Part shown: piece after piece, positions 1 to 24,208 of the stretch
Numbering within the stretch: the stretch's first letter is position 1
Layout: every line of letters begins with the position of its first letter
Source of the DNA: a virus
Lineage: Duplodnaviria; Heunggongvirae; Uroviricota; Caudoviricetes
Direction: 5' to 3' (one strand)
DNA length: 24,208 nt
IMG/VR virus record: IMGVR_UViG_2529292882_000005
Location: 1 to 24,208 of that record
The notes under the pieces: model-generated
Databases searched by the model: none
What the model was told of the DNA's origin: nothing
What the model saw: the letters and a program-made list of their open reading frames with translations, nothing else
Made by a program: the position numbers and the translations under genes

Positions 1-325
1 TACGCTCACAGTATTCTTCCCAGAGTAGCTGCAGCGTCACGCATTTATTACGCAGTTCCCGGTGTACTGTAGCCCAGTCAGGCAGAGAGTGCTTCTTCAT
101 CTTAACCTGGGTCTGAAGGAACGCATGTTTTAGTTTTGTATCATCCCATCCTGTAGGTAAGGGCCACTGCTTTATGCCAAGTTGAGCCGCCCGATTAGCA
201 TATCTGGATACAACGGAAGGGGAGATTGCAAGACTACGACCAATTTGTCGATGGCTGAGTCCAACACCGTATTTAAGCCTAAGAATTTCTTTAAGTTTTC
301 TCATAGAAATTGGAACTGTTGGCAT
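1..325 (-). CDS. istA: IS21-family transposase IstA, N-terminal portion (gene continues beyond the left window edge)
   Basis: Minus-strand translation from ATG at 325 (alternative in-frame ATG at 304) reads MPTVPISMRKLKEILRLKYGVGLSHRQIGRSLAISPSVVSRYANRAAQLGIKQWPLPTGWDD...HRELRNKCVTLQLLWEEYCER with no stop before position 1. The HTH-like N-terminus and the VTLQLLWEEY segment match my memory of IS21-family IstA proteins. Absent from the ORF track because it is open at the window edge. Confidence 0.75.
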   Translation of the reverse strand, partial: MPTVPISMRKLKEILRLKYGVGLSHRQIGRSLAISPSVVSRYANRAAQLGIKQWPLPTGWDDTKLKHAFLQTQVKMKKHSLPDWATVHRELRNKCVTLQLLWEEYCER

Positions 326-390
326 AGGTATCCTTTACCGGAATGGCAAAAGATACAGATCAACACACCTGTGAAGTTCCAATAACATTG

Positions 391-500
391 ATGGAGATCA
401 CTGAATAACAAAATGAGTCAAAAGTGATCTCCATCGATGTTATTCAGCGATCTGTTCAAATGTTATTACCCGATCTCGATGGAAGTTATTGAGTGATCTC
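391..500. repeat. IS terminal sub-repeats (GGAGATCA / TGATCTCC with CTGAATAA / TTATTCAG motifs, about three copies in both orientations)
   Basis: Seen directly: atggagatcactgaataacaa (391-411), agtgatctccatcgatgttattcagcg (about 424-450), cgatctcgatggaagttattgagtgatctcc (about 470-500). Interpreted as transposase-binding repeats of the IS end. Confidence 0.55.
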
Positions 501-640
501 CTTTCATGAAAATACGCAGTGGTCACTTATGCGGATATCAGGGCGAAACAAGCCGAAATTCTGAAAGCTGAGCAGGAATACATTCAGCGGTTGCGGGAAC
601 AGCCAAAAGGCTGGTCAGTGTTTATGAAGACTCACTGGAA

Positions 641-1021
641 TTGCCAGCTTCACAGTGGCGCGATATTAACGGCAAAGAACGTCCGTATGTTTATATTTTG
701 TGGAATGGGCACAATACAAAACCTGAGGATTTGCGAGTAGAGCTTCAGGATGGTGTCGCATTTGATTTGTGGACTGTCGTTGATGATAACCCTCGTCAGT
801 CTGCAAGCGTGAAGGTTGCGGTAAAGATTGTGTTGCTTGATGGCGATAACATAACGATTTCGGTTAATGGTTATCAGGTCAGAACATTTTCGCACGTAGA
901 TTCGCACGCAAAATTTAACGAGGTATGCGAGTTCATCAAAGACAGTATTTTAATGTCGATGAATGATGTGAAATTTGGCAAAGCATCTCTTCCGAAGATA
1001 GAGGGCTGGAGCCGAAAATAG
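641..1021 (+). CDS. hypothetical protein (126 aa as listed), AT-rich, start codon uncertain (TTG at 641, no ATG, no clear SD); possibly a disrupted gene
   Basis: ORF-track entry 641..1021. The frame is open from 572, and the overlapping ORF 519..740 is in another frame, suggesting a frameshifted or IS-truncated gene. Lower GC than neighbouring phage genes (eyeball estimate). Clean intrinsic terminator directly downstream. No family recognised. Confidence 0.4.
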   Translation: MPASQWRDINGKERPYVYILWNGHNTKPEDLRVELQDGVAFDLWTVVDDNPRQSASVKVAVKIVLLDGDNITISVNGYQVRTFSHVDSHAKFNEVCEFIKDSILMSMNDVKFGKASLPKIEGWSRK

Positions 1022-1043
1022 TTCGAAAATCTCTGAATCACCA

Positions 1044-1070
1044 GGCTACGCATTTGCGTGGCCTTTTTTG
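1044..1070 (+). terminator. rho-independent terminator after ORF 641-1021
   Basis: ggctacgc-attt-gcgtggcc hairpin (8 bp with one G-U wobble) followed by tttttt (1064-1069). Confidence 0.7.
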
Positions 1071-1205
1071 TATCCGCGCCACGCCCGGCGCACATCAAAA
1101 ACCACAGAGCCTTTCAGGGGTGAGCTTACGGGATGGTCAGTGTGACTTTCTCTGTGGGCTGGTCACCCCCGGGCGCAGGCTCACCCACTAAAAGGAAAAG
1201 TCACG

Positions 1206-1631
1206 ATGTTTGGTATTTTCAAAAAGAAAACCCGCAAGGCCATTACTGAAGTAAAGAAAATGGAGAACCGCGACGCAGTGGAGGCGACCGTCTGGGGTGC
1301 GTATTCCATCGCATTCGCCGACGGCACCTGTGATGCGAAAGAAATCGCGGTGCTGGAGAAAACCATTGCAGCACTTCCTGCTTTTGCGCCGTTCTCCGGT
1401 GAGATTGCACAAATGAGTGCAAATATCCGCGCCCGTTATGAAGCGTCGCCGCGTTCTGCCAATGCCGAAGCTCTTCGTCAGCTGGCTGATGTTGCCGGTA
1501 CTGATGATGCAGTTAATGTGCTGTGCCTGTGTCTGGATATCGCTGACCAGGATGGCATTGGTCCGGATGAAGAAGCACAGCTCAAGAAAATTGCTCAGGC
1601 GCTGCAGTTGCCGCTGGAGCAGTACCTGTGA
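1206..1631 (+). CDS. TerB-like (tellurite-resistance TerB family) domain protein, 141 aa
   Basis: ATG at 1206 preceded by aaaaggaaaag SD-like sequence. Two copies of the A-x-ADG...E...L...I..AL pattern (SIAFADGTCDAKEIAVLEKTIAAL and LCLDIADQDGIGPDEEAQLKKIAQALQL) typical of TerB domains as I recall them. E. coli-like codon usage. Confidence 0.55.
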   Translation: MFGIFKKKTRKAITEVKKMENRDAVEATVWGAYSIAFADGTCDAKEIAVLEKTIAALPAFAPFSGEIAQMSANIRARYEASPRSANAEALRQLADVAGTDDAVNVLCLCLDIADQDGIGPDEEAQLKKIAQALQLPLEQYL

Positions 1632-1780
1632 AAAGTGCGCGCCTTGTGTTGGCTGCCATCCTGCTGTTTCTGGTGGTGGCGGTGGATTTCACCGGACGGC
1701 TGATGTCGGTGCTGGCAGATGGTGTGCTGGTGGCGATGGCGCTGGTTGTGCTCCGGCCTTTACTGCGCAAATCTGAATAA
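1628..1780 (+). CDS. small hydrophobic protein, 50 aa, two predicted TM segments (V/M-KSARLVLAAILLFLVVAVDFTGRLMSVLADGVLVAMALVVLRPLLRKSE)
   Basis: GTG start overlaps the TerB-like stop codon (GTGA at 1628-1631), suggesting translational coupling. Strong G/C third-position bias (CTG, GTG, GCG codons). Below the 60-aa cut-off of the ORF track. The overlapping listed ORF 1417..1776 is judged spurious. Confidence 0.4.
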   Translation: MKSARLVLAAILLFLVVAVDFTGRLMSVLADGVLVAMALVVLRPLLRKSE

Positions 1781-1828
1781 CATCACACAAAAGGCATCTG
1801 CGGGTGCCTTTGACGGGGTGTTTTTTAC

Positions 1829-1853
1829 GGGCCGCTGGTGGCCCTTTTTTATT
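1829..1853 (+). terminator. intrinsic terminator immediately upstream of the lysis cassette (possibly preceded by a second hairpin at 1791-1826)
   Basis: gggcc-gctggt-ggccc stem-loop followed by tttttt attt. An upstream hairpin aaggc...gcctt is followed by ggggtgtttttt. Confidence 0.55.
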
Positions 1854-1870
1854 TACAGGAGAAAAAAAGT

Positions 1871-2263
1871 ATGTCTGAACCCTTATCCGGTTCCGGCACG
1901 GCTGCGGCGCTCGGCGGGGCGACGGTATTCGGGCTGTTTACCGGAACGGATTTCGGGATTGTGTTTGGTGCGTTCGCCGGGGCGTTATTTGTGGCAACAA
2001 TTCCGCAGGCGCTTTCAGCCTGGCGTGTGGCAGCGCATTTTCTGGTGTCGTTCATTATCGGCGTGCTGGGGGCAGAGGTTCTGGCATCCTGGCTGGTAAA
2101 GCACACAGGGTTTGACGGTGCACCTGTCGACGCACTGTGTGCAGTACTGGTGTCAGTGGTGTCGGTGAAGATTCTCTCGTTCATCCACCAGCAGGATATT
2201 GCATCACTGGTGTCCGGCCTGTTCTCCCGCCTGCGGGGTGGAGGAGGCGGCAATGTTAAGTAA
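1871..2263 (+). CDS. putative holin (multi-TM, glycine-rich membrane protein, about 130 aa)
   Basis: ATG at 1871 with aggag SD 8-12 nt upstream. About four hydrophobic segments. First gene of a block ending in an endolysin. Stop overlaps the next start (ATGTTAAGTAA). Confidence 0.55.
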   Translation: MSEPLSGSGTAAALGGATVFGLFTGTDFGIVFGAFAGALFVATIPQALSAWRVAAHFLVSFIIGVLGAEVLASWLVKHTGFDGAPVDALCAVLVSVVSVKILSFIHQQDIASLVSGLFSRLRGGGGGNVK

Positions 2264-2528
2264 CCTTCCCGGATTACTGAATGTGGCGTTATGCACGGTT
2301 ATCGTGCTGACGCTCTTTTTTTATCGTCGTCGTGACTCCAGACACAAACCGCTGATGTCATGGCTGGCCTGGCTGCTGATGCTGCTTTATGCCTTTGCGC
2401 CCCTCAGCTATCTGTGTGGTCGCCCGTTAGCGGCGAACTGGCTGGCGGTGGGGCTTAATCTGCTGTTCTGCGTGCTGGTGATACGTGCACGCGGGAACGT
2501 TTCAAAAATTCTTTCATTCCGGAGGTGA
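2253..2528 (+). CDS. membrane protein, holin/antiholin-like (91 aa)
   Basis: ATG at 2253 preceded by ggaggaggcgg. Hydrophobic segments with basic loops (FFYRRRDSRHK). Sits between the putative holin and the endolysin. Confidence 0.5.
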   Translation: MLSNLPGLLNVALCTVIVLTLFFYRRRDSRHKPLMSWLAWLLMLLYAFAPLSYLCGRPLAANWLAVGLNLLFCVLVIRARGNVSKILSFRR

Positions 2529-2530
2529 GT

Positions 2531-2908
2531 ATGTCGGGTAAATTCAGATTCAGCCGTCGCAGTGAAAAAAATCTGGAGGGCGTTAAACCACAGCTGGTTG
2601 CTGTAGTTCGCCGTGCGCTGGAGCTGACGGAGGTTGATTTCGGTATTACGGAAGGGCTGCGCACGAAAGAACGCCAGAAACAGCTGGTTGCAGAAGGTAA
2701 GAGCCGGACCATGAACAGCCGCCACCTGACCGGTGATGCGGTGGATGTTGTGGCCTACATTGGCAGCCAGGTGTCATGGGACTGGCCTCTGTACGAGAAA
2801 ATCGCGCAGGCATTTAAGCAGGCTGCCGCAGAGCTGGGAACTGCCATCGAATGGGGCGGGGACTGGAAAACACTGAAAGACGGGCCTCACTTTCAGTTGA
2901 AACGCTGA
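2531..2908 (+). CDS. endolysin, peptidase M15 family (L-alanyl-D-glutamate endopeptidase type)
   Basis: ATG at 2531 with ggagg SD (GTG at 2525 is the track start). Zn-ligand pattern SRH...GDAVD...GGDW...DGPHFQ typical of M15 phage endolysins. Confidence 0.85.
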   Translation: MSGKFRFSRRSEKNLEGVKPQLVAVVRRALELTEVDFGITEGLRTKERQKQLVAEGKSRTMNSRHLTGDAVDVVAYIGSQVSWDWPLYEKIAQAFKQAAAELGTAIEWGGDWKTLKDGPHFQLKR

Positions 2909-2922
2909 TAACCAGGTGTGTT

Positions 2923-3105
2923 ATGAGCAGAAAACACTGGACACACAGAATGCCGCGAACGGCGGCGAAATGGGCACTGGTAGTGATACTGGTGCCTTTT
3001 TTATTGGTGGGATGCGTCAGCCTGGATAAGGCGCGCCAGCTTTTCGATACGGCTTCTCAGGTCTGCCAGCTTATCGATGGCGTTCGGCAGTGTCTGCAGA
3101 ACTGA
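2923..3105 (+). CDS. small lipoprotein (signal peptide with LVGC lipobox), possible o-spanin-like lysis accessory protein
   Basis: ATG at 2923. Sequence MSRKHWTHRMPRTAAKWALVVILVPFLLVGC followed by a short soluble tail containing two Cys. Immediately downstream of the endolysin. No partner i-spanin ORF detected. Confidence 0.5.
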   Translation: MSRKHWTHRMPRTAAKWALVVILVPFLLVGCVSLDKARQLFDTASQVCQLIDGVRQCLQN

Positions 3106-3276
3106 TCGCCTGTAAGAGCAGAATATTTTGCTGAAAAATGAAGGGTGCGCCAGCGTCCGGAAAGCATGAAATTCTGTGTTTGTGGCTACTCAATAAAATA
3201 AATTCTTTCTGTCGCCGCGAATACTCAAATGTTGATCAGTGCCCGGTGCGGCGACGGGCTTCGATATCAGGAGACG

Positions 3277-3576
3277 ATGATGGAAAAAACAGAAAACAAA
3301 CCGATTGTAATTGGTGCTGATGCTGCTCCGTTTAAGTTTGAGTTGTCTCAACTGGTGGAGATGCGCATCAGTGATGAATGGGGTGAGGTTAAAGCCCGCG
3401 CGCAGTATGCGTATGGCGAAAACCAGTACTTGATCCACTACAAAGCAGCTGATGGTCGCGCCACGACGGAGTGGTTTGGTGAGTCAATGCTGGAAGCAAC
3501 AGAAGATGATCGCCATCCGGGCTGTCCGGTATTTGCCGGTATGAAATTACCGGAAGGCGCAGTTGTTACTGAGTAA
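3277..3576 (+). CDS. hypothetical protein (about 98-99 aa), acidic, no TM segment
   Basis: ATG at 3277 or 3280, with aggaga SD at 3269-3274 favouring 3280. Uninterrupted frame. No family recognised. Confidence 0.5.
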   Translation: MMEKTENKPIVIGADAAPFKFELSQLVEMRISDEWGEVKARAQYAYGENQYLIHYKAADGRATTEWFGESMLEATEDDRHPGCPVFAGMKLPEGAVVTE

Positions 3577-3587
3577 CAGGCATTACA

Positions 3588-3624
3588 GCAGCCCTTCAGT
3601 GAGGGGCTGCGATAATGCTTGTTG
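3588..3624 (+). terminator. hairpin, possible weak terminator after ORF 3277-3576
   Basis: gcagccc-ttcagtgag-gggctgc (7-bp stem) followed by a moderately T-rich stretch (gataatgcttgttg); no strong U tract. Confidence 0.35.
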
Positions 3625-3631
3625 TAATTAG

Positions 3632-3667
3632 TTAATAAGAAATGAAAATGCGCCCTGACAAGGGCGC
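3632..3667 (-). terminator. rho-independent terminator for minus-strand ORF 3675-3872
   Basis: On the minus strand: GCGCCCT-tgtc-AGGGCGC hairpin followed by auuuucauuucuuauu, beginning 8 nt after the ORF stop. Confidence 0.55.
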
Positions 3668-3674
3668 AAAGGCA

Positions 3675-3872
3675 TTACGGATATGGATCTTCTTTTGCAT
3701 CACCCTGGCCGCTTAAAGCAGTCCATGAGTTTTTCGTATGCTCCTTAACGTTTCTGTTTGGGCAAGGTGGGAGGGATGTATTGGAGGATTTTGTAAAAGT
3801 GTATCCGCAATCATCACAGGAGTACGTCCCAGAAGATGTATCACTTCCATATGGAATGCCTGTTTTTTTCAT
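3675..3872 (-). CDS. small hypothetical protein (65 aa, Ser/Thr-rich, Cys motif CDDC...PPCP), moron-like
   Basis: ATG at 3872 with AGGA 7 nt upstream on the minus strand. Own terminator downstream. Lies in an AT-rich stretch (eyeball) between the lysis genes and cos, the position occupied by bor in lambda. Confidence 0.4.
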   Translation of the reverse strand: MKKTGIPYGSDTSSGTYSCDDCGYTFTKSSNTSLPPCPNRNVKEHTKNSWTALSGQGDAKEDPYP

Positions 3873-3978
3873 AAAAATATCCTGATTAAAACATCACAAC
3901 ATTGTGACCATACGAACATTGTGGTTTTGTGCGCGTATTTCAATATTGCTTTATTGATATGTGTGTGATTTACCTCAC

Positions 3979-4200
3979 GTTTTACGGGTCCTTTCCAGAA
4001 TCTGAAACACCGAGGGTCATAGCACGCGCAAAAACGCGCTATTTATGAAAATTTTTCAGGAAAAAGCATGTCGGTACTTCTCGCGCATAACTATTTGTTT
4101 TTTCTGACATCACATCAGTAAAAGGTCCGACATGAAAACACCCGAAAAAGGGCATTTTAAGCGTTTTCATGTCGGACCCTGTATTTGATAGAGAAATGTA
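3979..4200 (+). other. cos packaging site (cosQ-like, cosN region, cosB with three R-type repeats and an AT-rich IHF-like spacer)
   Basis: ttttacgggtcctttcc (3979-3995) and cgctatttatgaaaattttt (4037-4056) closely match the sequences flanking lambda cosN as I remember them. Three copies of CATGTCGGNNC at 4068-4078 (+), 4124-4134 (inverted) and 4168-4178 (+). Lies directly upstream of the Nu1-like gene. Confidence 0.7.
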
Positions 4201-4202
4201 TT

Positions 4203-4751
4203 GTGAAAGTTAACAAAAAGAAACTTGCTGAAATTTTCAACGTGGATCCGCGAACGATTGAACGCTGGCAGTCTCAGGGGCTATCTTGCGTCTCCGGAGG
4301 TAGCAAGGGTGTTGAATCGGTGTTTGATACCGCGATGGCAATTCAGTGGTACGCGCAGAGAGAAACTGATATCGAAAACGAAAAGCTCCGCAAAGAACTG
4401 GAAGATTTGCGTGCGGCTGCAGAATCAGATTTACAACCCGGCACCATTGACTATGAACGCTACCGGCTCACCAAAGCACAGGCTGACGCACAGGAGCTGA
4501 AAAATGCCCGTGAAGAAGGGCTGGTGCTGGAAACGGAATTGTTTACCTTCATTCTGCAACGTGTGGCACAGGAGATTTCGGGGATACTTGTACGTGTGCC
4601 GCTGACATTACAGCGTAAATATCCGGATATTTCACCGTCACACCTTGATGTGGTGAAAACTGAAATCGCGAAAGCCTCCAATGTTGCAGCTAAAGCCGGT
4701 GAAAACGTGGGCAGGTGGATAGATGATTTCAGACGCACAGAAGGCAGCTAA
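4203..4751 (+). CDS. nu1: terminase small subunit (lambda Nu1-like)
   Basis: Translation [27 protein letters not shown]...[24 protein letters not shown] matches lambda Nu1 closely. GTG at 4203 aligns with the lambda Nu1 start; the track start TTG at 4185 is the alternative. Confidence 0.9.
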
Positions 4752-6639
4752 TGCAGCCGGTGCGATAGCTACAGGGCTTTTATCTCTCAATATTCCGGTT
4801 CCACTGACGACGGTTCAGTGGGCTGATCAACATTATTATCTGCCGAAAGAATCTTCATACACTCCCGGACAATGGGAAACCCTGCCGTTTCAGGTTGCCA
4901 TTATGAACAGCATGGGAAATGACCGGATCCGCACCGTTAATCTGATTAAATCGGCGCGCGTTGGTTACACCAAAATGCTGTTGGGGGTGGAGGCTTATTT
5001 TATTGAGCATAAATCCCGTAACAGTCTGCTTTTTCAGCCAACAGATTCTGCGGCAGAAGATTTCATGAAATCTCATGTTGAGCCAACGATCAGGGATGTC
5101 CCTGCATTGCTGGAGCTGGCTCCATGGTTCGGAAGAAAGCACCGCGATAATACACTCACCCTGAAGCGTTTTTCCTCCGGTGTGGGGTTCTGGTGCCTGG
5201 GCGGTGCCGCAGCTAAAAACTACCGTGAAAAATCTGTGGATGTGGTCTGCTATGACGAACTCTCCTCGTTTGAACCGGATGTGGAAAAAGAAGGCTCGCC
5301 GACGCTGCTTGGCGATAAACGTATCGAAGGCTCGGTATGGCCTAAATCCATACGTGGCTCAACGCCGAAAATTAAAGGCTCCTGTCAGATTGAGAAAGCC
5401 GCGAATGAATCTGCGCATTTCATGCGGTTTTATGTCCCTTGCCCTCATTGCGGGGAGGCCCAGTATCTGAAGTTTGGCGATGATGCGACGCCGTCTGGCC
5501 TGAAATGGGAGAAGGGTAAACCGGAAACGGTGTATTACCTGTGTGAACATAATGGCTGTGTGATCCGGCAGTCGGAACTTGACCAGACCGACGGACGCTG
5601 GATTTGTGACAATACCGGGATGTGGACGCGCGACGGCCTGGCATTTTACAGCGCCGGTGATGAGGAGATACCGCCACCGCGCTCAATCACGTACCACGTG
5701 TGGACAGCGTACAGTCCGTTCACCACCTGGGTGCAGATTGTCTACGACTGGCTGGATGCGCTGAAGGATCCGAACGGCGTCAAGACGTTTATTAACACCA
5801 CGCTCGGGGAGCCCTATGAAGAGGCTGTGGCAGAAAAGCTGAGTTTTGAGTTGTTACTGGAAAAGGTCTGCCACTATGGTGCGCAGGTTCCCCTGCGGGT
5901 GGTTTACCTGACCGCAGGGATCGACTCCCAGAAAGATCGCTATGAAATTTATGTCTGGGGCTGGGCTCCCGGCGAAGAAGCCTTTCTGATTGATAAGCAA
6001 ATTATCATGGGGCGACCGGAAGACGAGGACACCCTTAAACGTGTTGATACGGTGATCCGGAAAAAATATCGTCATGCTGACGGTACTGAAATTTCCATTT
6101 CCCGTGTCTGCTGGGATACCGGTGGTATCGACCAGGACATTGTGTATCAGCGTTCAAGGAAACACGGCACTTTTTTTGTGCTTCCCATAAAAGGGGCATC
6201 GGTGTACGGCAAGCCGGTGATCACCATGCCCAAAAAGCGCAACCAGCGTGGTGTGTTTTTGTGTGAGGTGGGCTCAGATACCGTCAAGGAAATGCTGTAC
6301 GCCCGTTTTGCCCTGCCAGTGGTCTCTGCCAGTGAAGCCGCCCCGTACACCTTCCGTTTTCCGGATAACCCCGACATTTTTTCGGAAGAAGAGGCGCGTC
6401 AGATCGTGGCGGAAGAGCTGGTGGAGAAGGTGGTTAATGGCAGGGTGAAACTGCTGTGGGATAAAAAAGGACGACGCAACGAAGCCCTCGACTGCCTGGT
6501 ATATGCCTATGCTGCCCTGCGTATTTCAGTTCAGCGGTGGCAGCTGGATCTTGAAGCACTGGCCCGTGCCAGAAGAGATGAGCAGGACGACGATGAGATG
6601 AGTCTGGAAGAAATCGCGGCTGCACTGAGTGGAGGATAA
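4723..6639 (+). CDS. A: terminase large subunit (lambda gpA-like)
   Basis: 638 aa. [58 protein letters not shown] and [33 protein letters not shown] are near-identical to lambda gpA segments. Start overlaps the Nu1 3' end as in lambda. Confidence 0.95.
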
Positions 6640-6642
6640 AGA

Positions 6643-6852
6643 ATGGTTTATACGCATGAAATGCTTTGTGATGCCCGTCGGGCATTACATGAACTGATGA
6701 TCGGACGTGCTGTGGTTTCCGTCAGCAAGGACGGGCGTCAGGTTCAGTATTCGCGGGCGACGATTGGTGAACTGCGTCAGTATATTGAAGAGCTGGAAAG
6801 TGCGCTGGGTGTATCCGGACGGCGTCGCGGCCCGGCAGGAGTGGGGCTGTGA
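6643..6852 (+). CDS. W: head-tail joining protein (lambda gpW-like)
   Basis: 69 aa. ARRALHELMIGRAVVSVSKDGRQVQYSRATIGELRQYIEELE...RRRGPAG resembles lambda gpW. ggagga SD upstream. Confidence 0.9.
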   Translation: MVYTHEMLCDARRALHELMIGRAVVSVSKDGRQVQYSRATIGELRQYIEELESALGVSGRRRGPAGVGL

Positions 6853-8420
6853 ACGGGGAACTGGTGGATCTTCACGGGCAGCCACTGCGGCAGAGTATGG
6901 GGTATTCCGGAGGGGGTACCGGATTTGGCGGGCAGCTTGCGGAATGGCTGCCTGCACCGGAAAGTGCCGACGTGGCGCTCTTACCTTCCATTCAGCTGGG
7001 TAACGCCCGTGCGGATGATCTGGTCCGCAATAACGGTATTGCCGCAAACGCCGTTGAAATTCATAAAGACCATATCGTCGGACACATGTTTCGTCTGAGT
7101 TACCGGCCCAACTGGCGCTGGCTGGGGATGTCGGAAGCCGATTCACATGTCTTTATTGAAGATGTTGAGGCAGCGTGGATGGAATTCTGCGATCCGGTGT
7201 TTGGTTCGATGGATGTGGAGGGGCGTCGCTCGTTTACCGAATTTATTCGTGAAGGGGTGGGCGTTCATACATTTAACGGTGAAATTTTTGTCCAGCCCGT
7301 ATGGGATACGGAATCCACGTCATTATTCCGGACGAAATTCAAGACCATCAGCCCGAAACGTGTCAGTACACCCGGTTATGGTACCGGCGATCGTTTTATG
7401 CGTGCCGGGGTGGAAATCAACCGGTACGGAAAAGCACTGGCCTACCATGTTCAGGAAGATGACTGGCCCGGTTACGGTGTCAGCAACTGGACGCGGATTG
7501 CGGCGACGCTGCCCTCCGGGCGACCGGGAATGATCCATGTGTTTCAGCCGCAGGAGGACGGGCAGACGCGCGGGGCCAACCAGTTTTATTCTGTCATGGA
7601 GCGTCTCAAGATGCTCGACACACTGCAGGCCACGCAACTGCAGTCGGCGGTGGTGCGGGCGATGTATGCCGCGACGATTGAATCCACGCTGGATTCGGAA
7701 AAAGCATTTGAATATATCGCCGGGGTGGGAGATGGCGGTAAAAATCCCCTGAACACCATCATGAAAGGCTACGCGCGTTATTACGCCACCAATACGGTAA
7801 AGCTGGGTGGGGTCCGTATTCCGCATCTTTATCCGGGGGATTCACTGAATCTGCAGACAGCGCAGAATGCAGATAATGGTTTCTCTGAACTGGAAAAGGC
7901 GCTGTTACGTTACATCGCTGCCGGACTGGGGGTGTCCTATGAACAGCTTTCCCGTGATTATTCACAGGTCAGTTATTCCAGTGCCAGGGCATCCGCCAAT
8001 GAGTCGTGGCGGTATTTTATGGGCAAACGAAAATTTGTGGCCAGTCGACTGGCATCACAGATGTTTGCCTGCTGGCTGGAGGAAGCCCTTATTCGCGGTG
8101 TGATCCGCCCGCCGAAATCCCGTTTTTCATTCTGGGAGGCCCGTTCCGGATGGTGTCGTGCCGAGTGGATTGGTGCCGGTCGCATGGCGATTGATGGCCT
8201 TAAGGAAGTGCAGGAAGCGGTGATGCGTATTGAAGGTGGTTTAAGCACGTACGAGAAAGAGCTGGCCCTGATGGGCGATGACTATCAGGAGATTTTCCGT
8301 CAGCAACTGCGTGAAAGCCAGGAGCGACAGGCAGCGGGTCTTCCCCGCCCCATCTGGATAAAGGACACGTTTCAGCAGCAGATCCGACAGACAACGGGAG
8401 AAAAAGGCGATGCGTCGTAA
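6849..8420 (+). CDS. B: portal protein (lambda gpB-like)
   Basis: GTG start overlapping the W stop (GTGA). Long conserved runs versus lambda gpB (ADDLVRNNGIAANA, GQTRGANQFYSVMERLKMLDTLQ, LNLQTAQNADNGFSELEKALLRYIAAGLGVSYEQLSR). Confidence 0.95.
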   Translation: MNGELVDLHGQPLRQSMGYSGGGTGFGGQLAEWLPAPESADVALLPSIQLGNARADDLVRNNGIAANAVEIHKDHIVGHMFRLSYRPNWRWLGMSEADSHVFIEDVEAAWMEFCDPVFGSMDVEGRRSFTEFIREGVGVHTFNGEIFVQPVWDTESTSLFRTKFKTISPKRVSTPGYGTGDRFMRAGVEINRYGKALAYHVQEDDWPGYGVSNWTRIAATLPSGRPGMIHVFQPQEDGQTRGANQFYSVMERLKMLDTLQATQLQSAVVRAMYAATIESTLDSEKAFEYIAGVGDGGKNPLNTIMKGYARYYATNTVKLGGVRIPHLYPGDSLNLQTAQNADNGFSELEKALLRYIAAGLGVSYEQLSRDYSQVSYSSARASANESWRYFMGKRKFVASRLASQMFACWLEEALIRGVIRPPKSRFSFWEARSGWCRAEWIGAGRMAIDGLKEVQEAVMRIEGGLSTYEKELALMGDDYQEIFRQQLRESQERQAAGLPRPIWIKDTFQQQIRQTTGEKGDAS

Positions 8421-10026
8421 TTTATCGCATATTGCCGCCATGGCATTTAATGAGCCGCTTTTACTGGAACCCGCCTATGCGCGGGTTTTCTTTTGCGCGC
8501 TGGGTAAAGAGATAGGGGCCGGCAGCCTTGCCGTTCCTCAGCAGGCTGTTCAGCTTGATGCTGATGGTATGCAACTGGCGGTGACTGACTATATGGCGGG
8601 CGGTCAGCGTCCGGCAAAGAGTTACCAGGTGAAGAATGGCATTGCCATTCTGCCGGTGAGCGGCACGCTGGTGCATAAACTGGGTACCCTGCGGCCTTAC
8701 TCCGGCATGACAGGCTATGACGGTCTGACTGCTCGTCTTCAGATGGCGGTGAATGATCCGGATGTGCGCGGCATTTTGCTGGATATCGACAGCCCGGGCG
8801 GTCAGGCTGCCGGGGCGTTTGACTGTGCTGACATGATTTACCGTCTGCGGGAACAGAAGCCCGTGTGGGCGCTGTGTAATGACATGGCCTGTTCAGCCGC
8901 CATGTTGCTGGCGGCAGCCTGTACCCGTCGGCTGGTCACGCAGACGGCAAAAATTGGTTCGATTGGCGTGATGATGGCGCACACCAGTTATGAGAAACAA
9001 CTGGCACAGGAAGGGGTGGACATCACGCTGATTTACTCCGGGCAGCACAAGGTTGACGGCAACAGTATTCAGGCATTGCCGGCAGGTGTGCGTGCAGATT
9101 TTCAGCGCCGTATTGATGAGGCCCGCCGGATGTTTGTCGACAAGGTGGCGCTTTATACGGGGCTGAGTTCAGAGGCAGTGATGAATACCGAGGCTGCCGT
9201 TTATGACGGTCAGGCAGGCATTGATGCAGGCCTGGCTGATCAACTGATTAATGCTGCAGATGCCGTTGAAGTGATGGTTTCTGCACTGAATGACTCTGTT
9301 ACGAAGGAGAATGCAATGACTGTTAAAAATCTCACCGTTGCTGAAGCGGTGGCCCAGGAAAATCAGCGCGTGATGGGGATCCTGAATTGTCAGGAGGCGA
9401 AAGGGCGCGAGCAACTGGCGCAAATGCTGGCAGGTCAACCTGGAATGACGGTTGAGCAGGCGAAAACGTTGCTGGCTGCTGCGCCGGTTGCCGGTACTGA
9501 CAGCACGGGTGATCAGATTATGGCGCTGCCGGAAGCAAAGGGGCGTGAACAACTGGCACAGATGCTGGCAGGTCAACCGGGGATGACGGTGGCGCAGGCG
9601 AAAGCGTTTCTGGCGGCAGCCCCTGCTGCCGGTGCTGCAGGCGCAGGCGATCAGATTATGGCGTTACCGGAAGCAAAAGGGCGTGAACAACTCGCGCAGG
9701 CGCTGGCTGAACAGCCGGGAATGACCGTTGACCAGGCCAAAACGTTACTGGCGGCGGCACCGGTTGCGGGCTCTGCAAGTGTCGGCGATCAGATTATGGC
9801 GCTGCCGGAGGCGAAAGGGCGCGAACAACTTGCACAGGCACTGACAGAACAGCCAGGAATGACGGTGGCGCAGGCGAAAACGCTGCTGGCAGCCGCGCCG
9901 GCGGCATCGCAACCGTCACAGGAAACACTTTTTGATCGCTTTATGGCACAGCATGCTGCCAGTGCGGTTTCCGGTGGCGGAACTGCCGGGCGCGGGGAGG
10001 AAGACCTGCTGATGAGTATGCCGTAA
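8410..10026 (+). CDS. C: prohead protease / scaffold fusion (lambda gpC-like, S49 ClpP-type), 538 aa, with expanded C-terminal repeat region
   Basis: N-terminal two thirds align with lambda gpC (IAAMAFNEPLLLEPAYARVFFCAL, YSGMTGYDGL, VWALCNDMACSAAMLLAAACTRRLVTQTAKIGSIGVMMAH). The C-terminus carries four tandem 46-aa units related to the lambda Nu3 region. Confidence 0.9.
   Translation: MRRNLSHIAAMAFNEPLLLEPAYARVFFCALGKEIGAGSLAVPQQAVQLDADGMQLAVTDYMAGGQRPAKSYQVKNGIAILPVSGTLVHKLGTLRPYSGMTGYDGLTARLQMAVNDPDVRGILLDIDSPGGQAAGAFDCADMIYRLREQKPVWALCNDMACSAAMLLAAACTRRLVTQTAKIGSIGVMMAHTSYEKQLAQEGVDITLIYSGQHKVDGNSIQALPAGVRADFQRRIDEARRMFVDKVALYTGLSSEAVMNTEAAVYDGQAGIDAGLADQLINAADAVEVMVSALNDSVTKENAMTVKNLTVAEAVAQENQRVMGILNCQEAKGREQLAQMLAGQPGMTVEQAKTLLAAAPVAGTDSTGDQIMALPEAKGREQLAQMLAGQPGMTVAQAKAFLAAAPAAGAAGAGDQIMALPEAKGREQLAQALAEQPGMTVDQAKTLLAAAPVAGSASVGDQIMALPEAKGREQLAQALTEQPGMTVAQAKTLLAAAPAASQPSQETLFDRFMAQHAASAVSGGGTAGRGEEDLLMSMP
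9316..10026 (+). CDS. nu3: putative scaffolding protein (lambda Nu3-like) from an in-frame internal start within gene C
   Basis: In-frame ATG at 9316 preceded by AAGGAGA (9304-9310). The product MTVKNLTVAEAVAQENQRVMGILNCQEAKGRE... parallels lambda Nu3, which is nested in-frame in the 3' part of C. Confidence 0.55.
   Translation: MTVKNLTVAEAVAQENQRVMGILNCQEAKGREQLAQMLAGQPGMTVEQAKTLLAAAPVAGTDSTGDQIMALPEAKGREQLAQMLAGQPGMTVAQAKAFLAAAPAAGAAGAGDQIMALPEAKGREQLAQALAEQPGMTVDQAKTLLAAAPVAGSASVGDQIMALPEAKGREQLAQALTEQPGMTVAQAKTLLAAAPAASQPSQETLFDRFMAQHAASAVSGGGTAGRGEEDLLMSMP
9394..9945 (+). repeat. tandem direct repeat, period 138 nt (46 codons), 4 copies (last one partial/divergent), inside the scaffold-coding part of gene C
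   Basis: Unit starts at 9394, 9532, 9670 and 9808. Each encodes EAKGREQLAQ(M/A)LA(G/E)QPGMTV(E/A/D)QAK(T/A)LLAAAP...GDQIMALP. Copies differ by scattered, mostly silent or conservative changes. Confidence 0.85.
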
Positions 10027-10064
10027 GCGATATCCGGAATTCAGATAAATCAGGAGGCTGAAAA

Positions 10065-10400
10065 ATGATTAAAACCACCACGGAAAAGCGCGCGGATGTG
10101 CACATTTTTGCCGGAAACGATCCGGCGCATACCGCAAAAGCCACCAGTGGTATCAGTGCCGCCATGCCTGCACTGACGCCACTGATGCTGGATGACGCCA
10201 CCGGTAAACTGGTGGCATGGGATGGTCAGAAAGCCGGAACGGCAGTGGGCGTGCTGGCTCTGGCGCTTACCGGGACCGAGTCCATGCTGACGTACTACAA
10301 AAGCGGTACATTTGCCACTGAGTCGCTGGTCTGGCCTGATTCTGTGGATGCGGTGAAAAAAGCCAACGCATTTGTGGGAAGTGCCATCAGCCACGCCTGA
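10065..10400 (+). CDS. D: head decoration protein (lambda gpD-like)
   Basis: 111 aa. NDPAHTAKATSGISAAMPALTPLMLDDATGKLVAWDG...YYKSGTF matches lambda gpD. caggagg SD upstream. Confidence 0.9.
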   Translation: MIKTTTEKRADVHIFAGNDPAHTAKATSGISAAMPALTPLMLDDATGKLVAWDGQKAGTAVGVLALALTGTESMLTYYKSGTFATESLVWPDSVDAVKKANAFVGSAISHA

Positions 10401-10420
10401 TGGTGAAGTGATTGACTGAA

Positions 10421-10455
10421 AAAACGGGTCGCGATGCGGCCCGTTTGTGTTTCTG
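10421..10455 (+). terminator. putative intrinsic terminator or attenuating hairpin between D and E
   Basis: aacgggtcgc-gat-gcggcccgtt stem (one G-U wobble) followed by tgtgtttct (interrupted T tract). Confidence 0.45.
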
Positions 10456-10469
10456 AAGGAAAATAAATT

Positions 10470-11498
10470 ATGGGGTTATTTACCACGCGTCAGTTACTCG
10501 GGTACACCGAGCAGAAAGTGAAATTTCGTGCGCTGTTTCTGGAGCTGTTCTTTCGTCGCACGATCACTTTCCATACTCAGGAAGTCATGCTGGATAAAAT
10601 TACCGGCAAAACACCGGTTGCGGCGTATGTGTCTCCGGTGGTGTCAGGCAAAGTGCTGCGCAGCCGTGGTGGTGAAACCCGCGTGTTACGTCCCGGTTAT
10701 GTAAAACCAAAACACCGCTTTGATTATCAGCAGGCAGTGGAACGTCTTCCGGGGGAAGATCCGTCCCGTCTTAATGACCCGGCCTACCGCCGCCTGCGTA
10801 TTCTGACGGACAACCTGAAACAGGAAGAGCAGGCGATTGTGCAGGTGGAAGAAATGCAGGCGGTCAGTGCCGTTCTGCAGGGTAAATACACCATGAGCGG
10901 CGAGCAGTTTGAGACAGTGGAAGTGGATTTTGGGCGTTCTGCCGCCAATAACATTACGCAGGCTGGCGGACGCGAATGGTCAAAGCAGAATGCTGACACC
11001 TTTGATCCGACGCATGATCTGGATGCGTACTGCGATTTTGCTTCCGGCACCATCAATATCGCGATTATGGACGGCACGGTCTGGCGTATGCTGAACGGTT
11101 TTAAACTGTTCCGTGAAAAACTGGATACCCGCCGTGGCTCCAAATCTGAGCTGGAAACGGCACTGAAAGACCTGGGTTCCGTGGTTTCCTTTAAGGGCTG
11201 GTACGGCGATCTGGCTGTCGTGGTGGCGAAGACAACGTATGTTGACGAAAACGGGGATGAACAGCGTTATCTGCCGGAAGGTACACTGATTCTGGGAAAC
11301 ACTCAGGCGGAGGGCGTCCGTTGCTATGGCGCAATCCAGGATAATCAGGCGCTGAGTGAAGGGATCACCTCTGCGATTCGTTATCCGAAACACTGGGAGG
11401 AAGTGGGGGATCCTGGTTGCGAATATACCATGACGCAGTCTGCGCCGTTGATGGTGCTGCCGGATCCGGATGCGTTTGTGGTGGTTCAGGTGAAATAA
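10470..11498 (+). CDS. E: major capsid protein (lambda gpE-like)
   Basis: 342 aa. YVSPVVSGKVLRSRGG, PGYVKPKH, EEMQAVSAVLQGKYTMSGEQFE, LDTRRGSKSELETALKDLG and TMTQSAPLMVLPDPDAFVVVQV match lambda gpE. Confidence 0.95.
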   Translation: MGLFTTRQLLGYTEQKVKFRALFLELFFRRTITFHTQEVMLDKITGKTPVAAYVSPVVSGKVLRSRGGETRVLRPGYVKPKHRFDYQQAVERLPGEDPSRLNDPAYRRLRILTDNLKQEEQAIVQVEEMQAVSAVLQGKYTMSGEQFETVEVDFGRSAANNITQAGGREWSKQNADTFDPTHDLDAYCDFASGTINIAIMDGTVWRMLNGFKLFREKLDTRRGSKSELETALKDLGSVVSFKGWYGDLAVVVAKTTYVDENGDEQRYLPEGTLILGNTQAEGVRCYGAIQDNQALSEGITSAIRYPKHWEEVGDPGCEYTMTQSAPLMVLPDPDAFVVVQVK

Positions 11499-11501
11499 GA
11501 C

Positions 11502-11530
11502 GGGGCGGGATATACCCGCCTTTTTCTTTA
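11502..11530 (+). terminator. rho-independent terminator after the major capsid gene
   Basis: ggcggg-atata-cccgcc hairpin followed by tttttcttta. Confidence 0.7.
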
Positions 11531-11548
11531 TCGCACGGGAGAGATGTG

Positions 11549-11914
11549 ATGACAAAAGAGCAGATGACGGAACGCCTTCAGGCGCTGGCAGTGATTCTGG
11601 GGCGTGAAGCAGATATTTCAGGTTCAAAAGCCGATCTTGAGCAGCGTCTGGCGGAATGGGAGGAGGAGGCCGCTGGATTCGATGGGGAGGAGACGGGGAA
11701 GGAAGAGGTGGGCAACGATGCATCCGGCGACGGAATGCATTCTGAGCAGGGACTCGCCCGGGTGCGTATGCTGAAAACGGCGCATATGCCAGCCTGTGAT
11801 GCTGTGACGGGAAAAATGTTGATGTTTGCCCGGGCCTTCAGTGTTGTGCTGGTTAATGAAGCCACAGTTCCCGCGTTGCTGGCAGACGGTCTGGCAGAAA
11901 AAATCCGGGAGTGA
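11549..11914 (+). CDS. FI: DNA packaging protein (lambda gpFI-like)
   Basis: ATG at 11549 with gggagag SD. MTKEQMTERLQAL...SKADLEQRLAEWEEE parallels the lambda FI N-terminus (MTKDELIARLRSL...TKEELALRVAELKEE). The track ORF 11417..11914 has an unsupported upstream start. Confidence 0.8.
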   Translation: MTKEQMTERLQALAVILGREADISGSKADLEQRLAEWEEEAAGFDGEETGKEEVGNDASGDGMHSEQGLARVRMLKTAHMPACDAVTGKMLMFARAFSVVLVNEATVPALLADGLAEKIRE

Positions 11915-12318
11915 TGATGTTCAATAATCTGTTCGATCAGGCCATGAGTGATGCGGATGACATCATCCTGGATACGATGGGGACGGAAATCAGCATATAT
12001 CCGGGCGGCACGGAAAGAAAAATCCGTGCCGTTTTTGATGCCCCGGCAGATAACACCGGGATTAACACTGGCAGCGGCGAAATTCGTGATACTGCGCCCG
12101 TGTTATTTACCCGGAGCGCATGGGCCGCCGGTCTGAAAAAATATGACAGGGTCATGATCCACGGCGAACCCTATCAGGTAGTCGATCCCGGCTGGGATGA
12201 GTCAGGCACTGCGGGTCAGGGGGTGATTACCATCACCCTTGCGCGTGGAGAGCCGGGGAGAAATACACCTGCTGCCCCTGTCCGACCGAGTAAACGTTAT
12301 GGCAGTCAGAGAGCATGA
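11914..12318 (+). CDS. FII: head-tail connector / head completion protein (lambda gpFII-like)
   Basis: ATG at 11914 overlapping the FI stop (TGATG). FNNLFDQAMSDADDIILDTMGTEISI...RAVFDAP...GSGEIRDTAPVLFTRS parallels lambda FII. Confidence 0.85.
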   Translation: MMFNNLFDQAMSDADDIILDTMGTEISIYPGGTERKIRAVFDAPADNTGINTGSGEIRDTAPVLFTRSAWAAGLKKYDRVMIHGEPYQVVDPGWDESGTAGQGVITITLARGEPGRNTPAAPVRPSKRYGSQRA

Positions 12319-13021
12319 ACGAAGCAGTGCCCGGCAGCGACGGCTGGCACGAAACCTCGTCGTCGATATTGATGAAGATGAGGTGCTGAAAATTATCGCT
12401 AAACTGGGTGGGTCAAAAAGTCAGATCCGTAAAGCCTGGGGCGTGGCGCTGAAAAGAGCCGCGTCTGCACTGCGGATGAAGGCTATGGTAGAGTTTAAAA
12501 AACAGGTTGCCCCACGCAGTCAGAAAATGATCAAAAAGCGTGTTCTGCATAATTTTATCATTCGTCGTAACGGTGATGAGTTTGATGAGGCGAAGGTATG
12601 GTTCGGTCTGAACGCCATCAAAGTACGCGATCTGCGCGGACGCATCAGTGGGGGACGATGCGGCGAACGCCATCAGTTGCGCGATGAGCGGGGGCGTTTT
12701 GCACCAGCTTCTCACCGCAGGAAGGCACGGGAGATCCGTTTTAAACCTGCCGGGGAATCCCTGCCTGTCAGCACCTGGTCAACGGATGATGCCTTTATCA
12801 ACCAGTTCGAAGCGGAAAATCGTAACGGACGTATATCAAAAAGGAAAACGATACTGATCCGACAGACATCCGGACGACGGAGGGTGCGTGAAGCGGAAAT
12901 TGATATTTATGAAGCCATGCTGAACCGTATAGAGGATTTTGTTTTTCCGGATGCGGAAGTACTGATCCTGAAAAATTTTGAGCATGAACTGAAATTCCGG
13001 GTATTTAAGGGGCTGGAGTGA
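12299..13021 (+). CDS. hypothetical basic protein (about 240 aa), putative tail completion protein at the head-tail module junction (tentatively lambda gpZ-like)
   Basis: Uninterrupted frame. ATG at 12299 overlaps the FII 3' end. Arg/Lys-rich. Occupies the position of Z in lambda gene order (FII-Z-U). Family assignment is tentative (composition and position only); the start codon is uncertain. Confidence 0.5.
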   Translation: MAVREHERSSARQRRLARNLVVDIDEDEVLKIIAKLGGSKSQIRKAWGVALKRAASALRMKAMVEFKKQVAPRSQKMIKKRVLHNFIIRRNGDEFDEAKVWFGLNAIKVRDLRGRISGGRCGERHQLRDERGRFAPASHRRKAREIRFKPAGESLPVSTWSTDDAFINQFEAENRNGRISKRKTILIRQTSGRRRVREAEIDIYEAMLNRIEDFVFPDAEVLILKNFEHELKFRVFKGLE

Positions 13022-13584
13022 TGGAGCCATTGATGATGGGCGCCTGGCATCAGGCGGTGATTGACAGTCTGAAACAAATTCCCTGGGTGGAAGATGCCGA
13101 TGAGTACCCGGAAAAAGTGACGCAACTGGTGACGCCTGCTGTGTTTGTGGATGTACCGGGCTGGGACAAGGCTCATTTTGCCGACGGGCAAACGCGGGTC
13201 ACGCTGAAATGTGATCTGTTTGTGGTGACAGACCGGGCCGGGAAGACGGAAAACGTGCCAAAACCGCAGATTTTTGCCCGTTGTCTCGCGATGGATTTAT
13301 CTGACTGGATTGAGGGAGCCACGTTCGGGCTGGATAACGTTGATCCGGCGGTTTTTATCGATGCTGAGGTGGATACCTTCGACCGGCTGCTGGACGACTA
13401 CATCGTTTTCCGTGTCTCTTTTGAACAGGACATTCCGGTCGGCGAAGATCCGTTTGCGGTTCCGGCAGGTGCGCCGTTACAGGAAGTCTGGCTGGGTAAA
13501 GTACCGGAAACCGGCAAGAGACATGAGCAGGATTATCGTCTTATCTGGAAATCGGAGGGCACCGGTGATGAGTCTGGCGGATGA
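13021..13584 (+). CDS. hypothetical protein (about 187 aa), putative tail terminator / tail completion protein
   Basis: ATG at 13021 overlapping the upstream stop (TGATG); the track start is GTG at 13018. Acidic protein lying between the lambda-type head-completion genes and baseplate gene V. Function inferred from position only. Confidence 0.5.
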   Translation: MEPLMMGAWHQAVIDSLKQIPWVEDADEYPEKVTQLVTPAVFVDVPGWDKAHFADGQTRVTLKCDLFVVTDRAGKTENVPKPQIFARCLAMDLSDWIEGATFGLDNVDPAVFIDAEVDTFDRLLDDYIVFRVSFEQDIPVGEDPFAVPAGAPLQEVWLGKVPETGKRHEQDYRLIWKSEGTGDESGG

Positions 13585-14191
13585 AGTGGCAGAGTTACGC
13601 CGCAGGGTGGCGGACATGGTCCGTCGCGGCGTGGTGGACGAGGTGATCCCGGGTAGCCCGGTGATGGTTCGGGTGGATATCGGGGATGTGCTTTCGCCTC
13701 CGTTGCCCTGGATTCAGGTACAGTCCGGGCGCTACATGCAGGTCAGTAATTATCCGTCCCCCGGAGATGCCGTTACAGTGATATCGGAGGCGGGCGATCT
13801 GCGTAACGGTCGGGTGTATCCGGGGCCCAATATTGACGCCATTCCTGTCCCTGAGGGCAGTGAATACGAACATGTTATTTTGTTTGATACCGGAACGGAA
13901 ATCCGTTACGACCGTCAGGCTAATGTCCTGTCCATCACGCTGGCTGAAGGCGGCAGCTATAAAATTACAGGCAGGGGAACCCTGGACGGTCCGGTAGAAA
14001 TCACAGATACCCTGACCGTACAGGGTAAAGCAACCATGAATGCTGAGGCGGTGGTTAAGGCGGATCTGATGGTCGGTGGTGAGGTTTCTGATTATCACGG
14101 AACGATGAGTCAAATCAGAATTGTCTATAACGGTCACAATCACCGGGGCGACAGTGGTGGCAGCACCGGACAGCCTGGTCAGCAAATGTAA
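13568..14191 (+). CDS. baseplate assembly / spike protein (P2 gpV-like)
   Basis: ATG at 13568 (MSLADEVAELRRRVADMVRRG...). The C-terminal HNHRGDSGGSTGQP resembles the P2 gpV C-terminus (HKHPGDSGGTTGSP). The track ORF 13274..14191 has a spurious upstream extension. Confidence 0.85.
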   Translation: MSLADEVAELRRRVADMVRRGVVDEVIPGSPVMVRVDIGDVLSPPLPWIQVQSGRYMQVSNYPSPGDAVTVISEAGDLRNGRVYPGPNIDAIPVPEGSEYEHVILFDTGTEIRYDRQANVLSITLAEGGSYKITGRGTLDGPVEITDTLTVQGKATMNAEAVVKADLMVGGEVSDYHGTMSQIRIVYNGHNHRGDSGGSTGQPGQQM

Positions 14192-14224
14192 TCCCCTTTC
14201 AGTTCTTTTTCCGGAATAAACAAC

Positions 14225-14581
14225 ATGATTGGTATTGATTCAGCCACCGGCAGATATCTGCACGGTAACGAACATCTGCGCCAGTCCGTCACTGATATTT
14301 TGTCAACACCGGTCGGCAGCCGGGTCCTGCTCAGGGAATACGGCAGCAGACTTTTCAGTCTGCTTGATAACCCACAGGATGATTTCACGCGGGTGAGAAT
14401 TGTCCGTGAAACGGTAACCGCCCTTGAACGCTGGGAACCCCGTCTGACTCTCCGGCGGGTGGAAGTGACGTGGACAGGAGAAGGAAGTGCGTGGCTGACG
14501 CTTGTCGGGGTGAATAACGAAACTCAGGACACGATTCGACTCGAGGAGATAAAAATTGGCAACGTCTCAGGCAATTATTGA
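14225..14581 (+). CDS. baseplate protein (P2 gpW / gp25-like)
   Basis: 118 aa. ILSTPVGSRVLLREYGSRLFSLLDNPQD...ALERWEPRLTLRRVEV matches the GPW/gp25 family. Confidence 0.85.
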   Translation: MIGIDSATGRYLHGNEHLRQSVTDILSTPVGSRVLLREYGSRLFSLLDNPQDDFTRVRIVRETVTALERWEPRLTLRRVEVTWTGEGSAWLTLVGVNNETQDTIRLEEIKIGNVSGNY

Positions 14582-15470
14582 TCTGTCCGCGATACCAGTA
14601 CCGGATGCGGTGGAGGTGCCGGACACCGCTGTGCTGGTCACTCAGATAGTGGCGAAGTATCAGGAGCTGGATACGTTGTTTTCGGCTCTGGTGGAATCTG
14701 ATCCCGCGTATAAATGGGCAGAGGCGCTGGCTTATCGGGTGGCGCTGATGCGCCAGCAGATAAATGATGCTGTCCGTGCTGTACTGCTTGCCAGTGCCGG
14801 TGGGAACGATCTGGATCAGGTTGGCGCGAATTATCAGGTTCAGCGGCTGGTTATTACCCCGGCAGACGACAGCACCATTCCGCCCACGCCGGCGGTGTAT
14901 GAAGATGATGACGCTTTTCGCGAACGTATCCAGTTGTCATGGGCACGGCTCAGCACCGCCGGCGCGAAAAATGCGTATCACTATTTTGCACAAAGTGCTG
15001 ATCCTGATGTGCTGGATGTGAAGGCTTACGGACCGGAAACACATTCGCAGGAAGGCCGGGTTTTTCTTTATGTGTTATCCCGCTCCGGAAATGGCACTGC
15101 ATCACAACCCCTGCTGGATAAGGTGGCAGCATCAGTCTGTGATGATGAAACCCGTCCCCTGACGGATTTTGTCAGTGTCCGGACGGCAGAAATTATTCCC
15201 TACGATGTGGTGGCGGATATTCATATTCCCTACGGACTGGATGGTGAACTGGTTATGGCAAATGCCCGCAAGGCGCTGCAGTCATACACTGACAGCGTCC
15301 ACCGGATTGGCTCGGTGGCATCCCGTTCTGGCATGGATGGTGCCCTTCACCAGACCGGGGTGATTACGGTGAATCTGACCTCTCCGGGCAGTGATATCGT
15401 TCCTGCGATGGGGCAGGCACCGTGGTGCCGTAAGATAACGCTGAATAAGGTGGAGACAACTGATGAATGA
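14556..15470 (+). CDS. baseplate protein (P2 gpJ-like)
   Basis: AIIDLSAIPVPDAVEV..., AVRAVLLASAGGNDLDQVGANYQVQRLVITPADDSTIPPTPAV closely match P2 gpJ. Non-ATG start (TTG at 14556) overlapping the gpW-like 3' end; exact start uncertain. Confidence 0.85.
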   Translation: MATSQAIIDLSAIPVPDAVEVPDTAVLVTQIVAKYQELDTLFSALVESDPAYKWAEALAYRVALMRQQINDAVRAVLLASAGGNDLDQVGANYQVQRLVITPADDSTIPPTPAVYEDDDAFRERIQLSWARLSTAGAKNAYHYFAQSADPDVLDVKAYGPETHSQEGRVFLYVLSRSGNGTASQPLLDKVAASVCDDETRPLTDFVSVRTAEIIPYDVVADIHIPYGLDGELVMANARKALQSYTDSVHRIGSVASRSGMDGALHQTGVITVNLTSPGSDIVPAMGQAPWCRKITLNKVETTDE

Positions 15471-16053
15471 CGATATCAGGAGCATACTGCCGGTCAGTGC
15501 CAGTCTGGCAGAGCGGGTGGTGGACTGTGTCGCCGGAGATATGCTGTCAGACATAGCGGTCTGCCTGATCCGCTATGTGAAAAATCCCGATTTATGTCCT
15601 GCTGAATTGCTGCCATGGCTGGCCTGGGAAATGGCGGTGGATACCTGGAATGAACACTGGACGGAGACGGAAAAAAGGTCTGCGATAAAACGTGCTGCTT
15701 ACATCCACCGCCACAGAGGGACTAAAGCGGCGCTGATGGCATCGCTGGCTGACAGTCCCTTCCGATCGCAGATTGTTGAGTGGTATGAGCAGACCCCACC
15801 CGGGGAGCCGTATACCTTCCGTCTGAACGTGGAGCAGAAGGATTTACCGGTGCTGATGAATGATCATCAGGATCTGAAGCATGCGGTGCTCCGTGCCAAA
15901 AATCTGCGCAGCTGGTTCAGTATTCACGTTTACGGGAACAGCACAGGGCGTGGATTTGGTTACGGCTATGTGATGGCGACAGAAAAAATCAGAAGTACCG
16001 GTGTGACAACAAAGACAGTGCCCACAGGCGGGCAGAGTGAGGCAGGTGTATGA
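15463..16053 (+). CDS. baseplate / tail fibre attachment protein (P2 gpI-like)
   Basis: 196 aa. ATG overlaps the J stop. LPWLAWEMAVDTWNEHWTETEKRSAIKRAAYIHRHRGTKAAL is typical of P2 gpI. Confidence 0.85.
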   Translation: MNDDIRSILPVSASLAERVVDCVAGDMLSDIAVCLIRYVKNPDLCPAELLPWLAWEMAVDTWNEHWTETEKRSAIKRAAYIHRHRGTKAALMASLADSPFRSQIVEWYEQTPPGEPYTFRLNVEQKDLPVLMNDHQDLKHAVLRAKNLRSWFSIHVYGNSTGRGFGYGYVMATEKIRSTGVTTKTVPTGGQSEAGV

Positions 16054-17279
16054 ATGGACTGATTCTGACAACGTCCGGCGCTGCAGAAATTGAAGCAGCA
16101 TATCAGAACGGGCAAACCGTGACCGTCCGGCATGTTCTGCTTGGTGACGGGGGCGGGCGGGCATTGCCATCCACGCCGGATGAAATGGCAGCAATGACAT
16201 CGTTGTACGGCGAATTCGGGCAGGAACCCTTTTCCGACGGTGCGGTGGAGGAGGGCTTCATCAGCGGGGATATTGTGATTGACTGTAAATCATACCCCGG
16301 TAAAACCCTTCGAGAACTGGGGATGATCAGCGACAGAGGTACGCTTATCGCGTACGGACGTTATCCGGACACCTTTTTACCAGACCAGACGGACTCCGTT
16401 ATCAAGGAAGTTATTCTGACGCTGGTTCTTGGGCTGACGCACGCACAAAACGTGGTGCTGGAAGTTGATCCGGACAGGGCCATTATTACTCAGGAAATCG
16501 GAGACAGACGCTATCTGCAACGAAAAAAGAATCTTTCGGATGTGGAAGACAAGGATGAGGCTGTTGAAAACCTCGGATTAAAACCCACGGTGGACAAGGC
16601 AAAAAATGCCGTTCAGCGTGATGGCGACACCATGACAGGAAAGCTGACGCTGCCCCAGACCTCCGGATTTGGTGTTAACACTGACAATACCCTGGGAGGT
16701 AACTCAATTGCTTTCGGGGATAACGATACAGGTATAAAACAAAACGGCGACGGCATTCTGGATGTTTATGCGAATGGACAGCATGTATTTCGTTTCCAGA
16801 ATGGTGTGGCGATAGCGTTAAAAAATATTCAGGCCGGAAATGCTAAAAAATTCACGTTATCCAGCGCCAACAACTCCACGAAAAACGCAACGTTTAATTT
16901 ATGGGGTAATTCATCCCGACCTGTAGTTGCAGAGCTTGGTGATGATTCCGGCTGGCATTTTTACAGCCAGAGAAATACCGATGGCAGTATCACATTCGCT
17001 GTAAACGGACAGATGACCCCATCAAACTATGGAAATTTCGATGCCCGTTATCAGCAGCGAAATGGCGGCGTGCAGGATGTGCGTTATGGTTCCGAAATGT
17101 ATTACAACCCGGGAGGTAACCAGGTATCCTGGACATTTCGCTCACCTTCAGGCCACGGGTTATCCGGTATTAATGTGCAGGAAACCGGAAGTAATTCGGC
17201 AGATAACATCGGCGGCGTGTATTACCGTCCGCTTCAGAAACTGATCAACGGCACCTGGTATAACGTGGCGAGTGTTTAA
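16050..17279 (+). CDS. tail fibre protein (P2 gpH-like; conserved N-terminal baseplate-binding part and C-terminal receptor-binding part)
   Basis: 409 aa. C-terminal GGNSIAFGDNDTGIKQNGDGILDVYANGQHVFRFQNGVAIALKNIQAG...VVAELGDDSGWHFYSQRNTDGSITFAVNGQMTPSNYGNFD...INGTWYNVASV matches the P2 gpH C-terminus. Shorter than P2 H (about 670 aa). Confidence 0.85.
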   Translation: MNGLILTTSGAAEIEAAYQNGQTVTVRHVLLGDGGGRALPSTPDEMAAMTSLYGEFGQEPFSDGAVEEGFISGDIVIDCKSYPGKTLRELGMISDRGTLIAYGRYPDTFLPDQTDSVIKEVILTLVLGLTHAQNVVLEVDPDRAIITQEIGDRRYLQRKKNLSDVEDKDEAVENLGLKPTVDKAKNAVQRDGDTMTGKLTLPQTSGFGVNTDNTLGGNSIAFGDNDTGIKQNGDGILDVYANGQHVFRFQNGVAIALKNIQAGNAKKFTLSSANNSTKNATFNLWGNSSRPVVAELGDDSGWHFYSQRNTDGSITFAVNGQMTPSNYGNFDARYQQRNGGVQDVRYGSEMYYNPGGNQVSWTFRSPSGHGLSGINVQETGSNSADNIGGVYYRPLQKLINGTWYNVASV

Positions 17280-17281
17280 CA

Positions 17282-17824
17282 ATGTTGCATTTAAAAAATA
17301 TTACTGCGGGCAATCCAAAAACCGCAGAACAATATCAGATGACAAAAAAATATGATGTTACCTGGCTTTTTTCGGAAGACGACAAAAACTGGTATGAAGA
17401 ACTGAAGAATTTCGCCAGCGACACAATAAAAATAGCTTACACCGGAGACGGGCGCGTGGTGTGGGTCGGTAAGGATGTGACAGGTATTGAACCCCGTAAC
17501 GCCAGTGTTATTGAAGTTCCTGATATTACCGCTAACCGCCGCATTACCGCACCGGGTTACTGGTTCTACCGCAATGATGAATTTGTTTTTGACTACAAAC
17601 TTAAAGCGGAAGATGAGCGTGATGCACTGTTAAAACAGGTCAGCATCATGACCAGCGAATGGGGAAAAGACCTGCTGCTGGGATTAATCAGTGACGAAGA
17701 CAGGGAGAAACTGAAAGCGTACCGCATTTACGCGAAATCGCTGCAGGCGATGGATTTCAGCGCTATTACGGATAAGACCACTTACAACAATATTAGCTGG
17801 CCTGAGCAGCCACAAAATACCTGA
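17282..17824 (+). CDS. tail fibre assembly protein (P2 gpG-like)
   Basis: MLHLKNITAGNPKTAEQYQMTKKYDVTWLFSEDDKNWYEELKNF...TIKI...VIEVPDIT parallels P2 gpG. Confidence 0.85.
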   Translation: MLHLKNITAGNPKTAEQYQMTKKYDVTWLFSEDDKNWYEELKNFASDTIKIAYTGDGRVVWVGKDVTGIEPRNASVIEVPDITANRRITAPGYWFYRNDEFVFDYKLKAEDERDALLKQVSIMTSEWGKDLLLGLISDEDREKLKAYRIYAKSLQAMDFSAITDKTTYNNISWPEQPQNT

Positions 17825-17842
17825 AAAAGAAGTTAATCATCT

Positions 17843-17867
17843 GACCGCCTGAGGGCGGTTTTTTTAT
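17843..17867 (+). terminator. rho-independent terminator between the fibre-assembly and sheath genes
   Basis: accgcc-tgag-ggcggt hairpin followed by ttttttt, 12 nt before the sheath ATG. Confidence 0.8.
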
Positions 17868-17878
17868 GGGAGAAATGT

Positions 17879-19354
17879 ATGTCCGGATTACATGGTGTTG
17901 AAACCATTGAACTGACGACAGGCACGGTTGCCGTGCAGACCATCTCCACGGCAGTGATTGGCCTGGTGGGGACAGCGCCGGACGCCTCTGGTGGTGTATG
18001 CGCTTCCGGCACAGCCGGCTCCTGGCTGCTGGGAACGGCGCTGGATTTCACGGCGAAACAGGAAGGTCGGGCCGGTAATAAGATTTCGGTTGTTGCTGTG
18101 GCTGCCACAGAACAAAACGCGCAGACAGTGGCCTCGCTGAAAGGTACGACCCTGACGATAACACTGGGGACGGACGAACACAGCCAGGTTAACGCCAAGG
18201 CGGACCGTGTGACTGAAGTGGTGAATGCGCTGGGGGATTCGCCTGTGACGGCGGCTGTCAGCACCCTGAATGCAGGAAGTGCTGAAAATAATGTGGTGTT
18301 GCCGTTCAGCCTGACGTTATCCGGCGGAGAAGATGAGGCGTTCCCGGTCAATACACCAGTGGTGGTGGCAGGGGCCATTACTCAGGCAGGGAAACTGGGC
18401 ACAGCCGGAACATTATACCCGGCCCTGCGAGATATTTTTGACCAGACTGGTGCGCTGGTGATTGTGGTGCGCGCAGAAAGTAAAACAAAGGCGAAAGAGG
18501 CTGAACAGCGTGTGGCGGTGATTCAGGCCATGGAGGCGCTGACAGAAAGTAAGGGCGTGACAGGCTATCAACCGCGCATCCTCATTGCCACGGGGTACAG
18601 TGAGGATGATGGCGTGGCAAAGGCGCTGGAAACGTATGCCGCGAAGCTGCGGGCTGTGGCCTATATTGACTCGCCCTCAATGGCAACGCCGCAGGATGTG
18701 GTCCAGCGGCGCGCGTCATTTGGTGGGCGTGTGGAGCTGCTGCGTCCGCGCGTGTCAGTGACGGATGACAGCGGGCAAACGATATTTCGTCCATATTCGG
18801 CTCGTGCTGCCGGGCTGCGTGCCCGTATTGATTACGAAAAAGGGTGGTGGTGGTCCAAATCAAACCAGGACGTGATGAATATCACCGGTCTGGAGCAGGT
18901 GGATACGTTTATTCTCGGGGAGCAGAACTGCACGGCAAACCTGCTGAACATGGAAAATATCTCCACCATTATTCGCCATGACGGTTTTAAACACTGGGGT
19001 AACCGTCTGTGCACATCCCACAGTCAGTGGCGTTTTGAGCCGGTACGCCGCACTGCAGATGTGATTGAGGACAGCATCCAGGAGGCCATGCTGCCTTATG
19101 TCGATCGTCCGCTTGATCGGGATGTGGCAGACGACATTCTTGGCAGCATTAATGCCTATATGCGTCAGCTTAAAAATCTGGGCGCGATCCACGGTGGCAG
19201 TGCATGGCTGAACGATGAACTGAACACTGCAGAAACCCTGGCGGCAGGGCAGTTGTATATCGATTATGACTTTGGGCCGAAGTCACCACTGGAGCGCCTG
19301 ACACTGCGGGCAATGATTAACAATAAACTGGCGCTGGAGGAACTGACGGTATGA
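17879..19354 (+). CDS. contractile tail sheath protein (P2 gpFI-like), 491 aa, with an extra N-proximal segment
   Basis: N-terminus (HGVETIELTTGTVAVQTISTAVIGLVGTA) and C-terminal two thirds (RILIATGY, LRAVAYID, GLRARIDYEKGWW, IRHDGFKHWGNR, GQLYIDYDF...LERLTLR) match P2 sheath. About 100 residues between them have no counterpart in my memory of P2 FI. Confidence 0.9.
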   Translation: MSGLHGVETIELTTGTVAVQTISTAVIGLVGTAPDASGGVCASGTAGSWLLGTALDFTAKQEGRAGNKISVVAVAATEQNAQTVASLKGTTLTITLGTDEHSQVNAKADRVTEVVNALGDSPVTAAVSTLNAGSAENNVVLPFSLTLSGGEDEAFPVNTPVVVAGAITQAGKLGTAGTLYPALRDIFDQTGALVIVVRAESKTKAKEAEQRVAVIQAMEALTESKGVTGYQPRILIATGYSEDDGVAKALETYAAKLRAVAYIDSPSMATPQDVVQRRASFGGRVELLRPRVSVTDDSGQTIFRPYSARAAGLRARIDYEKGWWWSKSNQDVMNITGLEQVDTFILGEQNCTANLLNMENISTIIRHDGFKHWGNRLCTSHSQWRFEPVRRTADVIEDSIQEAMLPYVDRPLDRDVADDILGSINAYMRQLKNLGAIHGGSAWLNDELNTAETLAAGQLYIDYDFGPKSPLERLTLRAMINNKLALEELTV

Positions 19355-19869
19355 TGACGGGTGAAAAAAAACTGTTGCGCGCATGGGCGTTATTTCTTCC
19401 TGGCGGGATCCGCCTTCAGGGGGCACATGAATACACGCCACCTGCCATTAATATCACGACAGTGGATATCAAAACCGGCGCAATGGATGCACCGGTGGCA
19501 GTGGATGACGGCATGGCAGCGCTGACCTGTTCGTTTAAGATTTATGGTTATGATGTTGCCATGCTTACGCTGCTGGGATTACAGGCCGGGCTTTATTCGC
19601 CGGAGATCGTTGTCCGCCAGGCTTACCAGGTGGGGAATGCGACCAGCGGACAGGTGGAAACCCTGCAGGGGATGATCACCAGTATCACGCCGGATGCACG
19701 TCCCGCAACGTCACAGGCAGAGGCTTCGGTGACGGTGGAAATGTCACTGAGTTATTACCGTCAGGCTGTTGACGGTGTGGAAACCATCTGCATTATTCCG
19801 GAGGAATTTGTGCGCCGTATTAACGGCGTTAATGTTCTGGCGGATCTGAAAAAAATCATCCGGGTTTAA
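19351..19869 (+). CDS. tail tube protein (P2 gpFII-like)
   Basis: 172 aa. ATG overlaps the sheath stop (ATGA). Follows the sheath gene as in P2. C-terminal INGVNVLADLKK resembles the P2 tube C-terminus. Confidence 0.85.
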   Translation: MMTGEKKLLRAWALFLPGGIRLQGAHEYTPPAINITTVDIKTGAMDAPVAVDDGMAALTCSFKIYGYDVAMLTLLGLQAGLYSPEIVVRQAYQVGNATSGQVETLQGMITSITPDARPATSQAEASVTVEMSLSYYRQAVDGVETICIIPEEFVRRINGVNVLADLKKIIRV

Positions 19870-19888
19870 TCCGGGGATCCTGTCATTC

Positions 19889-19917
19889 AGGCGGCTCAGG
19901 CCGCCTTTTCTTTTTAA
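19889..19917 (+). terminator. rho-independent terminator after the tube gene
   Basis: aggcggc-tcag-gccgcct hairpin followed by tttctttttaaa. Confidence 0.8.
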
Positions 19918-19928
19918 AGGAGATGCTT

Positions 19929-20231
19929 ATGTCGGAAAAAAACAGTGTTCCTGCCAGCAGCGTGGAAATTGTGTTATCCGTGCCGTATGTCACCGCATCA
20001 GGACAGACGATCACGCACGTCACTATGCGTGCGCCCACTGTCCGCGATCGTCTGTTGCATCGCCGGAGTAACAAACCGGAAGCAGAGGCTGATCTGGATA
20101 TGATTGCCGGTCTGTGTGGGATGGACGCGGCAGACATGATGAACATGGAAGCGTGTGATTACCTGGCCCTGGAGCGTCAGTTTAATGTTTTTTTGCTGCC
20201 GCCGGTCCGGCGGAAGAAGAAAGCATCCTGA
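19929..20231 (+). CDS. tail assembly chaperone (P2 gpE-like)
   Basis: ATG at 19929 with aaaggag SD (the track start 19923 is too close to the SD). About 100 aa. Contains a slippery run near its 3' end. Confidence 0.75.
   Translation: MSEKNSVPASSVEIVLSVPYVTASGQTITHVTMRAPTVRDRLLHRRSNKPEAEADLDMIAGLCGMDAADMMNMEACDYLALERQFNVFLLPPVRRKKKAS
20189..20195 (+). other. -1 programmed ribosomal frameshift slippery heptamer T_TTT_TTG (E to E-prime)
   Basis: ttttttt g at 20188-20195 in the E frame (GTT TTT TTG). The -1 frame is open from 20195 to a TAA at 20366-20368 and encodes AAGPAEEESILTAIRRAGAWFGWSPGDVMALPYTDFVAMMLAESEERKRCYGNGGR. Same arrangement as the P2 E/E-prime frameshift. Confidence 0.65.
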
Positions 20232-20348
20232 CAGCGATACGGCGTGCCGGTGCCTGGTTCGGGTGGTCTCCCGGAGATGTGATGGCGCTGCCGTATACGG
20301 ATTTTGTGGCAATGATGCTGGCGGAGTCGGAAGAGAGGAAGCGATGTT

Positions 20349-22001
20349 ATGGCAACGGTGGGCGATAACCTTAAAGCGAATATCCGGATCGGAGGCACGA
20401 TAGATCCGTCGTGGAAAAAATCGGTTGATGGGTTGAAGCACGGATTATCAGGGGCAACACAGGAAGTGGCTCGTCTGACACGCCAGCAGGACGTACTGAA
20501 ACGAAAAATTCAGGCTGGCGTTCTGGCTGGACAGGATATTACTGATCTGCGAAAGCAGTATGAAAAGCTGGGTAAAAAAATTCATGATGCCACCGGAGAG
20601 CAGGACAAATTTAACCGTAAGCTGGCGCGCGCGGAACGTCTGGCTCGCTGGAAAGGGTGGGCCGGGACCGTTCTTAAGACCGGGCTGGGGCTTTCGGTTG
20701 GTTCCGGGCTTACGCTGGCAGCAGGTGCAAGTGCGGTACTGAACCGGAATTCGGAAACAGCAGAGCGTGCAGGGATAGCGCGGAGCTACGGGGTGGACTA
20801 TGAAACCTATGCGGCGTGGGATTCACTGGGCCGTCAGATGGGGTTAAACGGTGAAAACATCGGTGATCTGTTTGAGGAATACCGGAACAAGGTTTTTGAC
20901 GATGATAATGGTGCCACGGACAAAGGAGCCATTCAGGAGGTATTCGGTAAACTGGGGCTGAAAGCGGGCGTAATGGCCGGAAAAAGTAACCAGGAGCAGG
21001 TCGAATTTTTATTTGATCGCTTACTGCAGGTAGAGAATGAACAGGTGGCAGCCGGGATGGCAGATGCGTTGTTCGGTGGTGAGGCCAATAAAATTCTGAC
21101 CTGGATGCGTCTGTCAGGGAAAACTTACCGGGAGCTTATCAGTGAGCAGAAACGCTATAACCTGGTGACAAAGGCAGGGGCTGATGGCGCAGTTCAGGGA
21201 CATGTGGCACTGTCAAATCTCCGTAATGTTCTGAGTTCTTCCATTGATGAAATCAGCGGGCAGCTGGGTAATGAACTTGCCCCACATATTCAACAGGTGA
21301 CGGATGACCTTGCGGCCTGGTTTAAGAATGGTGGGCTGGAAAAAATCCGGGCATTTATTCGTGATGATGCCCTGCCGGCGCTGATCGACATGGCTGCCTG
21401 GATGTGGAAATTTGGAAAAGTTCTTGCCGGAATTACACAAAAAGCCATTGAGTGGGGGCTGGCGGATGATCCGCGAGAGGACCGACGGGAAGTGCTGGAG
21501 TATCTGGCAAAAATGGGGTCGCCGGAGCTGGCGAGAGCAGTGGCGCAGAAAAACGGTCAGGGTGAATGGTTTGATGAACTGCTCAGGCAAAATCCTGACC
21601 TGACAAAACAGGTTGTACAGGCCTATAAAGACACCCGCGGTTATCTCCCCTGGAATCATGACGATAAAAAGTTTGATGCATTTCTCGACCCTCTGCTGGG
21701 GCCGAAAGAAGAACCTGATTTTAAGGCGATAAAAGAGAAATCCCGCACCTATATTGACGGACTTCCTGCAGCAGTTCAGGGGCAGGGTAATTCGGATCCT
21801 CTCTCGGCTCTTCAGTCTACCCCCGGCAGTGTCAGCCAGGTGGAAGTAAAACCCACCTATCAGATACGGGCGGAATTTAACATCACTCAGAAGCCTGGCG
21901 AGGATGCCGGACAACTGGCTGACAGGGTAACGAAAAATCTGGGAGATATTCATTTTGGTCAGCGTTCCCGCATGACCGATGGCGATGCATTCTGGGGGTG
22001 A
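20349..22001 (+). CDS. tail tape measure protein (P2 gpT-like), 550 aa
   Basis: Position after E/E-prime. Long alpha-helical-looking sequence with Gly-rich hydrophobic stretch (GLGLSVGSGLTLAAGASAV). Start overlaps the end of the E-prime frame. Confidence 0.85.
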   Translation: MATVGDNLKANIRIGGTIDPSWKKSVDGLKHGLSGATQEVARLTRQQDVLKRKIQAGVLAGQDITDLRKQYEKLGKKIHDATGEQDKFNRKLARAERLARWKGWAGTVLKTGLGLSVGSGLTLAAGASAVLNRNSETAERAGIARSYGVDYETYAAWDSLGRQMGLNGENIGDLFEEYRNKVFDDDNGATDKGAIQEVFGKLGLKAGVMAGKSNQEQVEFLFDRLLQVENEQVAAGMADALFGGEANKILTWMRLSGKTYRELISEQKRYNLVTKAGADGAVQGHVALSNLRNVLSSSIDEISGQLGNELAPHIQQVTDDLAAWFKNGGLEKIRAFIRDDALPALIDMAAWMWKFGKVLAGITQKAIEWGLADDPREDRREVLEYLAKMGSPELARAVAQKNGQGEWFDELLRQNPDLTKQVVQAYKDTRGYLPWNHDDKKFDAFLDPLLGPKEEPDFKAIKEKSRTYIDGLPAAVQGQGNSDPLSALQSTPGSVSQVEVKPTYQIRAEFNITQKPGEDAGQLADRVTKNLGDIHFGQRSRMTDGDAFWG

Positions 22002-22492
22002 ATATGGTGGATTTGCTGGGCTGGGGTGTAAACCGGCTTGAGCGCGAAGCATGGGACGCGGTGGGCTCATTAACGGATGTCGCCTCCCGCGTCATGCTGT
22101 CGTTTGGTGAGTTTGAATTCAGTATTGATACTGCTGCATATAACGCCATGAAGCGCACGATGGAATGGCGATGGGATGAACAACAGCTTATCGGAAAAAA
22201 CGACCTGCTGCAGTATACCGGTAAGGGGGCCAGAACAATAACCCTTGAAGGTATGGTGCATGCGGGATTTCGTGACGGTGTGGGAATGGATGCCCTTGAT
22301 ACACTGGTTCAGATGGTGGATGGCAATCCGGCCCCGCATCTTCTGGTCTCGAGCACAGGTGATGTGATGGGGTATTTCGTGGCAACCGCCTATTCAGATA
22401 ACACCACGTCTTTTCTTCCCGGCGGTGCGCCAAAGAACAAAACGTTCACACTGGAGCTGAAATACTATGGCGAAAAACTGGCGGACCACTGA
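21998..22492 (+). CDS. tail protein (P2 gpU-like)
   Basis: GTG at 21998 overlapping the tape-measure stop (GTGA), or ATG at 22004. Position and length as for P2 gpU. Confidence 0.8.
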   Translation: MNMVDLLGWGVNRLEREAWDAVGSLTDVASRVMLSFGEFEFSIDTAAYNAMKRTMEWRWDEQQLIGKNDLLQYTGKGARTITLEGMVHAGFRDGVGMDALDTLVQMVDGNPAPHLLVSSTGDVMGYFVATAYSDNTTSFLPGGAPKNKTFTLELKYYGEKLADH

Positions 22493-22685
22493 CGGCGATA
22501 TGCTGGATGACATCTGCCAGAGACATTATGGCAGTGCCGGGCTTAACCAGTCACTGGCGGCGGTACTGGAAGCCAATCCCGGGCTGGCTGACTTTGGTCC
22601 GGTGTATCCCGCCGGGGTGGAAATCGTGTTGCCTGACTGGACATATGAACCGGAAATGAAGGAGACGTTTCAGTTATGGGACTGA
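22467..22685 (+). CDS. tail protein X (P2 gpX-like, LysM-type)
   Basis: 72 aa. GDMLDDICQRHYG...VLEANPGLADFGPVYPAGVEIVLPD parallels P2 gpX (GDTLDAICVRYYG...VLAANPGLAELG...). Confidence 0.8.
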   Translation: MAKNWRTTDGDMLDDICQRHYGSAGLNQSLAAVLEANPGLADFGPVYPAGVEIVLPDWTYEPEMKETFQLWD

Positions 22686-23764
22686 ATGAATATCAGCCGG
22701 ATTTCAGTCTGACAGCGGAAGGTCAGGATATCACGAAGGCAATAAAACGTGGGCTGGCTGAACTGCGATATACCGATAATGGTGCTGGCACAAAGCGGTC
22801 CGATGAACTGATGATAACGCTGTTCAGCGAGACGCTGGCGTTGCCACCGAAAGGCGCGGTGCTAACGCTGGGACTGGGGTTCAACGGAAATCTGGTCAAT
22901 AAAGGCAGTTTTACCGTCTGTCAGGTGGCAAGCGGTGGTCCTCCCCGCCGGCTCACCATTTATGCCACCGCAGCCCCCATGAATGCGTCAAAACATGGCG
23001 CAGACGTGACCGCACTGAAAACCCGGGCTTTCAGCGATATCACACTGGGCGACCTGGTGAAAACCATCGCCACTGAAAATAATCTGGTGGCGCGCGTCTC
23101 ATCGGTGCTTGCTGATATTCATATCCCGTGGGTGATGCAGTCATCAGAATCTGATGCTGCCCTCTTATCCCGCATTGCAGGTATGTACGGCGCCACCAGT
23201 AAACCGACCAATGGCTACTGGTTATTTCTGGAATACGGGGCATCACAGAGTACGGGGGGCAGAAATGCGCCTGAGATAACCATTACGCCGGGTATGGTAT
23301 CAGACTGGGATTATCGTGAAGGTGAGCGACAGGGCGCTGCGGGTGGTGCGAAGGGGGATAAAAAGAGCGGGAAAGTTGGGGTCCGGTATTTTGATGCCCG
23401 TGACGGACGCACACGTGAAGTTAAAGTTGACGTGGAGTCAACAGATAAGCGGCATCCGTTTACCCAGCCTGACCAGGGCACCGCAAAACACTGTGCAGAG
23501 TCGAAGGTTAAACGTGTGCAGAAAGCCGGACGCCAGATGACGATAACGTTGCCCTGCAGGCCGGAACTGCTGAAAGCAGGGGCGGAGATGCGTTTTGTCA
23601 CGCAGGGATTTGGTGTGCGTGAGGACCATCACTGGCAGGCTGAGTCTGTGGAGTTTTCACTGGTACCGGGACAGGGATTTACGCTGAATCTGTCACTGAC
23701 CACGGATATTTCTGCAAAGGGGAAAGCCAGTGGCAAGAAAAAAGGCGTCAATTATTTTGGTTAA
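22676..23764 (+). CDS. tail protein / late control protein D (P2 gpD-like)
   Basis: 362 aa. ATG overlaps the X 3' end. Last gene of the P2-order tail block. Resembles P2 gpD from memory. Confidence 0.85.
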   Translation: MGLNEYQPDFSLTAEGQDITKAIKRGLAELRYTDNGAGTKRSDELMITLFSETLALPPKGAVLTLGLGFNGNLVNKGSFTVCQVASGGPPRRLTIYATAAPMNASKHGADVTALKTRAFSDITLGDLVKTIATENNLVARVSSVLADIHIPWVMQSSESDAALLSRIAGMYGATSKPTNGYWLFLEYGASQSTGGRNAPEITITPGMVSDWDYREGERQGAAGGAKGDKKSGKVGVRYFDARDGRTREVKVDVESTDKRHPFTQPDQGTAKHCAESKVKRVQKAGRQMTITLPCRPELLKAGAEMRFVTQGFGVREDHHWQAESVEFSLVPGQGFTLNLSLTTDISAKGKASGKKKGVNYFG

Positions 23765-23788
23765 TGTTTTCTGAATCAGGAAATAAAC

Positions 23789-24208: not shown

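Follow-up and report, generated by a model that had tools for sequence, protein, structure and literature searches.

A copy of the IS21-family element ISEc12 at the upstream edge of a prophage late region, adjoining an accessory ORF that is frameshifted with or without the element

The visible end of ISEc12 and its exact terminus

The window analysed here, a stretch of 24,208 nucleotides, opens within an insertion sequence (IS) and continues through an accessory ORF into the lysis and virion genes of a prophage (Table 1). Window positions 1-518 are the left end of ISEc12, an already catalogued element, and agree with 0 mismatches with the final 518 bp of the ISEc12 copy in strain ATCC 11775, which measures 2,581 bp, so that 20% of the element is visible. 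A nucleotide search with positions 1-506 found 1,991 matching E. coli records (≥99% in 1,950), and the matching records carry the label 'IS21-like element ISEc12 family transposase'. Among 5,426 complete E. coli genomes, 1,558 carried the same segment, at a median of 3 and a maximum of 14 places in each carrier, and 710 plasmids matched as well. The preliminary description of this DNA had proposed an IS21-family element at this position, and both the 518/518 identity and the match to the IS21 transposase profile NF033546 bear this out.

As was also proposed, the window opens inside istA on the minus strand. Translation from 325-323 begins MPTVPISMRKLKEILRLKYGVGLSHRQIGRSLAISP… and proceeds through 108 codons without a stop. 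This IstA fragment matched NCBIfam NF033546 with E=1.2e-11, which is below the cutoff only through its being a fragment, since the full-length IstA of the ATCC 11775 copy reached 310.5 bits against a cutoff of 160. Weak Pfam matches to helix-turn-helix (HTH) domains were obtained for the fragment as well. The IstB of the ATCC 11775 copy scored 270 bits for NF038214, above the cutoff, and istB was annotated after istA in 6/6 full reference ISEc12 copies inspected. The remaining ∼2,063 bp (the rest of istA, the 248-codon istB and the right terminal inverted repeat, TIR) are expected to the left of the window, which holds only the right junction.

Table 1. Features of the window, of the IS-free contig L005 and of the full ISEc12 copies used as reference (TSD, target-site duplication)
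Feature	Location	Strand	Basis or TSD
Partial ISEc12 (IS21 family), istA-proximal left end	1..518	-	identity, TSD-flanked copies, empty site in L005
istA codons 1-108 of 513, N-terminal helix-turn-helix region; ATG at 325-323, runs off the window start	1..325	-	stop-free translation, NF033546
Left terminal region, 193 bp from tip to istA start	326..518	-	repeat search, tip comparison
Predicted target duplication GTGGT, right copy	519..523	+	TSD length in reference copies, empty site in L005
Phage accessory pseudogene (PHROG 5091, function unknown)	519..1021	+	alignment, ORFs, PHROG match, tblastn
Intrinsic-terminator-like hairpin, 9-bp stem with 6 GC pairs, TTTTTTGT tail	1043..1064	+ (late-transcript strand)	hairpin scan
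TerB-like gene	1206-1631	+	Pfam and 52F4 match
DUF3927 gene	1628-1780	+	Pfam and 52F4 match
Holin, Phage_holin_8	1871-2263	+	Pfam and 52F4 match
Holin, Phage_holin_3_7	2253-2528	+	Pfam and 52F4 match
M15 endolysin	2531-2908	+	Pfam and 52F4 match
Terminator-like hairpin	L005 298-317	late strand	hairpin scan
Terminator-like hairpin	L005 345-362	late strand	hairpin scan
Promoter-like site	L005 364-391		promoter scan
ISEc12 copy, ATCC 11775 (L001)	phosphoethanolamine-transferase gene		TSD ACTGC, L001 1933-1937 / 4519-4523
ISEc12 copy, 52F4	prophage		TSD TTTATT (6 bp)
ISEc12 copy, strain 4/1-1	lom gene		TSD AAAGT
ISEc12 copy, AR_0086	DUF932 gene		TSD GGAAC
ISEc12 copy, FDAARGOS_536	autotransporter gene		TSD ACACC
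ISEc12 copy, JCKP02	prophage		TSD ATGAG

The IS had been thought to end around 500-506. Its tip is in fact base 518 (…CATGAAAATACGCA), 12 bp past 506, because the six TSD-flanked copies, the ends of IS-only BLAST matches (at window 518/519) and the empty site in contig L005 all agree on this position. Within the left terminal region, repeats of the GATCTCC/ATCGATG type were found at 381-410, 423-444, 461-491 and 492-508, and the last of these, AGTGATCTCCTTTCATG, is the outermost internal repeat rather than the tip of the element. On the minus strand the window tip reads TGCGTATT (518-511); the tip …AATACGCA at 518 matches the TGCGTATT at the opposite end of the reference copies, which gives the element TG…CA inverted ends. 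The copy that interrupts the phosphoethanolamine-transferase gene of ATCC 11775 runs from TGCGTATTACCG… to …CATGAAAATACGCA, and all six full copies share this length and these tips, with a TSD of 5 bp in 5/6 and of 6 bp in 1/6.

In all these respects the visible part is ordinary. It does not differ from the ISEc12 copies of RefSeq E. coli genomes and plasmids in its 518 nucleotides, IstA N-terminus, tip (…AATACGCA) or internal terminal repeats, and the insertion site is its sole novelty. Members of the IS21 family encode IstA and IstB and have multi-repeat TIRs with a terminal CA, 5-bp repeats and a split promoter (PMC10122671). With the prototypes IS21 and IS5376 (PMC10122671), ISEc12 has in common an istA (HTH and DDE) followed by an istB (AAA+) in the reference copies, CA-ending TIRs with several internal repeats, 5-bp target duplications, and promoter-like hexamers divided between the TIRs (-10-like on the left, -35-like on the right), the ISEc12 promoter halves being recognised by eye; at the sequence level it is distinct from both.

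An ISEc12 insertion with a 5-bp duplication has been described in tssM of the ST131 strain EC958 (PMC10711316). That insertion in E. coli ST131 clade C involved the same element and was a simple one, but it split a functional gene and abolished the system (PMC10711316), whereas the copy in the window adjoins an accessory ORF that was already frameshifted. The duplicated ACTGC is common to the ATCC 11775 copy and the unrelated EC958 tssM insertion (PMC10711316), which may be due to chance or to a weak target preference; the remaining four 5-bp duplications have other sequences.

The empty site and the neighbouring pseudogene

The insertion point was found without the IS in L005, a 1,748-bp Logan contig (SRR25724314) that is present in 8 samples and was retrieved via the 73-aa product of 519-740. 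L005 429-1748 matched window 519-1838 with 0/1,320 mismatches, and the contig departs from the window exactly left of 519. Its first 428 nucleotides are phage leader without the IS, in which a tRNA-Gly gene has its 3' end and which also holds terminator-like hairpins, a Shine-Dalgarno-like motif (SD) and a promoter-like site. Across the insertion point (marked by a slash) L005 reads …CATAAGAGGATTGATACA/GTGGTCACTTATG, with AAGAGG-N7-GTG spanning it, and the empty site itself reads …AAGAGGATTGATACA/GTGGTCAC. The IS was thus inserted between GATACA and GTGGT, and its tip abuts the GTG at 519. L005 represents the same prophage allele with an unoccupied site, and the IS sits inside the prophage, since L005 continues upstream into phage DNA. 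This agrees with the earlier placement of the IS, which put it within the prophage and at the upstream border of the lysis and late genes; each circumstance that would have spoken against the earlier reading (stops in the visible part of the istA-like frame, no IS21 similarity, an IS outside phage DNA) was found to be absent. Scanning the window and L005 for tRNAs and Rfam families returned nothing.

BLAST did not find the junction of IS tip and phage DNA in any of 5,426 complete E. coli genomes or in phage records, and exact matches to it were also lacking in GTDB species genomes and JGI metagenomes. The insertion is recent and strain-specific, as the IS end equals the consensus copy, the junction was not found elsewhere and an identical IS-free allele exists. 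Ordinary IstA/IstB transposition would have placed ISEc12 in the late-operon leader with istAB antisense to the late genes. Such an insertion would be simple, with a full-length IS and GTGGT duplicated on its far side, given the matching TSDs of the 6/6 sampled copies. It predicts a left flank of …TTGATACAGTGGT followed by the right end of ISEc12, that is, a left junction reading …AAGAGGATTGATACAGTGGT/TGCGTATTACCGTGAAGG….

Alternatively, the IS could mark a rearrangement boundary, where a deletion or inversion by recombination between ISEc12 copies, or an adjacent deletion, removed the early and Q region and orphaned the late region. The view ends at base 1, and a single junction fits an adjacent deletion equally well; moreover, the several places per ISEc12-positive genome (median 3, up to 14) provide recombination substrates. 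Nonetheless, the sampled ISEc12 copies were all simple insertions with matching TSDs (6/6), the late region is without decay and positive evidence for a rearrangement was not found. We therefore consider a rearrangement boundary unlikely.

The ORF behind the junction had been listed as a single frame at 519-1021 and as a possible casualty of the IS. In the window it consists of two overlapping frames, 519-740 and 641-1021 (also seen as two frames by tblastn), which result from a 1-nt deletion of one T between 598 and 599: the window reads GCGGGA-ACAGCC where three relatives have GCGGGATACAGCC. The same deletion is present in the IS-free L005 (at 508/509). It is a circulating allele rather than a sequencing error of the window, because it occurs in a contig found in 8 samples and lies outside a homopolymer run. 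The gene is intact in relatives, where it encodes 167 aa when read from the GTG, while annotations start at upstream in-frame ATGs and give 180-187 aa (three relatives) or 194 aa (STEC383). The GTG after AAGAGG-N7 is the likelier start, because the match to the PHROG 5091 profile (E=1.4e-49) begins at this codon; if an upstream ATG were used, the IS would split the gene after codon 13. Whichever start is used, the IS separates the ORF from its SD (AAGAGG) and from the promoter-like site. Consequently, the idea of a casualty holds in so far as the IS abuts the start and cuts off these signals, but not as the cause of the defect: the gene is dead independently of the IS, since the IS-free L005 has the same frameshift, and most simply the frameshift preceded the arrival of the IS. 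The IS would thus silence only an already dead gene. No Pfam or NCBIfam match was obtained for the PHROG 5091 ORF. With its own promoter-like site and terminator-like hairpins on both sides, the gene has a moron-like layout.

The late region and its relatives

The genes downstream of the pseudogene form a lysis module (Table 1), which also contains a small lipoprotein-like ORF. Behind the lysis genes follow those for a Nu1/gpA terminase, W, a lambda-type portal, an S49 protease, D, E and FI, and then those of a P2-type contractile tail (V, W/gp25, J, I, fibre, sheath, tube, tape measure, U, X and D). All lysis, packaging, head and tail genes are on the plus strand. The virion module at window 4185-23764 is therefore a mosaic of lambda-type packaging and head genes with a P2-type contractile tail. 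In the gap between lysis and terminase genes (3600-4180) we also observed a 65-aa minus-strand ORF at 3675-3872, opposite in direction to the late genes, that has CxxC…CP motifs and no Pfam match.

The best relative is the prophage of 52F4 (98% coverage, 95.8% identity), and 30/30 of the 52F4 late proteins compared were full-length, with a single HSP each in the window. The late region within the window is intact, with no sign of decay, which runs counter to the suggestion that the IS had left the prophage cryptic or defective. Most divergent from this relative are the fibre and fibre-assembly genes (16050-17824), at 72-78% amino acid identity.

It had further been suggested that the IS lies among Q, pR' and qut. 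In 52F4 and STEC383, which have the same flank, a DUF1133/Q-type gene ends ∼2.3-2.5 kb upstream of the insertion point, and in other relatives the distance is up to ∼4.3 kb. The interval between Q and the insertion point in 52F4 and STEC383 holds a DNA methylase gene, tRNA-Thr/Gly and a 65-aa ORF that is accompanied by a terminator-like hairpin; in relatives with this flank, two terminator-like hairpins were counted between Q and the insertion point. More generally, all ∼24 module relatives except L011, for which none was called, have a Q-type gene 0.3-4.3 kb ahead of the TerB-like gene. Because the relatives place Q kilobases upstream of the insertion point, the IS most probably lies in the leader of the late operon, a cargo-rich stretch, and outside Q, pR' and qut.

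The cargo between Q and the lysis module varies among relatives and includes a methylase, tRNAs, a Ser/Thr kinase with a PP2C phosphatase, a porin and a PemK toxin. The module of TerB-like, DUF3927 and two holin genes is paired with at least four Q-type families, namely PF06323, PF06530, PF06576 and PF03589 (L006-L015, L022-L031), and the same lysis module is joined to several different head and tail modules. In the related prophage of the pigeon E. coli isolate 'numer 3', the holins are separated from the M15 endolysin by genes with the annotations enterotoxin A family and heat-labile enterotoxin IIA B chain (L002 8178-9323), a toxin cargo within the lysis cassette; nothing of the kind is inserted in the window.

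Two further ISEc12 insertions, found by means of chimeric queries, are located in the interval between Q and the holin genes, one in 52F4 (L003 7340-9920), 22 bp before the holin ATG and with TSD TTTATT, and one in JCKP02 (L021 4551-7131), with TSD ATGAG. Together with the copy at window 1-518 these make three independent, strain-specific insertions, all with istAB antisense to the late genes; at n=3 a shared orientation has p=0.25. By contrast, ISEc12 was present in 0/20 unselected relatives, whose loci were collected with TerB-like protein and holin queries. A hot spot is unsupported, given that each insertion is strain-specific, the sites differ, none of the 20 relatives carries the element and the orientation bias has p=0.25. 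That ISEc12 prefers the Q-to-holin leader in one orientation, and that its insertions are kept through attenuated lysis or packaging, therefore seems very improbable; were it true, such preference and retention would be a route to prophage domestication.

Late transcription, promoters and packaging

An IS in this position might act as a polar block that uncouples the lysis and morphogenesis genes from Q and pR', so that neither lysis nor particles result. In the window allele, 2,581 bp of untranslated antisense sequence would be interposed between the presumed pR' and the lysis genes, and four weak terminator-like hairpins were found on the antisense strand of the IS. The ISEc12 copies in the 52F4 and JCKP02 prophages, in the same interval and orientation, could likewise reflect selection against lysis. 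However, four such matches are no excess over the 2.2 expected by chance, and in the IS-free allele the late strand of the leader itself has three or more terminator-like hairpins, which are stronger than those of the IS. Late expression would thus already have to use a terminator-resistant polymerase, because the native leader holds these hairpins. Q-modified RNA polymerase resists Rho-dependent as well as intrinsic terminators, and in lambda the polar effect of an inserted IS is relieved by antitermination. A Q-modified polymerase that passes the leader hairpins should also read through the IS. In addition, the other late genes compared were all intact, which does not fit long-term decay, and ISEc12 was absent from the 20 unselected module relatives. 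We infer that the IS does not abolish late expression, since the Q-modified polymerase already passes at least three leader hairpins, and we regard a polar block as improbable; the earlier proposal that the IS separates or inactivates late regulation is correspondingly weakened, as a block would not be expected in a leader with terminator-like hairpins of its own.

The situation resembles that of polar IS insertions in lambda operons that are relieved by N or Q, in that the IS is located within an antiterminated unit upstream of late genes. In the lambda operons the relief by read-through is classical, whereas here it is predicted, the prophage's own Q being outside the window.

Outward hybrid promoters formed by the IS end had also been proposed, and these could drive expression of the TerB-like and holin genes independently of Q. 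In IS21 the left TIR carries a -10 and the right TIR a -35 sequence, and a strong promoter is formed only in tandem copies (PMC10122671). The ISEc12 tips fit this arrangement by eye: a -10-like TATTTT (514-509, minus strand) is located 4 nt from the left tip and directed inward, toward istA, and in the reference copies TTCACG faces outward 10 nt from the right tip. IS21 ends do carry promoter halves (PMC10122671), but it is the left TIR, with its inward -10, that is turned toward the phage genes; the outward -35 belongs to the opposite end and is directed away from the lysis genes. A promoter scan detected no promoter-like site on the plus strand in 1-1300 or across the junction. Even for an inward hybrid promoter, the phage flank, read by eye, agrees with a correctly spaced -35 at only 2/6 positions. 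On the basis of the scan and the reading by eye, a hybrid promoter at the visible junction was rejected, and Q-independent expression from such a promoter is extremely unlikely; the IS end would donate no promoter to the lysis genes. Speculatively, and given the predicted left flank, the outward -35 at the unseen end would face a TATCAA at 17 nt, which would make at best a weak antisense promoter.

If the IS is indeed full-length, both the late transcript and the phage genome would be longer by 2.6 kb. Lambda tolerates only ∼5% excess DNA. As the prophage has a cos-type terminase like that of lambda (Nu1/gpA), the 2.6 kb contributed by the IS could exceed the capsid capacity of a cos-packaging phage and so impair the prophage, although not via transcription.

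Taken together, these data make it quite probable that the window contains an ordinary ISEc12 insertion in the late-operon leader of a prophage with lambdoid regulation, in front of a dead ORF and with late expression retained. The IS is real, ordinary and already known, and it probably does little harm to the prophage. For annotation, the analysis provides the exact IS boundary (518) and identifies the adjacent ORF as a pseudogene whose defect has nothing to do with the IS, which matters little beyond this genome. The IS alone is no ground for calling the prophage defective. As a substrate for rearrangement and a possible 2.6-kb load on cos packaging, ISEc12 is nevertheless relevant to tests of the inducibility of this prophage.

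Follow-up and report, generated by a model that had tools for sequence, protein, structure and literature searches.

An ISEc12-interrupted, frameshifted gene in the late region of a phiP27-like prophage: very probably a decayed moron cassette

Two kinds of described systems bear on the locus considered here, namely the morons of lambdoid phages and the toxin cassette of the Shiga toxin prophage phiP27. Hendrix and colleagues reportedly described the morons of HK97 and HK022 as promoter-gene-terminator units inserted between conserved neighbours. In phiP27, a methyltransferase gene is followed by tRNA-Ile, tRNA-Arg, stx2eAB, two holin genes and an endolysin gene; this slot shows strong expression upon induction, and virulence or fitness genes have been captured there time and again. 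Expression of late genes in lambdoid phages involves Q antitermination. As for the mobile element found at our locus, full copies of ISEc12 (L003-L005) measure 2,581 bp (TGCGTATT...ATACGCA) and possess the TG...CA termini and multiple terminal repeats of the IS21 type. These copies carry 5-bp target duplications (CTGGT, CCGGG and GGCAG).

We analysed a stretch of 24,208 nucleotides (hereafter the window) of the Caudoviricetes record IMGVR_UViG_2529292882_000005, in which a region at 519-1073 contains two overlapping open reading frames directly inside an IS21-family junction. With a probability of about 0.9, this region is a copy, now inactive, of a 612-bp moron cassette in a lambdoid (phiP27-like) prophage. 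The sequence-only reading of this DNA had offered two alternatives, i) a moron that was acquired horizontally and uses a non-canonical start, or ii) damage to a gene through the adjacent IS or a frameshift. The evidence supports both at once. As for i), the region belongs to a 612-bp low-GC cassette that has a GTG start and a terminator of its own and is absent at the corresponding site of a related phage. As for ii), the window copy bears two lesions, a 1-bp deletion at 598/599 and an ISEc12 element inserted exactly at the start codon. Ordinary prophage gene decay accounts for the odd ORF pair at 519-1021. For the window itself this is of little import: the exact IS boundary now stands at 518/519, and the ORF pair is explained as a pseudogene.

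The two overlapping frames described earlier (519-740 and 572/641-1021) are both present on the plus strand. In the ORF list, the first is a 73-aa ORF with a GTG start (519-740) and the second a 126-aa ORF with a TTG start (641-1021); the second frame is open from 572, being bounded by a TGA at 569-571. That the longer ORF lacks an ATG and a Shine-Dalgarno sequence had also been observed correctly: an in-frame ATG appears only close to its end, and no AGGAG-like motif precedes position 641. The reason is that this ORF is merely the downstream part of a shifted gene. Both frames are parts of one gene, which in intact copies encodes a single protein of about 167 aa. Codons 1-26 and two bases of codon 27 (MVTYADIRAKQAEILKAEQEYIQRLR) occupy 519-598 in the original frame, as seen from the homologue alignment and the ORF list. 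Relative to all homologues, a T is missing between 598 and 599 (DNA alignments, two intact E. coli genes), the homologues reading GGGATACAGCC and the window GGGA-ACAGCC, and the frame is shifted at codon 27. Past this lesion, the original frame runs into a premature TAG at 738-740, while the remaining 140 or so codons continue at 599-1021 in the -1 frame (open at 572-1021) and end at the native stop codon TAG at 1019-1021. Merging the two frames gives a translation that can be aligned over its entire length with intact proteins, at up to 92% identity (tblastn, E ~1e-105). Loss of the single T would have left a 73-aa product with a nonsense tail and a 3' part that could no longer be translated.

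A homology search with a frame-merged translation and an alignment to relatives lacking the IS had been proposed as checks. The search returned intact homologues, with the 92% identity given above as its upper value, and led to PHROG 5091; the alignment recovered the intact gene in E. coli prophages. The sequence-only reading had further held that homologues with a single intact ORF and a normal start would count against a damaged gene. Such homologues were indeed found, and the conclusion attached to them does not stand: what they show instead is the frameshift.

An intact homologue matches PHROG 5091 at 1.4e-49 (residues 14-168 against profile positions 2-162 of 164). Family membership implies an uninterrupted ORF of about 155-180 aa, and the window copy, being split into 519-740 and 572-1021, is a pseudogene member of this family. 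Matches at 82% identity or more (megablast) were present in 22 of 5,426 complete E. coli genomes, each annotated as a single 'hypothetical protein'. Intact single ORFs occur in two E. coli prophages (L001 and L002) and at 18 IMG/VR loci, and 120 clusters at 50% identity were matched by the family among 1.84 billion representatives. Intact copies are under purifying selection (dN/dS 0.14-0.28). For the intact family, no known family or fold was found in the databases searched. Pfam gave sub-threshold noise only (e.g. RepB_C and DUF3576) for three window/homologue translations and 55 family members, and NCBIfam contained no family matching the cassette protein. PADLOC yielded no defence-component match at E <= 1 for either the intact protein or its TerB neighbour, and the best hit of a profile search of all PDB sequences had an E value of 0.13. 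The close-family alignment retrieved no related locus from species-representative genomes, and literature searches on TciA/TciB, DUF3927/TerB/holin and phiP27 yielded no mention of the cassette gene. A profile match to a protein of 2,983 aa (P0033), in 21 stretches and at profile positions 50-118, was rejected, because Pfam assigns PKD/K319L-like repeats to this protein; the match is probably compositional or spurious.

Altered reading frames were observed in other copies as well. In L012 (4085-4095), an A-run (GCAAAAAAAGCTGG) contains an independent +1 frameshift, which lies 7 nt further downstream than the window's lesion. Four other loci (L013-L015 and L020, 4450-4500) share a shifted C-terminal tail ending in LCRR.

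The second lesion is found at the left edge of the gene. Window positions 1-518 are the istA-proximal (left) end of ISEc12 on the minus strand, as established by megablast, annotation and comparison of three copies. This segment is 99-99.8% identical to annotated ISEc12 plasmid copies (megablast), with the 5' part of istA at 1-325 on the minus strand and the istA start at 325, matching the annotation. Three independent copies from different plasmid contexts all end in ...GAAAATACGCA at the base equivalent to window 518 and then diverge; therefore, the first phage base is G519. The terminal repeat region of the window copy ends with ...ATACGCA at 518. The window holds 518 bp of the element, and the left junction lies outside it.

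An allele identical to the window yet free of the IS was found in a Logan contig (L025), recorded in 8 public samples, which equals window 519-1838 at 1,320 of 1,320 positions, the deletion included. Across the insertion site (marked by a slash), this allele reads ...GATTGATACA/GTGGTCACTT, or more widely ...TTCATAAGAGGATTGATACA/GTGGTCACTT, in short AAGAGGATTGATACA/GTGGT. Considering the 5-bp habit of ISEc12 and this empty allele, the first phage bases GTGGT (519-523, plus strand), which include the GTG start at 519-521, are the predicted right-hand copy of a target-site duplication. The left IS junction would accordingly be expected to read ...AAGAGGATTGATACAGTGGT/TGCGTATTACC, amounting to a GTGGT duplication and to simple transposition into GTGGT from the empty allele. 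Exact-pattern searches with the right junction and with the predicted left junction gave no hits in the genome, viral and metagenome contig collections, and this IS junction was absent from the complete E. coli genomes, species-representative genomes, and viral and metagenome contigs searched.

Since the frameshifted allele of L025 is identical over 1,320 bp yet IS-free, the frameshift most likely arose before the IS insertion. The simplest history would be a deletion at 598/599, followed later, in the window's lineage, by transposition of ISEc12 into the start-codon pentamer GTGGT. The insertion would place 2.6 kb between the GTG and its Shine-Dalgarno sequence (SD) and promoter-like region, and a pattern scan of the IS end (window 300-518) detected no outward promoter-like site on the plus strand. 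The IS thereby probably uncouples an intact GTG from its expression signals and does not truncate the coding sequence. From the removal of the promoter-like site and SD together with the shifted frame, we infer that the window copy is a dead, silent gene. Translation of the remnant, from a GTG devoid of its SD and by way of a chance -1 slip at the CCA-AAA-G motif considered below, should be negligible.

Several other explanations of the split frames were weighed against this one. That the gene is still functional, either by -1 ribosomal frameshifting that joins both frames or as separate polypeptides of 73 and 126 aa, is very improbable. CCA AAA G is present in the zero frame at window 603-609, 8 nt past the deletion, and a -1 slip of tRNA-Lys on A-AAA would regain the native frame with three residues changed (LREQPKRLV versus LRDTAKRLV); moreover, the frameshifted allele persists in those 8 public samples. 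However, the tandem slippery heptamer X XXY YYZ of a programmed -1 site is absent, with a single A-AAA-G alone being present, and there is no obvious stimulatory element. All other homologues but one are single, unshifted and uninterrupted ORFs, and the exception, L012, has the different, independent frameshift described above. The 126-aa ORF, with its TTG and no SD, would lack a 36-residue N-terminal helix that is packed in the structural model, and in the window the IS has removed the SD and the promoter-like region. We therefore judged the CCA AAA G motif to be a coincidence and no recoding signal. A sequencing or assembly error, which would leave the gene intact apart from the IS, can hardly be credited either, even though single-base indels are the commonest assembly error. 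The deleted T does not lie in any homopolymer (GGGATACAG as against GGGAACAG after the deletion), the independently assembled L025 agrees with the window throughout, deletion included, and an identical 73-aa product is already stored in public data as protein P0113. Least credible of all are chance open frames in AT-rich junk beside an IS, without any gene. The longer frame does lack an ATG and an SD, and its GC content is low, but homologues match at E values of 1e-100, their dN/dS is that of a gene under purifying selection, AlphaFold2 predicts a confident fold, and the position in the late region is conserved in distant phages. The lack of conservation that a random ORF would have shown was thus not borne out.

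A further alternative concerns the start codon and, with it, the effect of the IS. On comparative grounds, GTG519 is most probably the native start, because of the M-x-ITY starts of the family, the SD in every lineage and the switch between GTG and ATG. The 55-member family alignment begins with M-x-I-T-Y, the PHROG profile begins there too, and in most of the 120 family representatives the start falls at profile position 13-14, which is the M-x-ITY position. An SD (AAGAGGA, AGGAGA, AAGGAAGGA or GAGAGA) is located 8-9 nt before the start codon in every lineage, and the start codon at this same position alternates between GTG and ATG among lineages. We consider it unlikely that translation truly starts at a conserved ATG located 12-13 codons further upstream, the choice made in the NCBI models of 180-194 aa, in which case the IS would truncate the coding sequence. 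An in-frame upstream ATG does occur at a fixed distance of 36-39 nt in lineages sharing 44-48% protein identity (L001, L016, L021 and L022), preceded in some lineages by GAGG or AGAGG at 8 nt. PGAP and some gene callers choose this upstream start, and NCBI genes begin at least 13 codons upstream. On the other hand, the codons upstream of the GTG are unconserved as amino acids and seem to follow a nucleotide-level pattern instead (a TATTAT box, TTTAT and the SD's AGGA), and the GTG/ATG alternation falls exactly at the M-x-ITY position. Under either start choice, the gene is disabled. The upstream ATG overlaps a conserved TATTAT/TATAAT/CATAAT box, which may be a -10 element or an alternative start.

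Returning to the decayed cassette, its composition and boundaries were examined. The low GC content that had been estimated by eye was confirmed by calculation: it is 0.443 at 519-1021, as opposed to 0.530 in the rest of the phage DNA and 0.55 in the adjacent lysis genes, which puts the region at the 2.3rd percentile among windows of equal size. A second low-GC patch (0.39-0.40) was noted at window 3750-4200, just upstream of the Nu1-type small terminase gene. The intrinsic terminator reported at the end of the region is also real. It spans 1043-1070 on the plus strand (AGGCTACGCA-TTT-GCGTGGCCT, then T6), with a 9-bp stem at 1043-1064 and the T6 tract at 1065-1070 according to the pattern scan, and folds with -15.9 kcal/mol (z = -4.4), 0 of 200 shuffles being as good. 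This hairpin also follows homologues of just 27-48% protein identity, and the terminator is a module boundary.

The site is empty in phage vB_Apl-pPE4, where the left hairpin is joined straight to the right flank (GGCGGGCCTTTTTCATAT/CCGCGCCACGCC). From this, the size of the cassette follows as 612 bp; its right boundary is at about 1073/1074 by the same empty-site comparison, and a short repeat, GGCCTTTTTnATAT, flanks it. A comparison by hhalign revealed no relation of the family to the alternative cargo gene of vB_Apl-pPE4. When intact, the cassette would consist of a weak sigma-70-like box, a strong SD (AAGAGGA) 8 nt before the start, a GTG ORF of about 167 codons and a rho-independent terminator. 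In L001, a terminator after tRNA-Arg is followed by a 9/12 promoter-like box, the SD, the gene and its terminator. Such 9/12 boxes (TTTTCA-16-TATTAT and variants) were seen in L001, L016, L022 and L026, where their ends lie 31-38 nt upstream of the start, with counts not above those in shuffles.

Judging from gene order, the cassette occupies the cargo/toxin slot of the P27-like late region, between the phage tRNAs and the TerB/TciB-holin-endolysin block. In E. coli 'numer 3' (L001), the order is methyltransferase, tRNA-Ile, tRNA-Arg, cassette gene, TerB, DUF3927, holin, holin, (LT-II) and M15 endolysin; the A and B genes of heat-labile enterotoxin type II were observed there between the holins and the endolysin (6178-7323). 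In phiP27 (L036, 3003-4238), stx2eAB stands exactly where the cassette and TerB/DUF3927 stand in the window. More distant homologues were found in comparable surroundings. A homologue of 48% identity is situated between tRNAs and holin, lysozyme and Rz genes, one of 31% identity follows Q and HNH and precedes a holin gene, and one of 27% identity, from phage CharmingMan, lies in the order Q, HNH, gene, TerB, TciB. A variant order was found for a homologue of 44% identity, which is preceded by the lysis cassette and followed by the terminase gene. In the phage with the homologue of 31% identity (L026/L027, 7159-7395), we also noted, after Rz, a gene whose product contains the Acb2/Tad1 hairpin domain of the anti-CBASS/anti-Thoeris sponge family.

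The conserved neighbour block outside the cassette (1074-1780, plus strand) was recognized by Pfam and synteny and comprises a 135-nt leader, a TerB/TciA-like ORF (1206-1631) and a DUF3927/TciB-like ORF (1628-1780); two holin genes and an M15 endolysin gene follow. In Pfam, the neighbours matched TerB (4.9e-7) and DUF3927 (2.4e-14), as well as Phage_holin_8, Phage_holin_3_7 and Peptidase_M15_4. TerB adjoins the cassette gene in 17 of 21 loci, including that of the homologue of 27% identity. Nevertheless, an obligate TerB/TciB partnership was not found, as the gene occurs without TerB in L012, L021, L022, L023 and L026-L029, and TerB occurs without the gene. The cassette gene and TerB are separate modules. 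Conservation is about 80-100% for the terminator hairpin and the 135-nt TerB leader, while the gene varies at 27-92%. At the protein level, the TerB/TciA-like (141 aa) and DUF3927/TciB-like (50 aa) products are 88-100% identical among the window and L001-L020, the corresponding range for the cassette protein being 27-92%, and a sharp mosaic boundary between the TerB/DUF3927 side and the cassette side is seen at the terminator. The GC-rich 135-nt spacer (1071-1205) contains a long imperfect hairpin at about 1107-1182 (-54.1 kcal/mol, z = -2.2); its conservation of about 80-100% extends to phage CharmingMan, and some of the changes are paired. An Rfam search of window 1-4500 gave one sub-threshold match and none for this spacer, which could act as a leader that regulates the TerB/TciB operon.

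In this prophage, 2.6 kb of IS now separates the promoter and tRNA region of the late operon from all late genes. By analogy with lambdoid Q antitermination, the downstream late genes may still be transcribed through the antisense IS by a Q-modified polymerase. Further downstream (window 4185-23764), packaging and head genes of the lambda type (Nu1, gpA, lambda-family portal, S49 protease and capsid E) occur together with a contractile-tail sheath and a GPD-like baseplate hub.

What the intact protein does can be approached through its predicted structure. The AlphaFold2 model (pLDDT 85, pTM 0.77) comprises two helices (residues 4-39 and 130-152), an antiparallel sheet of eight short strands and a tail that is disordered. 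Members of the family are mildly acidic, with a median pI of 5.1, and the window protein reconstructed by merging the frames has no transmembrane or hydrophobic segment. The intact protein is predicted to be soluble, mildly acidic and cytoplasmic and of an alpha+beta type, its antiparallel sheet being accompanied by a long helix at the N terminus and another helix at the C terminus. A Foldseek search of PDB and BFVD gave no match at E <= 0.001. F-actin capping protein subunits, the FP domain of Fbxo7-PI31, frataxin-like folds and type III chaperone-like sandwiches resemble the model in topology alone (Z <8, 5-14% identity). As a lead, the modelled architecture would be closer to small dimeric binding proteins than to enzymes.

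Tentatively, and at odds that are rather against it, the intact protein might be a non-enzymatic, protein-binding accessory factor, acting in exclusion or defence in the lysogen or in counter-defence early in late transcription. It is more doubtful still whether PHROG 5091 represents a functionally new accessory protein, with a fold that has no significant neighbours, carried as a self-contained unit in the toxin slot of lambdoid prophages directly after Q/tRNAs and ahead of the holin, and providing some trait open to selection (superinfection exclusion, counter-defence or lysis modulation, for instance); if it did, the repeated decay (in the window and in L012) would reflect a cost in some hosts. 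Independent decay in other copies supports the dispensability of the gene in the lysogen. As the intact family shares its slot with Shiga toxin 2e in P27-like prophages, it is a reasonable, low-priority candidate for functional testing.

Finally, we compared the locus with known systems. Its nearest relatives are the PHROG 5091 examples WP_324748270.1 (strain numer 3) and WP_244578150.1 (AST240), which are the same gene as that of the window, the merged translation being 92% identical. Intact E. coli homologues share the window's neighbours, with tRNA-Ile and tRNA-Arg upstream and TerB-DUF3927-holin-holin-M15 endolysin downstream, as well as the terminator. Unlike the intact PHROG 5091 copies, the one in the window has the 1-bp deletion at codon 27 and ISEc12 before its start. 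This insertion resembles other gene-disrupting insertions of ISEc12 in the element end, the istA orientation and the 5-bp target duplication habit. With the stx2e cassette of phiP27, the locus shares the slot after the methyltransferase, tRNA-Ile and tRNA-Arg and before the holins and the M15 endolysin, but the cassette protein resembles Shiga toxin in neither sequence nor fold, lacks a signal peptide and has a predicted cytoplasmic location. Compared with lambdoid morons, the promoter of the cassette is a predicted, weak consensus match and the unit is dead here, whereas the features in common are a discrete unit, a terminator of its own, a GC content lower than that of the surroundings, and absence at the junction of a related phage.

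Follow-up and report, generated by a model that had tools for sequence, protein, structure and literature searches.

The tciA-tciB locus and its surroundings

Within the window, by which we mean the whole 24,208-nucleotide stretch of viral DNA that was analysed, two overlapping genes lie on the plus strand behind a conserved, structured 5′ leader (1072..1205, plus strand) that was recognized from conservation and covariation. The upstream gene, tciA (1206..1631), starts with ATG and encodes a soluble TerB-fold protein of 141 aa; the downstream gene, tciB (1628..1780), starts with GTG and encodes a DUF3927 protein of 50 aa that is predicted to form a two-helix membrane hairpin. The TGA stop of tciA and the GTG start of tciB share GTGA, and both frames and their overlap were found as the first-pass annotation had claimed. 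Both frames also carry a coding signal: scored against the window's own codon usage, the tciA and tciB frames reached +0.48 and +0.50 log2 odds per codon, respectively, and the other frames were negative. The view that the 50-aa frame is a chance ORF in GC-rich DNA was rejected because the frame belongs to a Pfam family, is intact in 175 of 176 loci and carries the codon signal of the correct frame. The ORF list held no third small gene of the tciC kind, that is, no plus-strand ORF of at least 30 aa starting between 1780 and the holin ORF.

A consensus scan recovered the terminator that had been proposed to close the pair, an intrinsic-terminator-like hairpin followed by a T-run (1829..1853, plus strand; GGGCCGCTGGTGGCCC plus the T-run) that separates tciB from the first holin gene; the hairpin proper occupies 1829-1844, and the sequence is kept in relatives. 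A similar intrinsic-terminator-like hairpin lies directly 5′ of the leader (1043..1069, plus strand; hairpin 1043-1064 plus T-run); it has a 9-bp stem with six GC pairs and a TTTTTTG tail, and it closes a truncated upstream ORF (641-1021). Alignments placed an equivalent terminator 5′ of the leader in most homologous loci. The consensus scan found no sigma-70 consensus promoter between this upstream terminator and the tciA ATG.

The host element of the pair is a lambdoid E. coli prophage in which the cassette lies directly upstream of holin, holin and M15 endolysin genes. Its neighbours in the window are the truncated hypothetical ORF on one side and, on the other, a Phage_holin_8 gene (1871-2263), a Phage_holin_3_7 gene (2253-2528) and the M15 endolysin gene (2525-2908), followed by a lambda-like terminase. 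At the left edge, the end of an IS21-family element (1-~511; transposase N-terminus on the minus strand, 304..2) cuts the upstream ORF and replaces the upstream DNA, so that a Q-type late regulator is invisible in the window. Intact relatives carry, in order, a replicative helicase, the Q antiterminator, a DNA methyltransferase, tRNA genes, a hypothetical gene of ~180 aa, tciA, tciB and the holins. The lambdoid moron slot suggested by the first-pass annotation therefore holds for intact homologous prophages, in which the pair lies between Q or the tRNAs and the lysis cassette, but the late regulator itself is hidden here by the IS21 insertion. Phage JLK-2012 shows the order Q, three tRNAs, tciA, tciB, yjhS, S, R and Rz, with a 1.85-kb gene between the pair and S; Stx phages carry stx at the position that tciA-tciB occupy in this phage.

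Other phages place the pair differently. In P1, tciA-tciB share their strand with ban and stand between it and the ban promoters, which C1 represses; tRNA genes flank the pair, and we read tciA-tciB and ban as one lytic operon. The pair is near dUTPase and MoxR-like ATPase genes in the N4-like phage SP-058, and in jumbo phages it stands at the genome start beside tRNAs. Ter genes (terC, terD/E/Z and terA/F) were absent from the window and from the homologous loci.

It is nearly certain that the pair is tciA-tciB, an accessory cassette of two genes whose first annotation was in phage P1. When GenBank phages were searched by translation, TciA aligned with P1 TciA over all 141 residues (85.1% identity, 100% coverage). 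TciA corresponded over its full length to PHROG 632, 'tellurite resistance' (E 1.3e-64), and TciB to PHROG 1470, 'TciB-like inhibition of cell division or resistance to colicin' (E 2.5e-24), both in the moron category. Among 5,426 complete E. coli genomes, at least 155 carry the 801-bp stretch in full, and 570 have matches that are partial or more diverged; RefSeq labels the locus at the 155 full-length matches 'tellurite resistance TerB family protein | DUF3927 family protein | putative holin'. The gene pair is thus already known and widely annotated, in phage P1, PHROGs, Pfam DUF3927 and RefSeq, and the novelty implied for it earlier falls away. The names have a slender origin: the P1 record assigned tciA, tciB and tciC by homology only, and 'tellurite resistance' then spread by annotation.

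The P1 cassette (AF234172 70233-70929) resembles the present one in gene order, a gene for a soluble TerB-like protein and then, overlapping it, a small DUF3927 membrane gene, and in the proximity of tRNA genes; it is accessory and non-essential in P1 (PMC10695390). The two differ in that tciC is missing here, that the present copy lies beside holins in a lambdoid late region whereas the P1 copy lies upstream of ban and downstream of the C1-repressed ban promoters, and that the structured leader is present here but not in P1 or P7. tciC is not universal in the family; P1 and LMessi carry an ORF of ~35 aa downstream of tciB.

The two proteins and their partnership

TciA matched the Pfam TerB profile (PF05099) with 30.5 bits against a curated gathering cut-off of 24.4, with residues 11-57 only in the alignment, and a fold search assigned it the all-helical TerB fold of the solved family members 2h5n and 2ou3. 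The TerB-like nature proposed for the 141-aa protein is supported by both results. The two TerB-type ADG...E...L motifs noticed in the first reading are also present (FADGTCDAKEIAVLEK and IADQDGIGPDEEAQLKK), and their key D-G...E...L residues are conserved: among 10 diverse homologues (33-88% identity), D39, G40, E46, D116, E122 and L126 were invariant and G117 nearly so. The protein begins with a conserved basic N-terminus, MFGIFKKK, and the median dN/dS of tciA was 0.047, indicating strong purifying selection. At the sequence level, TciA is only weakly similar to the classical TerB of ter operons: a search of PDB sequences with TciA alone returned no TerB entry and only spurious PNPase matches (E about 0.02), and the fold search took its place.

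TciB matched a single Pfam family, DUF3927 (PF13064), with 53.5 bits (cut-off 25). It is as hydrophobic as had been claimed, with a GRAVY of 1.40; DFTGR divides its two hydrophobic peaks, and both ends carry basic residues. Judged by hydropathy alone, it fits a two-TM hairpin of N-in/C-in topology. The turn carries a conserved VDFT(G/S)R, the second helix a conserved LADG and the C-terminus a conserved WP/RP-x-x-K; these motifs place one conserved Asp within the second hydrophobic helix and another at the turn. The dN/dS of tciB was 0.42, indicating moderate selection. Moderate constraint of this kind is common for small hydrophobic proteins. Neither TciA nor TciB matched a holin, antiholin or lysis-family profile in Pfam or PHROGs, in agreement with the earlier statement that the pair is not a standard lysis function, and the true holins are the next two genes after tciB.

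The partnership of the two genes was surveyed in 176 loci with a TciA relative, comprising the window, GenBank phages and IMG/VR contigs, using profile HMMs for both proteins. A TciB-like ORF started between -30 and +200 nt from the tciA stop in 175 of them, and no TciB without TciA was found among the loci searched by profile HMM. Thus, the co-occurrence check suggested in the first-pass annotation showed the 50-aa frame to be conserved as an ORF adjoining tciA. The tight coupling read from the GTGA overlap was general as well: 75 of the 89 pairs measured in a first pass overlapped by 4 nt, and another 11 by 1 nt. The pair occurs in lambdoid, P1/P7, N4-like and jumbo phages, and pairing was kept where TciA is only 33-44% identical, as in P7, phage Evi, Erwinia jumbo phages, Pseudomonas phiK7B1 and the N4-like Salmonella phage SP-058. 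Distant lineages are thinly sampled, since scans with one protein at a time, the TciA of the Pseudomonas, N4-like or Vibrio phage, yielded 1, 2 and 0 loci, respectively. The single exception, Vibrio phage MS02, has no TciB but has a gene for a TerC/Alx membrane protein directly upstream of its TerB homologue, an arrangement that fits TciB as the supplier of a membrane partner. The survey thereby adds to the known annotation that TciB is essentially an obligate partner of TciA.

Two database proteins, P0051 and P0246, are fusions of TerB and DUF3927, which may be assembly or frameshift artefacts. An AlphaFold model of the natural fusion P0051 served as a proxy for a TciA-TciB complex, with a shallow alignment for the TciA part; its TciB part formed one continuous helix (pLDDT 70-77), and the model gave no usable interface. 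When both protein sets were combined, MAFFT repeatedly placed TciB on the TciA ADG motif.

A structured leader upstream of tciA

The ~130 nt before the tciA ATG are better conserved than the tciA-tciB genes themselves. Leaders were ~80-87% identical at loci whose TciA proteins are only ~41-44% identical, and the leader is kept even in Erwinia jumbo phages. Five plus-strand helices were delineated within it. Hairpin H0 (1076-1080/1087-1091) carries a conserved (A/T)CGC(C/T)C loop, and H1 (1102-1109/1150-1157) is a long-range helix. In H4, the invariant anti-Shine-Dalgarno sequence CCUUU (1110-1114) can pair with the Shine-Dalgarno sequence AAAGG (1191-1195); H2 (1118-1125/1179-1186) and H3 (1129-1138/1161-1171) stack on H4. 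Because H1 crosses H2, H3 and H4, the leader forms either a pseudoknot or two alternative folds. In the H1 fold, the first to be transcribed, the ribosome-binding site would stay free, and the fold combining H4, H2 and H3, predicted to be the most stable, would sequester the Shine-Dalgarno sequence. The predicted centroid fold of the Erwinia copy showed the same sequestering stem.

Covariation was assessed on several alignments. RNAalifold recovered H0 and H1 with compensatory changes from an alignment made with MAFFT only (A9), and a diverged copy (L076) showed compensating changes in H0, H1, H2, H3 and the Shine-Dalgarno/anti-Shine-Dalgarno pair. The nested helices were counted on model-fitted alignments of related sequences in which several pairs never vary; with this reading, 94.1% of cells were paired in 27 model-aligned sequences (A11), where 22 of 35 pairs had changed on both sides, compared with 9.5±2.1 in shuffled alignments (0/500) and 5-9 in slid controls. 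In 74 distinct type-B copies (A13), 20 of the 35 pairs had changed on both sides, compared with 7.1±1.3 (0/500). H1, which is outside the covariance model, alternates AU/UA/CG and CG/AU/GC at two positions. The base pairs of the leader are held by compensatory changes above controls, as expected of a structured cis-regulatory RNA in the generic sense. Conservation of the leader as recombination 'boundary' DNA alone was considered and rejected: such an effect may contribute, but it is insufficient because compensatory changes occur in five helices across subtypes.

An exact leader pattern matched 120 times in IMG/VR; a tciA ATG followed 8-10 nt later in 119 cases, and the remaining match lay at a contig end. 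Covariance-model searches found diverged copies before other genes in the same prophage regions, which encode KilAC/ANT, P22_AR_N, KilA-N and Rha antirepressor-type proteins, HNH-type proteins and proteins of unknown function. The window contains one copy only, and the leader is absent from P1, P7, SP-058 and phiK7B1. A loose version of the pattern, run against bacterial genome contigs, gave chance matches in unrelated phyla and was discarded. The invariant core of the leader appears to be the insertion target of an IS110-family element.

Known RNA classes did not account for the leader. Rfam 15 gave no match on the plus strand of 1070-1205 at E up to 10, four other leader copies had no Rfam match at E up to 0.5, and an ARAGORN tRNA scan of the leader found nothing; a known riboswitch, a tRNA remnant and a small RNA were therefore rejected as identities. 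We found no annotation of the leader in GenBank phage records and no description of it in the literature. Leaders that switch by sequestering the Shine-Dalgarno sequence include translational riboswitches, the kinetic-trap leader of the phage MS2 maturation gene and the RNase III-processed lambda N leader. The tciA-type leader resembles them in its position immediately before the start codon, in a long, irregular hairpin whose closing stem takes in the Shine-Dalgarno sequence, and in an upstream helix, transcribed first, that is mutually exclusive with this hairpin or pseudoknotted. Unlike them, it matches no Rfam family by sequence or covariance model, and the genes that it serves (tciA, antirepressors and HNH endonucleases) are functionally unrelated, an unusual trait for a metabolite riboswitch.

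Possible roles of the cassette and its leader

A genome-wide CRISPRi study of P1 found tciA, tciB and tciC non-essential (PMC10695390), which makes tciABC accessory and shows no more than that. A survey of P1-like phage-plasmids listed tciABC among the variable regions and left their role open (PMC9603915), and the genome note on the N4-like phage Pollock stated that what TciA does in a phage presumed to be lytic is unknown (PMC4319500). TerB has been tied to membranes and to phage and colicin phenotypes (10.1101/2022.05.11.491447; 10.1101/2025.09.30.679545; PMC4319500; PMC9603915). The cassette resembles the ter operon (terZABCDEF) in its Pfam TerB family, helical fold, duplicated acidic motifs and pairing of a soluble with a membrane protein. 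It differs in having no terZ/A/C/D/E/F genes, in a 50-aa hairpin as partner where ter operons have the multi-pass TerC, and in its phage context instead of a stress island; classical TerB was also missed by the single-sequence PDB search. The defence systems Bunzi (BnzA), Shango (SngA) and Dionysus (DinB) similarly combine a TerB domain with membrane proteins in phage-host conflict (10.1101/2022.05.11.491447; 10.1101/2025.09.30.679545). They are, however, host-encoded multi-gene systems with helicase, ATPase or pore-forming effectors, whereas tciA-tciB is phage-carried.

The distribution of the pair bears on when it acts. Its occurrence in N4-like and jumbo phages, its position behind C1-repressed promoters in P1 and its place in the Q-dependent late region of lambdoid phages together make tciA-tciB look like a lytic-cycle function. 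We favour a membrane-associated, TerB-type module for stress buffering or exclusion, with leader-gated expression, over lysogenic conversion or lysis timing, and we put this reading forward tentatively, at well below an even chance. Translational coupling would supply TciB as an inner-membrane hairpin in fixed proportion to TciA, and TciB would recruit or partner the soluble TerB-fold protein at the cytoplasmic face of the membrane, much as TerB associates with the membrane protein TerC in ter operons. The complex would be active in lytic growth and not in the lysogen. It could buffer or guard the inner membrane of the infected cell, in its ion or proton-motive-force status, against premature collapse or against attackers from outside, namely pore-forming colicins, superinfecting phage or membrane-targeting abortive-infection effectors; such guarding would belong to the same class of phenotype as that reported for ter operons. 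The structured leader (1072-1205) would add a gate on expression, probably limiting translation to one state or time window. The weak similarity to TerB, the lack of terC/terD/terE-type genes in the window and the tciB dN/dS of 0.42 count against this module. Together with the near-obligate partnership, what the analysis adds, namely the placing of the cassette in lytic programmes and the probable translational gating of its expression, narrows the choice of experiments.

Four other explanations were weighed against this reading. TciA might act as a counter-defence decoy that mimics or titrates the host TerB-domain sensors of Bunzi, Shango and Dionysus, or that otherwise renders membrane surveillance blind, TciB serving to position it at the membrane. 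TerB domains do occur in these validated systems, for which surveillance of the membrane has been proposed (10.1101/2022.05.11.491447; 10.1101/2025.09.30.679545), the carriers include presumably lytic N4-like and jumbo phages that gain nothing from protecting a lysogen, and the tciABC region is variable in P1-like phage-plasmids (PMC9603915), as expected for arms-race genes. We nevertheless consider the decoy unlikely: neither TciA nor TciB matched a PADLOC-DB v2 defence model at E up to 1, so that they resemble defence TerB proteins in nothing more specific than the fold, and the TciA dN/dS of 0.047 is unlike that of most anti-defence proteins, which evolve fast. Less probable again is a metal or ion device, in which the acidic motifs of TciA would bind a divalent cation and TciB would form or regulate a small ion path, adjusting cations for phage replication. 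The invariant D39, G40, E46, D116 and E122, with the nearly invariant G117, would suit such a device, as would the conserved Asp residues in the second hydrophobic helix and at the turn of TciB. A TerC/Alx metal-homeostasis gene also adjoins the TciB-less Vibrio phage homologue, and TerC-family proteins are described as manganese exporters (PMC10197570). The leader, however, matches no riboswitch of a known metal class.

The remaining two explanations take the lambdoid setting as their starting point. As a lysogenic-conversion moron, the pair would be expressed from the prophage and give the host tellurite or colicin resistance or superinfection exclusion; the cassette is indeed bracketed by terminators like a classical moron and sits where JLK-2012-type late regions hold accessory cargo. 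This account is rendered improbable, more so than the metal device, by the absence of a promoter-like site from the upstream terminator to tciA, by the position of the P1 genes downstream of C1-repressed promoters and by the presence of the pair in N4-like and jumbo phages; moreover, tellurite resistance is not known to arise from a lone TerB homologue without TerC/D/E. A lysis-timing module, with TciB (together with TciA) acting as an antiholin-like or holin-modulating factor that sets the trigger of the downstream holins, would explain why the pair lies immediately upstream of holin genes and in the same direction in the window and in many lambdoid relatives, and many holin regulators are, like TciB, small membrane hairpins. 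Even so, we rate it lowest of all: adjacency to holins is not kept in P1, SP-058, jumbo phages or JLK-2012, a terminator separates the pair from the holin here, and neither protein matches a holin or antiholin family. Lysis timing, offered in the first-pass annotation as one of the possible functions, does not stand as a general role, given that the pair is not beside lysis genes in P1, N4-like and jumbo phages.

The leader may be of more interest than the gene pair and is possibly new. We see about an even chance that it represents an undescribed family of phage cis-regulatory RNAs that are preceded by a terminator, are two-state or pseudoknotted with a stable fold that sequesters the Shine-Dalgarno sequence, act as a portable translational gate on unrelated accessory genes and have a core that is an apparent IS110-family target. 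Such a gate could be a kinetic timer, a switch operated by a protein or a small RNA, or a riboswitch for an infection-state signal, and it would decide when phage accessory genes are produced. Since the genes behind the leader have unrelated functions, we consider a developmental or kinetic gate likelier than a metabolite riboswitch, a preference that we infer from this gene content. Translation of nascent transcripts only, processing by RNase III and a phage-encoded factor are candidate triggers. If real and new, the leader would be a structured element of regulation that abounds in the bacterial genomes studied best; it would control antirepressors, genes that are able to trigger prophage induction, and it could serve synthetic biology as a context-independent translation gate.

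TciA alleles and the absence or possible fusion of TciB

The tciA gene (window 1206–1631) overlaps tciB (1628–1780), and in two independent database proteins, P0051 (196 aa) and P0246 (197 aa; five members, E. coli PA11), the TerB and DUF3927 domains that these genes encode are fused. Both fusions arise via frameshifts at the tciA/tciB overlap, and they could represent either real fused alleles or sequencing errors. Among the collected loci, the sole TciA relative lacking TciB was found in Vibrio phage vB_VpaP-MS02 (378–1926), in which a gene for a TerC/Alx family membrane protein lies directly upstream of the TciA relative, in place of TciB.

The TciA proteins of phages P1 and P7 are distinct alleles, because their identities to the TciA of the window differ widely (85% for P1 versus 34% for P7). 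Yet the TciB proteins of the two phages are almost identical across their C-terminal two-thirds, and this combination of distinct TciA and shared TciB sequence places a recombination joint inside the tciAB cassette.

A structured leader RNA and an insertion in its core

A conserved, structured leader RNA was identified upstream of tciA (window 1072–1205; model match at 1059–1208), with helices backed by covariation, a stem sequestering the Shine-Dalgarno sequence and a crossing helix. It matched no Rfam family, and related copies in other prophages stand 5′ of antirepressor-type and HNH genes.

One copy of the leader is interrupted in the PPompW/Stx2a phages (GenBank LC567818–LC567841). At about 15.65 kb in these records, its first ~62 nt, comprising the terminator, the 5′ hairpin H0 and CCACAGAGCC, are followed by an annotated IS110-family element, ISEc20. 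ISEc20 has inserted within the leader's invariant core, suggesting that this core is its specific target site.

Genes and mobile elements flanking the cassette

Of 167 loci (from L001–L175), 101 carry tRNA genes on the strand of tciA and no more than 1.5 kb upstream of it, and ARAGORN assigned most of these tRNA genes to Arg and Met; at the corresponding positions of L005 and L006, the RefSeq annotation gives tRNA-Ile and tRNA-Arg. The association between tRNA genes and tciAB is a recurring one: it is seen in JLK-2012, and the cassettes of P1 and of jumbo phages (Erwinia) likewise have tRNA genes at their flanks. Directly 3′ of tciB in L306 (10057–10223), an IMG/VR prophage carrying a JLK-type tciAB, the Rfam search detected the sRNA STnc100 (RF02076, 101 bits), with no match to it in the shorter tciB–holin spacer of the window.

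The window opens with the terminal part of an IS21-family element (1 to ~511), bearing a transposase N-terminus on the minus strand (304–2; NF033546, E = 9e-12) and terminal repeats at about 380–500. About 2,000 E. coli records contain copies of at least 99% identity. The element cuts the tciAB cassette off from the late antiterminator gene Q and from the tRNA genes, and it truncates a hypothetical gene of ~180 aa that is the 5′ neighbour of tciA in intact relatives.

Related prophages and a reversed reading frame

A close relative of the prophage is carried by E. coli strain 'numer 3' (L005), in which the A and B genes of heat-labile enterotoxin type II (7178–8323) are inserted between the second holin and M15 endolysin genes; this site is a second cargo slot, inside the lysis cassette. 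GenBank PP818812.1 ('Actinobacillus phage vB_Apl-pPE4'; 17447–18292) shares 96% nucleotide identity with the E. coli prophage region and encodes a TciA 100% identical to that of the window, a surprising match given the Pasteurellaceae host label. Finally, a minus-strand ORF of 65 aa (window 3675–3872), which matches zinc ribbons weakly, is oriented opposite to the late operon and is flanked by the lysis genes and terminase.

What the first reader, a model, noticed from the sequence alone, without database searches (positions are those of the whole stretch)
3979..4200. Lambda-type cos with conserved flanks but a divergent cosN core, and three CATGTCGGNNC R-type repeats
Sequences matching the lambda cosQ side (ttacgggtcctttcc) and the lambda cosB start (cgctatttatgaaaatttt) bracket about 40 nt that do not contain the lambda cohesive-end sequence GGGCGGCGACCT as I remember it. 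Downstream, a motif occurs three times in + / inverted / + orientation with an AT-rich IHF-like spacer, mirroring the lambda R3-I1-R2-R1 architecture but with a different repeat sequence. This suggests a terminase with lambda-type architecture but different nicking and binding specificity.
Basis: partly seen in the sequence, partly recalled or inferred. Interest (0 to 1): 0.45.

Follow-up and report, generated by a model that had tools for sequence, protein, structure and literature searches.

The report
Alternative cut site in lambda-type cos
This is the DNA-packaging (cos) site of an E. coli prophage: its terminase-binding repeats are the known phage-21 type, but its cutting site belongs to a common, apparently undescribed class with highly variable sticky ends that always goes with one lineage of the cutting enzyme's nuclease domain.

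Summary
Window 3986-4181 is a complete lambda-family cos site (cosQ, cosN, I2, cosB) upstream of Nu1-type terS and gpA-type terL.

The three CATGTCGGNNC repeats are not new. They are phage 21's annotated R3, R2 and R1, and TerS is 92-97% identical to 21 gp1.

The core is different. No GGGCGGCGACCT is present; the aligned 12-mer is GGTCATAGCACG (4015-4026).

- This "V-type" cosN occurs in about 80 phage/prophage loci and 547 of 5,426 complete E. coli genomes.
- Its flanks are fixed (GAAACACCGRG^GG...ACR^CGC) and its centre is hypervariable: 26 distinct cores in 80 loci.
- Loci with identical nuclease domains carry different cores.
- At least four cosB/TerS cassettes occur with both cosN classes. 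The class always predicts the lineage of the TerL C-terminal (nuclease) half and head module: 0 exceptions in 44 loci, and 0 in 29 replication loci.
- Terminase-less PICI satellites with two cos sites are V/V or L/L, never mixed.

Nick positions are inferred, not measured; a 14-nt overhang is not excluded. Specific recognition of V-type cosN by TerL is a comparative inference.

Verdict: a new variant of a known kind, of moderate interest.

The parts
3986..3992 (+). cosQ (GGGTCCT), the packaging-termination element
   Evidence: Identical to lambda and to the cosQ annotated in phage 21. Invariant in all related loci.
3993..4014 (+). Left arm between cosQ and the top-strand nick (22 nt). Its last 11 nt, GAAACACCGAG (4004-4014), are the class-defining conserved flank.
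   Evidence: In a sample anchored only on the right flank, 29 of 30 distinct sequences carry GAAACACCG or a single-base variant. The lambda arm is 23 nt and ends in TTACG.
4015..4026 (.). cosN core: inferred 12-nt 5' cohesive end GGTCATAGCACG. Top-strand nick at 4014/4015, bottom-strand nick at 4026/4027. Alternative: a 14-nt end at 4013-4026.
   Evidence: Aligns with lambda and 21 bp 1-12. In the ungapped family profile, positions 15-17 (CGC) are invariant, and the Hafnia phage yong2 record terminus falls between positions 14 and 15. R3 then starts at bp 50, as in phage 21. The hybrid locus L216 joins an ...ACG^ arm at exactly this boundary. Positions are inferred, not measured.
4027..4036 (+). 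Right flank CGCAAAAACG. The first three bases (CGC) are invariant in the family.
   Evidence: The lambda equivalent is CGCGGGTTTT.
4037..4059 (+). I2 element (CGCTATTTATGAAAATTTTTCAG), the conserved spacer between cosN and R3
   Evidence: Matches 21 and lambda. PMC4856287 reports that I2 is strongly conserved in lambda-like phages.
4064..4079 (+). cosB R3, a TerS binding site of phage 21 type (aagCATGTCGGTACtt)
   Evidence: Corresponds to bp 50-65 annotated as cosB R3 in OL657228; 14 of 16 positions identical.
4088..4100 (+). I1, the IHF binding site (TAACTATTTGTTT)
   Evidence: Corresponds to the I1 annotated in phage 21 at bp 74-86; 12 of 13 positions identical.
4122..4137 (-). cosB R2, in inverted orientation
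   Evidence: Identical to phage 21 R2 (aaggtccgacatgaaa, bp 107-122).
4165..4181 (+). cosB R1
   Evidence: Corresponds to phage 21 R1 at bp 150-166; 15 of 17 positions identical.
4203..4751 (+). terS (Nu1 family, GTG start, 182 aa), phage 21 gp1 type
   Evidence: Pfam Phage_Nu1, E = 6e-83. 92-97% identical to 21 gp1. RefSeq annotates the same ORF in E. coli cq9 and 52F4.
4723..6639 (+). terL (gpA family, 638 aa). ATPase domain at residues 46-293 and nuclease domain at 323-602. A mosaic break lies near residue 360 (nt ~5800): the N-terminal half is 21-like, and the C-terminal half belongs to the lineage that accompanies V-type cosN.
   Evidence: Pfam. 82% identical to 21 gp2 and 84% to Gifsy-1 overall. 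Against L214, identity per 40-aa bin is 90-100% up to about residue 360 and 52-85% after it. 36 of 38 class-diagnostic columns lie in residues 375-634.
6643..8420 (+). gpW-like head-tail joining protein (6643-6852) and lambda-family portal (6849-8420). This is the start of the head module that co-segregates with the cosN class.
   Evidence: Pfam gpW and Phage_portal_2. Portal identity is 0.98 between V loci and 0.73 between V and L loci.

Best explanation
Window 3986-4181 is the functional cos site of a prophage with a lambda-family packaging module (Nu1-type TerS, gpA-type TerL).

Proposed mechanism:
- TerS, of phage 21 specificity, binds R3, R2 and R1. IHF bends the DNA at I1.
- This anchors TerL, whose C-terminal endonuclease nicks the bottom strand a fixed distance from R3 (4026/4027). 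A second TerL nicks the top strand 12 nt upstream (4014/4015).
- The product is a 5' cohesive end, GGTCATAGCACG. cosQ (3986-3992) serves termination.

The cosN is not a decayed lambda cosN. It belongs to a widespread alternative class, which I call V-type. Its conserved positions lie mostly outside and at the edges of the overhang (GAAACACCGRG^GG...ACR^CGC), and overhang positions 3-9 are free to vary.

This class is used by a distinct lineage of TerL C-terminal (nuclease) domains. I infer that this nuclease reads the flanks and not the interior of the overhang, so V-type and lambda-type terminases are probably not freely interchangeable on each other's cosN.

Shown by the evidence: the anatomy, homology to the phage 21 cosB, family conservation, and the co-segregation. 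Inferred: the exact nick positions, the 12-nt overhang length, and enzyme-site specificity.
For: Anatomy and 21-type cosB/TerS.

The V class is real and under selection:
- About 55 distinct sequences align without gaps, with invariant flanks and a variable centre.
- It occurs in 547 of 5,426 complete E. coli genomes.
- There are 26 distinct cores in 80 V loci, against 10 in 124 L-flank loci, of which 83% are canonical.
- Loci with 100% identical nuclease domains carry different cores.

Nick frame:
- The yong2 linear record breaks between family positions 14 and 15.
- R3 is at bp 50, as in phage 21.
- Published work shows that nick position is set by the distance from cosB (PMC4856287).
- The L216 hybrid junction falls at this boundary.
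- L016 keeps the ^CG flank only in this frame.

cosN class versus TerL:
- Within the 21/Gifsy TerL clade, 22 V and 22 L loci form separate subclades at 85% identity.
- Four cosB/TerS-DBD cassettes occur with both classes, and the class always predicts the TerL subclade.
- 36 of 38 diagnostic columns lie in residues 375-634; V-L identity is 0.87 in residues 1-250 and 0.74 in residues 371-600.
- Sequence upstream of cosQ is unrelated among V loci, with at least 6 types.
- Replication on 29 further loci gave no exceptions.
- The same trend appears in a TerL clade only ~30% identical to the window's (yong2 and Chris1 against LLS).

Rpp-type PICI satellites, which have no TerL, carry two cos sites that are V/V (5 islands) or L/L (2 islands), never mixed.
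Against: - No virion ends were measured for this phage or for any close relative.
- The one physical-looking terminus (yong2) is a GenBank record boundary of unknown provenance. The LLS cohesive end I used for alignment is itself inferred, not measured.
- gpW, portal and protease also split V from L. The cosN class therefore co-segregates with a whole head-module lineage, not demonstrably with the nuclease domain alone.
- The nuclease domain is no more diverged than the portal.
- Nick-proximal bases resemble lambda's. Some V cores are nearly lambda-like (GGGCGGCAGACG), and one core (GGGCGGGAGCGG) occurs with both arm types. The enzymes may therefore cross-react.
- No residue is shared by all V-type TerL clades and absent from all L-type clades.
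- Loci are phylogenetically non-independent, so the counts overstate the number of independent events.
Confidence: 0.68

Rival explanations
1. Neutral-lineage reading. V-type cosN is only a drifted sequence variant that any gpA-family TerL would cut once TerS positions it. Its perfect association with one TerL C-terminal/head lineage reflects common descent plus cassette exchange by double crossover, not enzyme-site specificity.
For: - TerL endonuclease is described as not highly sequence-specific and as positioned by TerS-cosB (PMC9026076).
- Lambda and N15 terminases show no cosN specificity for right-half changes.
- The whole head module, not just the nuclease domain, co-segregates with the class.
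- Cores vary freely.
- Overlapping cores occur with both arm types.
Against: - The TerL N-terminal half is undifferentiated between classes (V-L identity up to 97%), so crossovers occur between cosN and the C-terminal domain. Yet no mismatched pair appears in 44 + 29 loci.
- Upstream flanks are also mosaic.
- The 10-11 nt left arm is conserved in 29 of 30 sequences in an unbiased sample, which implies selection on it.
- Satellites without a TerL keep both of their cos sites in one class.
Confidence: 0.24
2. Different cutting geometry. The site is cut to give a 14-nt 5' overhang, AGGGTCATAGCACG (4013-4026). This would keep lambda's rule of CG dinucleotides flanking both nicks (CCG^AG...ACG^CG). 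This rival is compatible with the main explanation in every respect except overhang length.
For: - C and G at family positions -1 and 0 are invariant.
- Published surveys stress conserved CG flanks at both nicks.
- Lambda-like terminases with a 9-nt end exist (PMC9303873).
- The left nick is not fixed by any record terminus.
Against: - The gap-free yong2/LLS alignment puts the L-type ACG^ at the position of V-type GAG^.
- The L216 hybrid has ACG^ directly before GGTC.
- The dyad scan favours a centre at 8.5 (0.51) over 7.5 (0.42), although the control shows the method is noisy.
- Characterised relatives have a 12-nt stagger.
Confidence: 0.2
3. Decayed cos. The prophage is defective and its cosN has been mutated beyond function.
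For: - The site lacks the canonical cohesive end.
- The closely related cq9 prophage has a frameshifted head protease.
- V-type sites are rare among isolated phages: I found only 4 records.
Against: - Flanks are invariant and the centre variable across about 55 distinct sequences, which is a selection signature and not decay.
- terS, terL, gpW, portal and the protease ORFs are intact in the window.
- The same class occurs in isolated phages yong2 and Chris1 and in PICI satellites.
Confidence: 0.03
4. One reading: the CATGTCGGNNC repeats define a new TerS binding specificity.
For: The repeats differ from lambda's R sequences.
Against: They are the annotated R3, R2 and R1 of phage 21, at the same spacing, and TerS is 92-97% identical to 21 gp1. 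IdasGreatGrand carries the same cosB with a canonical cosN.
Confidence: 0.02

Closest known systems
Phage 21 cos and terminase (cosB-21, gp1/gp2)
   Same: - Order and spacing of I2, R3, I1, R2 and R1.
- R-site sequences: R2 is identical; R3 and R1 each differ at 2 positions.
- TerS is 92-97% identical.
- The first ~360 residues of TerL are about 78-100% identical per 40-aa bin to 21-type proteins.
- cosQ is identical.

   Different: - The cohesive-end sequence: GGTCATAGCACG against GGGCGGCGACCT.
- The left flank: ...GAAACACCGAG^ (22-nt arm) against ...CAGGTTACG^ (23-nt arm).
- The right flank: CGCAAAAAC against CGCGGTTTTT.
- The TerL C-terminal half is only about 50-85% identical per bin.
- The downstream head and tail modules differ; this prophage has a contractile-tail baseplate.
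Lambda-like cosN as defined by Feiss and co-workers (lambda, 434, phi80, 21, N15, Monarch, Gifsy-1; PMC4669245; Vahanian et al. 2017)
   Same: cosQ, I2 and the ^CG flank on the right. The overhang starts with GG. The enzyme family is the same. The stagger is probably 12 nt with a 5' extension.
   Different: - In the published set, variation is confined to bp 7-12. Citing papers say the first 4 bp (GGGC) and the CG on both sides are conserved.
- In the window, bp 3 and 5-7 differ from lambda.
- The left flank is AG, not CG, in the preferred frame.
- The family's variable zone is bp 3-9.
Gifsy-1 (closest TerL among isolated phages, 84% identical)
   Same: Same TerL clade. Its cosB type (CAGATCCGTTCTTC) also occurs combined with V-type cosN, for example in SerU-LTIIb.
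   Different: Gifsy-1 itself has an L-type cosN (GGGCGGCAGCGT) with a TTACG^ arm.
Rpp-type PICI satellites (EcCICFT073; Fillol-Salom 2018 and 2019; Murialdo & Feiss 2022)
   Same: They use a helper phage's lambda-family terminase through cosQ + cosN. They have two cos sites flanking rpp. I found V-type versions of these islands.
   Different: The window is a phage and not a satellite; it encodes its own TerS and TerL. The published PICI cos sites are described as near-identical to lambda's cosN.

Membership tests
Lambda-family cos packaging module (Nu1/gpA terminase with cosQ-cosN-cosB) | TerS of the Nu1 family and TerL of the gpA family (ATPase + nuclease domains) immediately downstream of the site | tested here: met
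   Pfam Phage_Nu1 at 6e-83, GpA_ATPase at 8e-55, GpA_nuclease at 1.5e-67.
Lambda-family cos packaging module (Nu1/gpA terminase with cosQ-cosN-cosB) | 7-bp cosQ (GGGTCCT) about 22-24 bp upstream of the nick | tested here: met
   cosQ lies at 3986-3992, 22 nt from the inferred nick. The distance is 23 nt in lambda, 22 in LLS and 24 in Stx2_95.
Lambda-family cos packaging module (Nu1/gpA terminase with cosQ-cosN-cosB) | cosB with R3-I1-R2-R1, R2 inverted, and I2 between cosN and R3 | tested here: met
Lambda-family cos packaging module (Nu1/gpA terminase with cosQ-cosN-cosB) | Virion DNA with 12-nt 5' cohesive ends generated at cosN | not testable with these tools
   There is only indirect positional evidence. 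No contig ends at the site.
'Lambda-like phages' in the strict sense of Feiss et al. [quoted passage not shown] | Cohesive-end sequence closely similar to GGGCGGCGACCT, with differences confined to bp 7-12 | tested here: not met
   5 of 12 positions are identical. Differences include bp 3, 5 and 6. The definition is taken from PMC4669245.
'Lambda-like phages' in the strict sense of Feiss et al. [quoted passage not shown] | CG dinucleotide immediately flanking both nicks | tested here: inconclusive
   The right flank is CG and is invariant. The left flank is AG in the 12-nt frame, and would be CG only with a 14-nt overhang.
Phage 21 packaging specificity (cosB-21 / gp1) | R sequences of the 21 type (CATGTCGG core) at the positions annotated in phage 21 | tested here: met
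   R3 matches at 14 of 16 positions, R2 at 16 of 16 and R1 at 15 of 17, with the same spacing apart from one extra base before R2.
Phage 21 packaging specificity (cosB-21 / gp1) | TerS DNA-binding domain of gp1 type | tested here: met
   92% identity over residues 1-60. The segment [18 protein letters not shown] is identical. Binding itself was not tested.
V-type cosN class (defined here) | 22-nt arm ending GAAACACCGRG, then GG-K-N6-AC-R, then CGC | tested here: met
   The window fits every conserved column of the 55-sequence profile.
V-type cosN class (defined here) | TerL C-terminal domain of the V lineage | tested here: met
   The window's TerL falls in subclade 10. Its C-terminal domain is 99.7-100% identical to those of other V loci.
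Stx2e phage P27 | Sequence similarity of the packaging module | tested here: not met
   P27 (AJ298298) is in the collection but gave no hit to the window's cos, terS or terL.

The most novel reading that the evidence does not exclude
Enterobacterial lambda-family phages have two cosN recognition modes.

- The classical mode reads the inside of the overhang (GGGCG is fixed).
- The second mode reads the outside flank (GAAACACCGRG^GG is fixed), which frees the sticky-end core to diversify.

If this is right, each V-type lineage carries an essentially private cohesive end. The cosN class, together with the core sequence, would then act as a compatibility barrier. It would determine which co-resident prophages and PICI satellites can be cut, packaged and re-circularised by which terminase. 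The TerL C-terminal domain would be the determinant.
Probability: 0.3. Interest if true: 0.65.

Novelty: new variant of a known kind. Interest (0 to 1): 0.5.

Why it matters
How lambda TerL recognises cosN is still open. Recent reviews ask whether precise nicking depends on rigid positioning by TerS or on local TerL-cosN contacts (PMC9026076).

This family supplies natural chimeras. Their cosB, TerS and TerL ATPase halves are near-identical to those of phage 21 relatives, but they carry a different nuclease half and a different cosN. That makes a clean domain-swap and site-swap experiment possible.

The class is not rare. It is in about 10% of complete E. coli genomes, including relatives of Stx2e-converting prophages of pig pathogens and Rpp-type pathogenicity islands. 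It therefore bears on which helper phages can mobilise which toxin phages and islands.

Practically, cos-finding and phage-termini annotation that look for GGGCGGCGACCT will miss these sites.

Tried and rejected
1. My first nick frame (4013-4024, AGGGTCATAGCA, with CG on both sides) is rejected. L016 breaks the ^CG flank in that frame. It would put R3 2 bp further from the nick than in phage 21. The yong2 terminus is 2 nt further right.

2. I looked for contigs that start or end at the site. A right-flank scan of IMG/VR and a left-arm scan of metagenome contigs found none.

3. A genome-contig scan gave only 3 enterobacterial hits among 10. The other hits lack the CGC part and are chance matches.

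4. A literature string search for the core and arm sequences found no phage paper.

5. Vahanian et al. 2017 (Virology 509:140), the key survey of natural cosN variation, could not be read. I only have what citing papers say about it.

6. I looked for residues shared by all V-type TerL clades and absent from all L-type clades. Nine columns separate the two sets, but none has a single V-specific residue.

7. The sequence search of solved structures found no homologue of this TerL. I did not run structure prediction, because the tool gives no coordinates for mapping residues.

8. The dyad-symmetry scan is too noisy to settle 12 nt against 14 nt.

9. I first assumed that the window is an Stx2e prophage. 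Only 1686-16348 matches the fetched 24.5-kb stretch of the cq9 Stx2e prophage (which ends there), and 1-1685 does not match that stretch, which includes its stx2e genes.

10. The portal and gpW test for a nuclease-specific association failed: the whole head module co-segregates with the class.

Full report
**What is in the sequence.**

Window 3979-4200 lies between a lysis cassette and the packaging genes. The lysis cassette holds holins and an M15 endolysin at 2525-2908. The packaging genes are a Nu1-family terS (GTG 4203-4751) and a gpA-family terL (4723-6639), followed by gpW, a lambda-family portal, head genes and a contractile-tail/baseplate module.

- GGGTCCTTTCC (cosQ GGGTCCT = 3986-3992) and CGCTATTTATGAAAATTTTT (about 4037-4059) match lambda and phage 21. 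The latter is the I2 element, which the literature reports as strongly conserved in lambda-like phages (PMC4856287).
- GGGCGGCGACCT is absent.
- CATGTCGGNNC occurs exactly three times in 24 kb, at 4067-4077 (+), 4124-4134 (-) and 4168-4178 (+), against 0.28 expected.

**The repeats are phage 21's cosB, not a new specificity.**

BLAST against phage genomes matches the window from 4039 onward to phage 21 at 82% and to phage IdasGreatGrand at 87%. The annotated phage 21 record (OL657228) places R3 at bp 50-65, I1 at 74-86, R2 (inverted) at 107-122 and R1 at 150-166. In the alignment these fall on window 4064-4079, 4088-4100, 4122-4137 and 4165-4181. R2 is identical, and R3 and R1 each differ at two positions.

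TerS is 92%, 95% and 97% identical to 21 gp1 over its three thirds. The helix-turn-helix segment [18 protein letters not shown] is identical. Binding specificity is therefore the classical 21 type.

**The core is a member of a large alternative class.**

IdasGreatGrand has essentially the same cosB with a canonical lambda cosN, so the window's core is not a consequence of its cosB type. The partial prophage SerU-LTIIb and phage 705R4 share the window's odd core but have other cosB/TerS types.

A pattern scan of IMG/VR for the left-hand signature returned 70 loci. The 55 distinct sequences in the profile align without gaps as CACCG(0) R G | G G K N N N N N N A C R | C G C R.

Because that pattern forced AAACACCG, I checked the arm in a sample anchored only on the right flank. 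29 of 30 distinct sequences carry GAAACACCG or a single-base variant.

The class, here called V-type, is enterobacterial. It is present in 547 of 5,426 complete E. coli genomes, with up to six copies in one genome. I found it in only four records of the 50,697-record phage collection: SerU-LTIIb, 705R4, Hafnia phage yong2 and Citrobacter phage Chris1.

The window differs from its 99%-identical relatives by A instead of G at 4013. That position is naturally polymorphic in the family (A 24, G 30, C 1). One genome, E. coli 52F4, matches exactly.

**Where the nicks probably are.**

Five observations agree on a bottom-strand nick at 4026/4027.
1. The linear record of yong2 ends ...GACA and begins CGCGGG, which is between family positions 14 and 15.
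2. Positions 15-17 (CGC) are invariant while position 14 is R. This matches the published rule that the CG after the nick is conserved and bp 12 is variable. L016 (CACGCA) keeps ^CG only in this frame.
3. R3 then begins at bp 50 exactly as in phage 21. Published work shows that nick positions shift with cosN-cosB spacing, meaning they are measured from cosB.
4. MAFFT independently aligns 4015-4026 with lambda bp 1-12.
5. Locus L216 is a natural hybrid: an mEp213/LLS-type arm ending ...GCCACG is joined directly to GGTCTGGGGACG^CGCA.

A 12-nt stagger then gives GGTCATAGCACG (4015-4026), with a top-strand nick at 4014/4015.

The left nick is less secure. The LLS end that I used to align yong2 is itself inferred. 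A 14-nt end (4013-4026) would restore CG flanks on both sides. A dyad scan prefers the 12-nt centre (0.51 against 0.42), but the lambda control shows the method is noisy. No contig in IMG/VR or the metagenome collection ends at the site.

**Variability.**

V-type sites show 26 distinct 12-mers in 80 loci, and the commonest makes up 21%. Entropy is 1-1.85 bits at positions 3-9, while GG (positions 1-2) and AC (positions 10-11) are nearly fixed.

A scan with lambda-type flanks and a free 12-mer gave 10 distinct cores in 124 loci. 83% were canonical, GGGCG was invariant, and variation fell at positions 6-12. That agrees with the published pattern of a conserved left half and a variable right half.

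Within the window's own TerL subclade there are 11 cores in 22 loci. Loci whose nuclease domains (residues 323-602) are 100% identical carry cores that differ at up to 6 of 12 positions. The enzyme therefore does not read the centre of the overhang.

**Does the enzyme go with the site?**

The window's TerL is 82% identical to 21 gp2, 84% to Gifsy-1 and 67% to lambda A. All of those phages have L-type cosN.

I clustered 105 TerLs taken from V and L loci. The 21/Gifsy clade holds 22 V and 22 L loci, and at 85% identity they fall into separate subclades. Four different cosB/TerS-DBD cassettes each occur with both cosN classes: the 21 type, the Gifsy-1 type, the PhiR12 type and a GAGATTTTTTGAGGGGG type. 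The cosN class always predicts the TerL subclade.

The 38 alignment columns that separate V from L all lie at residue 254 or beyond. 28 are in the Pfam GpA_nuclease domain, 8 in the C-terminal tail and 2 in the ATPase domain. V-L identity is 0.87 in residues 1-250, the same as L-L, but 0.74 in residues 371-600, against 0.97 for V-V. Against L214 (21-type cosB, canonical cosN), the window is 90-100% identical per 40-aa bin up to about residue 360 and 52-85% beyond it.

Sequence upstream of cosQ falls into at least six unrelated types among V loci. So the ~45-bp V unit is an island between recombining flanks, yet it stays paired with the TerL C-terminal half.

In 29 further loci that were not used to define the classes there was no exception.

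A weaker replicate exists in a TerL clade only ~30% identical to the window's. Yong2 (V) against LLS (L) shows mostly 78-95% identity in the N-terminal half and 60-70% in the C-terminal half, while yong2 against Chris1 (both V) shows 72-88% there.

**An important limit.**

gpW, the portal and the protease also separate V from L (portal 0.98 within V, 0.73 between V and L). What co-segregates with cosN is therefore a head-module lineage that begins at the TerL C-terminal domain. The nuclease domain is the only part of that module known to touch cosN, so it is the natural candidate, but the data do not isolate it.

**Independent support from satellites.**

Some V-type sites have no terminase downstream. 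In L281 the neighbourhood is, in order: a D5-type primase, SSB, gpE-like and gpD-like capsid genes, a V-type cos, a 146-aa protein, a second convergent V-type cos with a phage-type cosB but no terS, and an autotransporter. The 146-aa protein matches RppC (PDB 6HLK) at E = 1.5e-33. This is the two-cos layout published for the PICI EcCICFT073, whose cosN resembles lambda's and which lambda and phi80 package.

A homologous ExPEC island (strain HM670) has L-type cosN at both of its sites. Among Rpp-type islands with both sites readable, five are V/V, two are L/L and none is mixed. The two cores within each V/V island differ. Elements that encode no TerL thus still keep both of their cos sites in one class. 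That is what one would expect if the class must match the helper's TerL.

**Comparison with what is known.**

By architecture and proteins this is a lambda-family cos with phage 21 recognition specificity.

[quoted passage not shown] It also departs from the conservation rule attributed to Vahanian et al. 2017, that the first 4 bp and the CG flanks are conserved.

I could not read Vahanian et al. 2017 itself. No paper in the searchable library contains the V-type arm or core in a phage context, and the papers mentioning both cosN and cosQ do not describe such a class. I therefore rate it a new variant of a known kind, with the caveat that the unread 2017 survey might mention it.

**Context.**

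The window is 97.9% identical over 13.4 kb (2915-16348) to the morphogenetic region of an Stx2e-converting prophage of porcine E. coli cq9, up to the end of the stretch fetched. Window 1-1685 does not match the fetched stretch of that prophage, which includes its stx genes. Phage P27 does not share this packaging module.

Noticed in passing
L281:4299-5106 (also L029, L038, L282, L290; L-type versions in L209 and L293): Rpp-type PICI satellites carry two convergent cos sites flanking rpp. One site has the Rpp-specific cosB (ACACCACCACCACTTG) and the other has a complete phage-type cosB but no terS. V/V versions exist alongside the published lambda-type ones. The two cores within a V/V island differ. 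The phage-type cosB of cos2 varies between islands (PhiR12 type, the GGGTGGTTGTTG type and others), which suggests that each island can use two kinds of helper.
   Followed up: partly
window 5800 (TerL residue ~360): There is a sharp mosaic junction inside terL. Upstream of it the protein is 90-100% identical per 40-aa bin to a 21-like TerL from a canonical-cosN prophage (L214). Downstream it is 52-85% identical. The break lies just inside the Pfam nuclease domain (323-602), close to the ATPase/nuclease boundary.
   Followed up: yes
L216 (IMGVR_UViG_2531839265_000001), about 50 nt upstream of its CGCGCAAAAACG match: A natural hybrid cos: an mEp213/LLS-type 23-nt left arm ending GCCACG is joined to a V-type core and right flank (GGTCTGGGGACG^CGCA). 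The contig ends before the TerL C-terminal domain, so I could not see which nuclease lineage accompanies it.
   Followed up: partly
window 4013: The window has A where its 99%-identical porcine E. coli relatives have G, two bases before the inferred top-strand nick. The position is polymorphic in the family (A 24, G 30, C 1). Only E. coli 52F4 (calf, Switzerland) matched the 61-nt cos core exactly.
   Followed up: yes
window 1-1685, 1206-1631: The first 1.7 kb does not match the fetched stretch of the Stx2e prophage of E. coli cq9, which matches the window from 1686 on. In place of stx2e and the tRNA genes there is a TerB-family gene (1206-1631) and a small DUF3927-like ORF. In strain 52F4 an ISEc12 element sits between these genes and the holins.
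   Followed up: partly
L089 (phage HK225) 170-200; L291/L292 (Stx2_95, VT1-Sakai): There are further natural L-type cosN variants in isolated phages: HK225 has GGGCGGCGTCCG^CGCAGA, and the Stx phages have GAACACG^GGGCGGGCGGCG^CGGAAAAAGG with a 24-nt cosQ-to-nick arm. The cosQ-to-nick distance therefore ranges from 22 to 24 nt among relatives.
   Followed up: no
phage collection versus E. coli genomes: V-type cos is in about 10% of complete E. coli genomes, but I found it in only 4 of 50,697 deposited phage records. These prophages and islands are strongly under-represented among isolated phages, for reasons unknown.
   Followed up: no
window 8410-10026 versus L006 16561-18178: The head protease/scaffold (S49 peptidase) ORF is intact in the window (538 aa) but is annotated as frameshifted in the near-identical prophage of E. 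coli cq9.
   Followed up: no
L038 versus L231/L234: The same 12-mer, GGGCGGGAGCGG, occurs with a V-type arm (L038) and with an L-type TACG arm (L231, L234). The V core GGGCGGCAGACG differs from an L core, GGGCGGCAGACT, only at position 12. Arm type, not core sequence, is what separates the two classes.
   Followed up: partly

Follow-up and report, generated by a model that had tools for sequence, protein, structure and literature searches.

Four tandem copies of a three-helix module in the scaffold part of a lambda gpC-type protease gene

The gene at positions 8410..10026 (+ strand) of the DNA analyzed here, a stretch of 24,208 nucleotides from a Caudoviricetes virus (IMG/VR record IMGVR_UViG_2529292882_000005; hereafter, the window), carries in its scaffold-coding part an in-frame tandem array of four modules of about 46 amino acids. 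The array is a copy-number variant of a feature known from phage 21. Its copies are old and each of them is under purifying selection. The most likely role of the array is that of a multivalent "beads-on-a-string" internal scaffold. The finding is a modest one and current understanding is unchanged by it. Although head assembly in lambda is a textbook case, the repeats of this module are labeled "function unknown" in the phage 21 record, and we found no function for the conserved module inside Nu3 in the literature and tools searched. Full-text literature searches gave no description of these repeats.

The protease gene, the array, and the nested scaffold gene

The gene codes for an S49 prohead protease of the lambda gpC type. 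In its 538-aa product the protease, at the N-terminus, is fused to a scaffold region at the C-terminus (from the ORF listing, Pfam, and PHROG). The S49 peptidase domain covers aa 146–290 (Pfam PF01343, 1.6e-33), and the protein is matched by PHROG 53, "head maturation protease" (1.9e-142). The match to TIGR00706 (SppA_dom, 3.8e-31) falls short of the equivalog threshold, as would a relative from a phage. The identity of the protein to gp5 of phage 21 is 68% and to lambda C 58%; it is about 100 codons longer than lambda C (538 aa vs. 439 aa), as the original prediction had stated. It is already present in RefSeq as "S49 family peptidase." Residue Ser162 (codon 8893..8895, + strand), in the motif NDMACSAA, aligns with Ser166 in the lambda motif NDMNCSAG and is unchanged across 118 homologues. 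Medina et al. are said to have identified Ser166 in 2010 as the catalytic residue of lambda gpC, and we take Ser162, by its match to lambda Ser166, to be the catalytic serine position of the window protein.

The homology to lambda C, predicted earlier, is borne out by the neighboring genes as well as by the S49 domain. Upstream, a lambda-family portal gene (6897..8420, + strand; Pfam PF05136, 7e-95; also in the RefSeq annotation of a near-identical prophage) shares its last 11 nt with the beginning of the C-like gene. Downstream follow a head decoration protein of the lambda D family (10065..10400, + strand; Pfam PF02924, 6.5e-23) and a major capsid protein of the lambda E family (10470..11498, + strand, 342 aa; Pfam PF03864, 9.2e-66). 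The latter is 59% identical to lambda E and is the presumed client of the scaffold. The order portal–C–D–E is lambda-like, in agreement with the RefSeq annotation of the near-identical prophage, in which the head genes are joined to a P2-type contractile tail.

Tandem Repeats Finder reports a single array at 9393–9901, with a period of 138 nt (46 codons), 3.7 copies, 79% matches, and a score of 564. The array is in frame inside the ORF and lies in the C-terminal third of the protein. Four 138-nt units had been predicted, with starts at 9394, 9532, 9670, and 9808. All four starts are in frame 0 (aa 329, 375, 421, and 467) and the first three units are complete (9394..9531, aa 329–374; 9532..9669, aa 375–420; 9670..9807, aa 421–466; all on the + strand), but the fourth (9808..9903, + strand, aa 467–498) repeats only a 32-codon core: The match extends over its first 32 codons and is followed by the C-terminal tail. 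As protein modules, the four units are all complete. In that register the array spans 9358..9912 (+ strand) and contains four three-helix modules of about 46 aa (aa 317–363, 364–409, 412–455, and 456–501), each scoring 79–89 bits with a 48-aa profile that is defined as a short helix followed by two further helices. Units 1–3 share pairwise 78%–80% nucleotide identity and 80%–87% amino-acid identity. The copies were said to differ at wobble positions and, in units 1–3, third codon positions of the + frame hold 19–23 of the 27–30 differences. The array is no assembly artefact, because a gene of identical length (1617 nt) recurs in about 95 complete E. coli genomes.

Each module contains, in order, a short helix DQIMAL, the motif EAKGRE, a helix QLAQMLA, a loop GQPGMT, and a last helix VEQAKTLLAAAP. 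In an AlphaFold2 model of a single unit (pLDDT 83.5), helices are placed at residues 4–9, 18–25, and 32–41. Modeled within the whole protein, the units reach pLDDT values of about 70–83, and the values are low in the linkers. The models suggest that the module is a small, autonomously folding three-helix unit. The conserved residues of the unit map to the helices, and the linkers, made of Ala, Gly, Ser, and Thr, are the least conserved portion of the array. A conserved C-terminal tail follows (9904..10023, + strand, aa 499–538), with a fifth DQIMAL-like helix (LFDRFM) and a terminal LLMSMP; conservation is complete or almost complete at F508, M512, G522, M535, and P538. A tail of 34–68 aa is present after the last unit in 45 of the 47 long family members (132 and 179 aa in the remaining two). 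The module itself occurs in 2,180 representative protein clusters, nearly always just ahead of such a 34–68 aa C-terminal tail, either fused to an S49 protease, with D-like and E-type capsid genes next in line, or in a short standalone protein. Its EAxGRE motif is conserved far past the point at which the capsid proteins stop being recognizable.

The repeats had been assigned to the Nu3-equivalent part of the gene, and the start signals agree with this. A Shine–Dalgarno sequence AAGGAG (9304–9309) stands 6 nt before an in-frame ATG (9316–9318; together 9304..9318, + strand). Both coincide, in the alignment, with the RBS and start annotated for gene 6 of phage 21, and a Met is found at the position of this ATG, or at the adjacent aligned position, in 118/118 homologues. 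From these sequence signals, the internal start at 9316 is predicted to give a separate scaffold protein of 236 aa (9316..10026, + strand), with an N-terminal helix, the four modules, and the C-terminal tail. The modules form most of this nested Nu3-like gene. Two further PHROG families, 8399 ("head scaffolding protein") and 8940 ("capsid assembly protein"), are each matched in four stretches. We infer the scaffold function from homology to lambda Nu3 and phage 21 gp6.

Copy number and divergence of the units

Among the relatives, the number of units varies from one to five. Four is the usual count in the prophage lineage of the window (the ~95 complete E. coli genomes), five units occur in nine STEC genomes, and variants with two to five units occur in the phage 21 group. 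A single unit is found in most of the wider family and in nearly every family member outside the enterobacteria; the prediction of one unit in lambda C was likewise correct. Copy-number changes are independent in several lineages (for example, P0164, P0235, and P0050). The short locus of UMNF18, considered as a low-copy allele, is a truncated prophage remnant. Within the lineage of the window, the units have been homogenized repeatedly, with the count mostly staying at four, and four units are kept across E. coli, E. albertii, E. marmotae, Citrobacter, and Salmonella, although the identity of the units turns over. The persistence of four units through this reshuffling suggests a non-arbitrary number for this lineage. 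All four window units fall in one clade beside Tri1-type units (so called after the boxes annotated in phage 21); none falls with Tri2 or Tri3.

Copy number does not track the capsid protein or the genome size. The capsid and portal proteins that accompany alleles of three, four, and five units are almost the same (the capsid protein adjoining the five-unit allele is 98.2% identical), the lambda-like E. coli prophage of the window is of about 46–49 kb, like lambda, and the one-unit lambda and three-unit phage 21 relatives are similar in genome size. An effect of the repeats on capsid geometry, offered as a speculation in the original prediction, finds no support here, and a capsid-size hypothesis was dropped, since neither genome size nor capsid protein identity goes with copy number.

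Between the copies of the window, dS is 0.8–1.9 and dN 0.05–0.12; for every copy omega is 0.03–0.14, with dS near saturation. The unit-to-unit nucleotide identity (78%–80%) is close to that expected for random back-translation of the same peptides (72%–75%), and it is therefore the protein, not the DNA, that is constrained. The longest exact nucleotide run common to the units is 9–21 nt. These values support the view that the window copies are maintained and not freshly slipped, as had been proposed. In STEC367, the duplication is recent (with exact runs of 81–106 nt common to the copies), and recent duplication and homogenization of units are seen in other genomes of the lineage. The array is a clean example of a coding repeat that is stable by synonymous divergence in one genome and homogenized by conversion in sister genomes.

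Possible roles of the array

In the reading that we consider probable, the array would result from in-frame tandem amplification of a three-helix module that the lambda-type internal scaffold has as its conserved core. Two products would come from the gene, a full-length gpC-like protease–scaffold fusion and the 236-aa Nu3-like scaffold starting at 9316, the second being almost wholly made of four modules on flexible linkers with the conserved C-terminal tail. All modules would engage in one and the same weak interaction, with either the E-type capsid protein or a further subunit of the scaffold or portal as the partner, and the four together would give higher avidity, or cross-linking, at procapsid nucleation. 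The scaffold would carry the protease domain inside and would then be destroyed by it. The natural alleles with one, two, three, four, and five copies beside near-identical capsids constitute a ready allelic series for scaffold valency; such a series could address the effects of valency on procapsid nucleation, fidelity, and stoichiometry.

A tolerated length polymorphism is unlikely. One module would suffice, as in lambda, and the extra ones would be harmless products of unequal crossing-over. The occurrence of three-, four-, and five-unit alleles beside near-identical capsid and portal proteins is in line with this, as are the independent changes in several lineages, the single unit in most of the wider family, and the independence of genome size from copy number. 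However, redundant copies should decay or vanish, whereas omega is low in every window copy at near-saturated dS. The three-unit array of phage 21 and Salmonella is old and positionally orthologous, and the retention of four units in five enterobacterial taxa (from E. coli to Salmonella), despite the turnover in identity, also argues against mere tolerance.

It is rather doubtful that the modules act instead at initiation, by binding the portal (in the lambda "preconnector" of gpB, gpC, and Nu3) or by self-association, with the tail binding the capsid. GenBank names gp4, gp5, and gp6 of phage 21 "head–tail preconnector" proteins, the conserved tail is always present after the last unit, and elsewhere among phages it is the very C-terminal end that binds the coat (PMC11565965; PMC7552001). 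The persistence of EAxGRE beyond the recognizability of the capsid protein suggests a conserved partner. On the other hand, Bradyrhizobium islands have the module too, and no portal gene was recognized there in the 10-kb neighborhood of the module protein. A 297-aa gene beside the standalone module protein of Bradyrhizobium was considered as a candidate capsid gene; it gave no Pfam or PHROG match and no BLASTP similarity to the window capsid protein.

Module number could itself be a selected, tunable parameter of lambda-type head assembly, standing at a lineage optimum (one in lambda, three in the phage 21 group, and four in the window); we regard this as a distinctly speculative proposal. The number would set scaffold valency and, through it, the rate, the fidelity, or the stoichiometry of nucleation, while the units turn over by gene conversion. 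Selection would favor the occasional shifts in number (five units in STEC, two to five in the phage 21 group), as in a conflict with capsid-hijacking satellites that, like the Bradyrhizobium islands, encode module proteins themselves.

Lambda Nu3 is degraded in maturation, and the units or linkers could serve as cassettes for the prohead protease, with regularly spaced cleavage sites releasing peptides of about 46 aa able to exit the procapsid. The annotated processing site of lambda gpB is Ala|Gly (REYA|GYHG), and Ala–Gly is found in the linkers of units 1–3 (PVAGTD, PAAGAA, and PVAGSA), with a weak resemblance to the gpB site. But Ala–Gly is expected by chance in linkers rich in Ala and Gly, the linkers are the least conserved part, and it is the helices that hold the conserved residues, in keeping with a folded binding module. 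Such cassettes are improbable. An element acting at the DNA or RNA level (a regulatory array or a recombination hotspot), recent slippage, or an assembly artefact has a negligible probability: Pattern-matched "CII binding sites" lie in the corresponding region of the phage 21 record and STEC367 has its recent duplication, but the synonymous sites of the window are essentially randomized, a saturation that effectively refutes a DNA-level function or slippage there, the substitutions cluster at third codon positions of the + frame, and the gene has the same length in the complete genomes.

Comparison with known scaffolds

The closest known system is gp5/gp6 of phage 21, with the same gene layout, 68% amino-acid identity, the same nested start, and the same module in tandem in the scaffold part. 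By the 48-aa profile used above, phage 21 gp5 has three modules and the window protein four. The phage 21 record, GenBank M81255, has annotated "Tri boxes, function unknown" ("Tri1/Tri/Tri3 boxes") since the 1990s, and the boxes of gp5 (aa 324–358, 371–407, and 418–455) coincide with the profile-defined units. The record is reportedly due to Smith and Feiss, in the early 1990s. A multi-copy array is thus not new, because phage 21 carries three annotated units. In phage 21, the three boxes are mutually diverged and positionally orthologous across E. coli and Salmonella prophages, whereas the four units of the window are all Tri1-like and derive from lineage-specific amplification and homogenization. 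Phage 21 is, in addition, a siphovirus, while the head module of the window is joined to a P2-type contractile tail.

Lambda gpC/gpNu3 shares with the window the S49 protease with its Ser motif, the in-frame C-terminal scaffold region, and the B–C–D–E order. Lambda C has a single module (aa 357–403, by the 48-aa profile) instead of four, a lambda-specific insertion of 36 aa upstream of the module, and a much shorter tail. The start of lambda Nu3 is about 60 codons further upstream than that of the window, with no obvious SD. The gpC homologue of Gifsy-1 and S49 peptidases of 490–516 aa in Salmonella and E. coli belong to the same family and have tandem modules, but with three units of the Tri1/2/3 type. 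P2 gpO is not known to be an S49 peptidase or to have module repeats. As described, it resembles the window protein in having an N-terminal protease joined to a C-terminal scaffold domain (PMC7552001).

We detected no sequence or fold relationship between the module and the coat-binding domains of P22-type or other solved scaffolds. In P22, SPP1, phi29, and 80alpha, helical or helix–turn–helix scaffold motifs bind the coat protein (PMC11565965), and P22 gp8 and the scaffolds of the other three likewise combine a small helical motif with an internal scaffold that is flexible elsewhere. The helix–turn–helix domain of P22 gp8 is present in single copy at the extreme C-terminus, whereas the module of the window is repeated and then followed by a separate tail. 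By analogy, these scaffolds likely share their mode of action with the window module.

Unit array and host gene

The gene at 8410..10026 (+ strand, 538 aa in the ORF listing) contains the sole strong tandem array of the window (9393–9901; period 138, 3.7 copies, 79% matches, score 564 in Tandem Repeats Finder). The N-terminal part of the protein is an S49 peptidase (PF01343, 1.6e-33), and the protein, named "S49 family peptidase" in RefSeq, matches PHROG 53 "head maturation protease" (1.9e-142). Residue Ser162, in the motif NDMACSAA, aligns opposite Ser166 of lambda gpC and is invariant in 118 homologues. The amino acid identity is 68% with phage 21 gp5 and 58% with lambda C. The gene lies in a lambda head module (Nu1, gpA terminase, lambda-family portal, D-type decoration, E-type major capsid, FI, and FII-like), with the portal gene overlapping its start by 11 nt.

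An in-frame ATG at 9316, with AAGGAG six bases upstream, aligns with the ribosome-binding site and start annotated for gene 6, the Nu3 analogue of phage 21; Met is present at that column, or at an adjacent one, in 118/118 aligned homologues. The predicted nested product of 236 aa would begin with a 14-residue leader and end in a C-terminal tail of 37 residues, with the four modules in between.

The unit starts of the original prediction (9394, 9532, 9670, and 9808) are in frame, at residues 329, 375, 421, and 467. The near-identical peptides described there are found (units 1–3 share, in pairwise comparison, 80%–87% amino acid and 78%–80% DNA identity), as are the differences at wobble positions (19–23 of the 27–30 nt differences between units 1–3 fall at third codon positions). 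However, of the four 138-nt units proposed, only units 1–3 are complete in that register and unit 4 is repeated over its first 32 codons only. With a 48-residue profile starting at the short helix ahead of each EAKGRE motif, there are four complete modules (residues 317–363, 364–409, 412–455, and 456–501; nt 9358–9912), with 79–89 bits each. Full protein modules thus number four, and "3.7 copies" is a matter of unit-boundary placement. The array is real and its interpretation correct.

The full-length AlphaFold2 model (118 aligned sequences) is modest, at a mean pLDDT of 63.5. In it, every unit is built of a short helix, another helix, a GQPGMT loop, and a third helix (pLDDT ∼70–83), with low-confidence linkers between units. 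A single-unit model (92-sequence unit alignment) also has three helices (pLDDT 83.5, pTM 0.60). The near-invariant residues (I8, E13, A14, G16, R17, E18, L20, A21, L24, A25, A35, L39, and P43) make up a hydrophobic core and the charged EAxGRE motif.

Age of the copies and copy number

The copies had been described as maintained rather than produced by recent slippage, and the divergence agrees. Between the 32-codon cores, dS is 0.77–1.9, dN 0.05–0.12, and omega 0.03–0.14 (Nei–Gojobori). The nucleotide identity of the units is slightly higher than the 72%–75% (±2%–3%) expected from random back-translation of the same peptides with the codon usage of the gene, and the longest exact run shared by a pair of units is 9–21 nt. 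Thus, the copies are old, each under protein-level purifying selection; the synonymous divergence rejects recent slippage as their origin. Neither the identity, near the back-translation level, nor the shared runs suggest DNA- or RNA-level constraint on the window units, and a DNA-level function of the repeats is rejected there. The minimal pairing length for RecA is ∼23–27 bp; since the exact runs are shorter, the window array should be recombinationally stable.

As originally stated, lambda C has one module, not four, by the profile; phage 21 gp5/gp6 has three. Of the 120 best full-length homologues, three units are carried by 76 (490–516 aa; Salmonella including Gifsy-1, E. coli, and Shigella), four by 40, and five by three. 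Most of those with four (33/40) are exactly 538 aa long (E. coli, E. albertii, E. marmotae, Citrobacter, and Salmonella). In the lineage of the window, three units (492 aa) occur in Cronobacter and one metagenomic cluster. The 1617-nt four-unit allele is present in ∼95 complete E. coli genomes, which rejects an assembly artefact as the source of the array. A five-unit allele (1755 nt, 584 aa), with the first unit triplicated, occurs in nine complete STEC genomes (L003:3001–4755 in the STEC367 locus). Its extra copies are 92%–96% identical with exact shared runs of 81–106 nt, which should favour more rounds of unequal crossing-over. In E. coli UMNF18 (L006:2501–3781), a degraded second prophage copy has a C-like gene truncated inside the array, abutting a shikimate transporter gene fragment.

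When 1.84 billion representative proteins were searched with a profile, the module turned up in 2,180 clusters. The best 139 new matches contain one unit (123), two (13), or three (3). Among the 47 long protease fusions, 44 carry a single unit, and 45 have a tail of 34–68 aa after the last unit. From both sets of counts, arrays of at least three units seem to be a particular feature of enterobacterial lambdoid heads, among which four or five units are apparently the upper end. Downstream of distant single-unit proteins, D-type and E-type capsid genes are found. In Bradyrhizobium/Afipia, standalone proteins of 163–223 aa with one or two modules (L009:5001–5492, L010:5001–5492, and L011:5001–5672) occur in compact islands (integrase, DUF6074 genes, small-terminase-like gene, module protein, an unassignable 297-aa gene immediately downstream with no Pfam or PHROG hit, tape-measure-like gene). 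These islands may be satellite-like elements with their own scaffold-type protein.

Evolution of the array

In a tree of the units, those of the three-unit phage 21/Salmonella group cluster according to position, which points to an old array that is positionally orthologous. The units of the window's lineage all fall in a single clade adjoining Tri1-type units and often cluster by genome. In four-unit relatives at 82%–97% identity (including P0148, P0149, P0155, P0162, and P0163), the count is constant at four with the internal units reshuffled. With the window units called W1–W4, the order is W2-W2-W2-W4 in C. portucalensis, W2-W2-W3-W4 in a Salmonella relative, and W1-W2-W2-W4 in E. albertii; all four units are W1-like in P0162 and W3-like in P0163. 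Independent rearrangements occur in the phage 21 group (units u1–u3): u1u2u1u2u3, a hybrid u3/u2 unit, and a u1/u2 fusion leaving two units. The arrays evolve in a concerted manner, with occasional unequal crossing-over. Since each genome has homogenized its units differently but has kept four of them, gene conversion seems commoner than copy-number change. The stable count fits stabilizing selection on unit number without proving it, because gene conversion alone preserves the count.

Genome context, possible role, and known systems

The speculation that copy number affects capsid geometry is unsupported, as neither capsid protein identity nor genome size follows copy number. The five-unit STEC367 allele adjoins a capsid protein and a portal 98.2% and 99.4% identical to those of the window. 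The prophage of E. coli 52F4, near-identical to the window and with a lambda-type head module followed by a P2-type contractile tail, spans ∼48.6 kb between the ompW duplication copies (a 2.5-kb IS element included), a size comparable to those of one-unit lambda (48.5 kb) and three-unit phages (43–54 kb). Integrated at ompW, it is the closest complete-genome copy (window ∼96% identical overall); compared with window ∼1–2000, it has an ISEc12 (IS21-family) insertion (L004:10932–13234) between a TerB-like gene and the lysis genes. Among the isolated phages searched, no C-like protein is nearer to that of the window than those of phage 21/Gifsy-1 (65%–68% amino acid identity).

Window 4185–23764 is a mosaic virion module, with a lambda-type head/packaging set (Nu1, A, W, portal, C, D, E, FI, and FII-like) running straight into a P2-type contractile tail (baseplate V/W/J/I, fibre, sheath at 17879–19354, tube, E/E′, tape measure, U, X, and D). 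The tail assembly chaperone pair E/E′ is at 19930–20346 (ORF end 20231). A run of seven Ts then G at ∼20188–20195 is its putative, expected −1 slippery site, and the shifted frame can extend until just ahead of the tape-measure start at 20349.

The four modules would act as a multivalent "beads-on-a-string" internal scaffold, produced in two forms, one free and one attached to the protease as its tail. The findings fit such a scaffold on two grounds: lambda Nu3 and phage 21 gp6 are homologues, and analogies are offered by the helical coat-binding motifs of the P22, phi29, SPP1, and 80alpha scaffolds (PMC11565965) and by P2 gpO, a protease–scaffold fusion (PMC7552001). Each module could bind the capsid protein, the portal or "preconnector," or the scaffold itself; alternatively, capsid binding may fall to the conserved C-terminal tail rather than to the modules. 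Three rivals to the multivalent scaffold are kept: the extra copies are redundant and merely tolerated, the modules act at initiation or bind the portal, or the units are cleavage cassettes.

The array is mildly interesting. A literature search found no description of the four-unit array, the 1–5 range, or concerted evolution of these repeats; as far as found, the window adds the array built from a single unit type, the copy-number range, and the concerted-evolution pattern. The repeat itself is already a known feature of the gpC/Nu3 family, since the "Tri1 box," "Tri box," and "Tri3 box" annotated in gene 6 of the phage 21 head operon (GenBank M81255; each "function unknown; putative") coincide with the profile-defined units. 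Phage 21 has three units, of the Tri1, Tri2, and Tri3 types, whereas the window has four from one unit type.

Follow-up and report, generated by a model that had tools for sequence, protein, structure and literature searches.

Putative tail completion and tail terminator proteins between a lambda-type head and a P2-type contractile tail

Introduction

The neck genes of long-tailed phages are expected in the order Hc1, Ne1, terminator, tail, according to a study that refers to the type 1 neck scheme (PMC11784142). In lambda the corresponding genes are FII, Z and U. The lambda protein gpZ has been detected in tail particles (PMC11784142), and its equivalents in the tail completion family are HK97 gp10, SPP1 gp16.1 and 80alpha gp51. 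The published layout of tail completion proteins includes an additional apical beta domain in lambda gpZ (PMC11661146). So far, the tail completion protein has been located in none of the myophage structures (PMC11784142).

In P2, gpR is the terminator (phrog_65) and gpS is the tail completion or Neck1 protein (phrog_26). P2 has gpL as its sole adaptor and no FII-type protein (bioRxiv 10.64898/2026.09.14.750843). Collar proteins bind the tube by their N-terminal domain and join the sheath handshake by a C-terminal strand (PMC11329794), and P2 gpR has been described in similar terms (bioRxiv 10.64898/2026.09.14.750843).

Our literature search found no paper that pairs a "lambda-like head" with a "P2-like tail". 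We analysed a stretch of 24,208 nucleotides from a Caudoviricetes virus record (IMG/VR IMGVR_UViG_2529292882_000005), here called the window; it belongs to an E. coli prophage and has such a layout. The same layout also occurs in Wolbachia phage WO, Enterobacter phage Arya (Iiscvirinae, Jilinvirus) and Vibrio phage Valp1. A preliminary description had placed a mosaic junction within 11914-13584 and had taken two unassigned proteins there, ORF-A and ORF-B, to be what adapts the lambda-type connector to the contractile tail. Our analysis indicates that the window probably encodes an ordinary long-tailed phage neck, made of FII, the gpZ homologue ORF-A and the gpU functional equivalent ORF-B, the latter two belonging to the tail module.

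Gene content of the window

Pfam searches identified Nu1, A, W, B, C, D, E, FI and FII in lambda order. This order had been described correctly, but in sequence the head genes are closer to phage 21 than to lambda. The P2-type tail genes V, W, J, I, H, G, sheath, tube, E, T, U, X and D were likewise all present (Table 1), but the strict P2 order that had been proposed was not found: in P2, X adjoins L, and R and S precede V. The tail genes beyond V matched the Pfam families GPW_gp25, Baseplate_J, Tail_P2_I, Phage_tail_fib, Caudo_TAP, Phage_sheath, Phage_tube, Phage_TAC_7, Phage_P2_GpU, Phage_tail_X and Phage_GPD and showed 40-64% aa identity to Hafnia phage yong2 and Citrobacter phage Chris1; the gpV-type spike gave weak matches to Phage_base_V and Apex.

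Table 1. Neck and tail features of the window.
Feature	Position	Strand	Evidence
gpW-type head-tail adaptor (Ad1)	6643..6852	+	Pfam gpW 4.1e-25
FI-type DNA packaging protein	11549..11914	+	Pfam Packaging_FI 7.3e-13
FII-type head-closure protein (Hc1)	11914..12318	+	Pfam Phage_attach 8.3e-13; phrog_82 2.8e-29
ORF-A, putative divergent gpZ-family tail completion protein (TCP / Neck1)	12299..13021	+	phrog_27 4.7e-27
ORF-B, putative tail terminator (collar-type TrP)	13021..13584	+	fold; R2 pyocin collar profile match
gpV-type baseplate spike, first baseplate-block gene	13568..14191	+	phrog_9992 6.6e-23
Remaining contractile tail: W, J, I, H, G, sheath, tube, E(+E'), T, U, X, D	14225..23764	+	Pfam

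Both ORFs were found where they had been reported, ORF-A being basic (240 aa, pI 10.78, 55 K+R against 33 D+E) and ORF-B acidic (187 aa, pI 4.29). They belong to a single plus-strand operon, in which ORF-A overlaps FII by 20 nt and shares a TGATG stop/start with ORF-B, and ORF-B overlaps V by 17 nt. Since both are kept with the same neighbours across other genera, they are genuine genes rather than random ORFs. Neither had a Pfam match at E<=1 or an NCBIfam match, and the RefSeq/PGAP label of both is "hypothetical protein". Their description as the least recognisable structural proteins therefore holds for the curated libraries (Pfam, NCBIfam, RefSeq) but not for ORF-A in phrog_27. A Megablast search with 11500-14200 gave no match in the phage collection, and phage relatives of this region were detected by protein-level searches only. 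Direct profile-to-sequence comparisons (the ORF-A family with lambda gpZ, the ORF-B family with lambda gpU, and both with P2 gpS and gpR) were all negative; the family links of ORF-A and ORF-B required a PHROG profile, bridging homologues or structure.

ORF-A and lambda gpZ

Sequence comparison identifies ORF-A as a divergent homologue of lambda gpZ and hence as a putative tail completion protein. Its residues 15-239 matched positions 4-194 of the 199 in phrog_27, "tail completion or Neck1 protein", and lambda gpZ matched the same family (3.2e-69). A direct hhalign comparison of the ORF-A family with lambda gpZ alone showed no similarity, so the link between them is transitive. A profile search with ORF-A recovered 198 relatives, the shorter of which lack the central insert. 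The Pfam family Minor_tail_Z (PF06763) did not match ORF-A itself at E<=1 and matched one of 20 close relatives (0.021); eight of ten sampled distant relatives matched it, four of them above the cut-off of 23.9 (27-34 bits). When alignment A3 was compared with the gpZ-containing alignment, hhalign gave Prob 100 and E 3e-40, a result that is partly circular because the bridging sequences (alignment A4) came from the ORF-A profile search. A search of PDB sequences with the ORF-A profile returned spurious matches only (designed repeat proteins and ribosomal protein eS17).

Besides its PHROG, ORF-A shares with gpZ the slot between FII and the terminator, and a strongly basic central loop is seen in both in the alignment. 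In the AF2 model of ORF-A (pLDDT 72), a beta domain is flanked by long helices on the N-terminal side and one long helix on the C-terminal side, a predicted layout that may correspond to the long terminal helices and apex described for gpZ and for 80alpha gp51. The two proteins differ in that gpZ has 192 aa and ORF-A carries about 30 extra residues in its middle, an arginine-rich central insertion. A further insert in ORF-A is confined to the E. coli and Salmonella relatives, and ORF-A serves a contractile tail. The gene order FII, ORF-A, ORF-B was found in the window and in 13 of 13 related loci, comparable to FII, Z, U of lambda.

A small basic protein within a late operon might instead be non-structural, with a DNA-binding or regulatory role. 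We consider this highly improbable for ORF-A, whose scores for such functions were all at noise level. The gene overlaps both structural neighbours, which is consistent with coupled translation, and in the 13 loci it always lies between FII and the terminator. Its homologue gpZ is found in lambda tail particles (PMC11784142), and a basic surface is expected of a protein that contacts the DNA end (PMC11661146).

ORF-B and the collar-type terminators

Judged by its predicted fold, ORF-B is structurally homologous to lambda gpU and to the Mu and T5 terminators, with the R-pyocin collar closest. The related tail terminators are PA0615 (PDB 6u5f), lambda gpU, the Mu terminator 9khy, T5 p142 and the diffocin collar CD1362. 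In the model, residues 1-140 form an alpha/beta core with the terminator fold of gpU, gp17 and PA0615, and residues 142-187 form a flexible C-terminal arm of two short strands (pLDDT <50); the overall confidence is moderate (pLDDT 60.6). The ORF-B family profile searched against PDB sequences matched the R2 pyocin collar PA0615 (6u5f_A) with an E-value of 5.9e-5, query positions 89-171 aligning with chain residues 84-164 over a shared C-terminal motif. Foldseek against BFVD gave two plausible matches, which were 188-aa viral proteins.

No curated terminator model (Pfam, NCBIfam or terminator-labelled PHROG) matched ORF-B, and hhalign found no relation of its family to lambda gpU or P2 gpR. Its sole PHROG is phrog_1072, "unknown function", which covers the homologues of Arya and Valp1; homologues were also found in Wolbachia phage WO. 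Thus, rather than strong matches to families unrelated to head-tail joining, ORF-A and ORF-B gave matches to tail completion and terminator families.

Comparison with P2 R and S

P2 R and S do the same job in the same slot as ORF-A and ORF-B, as two genes directly before V. Since gpR is a terminator and gpS a tail completion protein, their functional classes match those of ORF-B and ORF-A. The order is reversed: the terminator comes first in P2, and in the window the tail completion protein comes first, as in lambda. Membership in the gpR and gpS families was not detected, as the PHROGs differ, the Pfam families P2_Phage_GpR and Phage_tail_S gave no match, and the hhalign probability was <1%.

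Two genes filling the slot just ahead of V might also be divided as T4 gp3 and gp15 are, one ending the tube and the other the sheath, with ORF-A as the second terminator. Older genetics had read P2 gpR as the tube terminator and gpS as the sheath terminator (summarised in PMC11784142), and the middle domain of ORF-A is predicted to be beta-rich. In our view this division has a very small chance of being correct, and ORF-A is better read as the tail completion protein.

Position of the recombination boundary

The head proteins showed high identity to those of phage 21 (Nu1 93, A 82, B 74, C 60, D 74 and E 82% aa). By blastn, nucleotide similarity to phage 21 extended over 10071-11667 and then ended inside FI, whose whole-protein identity is 37%. 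W was only 47% identical to phage 21 W, compared with 82% for the flanking TerL and 74% for the portal, and nucleotide similarity was absent over 6564-6907. FII showed about 32-35% identity to each of its counterparts in lambda, mEp237, yong2 and Chris1; its Phage_attach score was above the Pfam cut-off, and NCBIfam tail_join_FII gave 24.5 bits, just below the cut-off of 25. These comparisons place the head/tail recombination boundary in FI, near 11667 and about 600 bases upstream of ORF-A and ORF-B, and mark W (6564-6907) as a second divergent island in the phage 21-like head block.

On the other side of this boundary, the tail module from ORF-A to D shares 41-64% aa identity with yong2 and Chris1, although these two phages have a head type unrelated to that of the window. 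Both ORF-A and ORF-B have the identity level of the tail genes, which puts them on the tail side as tail-module components. In WO, Valp1, Arya, yong2 and Chris1, a block of Hc1, tail completion protein, phrog_1072 protein and V is followed by baseplate and sheath genes, as in the window, and V follows ORF-B directly in these phages and in the 13 genome loci. All 13 of the related loci retain FII, ORF-A, ORF-B and V, whether the head genes before them include a protease-MCP fusion or are of the lambda C-D-E type. Valp1 is collinear with the window across head and tail (32-48% aa identity), whereas in yong2, Chris1 and Arya a fused protease-capsid gene replaces C, D and E. The heads of this group are "lambda-family" in the sense of terminase, gpW and a lambda-type portal; the head genes of the window are much closer to phage 21 (60-93% aa, all but W) than those of any of these phages.

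A special-adaptor explanation, in which ORF-A and ORF-B evolved or were acquired to match the lambda-type connector with the P2-type contractile tail and mark the recombination joint, would agree with their place between recognisable head and tail genes, their lack of Pfam and NCBIfam matches and the absence of a detectable relation to P2 gpR or gpS. However, both belong to ubiquitous neck families, and the closest solved relative of ORF-B, the R2 pyocin collar, comes from a headless tailocin. The same pair stands behind a non-lambda head in 11 of the 13 loci and in yong2 and Chris1. It occurs behind two different head types and is co-inherited with V, W, J and the sheath gene. The similarity to phage 21 also breaks upstream of both genes. 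By sequence, the tail-level identity, the break at 11667 and the synteny of the 13 loci largely refute the special-adaptor explanation, and we regard it as quite improbable. The preliminary description was therefore borne out as to the two ORFs, the gene content and the assignment of both proteins to families of the head-tail interface; the two proteins proved assignable as canonical head-proximal tail proteins, they are not bespoke adaptors, and the seam lies elsewhere.

A further reading is that the prophage is a natural chimera with two seams, in which recent phage 21-type imports left a discontiguous neck set that was kept with the contractile tail. The imported set would comprise the terminase, portal, protease, decoration and capsid genes, and the retained set would comprise W, the C-terminal portion of FI, FII and the two proteins after it, the gpZ-like one and the terminator of collar type. 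W and FII are both about equally distant from every isolated phage compared, so their co-segregation with the tail is not demonstrated, and we hold this reading to be rather unlikely. If it were true and the proteins were co-adapted, W and FII would be the specificity determinants that dock a siphovirus-type head on a myovirus tail, and the apex of ORF-A, enlarged and rich in arginine, could have been shaped by the need to hold a cos-type DNA end within a tail that contracts.

Proposed neck assembly

All four components of a type 1 neck were found in the window, namely Ad1 (gpW), Hc1 (phrog_82), Ne1 (phrog_27) and, by fold, ORF-B in the Tc1 slot, with Hc1, Ne1 and Tc1 in that order. Given the assignments of ORF-A and ORF-B, the neck set reads W, FII, Z-like and U-like, an order shared with lambda in which the gpU slot holds a terminator of the contractile-tail kind.

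Going beyond the homology, fold, synteny and co-inheritance found above, we infer the stoichiometry, virion positions and contacts as follows, including the docking of FII on ORF-B. On its model, ORF-B most likely forms a hexameric ring, with an alpha/beta core that would close the tube at its last ring. By analogy with the R2 pyocin and diffocin collars, its C-terminal arm may contribute a strand to the terminal ring of the sheath. Such a ring would stop tail growth, couple the sheath to the tube so that the tube is driven by contraction, and offer a docking surface for the FII-closed head. [quoted passage not shown] This placement follows siphophage analogy because myophage structures have so far not revealed where the tail completion protein lies (PMC11784142). 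FII most likely bridges the two modules: it would dock on the ring formed by ORF-B, and W would lie above FII, toward the head.

Annotation and occurrence

ORF-A and ORF-B represent an annotation gap that had been spotted correctly; they are members of known families and do not overturn current understanding. Both can now be named, as a tail completion protein and a tail terminator, and phrog_1072, which has no function label, can be interpreted as a family of collar-type terminators. The apparent "junction proteins" in such mosaics are members of the tail module, and therefore FII and W are the ones to study for head-tail compatibility. The window also points to a tractable E. coli myophage in which the tail completion protein of contractile tails, still unlocated, could be sought.

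"Hypothetical" proteins of the ORF-A and ORF-B type were found in 82 complete E. coli genomes of the collection, and the matches listed were STEC or ETEC. Near-identical prophages carry stx2e; the window itself was rejected as a Stx2e prophage, since its positions 1-1685 had no similarity to that region. In STEC276, the one strain examined, the prophage carries stx2e.

Gene layout of the late region

Our analysis showed a single unbroken late operon on the + strand of the window, in which ORF-A and ORF-B lie between the head and tail genes. The preliminary description was right about the coordinates, the charges (basic and acidic) and the order of these two genes. FII, which encodes the head-closure protein (Hc1), overlaps ORF-A by 20 nt, ORF-A and ORF-B have TGATG in common, and ORF-B overlaps the baseplate spike gene V by 17 nt. 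ORF-B could start at the upstream ATG at 13021 (187 aa) or at the ATG of its RefSeq homologue, equivalent to window position 13033 (183 aa). The former appears more likely, because its N-terminus M-x-P-L is kept in ORF-B homologues of other genera and its ATG overlaps the ORF-A stop codon.

Late genes of the window, with positions and basis of assignment or protein properties
Gene	Position	Strand	Basis or properties
Nu1	4185-4751	+	Pfam, lambda-family head block
A	4723-6639	+	Pfam, lambda-family head block
W (head)	6643-6852	+	Pfam, lambda-family head block
Lambda-type portal	6849-8420	+	Pfam, lambda-family head block
S49 protease/scaffold (C)	8410-10026	+	Pfam, lambda-family head block
D (head)	10065-10400	+	Pfam, lambda-family head block
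E (head)	10470-11498	+	Pfam, lambda-family head block
FI	11549-11914	+	Pfam, lambda-family head block
FII	11914-12318	+	Pfam, lambda-family head block
ORF-A	12299-13021	+	240 aa, pI 10.78
ORF-B	13021-13584	+	187 aa, pI 4.29
V	13568-14191	+	Pfam, contractile tail block
W (tail)	14225-14581	+	Pfam, contractile tail block
J	14556-15470	+	Pfam, contractile tail block
I	15463-16053	+	Pfam, contractile tail block
Fibre (H)	16050-17279	+	Pfam, contractile tail block
Fibre chaperone	17282-17824	+	Pfam, contractile tail block
Sheath	17879-19354	+	Pfam, contractile tail block
Tube	19351-19869	+	Pfam, contractile tail block
E (tail)	19923-20231	+	Pfam, contractile tail block
Tape measure	20349-22001	+	Pfam, contractile tail block
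U	21998-22492	+	Pfam, contractile tail block
X	22467-22685	+	Pfam, contractile tail block
D (tail)	22676-23764	+	Pfam, contractile tail block

Inside gene C we observed a 138-bp tandem repeat (9393-9901; 3.7 copies, 79% matches), which gives the scaffold-like C-terminal half of the protein roughly four 46-aa units (…ALPEAKGREQLAQ.LA.QPGMTV.QAK.LLAAAP…); phage 21 gene C is shorter than that of the window (1506 versus 1617 nt, 501 versus 538 aa). Gene E, for the tail chaperone, has a T-rich slippery run (TTTTTTTG, 20187-20194) close to its 3′ end, and a −1 frame ORF (20155-20403) overlaps this gene and extends toward the tape-measure gene, such as one would expect of a programmed frameshift of the P2 E/E+E′ type.

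Position of the head-tail seam

The head genes were said to follow lambda in order and sequence; the order holds, while the sequence is phage 21-like. Blastn against phage 21 gave similarity at 4039-6563, 6908-9592 (with a weaker piece to 9819) and 10071-11667, so that the phage 21-like block stops 118 nt into FI, with a gap lacking nucleotide similarity over the W gene stretch (6564-6907). Amino acid identity to phage 21 was highest in Nu1 (93%), followed by A and E (82% each), the portal and D (74% each), C (60%), W (47%) and FI (37%); FII had no match in phage 21.

From ORF-A through the last tail gene, the proteins are 40–64% identical to those of Hafnia phage yong2 and Citrobacter phage Chris1, apart from the fibre chaperone, which had no match, and the fibre, matched over 46 aa in Chris1 alone. 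The terminase and portal of these two phages are only 23–24% identical to those of the window, and they have a fused protease-capsid gene instead of C, D and E. The order FII/ORF-A/ORF-B/V was kept in all 13 loci from various Enterobacterales species, 11 with the fusion head type and two (Serratia and Erwinia) with lambda C-D-E. The shared identity with yong2 and Chris1, the two head types and the phage 21 break together place ORF-A and ORF-B in the tail module, with the exchange point 5′ of both. The mosaic joint had been placed at these two genes; the phage 21 similarity ends upstream of them.

FII is about 32–35% identical to every FII found, siphophage or myophage alike, and the gpW-type head-tail adaptor W was about equally distant (46–55%) from the closest phage W proteins among the tblastn matches listed. 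W may have co-diverged with FII. Dispersed neck genes (W, C-terminal FI, FII, ORF-A and ORF-B) may have been retained together with the tail; the W and FII searches gave no support for this.

ORF-B, a probable tail terminator

ORF-B had no Pfam match at E≤1 and no NCBIfam match. It falls in phrog_1072, labelled "unknown function", as do its homologues in Arya (Enterobacter) and Valp1 (Vibrio). A profile built from ORF-B with eight homologues matched one relevant solved protein by sequence, 6u5f_A, the "Collar PA0615" of R2 pyocin (E 5.9e-5), and the match takes in a C-terminal stretch common to the ORF-B family and PA0615. The R-pyocin structural cassette PA0615-PA0628 opens with PA0615 (PMC11871291); ORF-B too opens its tail block, immediately 5′ of V. 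The AlphaFold2 model was of moderate confidence (mean pLDDT 60.6; core 1-140 mostly 60–80, C-terminal arm below 50).

In the diffocin collar, the N-terminal domain holds the last tube ring and the C-terminal strand enters the sheath "handshake"; a ring of this type stops polymerisation and passes contraction on to the tube (PMC11329794). P2 gpR has the same tube/sheath role and is bound to the head adaptor as well (bioRxiv 10.64898/2026.09.14.750843). ORF-B is very probably a pyocin-collar-type tail terminator.

ORF-A, a probable gpZ-type tail completion protein

ORF-A likewise had no Pfam match at E≤1 and no NCBIfam match. The two proteins are thus, as described, the least recognisable in curated libraries, but PHROGs does recognise ORF-A: it matched phrog_27, "tail completion or Neck1 protein", over nearly its full length (4.7e-27), and lambda gpZ also matches this family (3.2e-69). 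Compared directly with the ORF-A family, lambda gpZ by itself gave no match, and Pfam Minor_tail_Z was seen in only one of 20 close relatives (E 0.021); bridging sequences were therefore sought. Among 1.84 billion representatives, no more than 198 proteins matched the ORF-A profile at E≤0.001. Many, at 175–200 aa, match ORF-A in two stretches and are therefore without its central segment. Eight out of 10 sampled relatives matched Minor_tail_Z, four over the gathering score. Aligned with Z of lambda and phage 21, the bridging proteins matched the ORF-A family with a probability of 100% (E 3e-40), a value that is partly circular, as the ORF-A profile had itself found them, their Pfam membership being the independent element.

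In the ORF-A model (pLDDT 72.3), long helices at the N-terminus (26-81) are followed by a beta-rich middle (114-198) and a 34-residue C-terminal helix. This predicted layout would fit the published description of the family (PMC11661146), in which the 80alpha tail completion protein has a long N-terminal helix, a hairpin-bearing loop and a C-terminal helix, and lambda gpZ an additional beta domain at the apex. One copy of the 80alpha protein lies within the neck, on the tape-measure N-termini, contacting the DNA end. A basic central loop is common to ORF-A and gpZ, and this loop and the strong positive charge of ORF-A would agree with a lumenal role at the DNA end. We consider ORF-A likely to be a divergent gpZ-type tail completion protein. 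Since a tail completion protein is still to be located in any myophage (PMC11784142), we infer the position of ORF-A in the particle. Its contacts, and the position and contacts of ORF-B, are likewise inferred.

The annotation gap noticed in the preliminary description is real. Its proposal of a joining role was in the right neighbourhood of function; the two proteins are ordinary neck components and new members of known families rather than special adaptors.

Comparison with other phages

In P2, gpR is the terminator (phrog_65) and gpS is of Neck1 type (phrog_26); both functions precede V there too, in the order opposite to that of the window, and no sequence relation of gpR and gpS to ORF-B and ORF-A was detectable. 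The P2 tail order claimed for the window is not exact: in P2, X is the neighbour of L and V is preceded by R and S, whereas the X of the window falls between U and D, an arrangement found in yong2 and Chris1 too. In its order, and in W, FII and Z among its four parts, the neck resembles that of lambda; a contractile-tail terminator takes the place of lambda gpU.

The lambda-head/P2-tail layout is already known. Head and tail of Vibrio phage Valp1 are collinear with those of the window (32–48% identity), and Enterobacter phage Arya, classified by ICTV in Jilinvirus (Iiscvirinae), a genus of small myoviruses of 41–44 kb (bioRxiv 10.1101/2024.09.12.612763), has the same block. In Wolbachia phage WO, the gene for "minor tail protein Z" is followed by an ORF-B homologue and the baseplate genes.

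Related prophages and the 5′ region

The region 11500-14200 matched prophages in 82 out of 5426 complete E. coli genomes, with identity up to 99.1%; the matches listed were in STEC and ETEC strains, and the homologues of ORF-A and ORF-B were both labelled "hypothetical protein". The best-matching prophage, that of E. coli STEC276, adjoins the trp operon and bears stx2e, together with tRNA genes, immediately upstream of the lysis genes. Window 1-1685 contains no tRNA genes and has no similarity to this stretch (8263-9498 of the STEC276 locus, L001), with a TerB-like ORF (1206-1631) in its place; the prophage of the window may, judging from this, be non-Stx-converting. Within the structural region, all but 16648-17224 in the distal fibre gene H aligned with the near-identical STEC276 prophage; in that part only a 113-bp piece did, which suggests a swapped receptor-binding cassette.

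The KilA-N/TerB/holin/endolysin stretch (1056-3176) showed 91.7% nucleotide identity to PP818812.1, named Actinobacillus phage vB_Apl-pPE4, unexpectedly high given a Pasteurellaceae host, and 1686-3618, lysis genes included, matched phiP27 at 94%. At 4039-4180, phage 21 similarity starts at phage 21 nt 25, just inside its cos site, and 4119-4178 matches phage 21 168-109, the annotated cosB R sites, in inverted orientation; from these two matches, cosN should lie at about 4015-4038.
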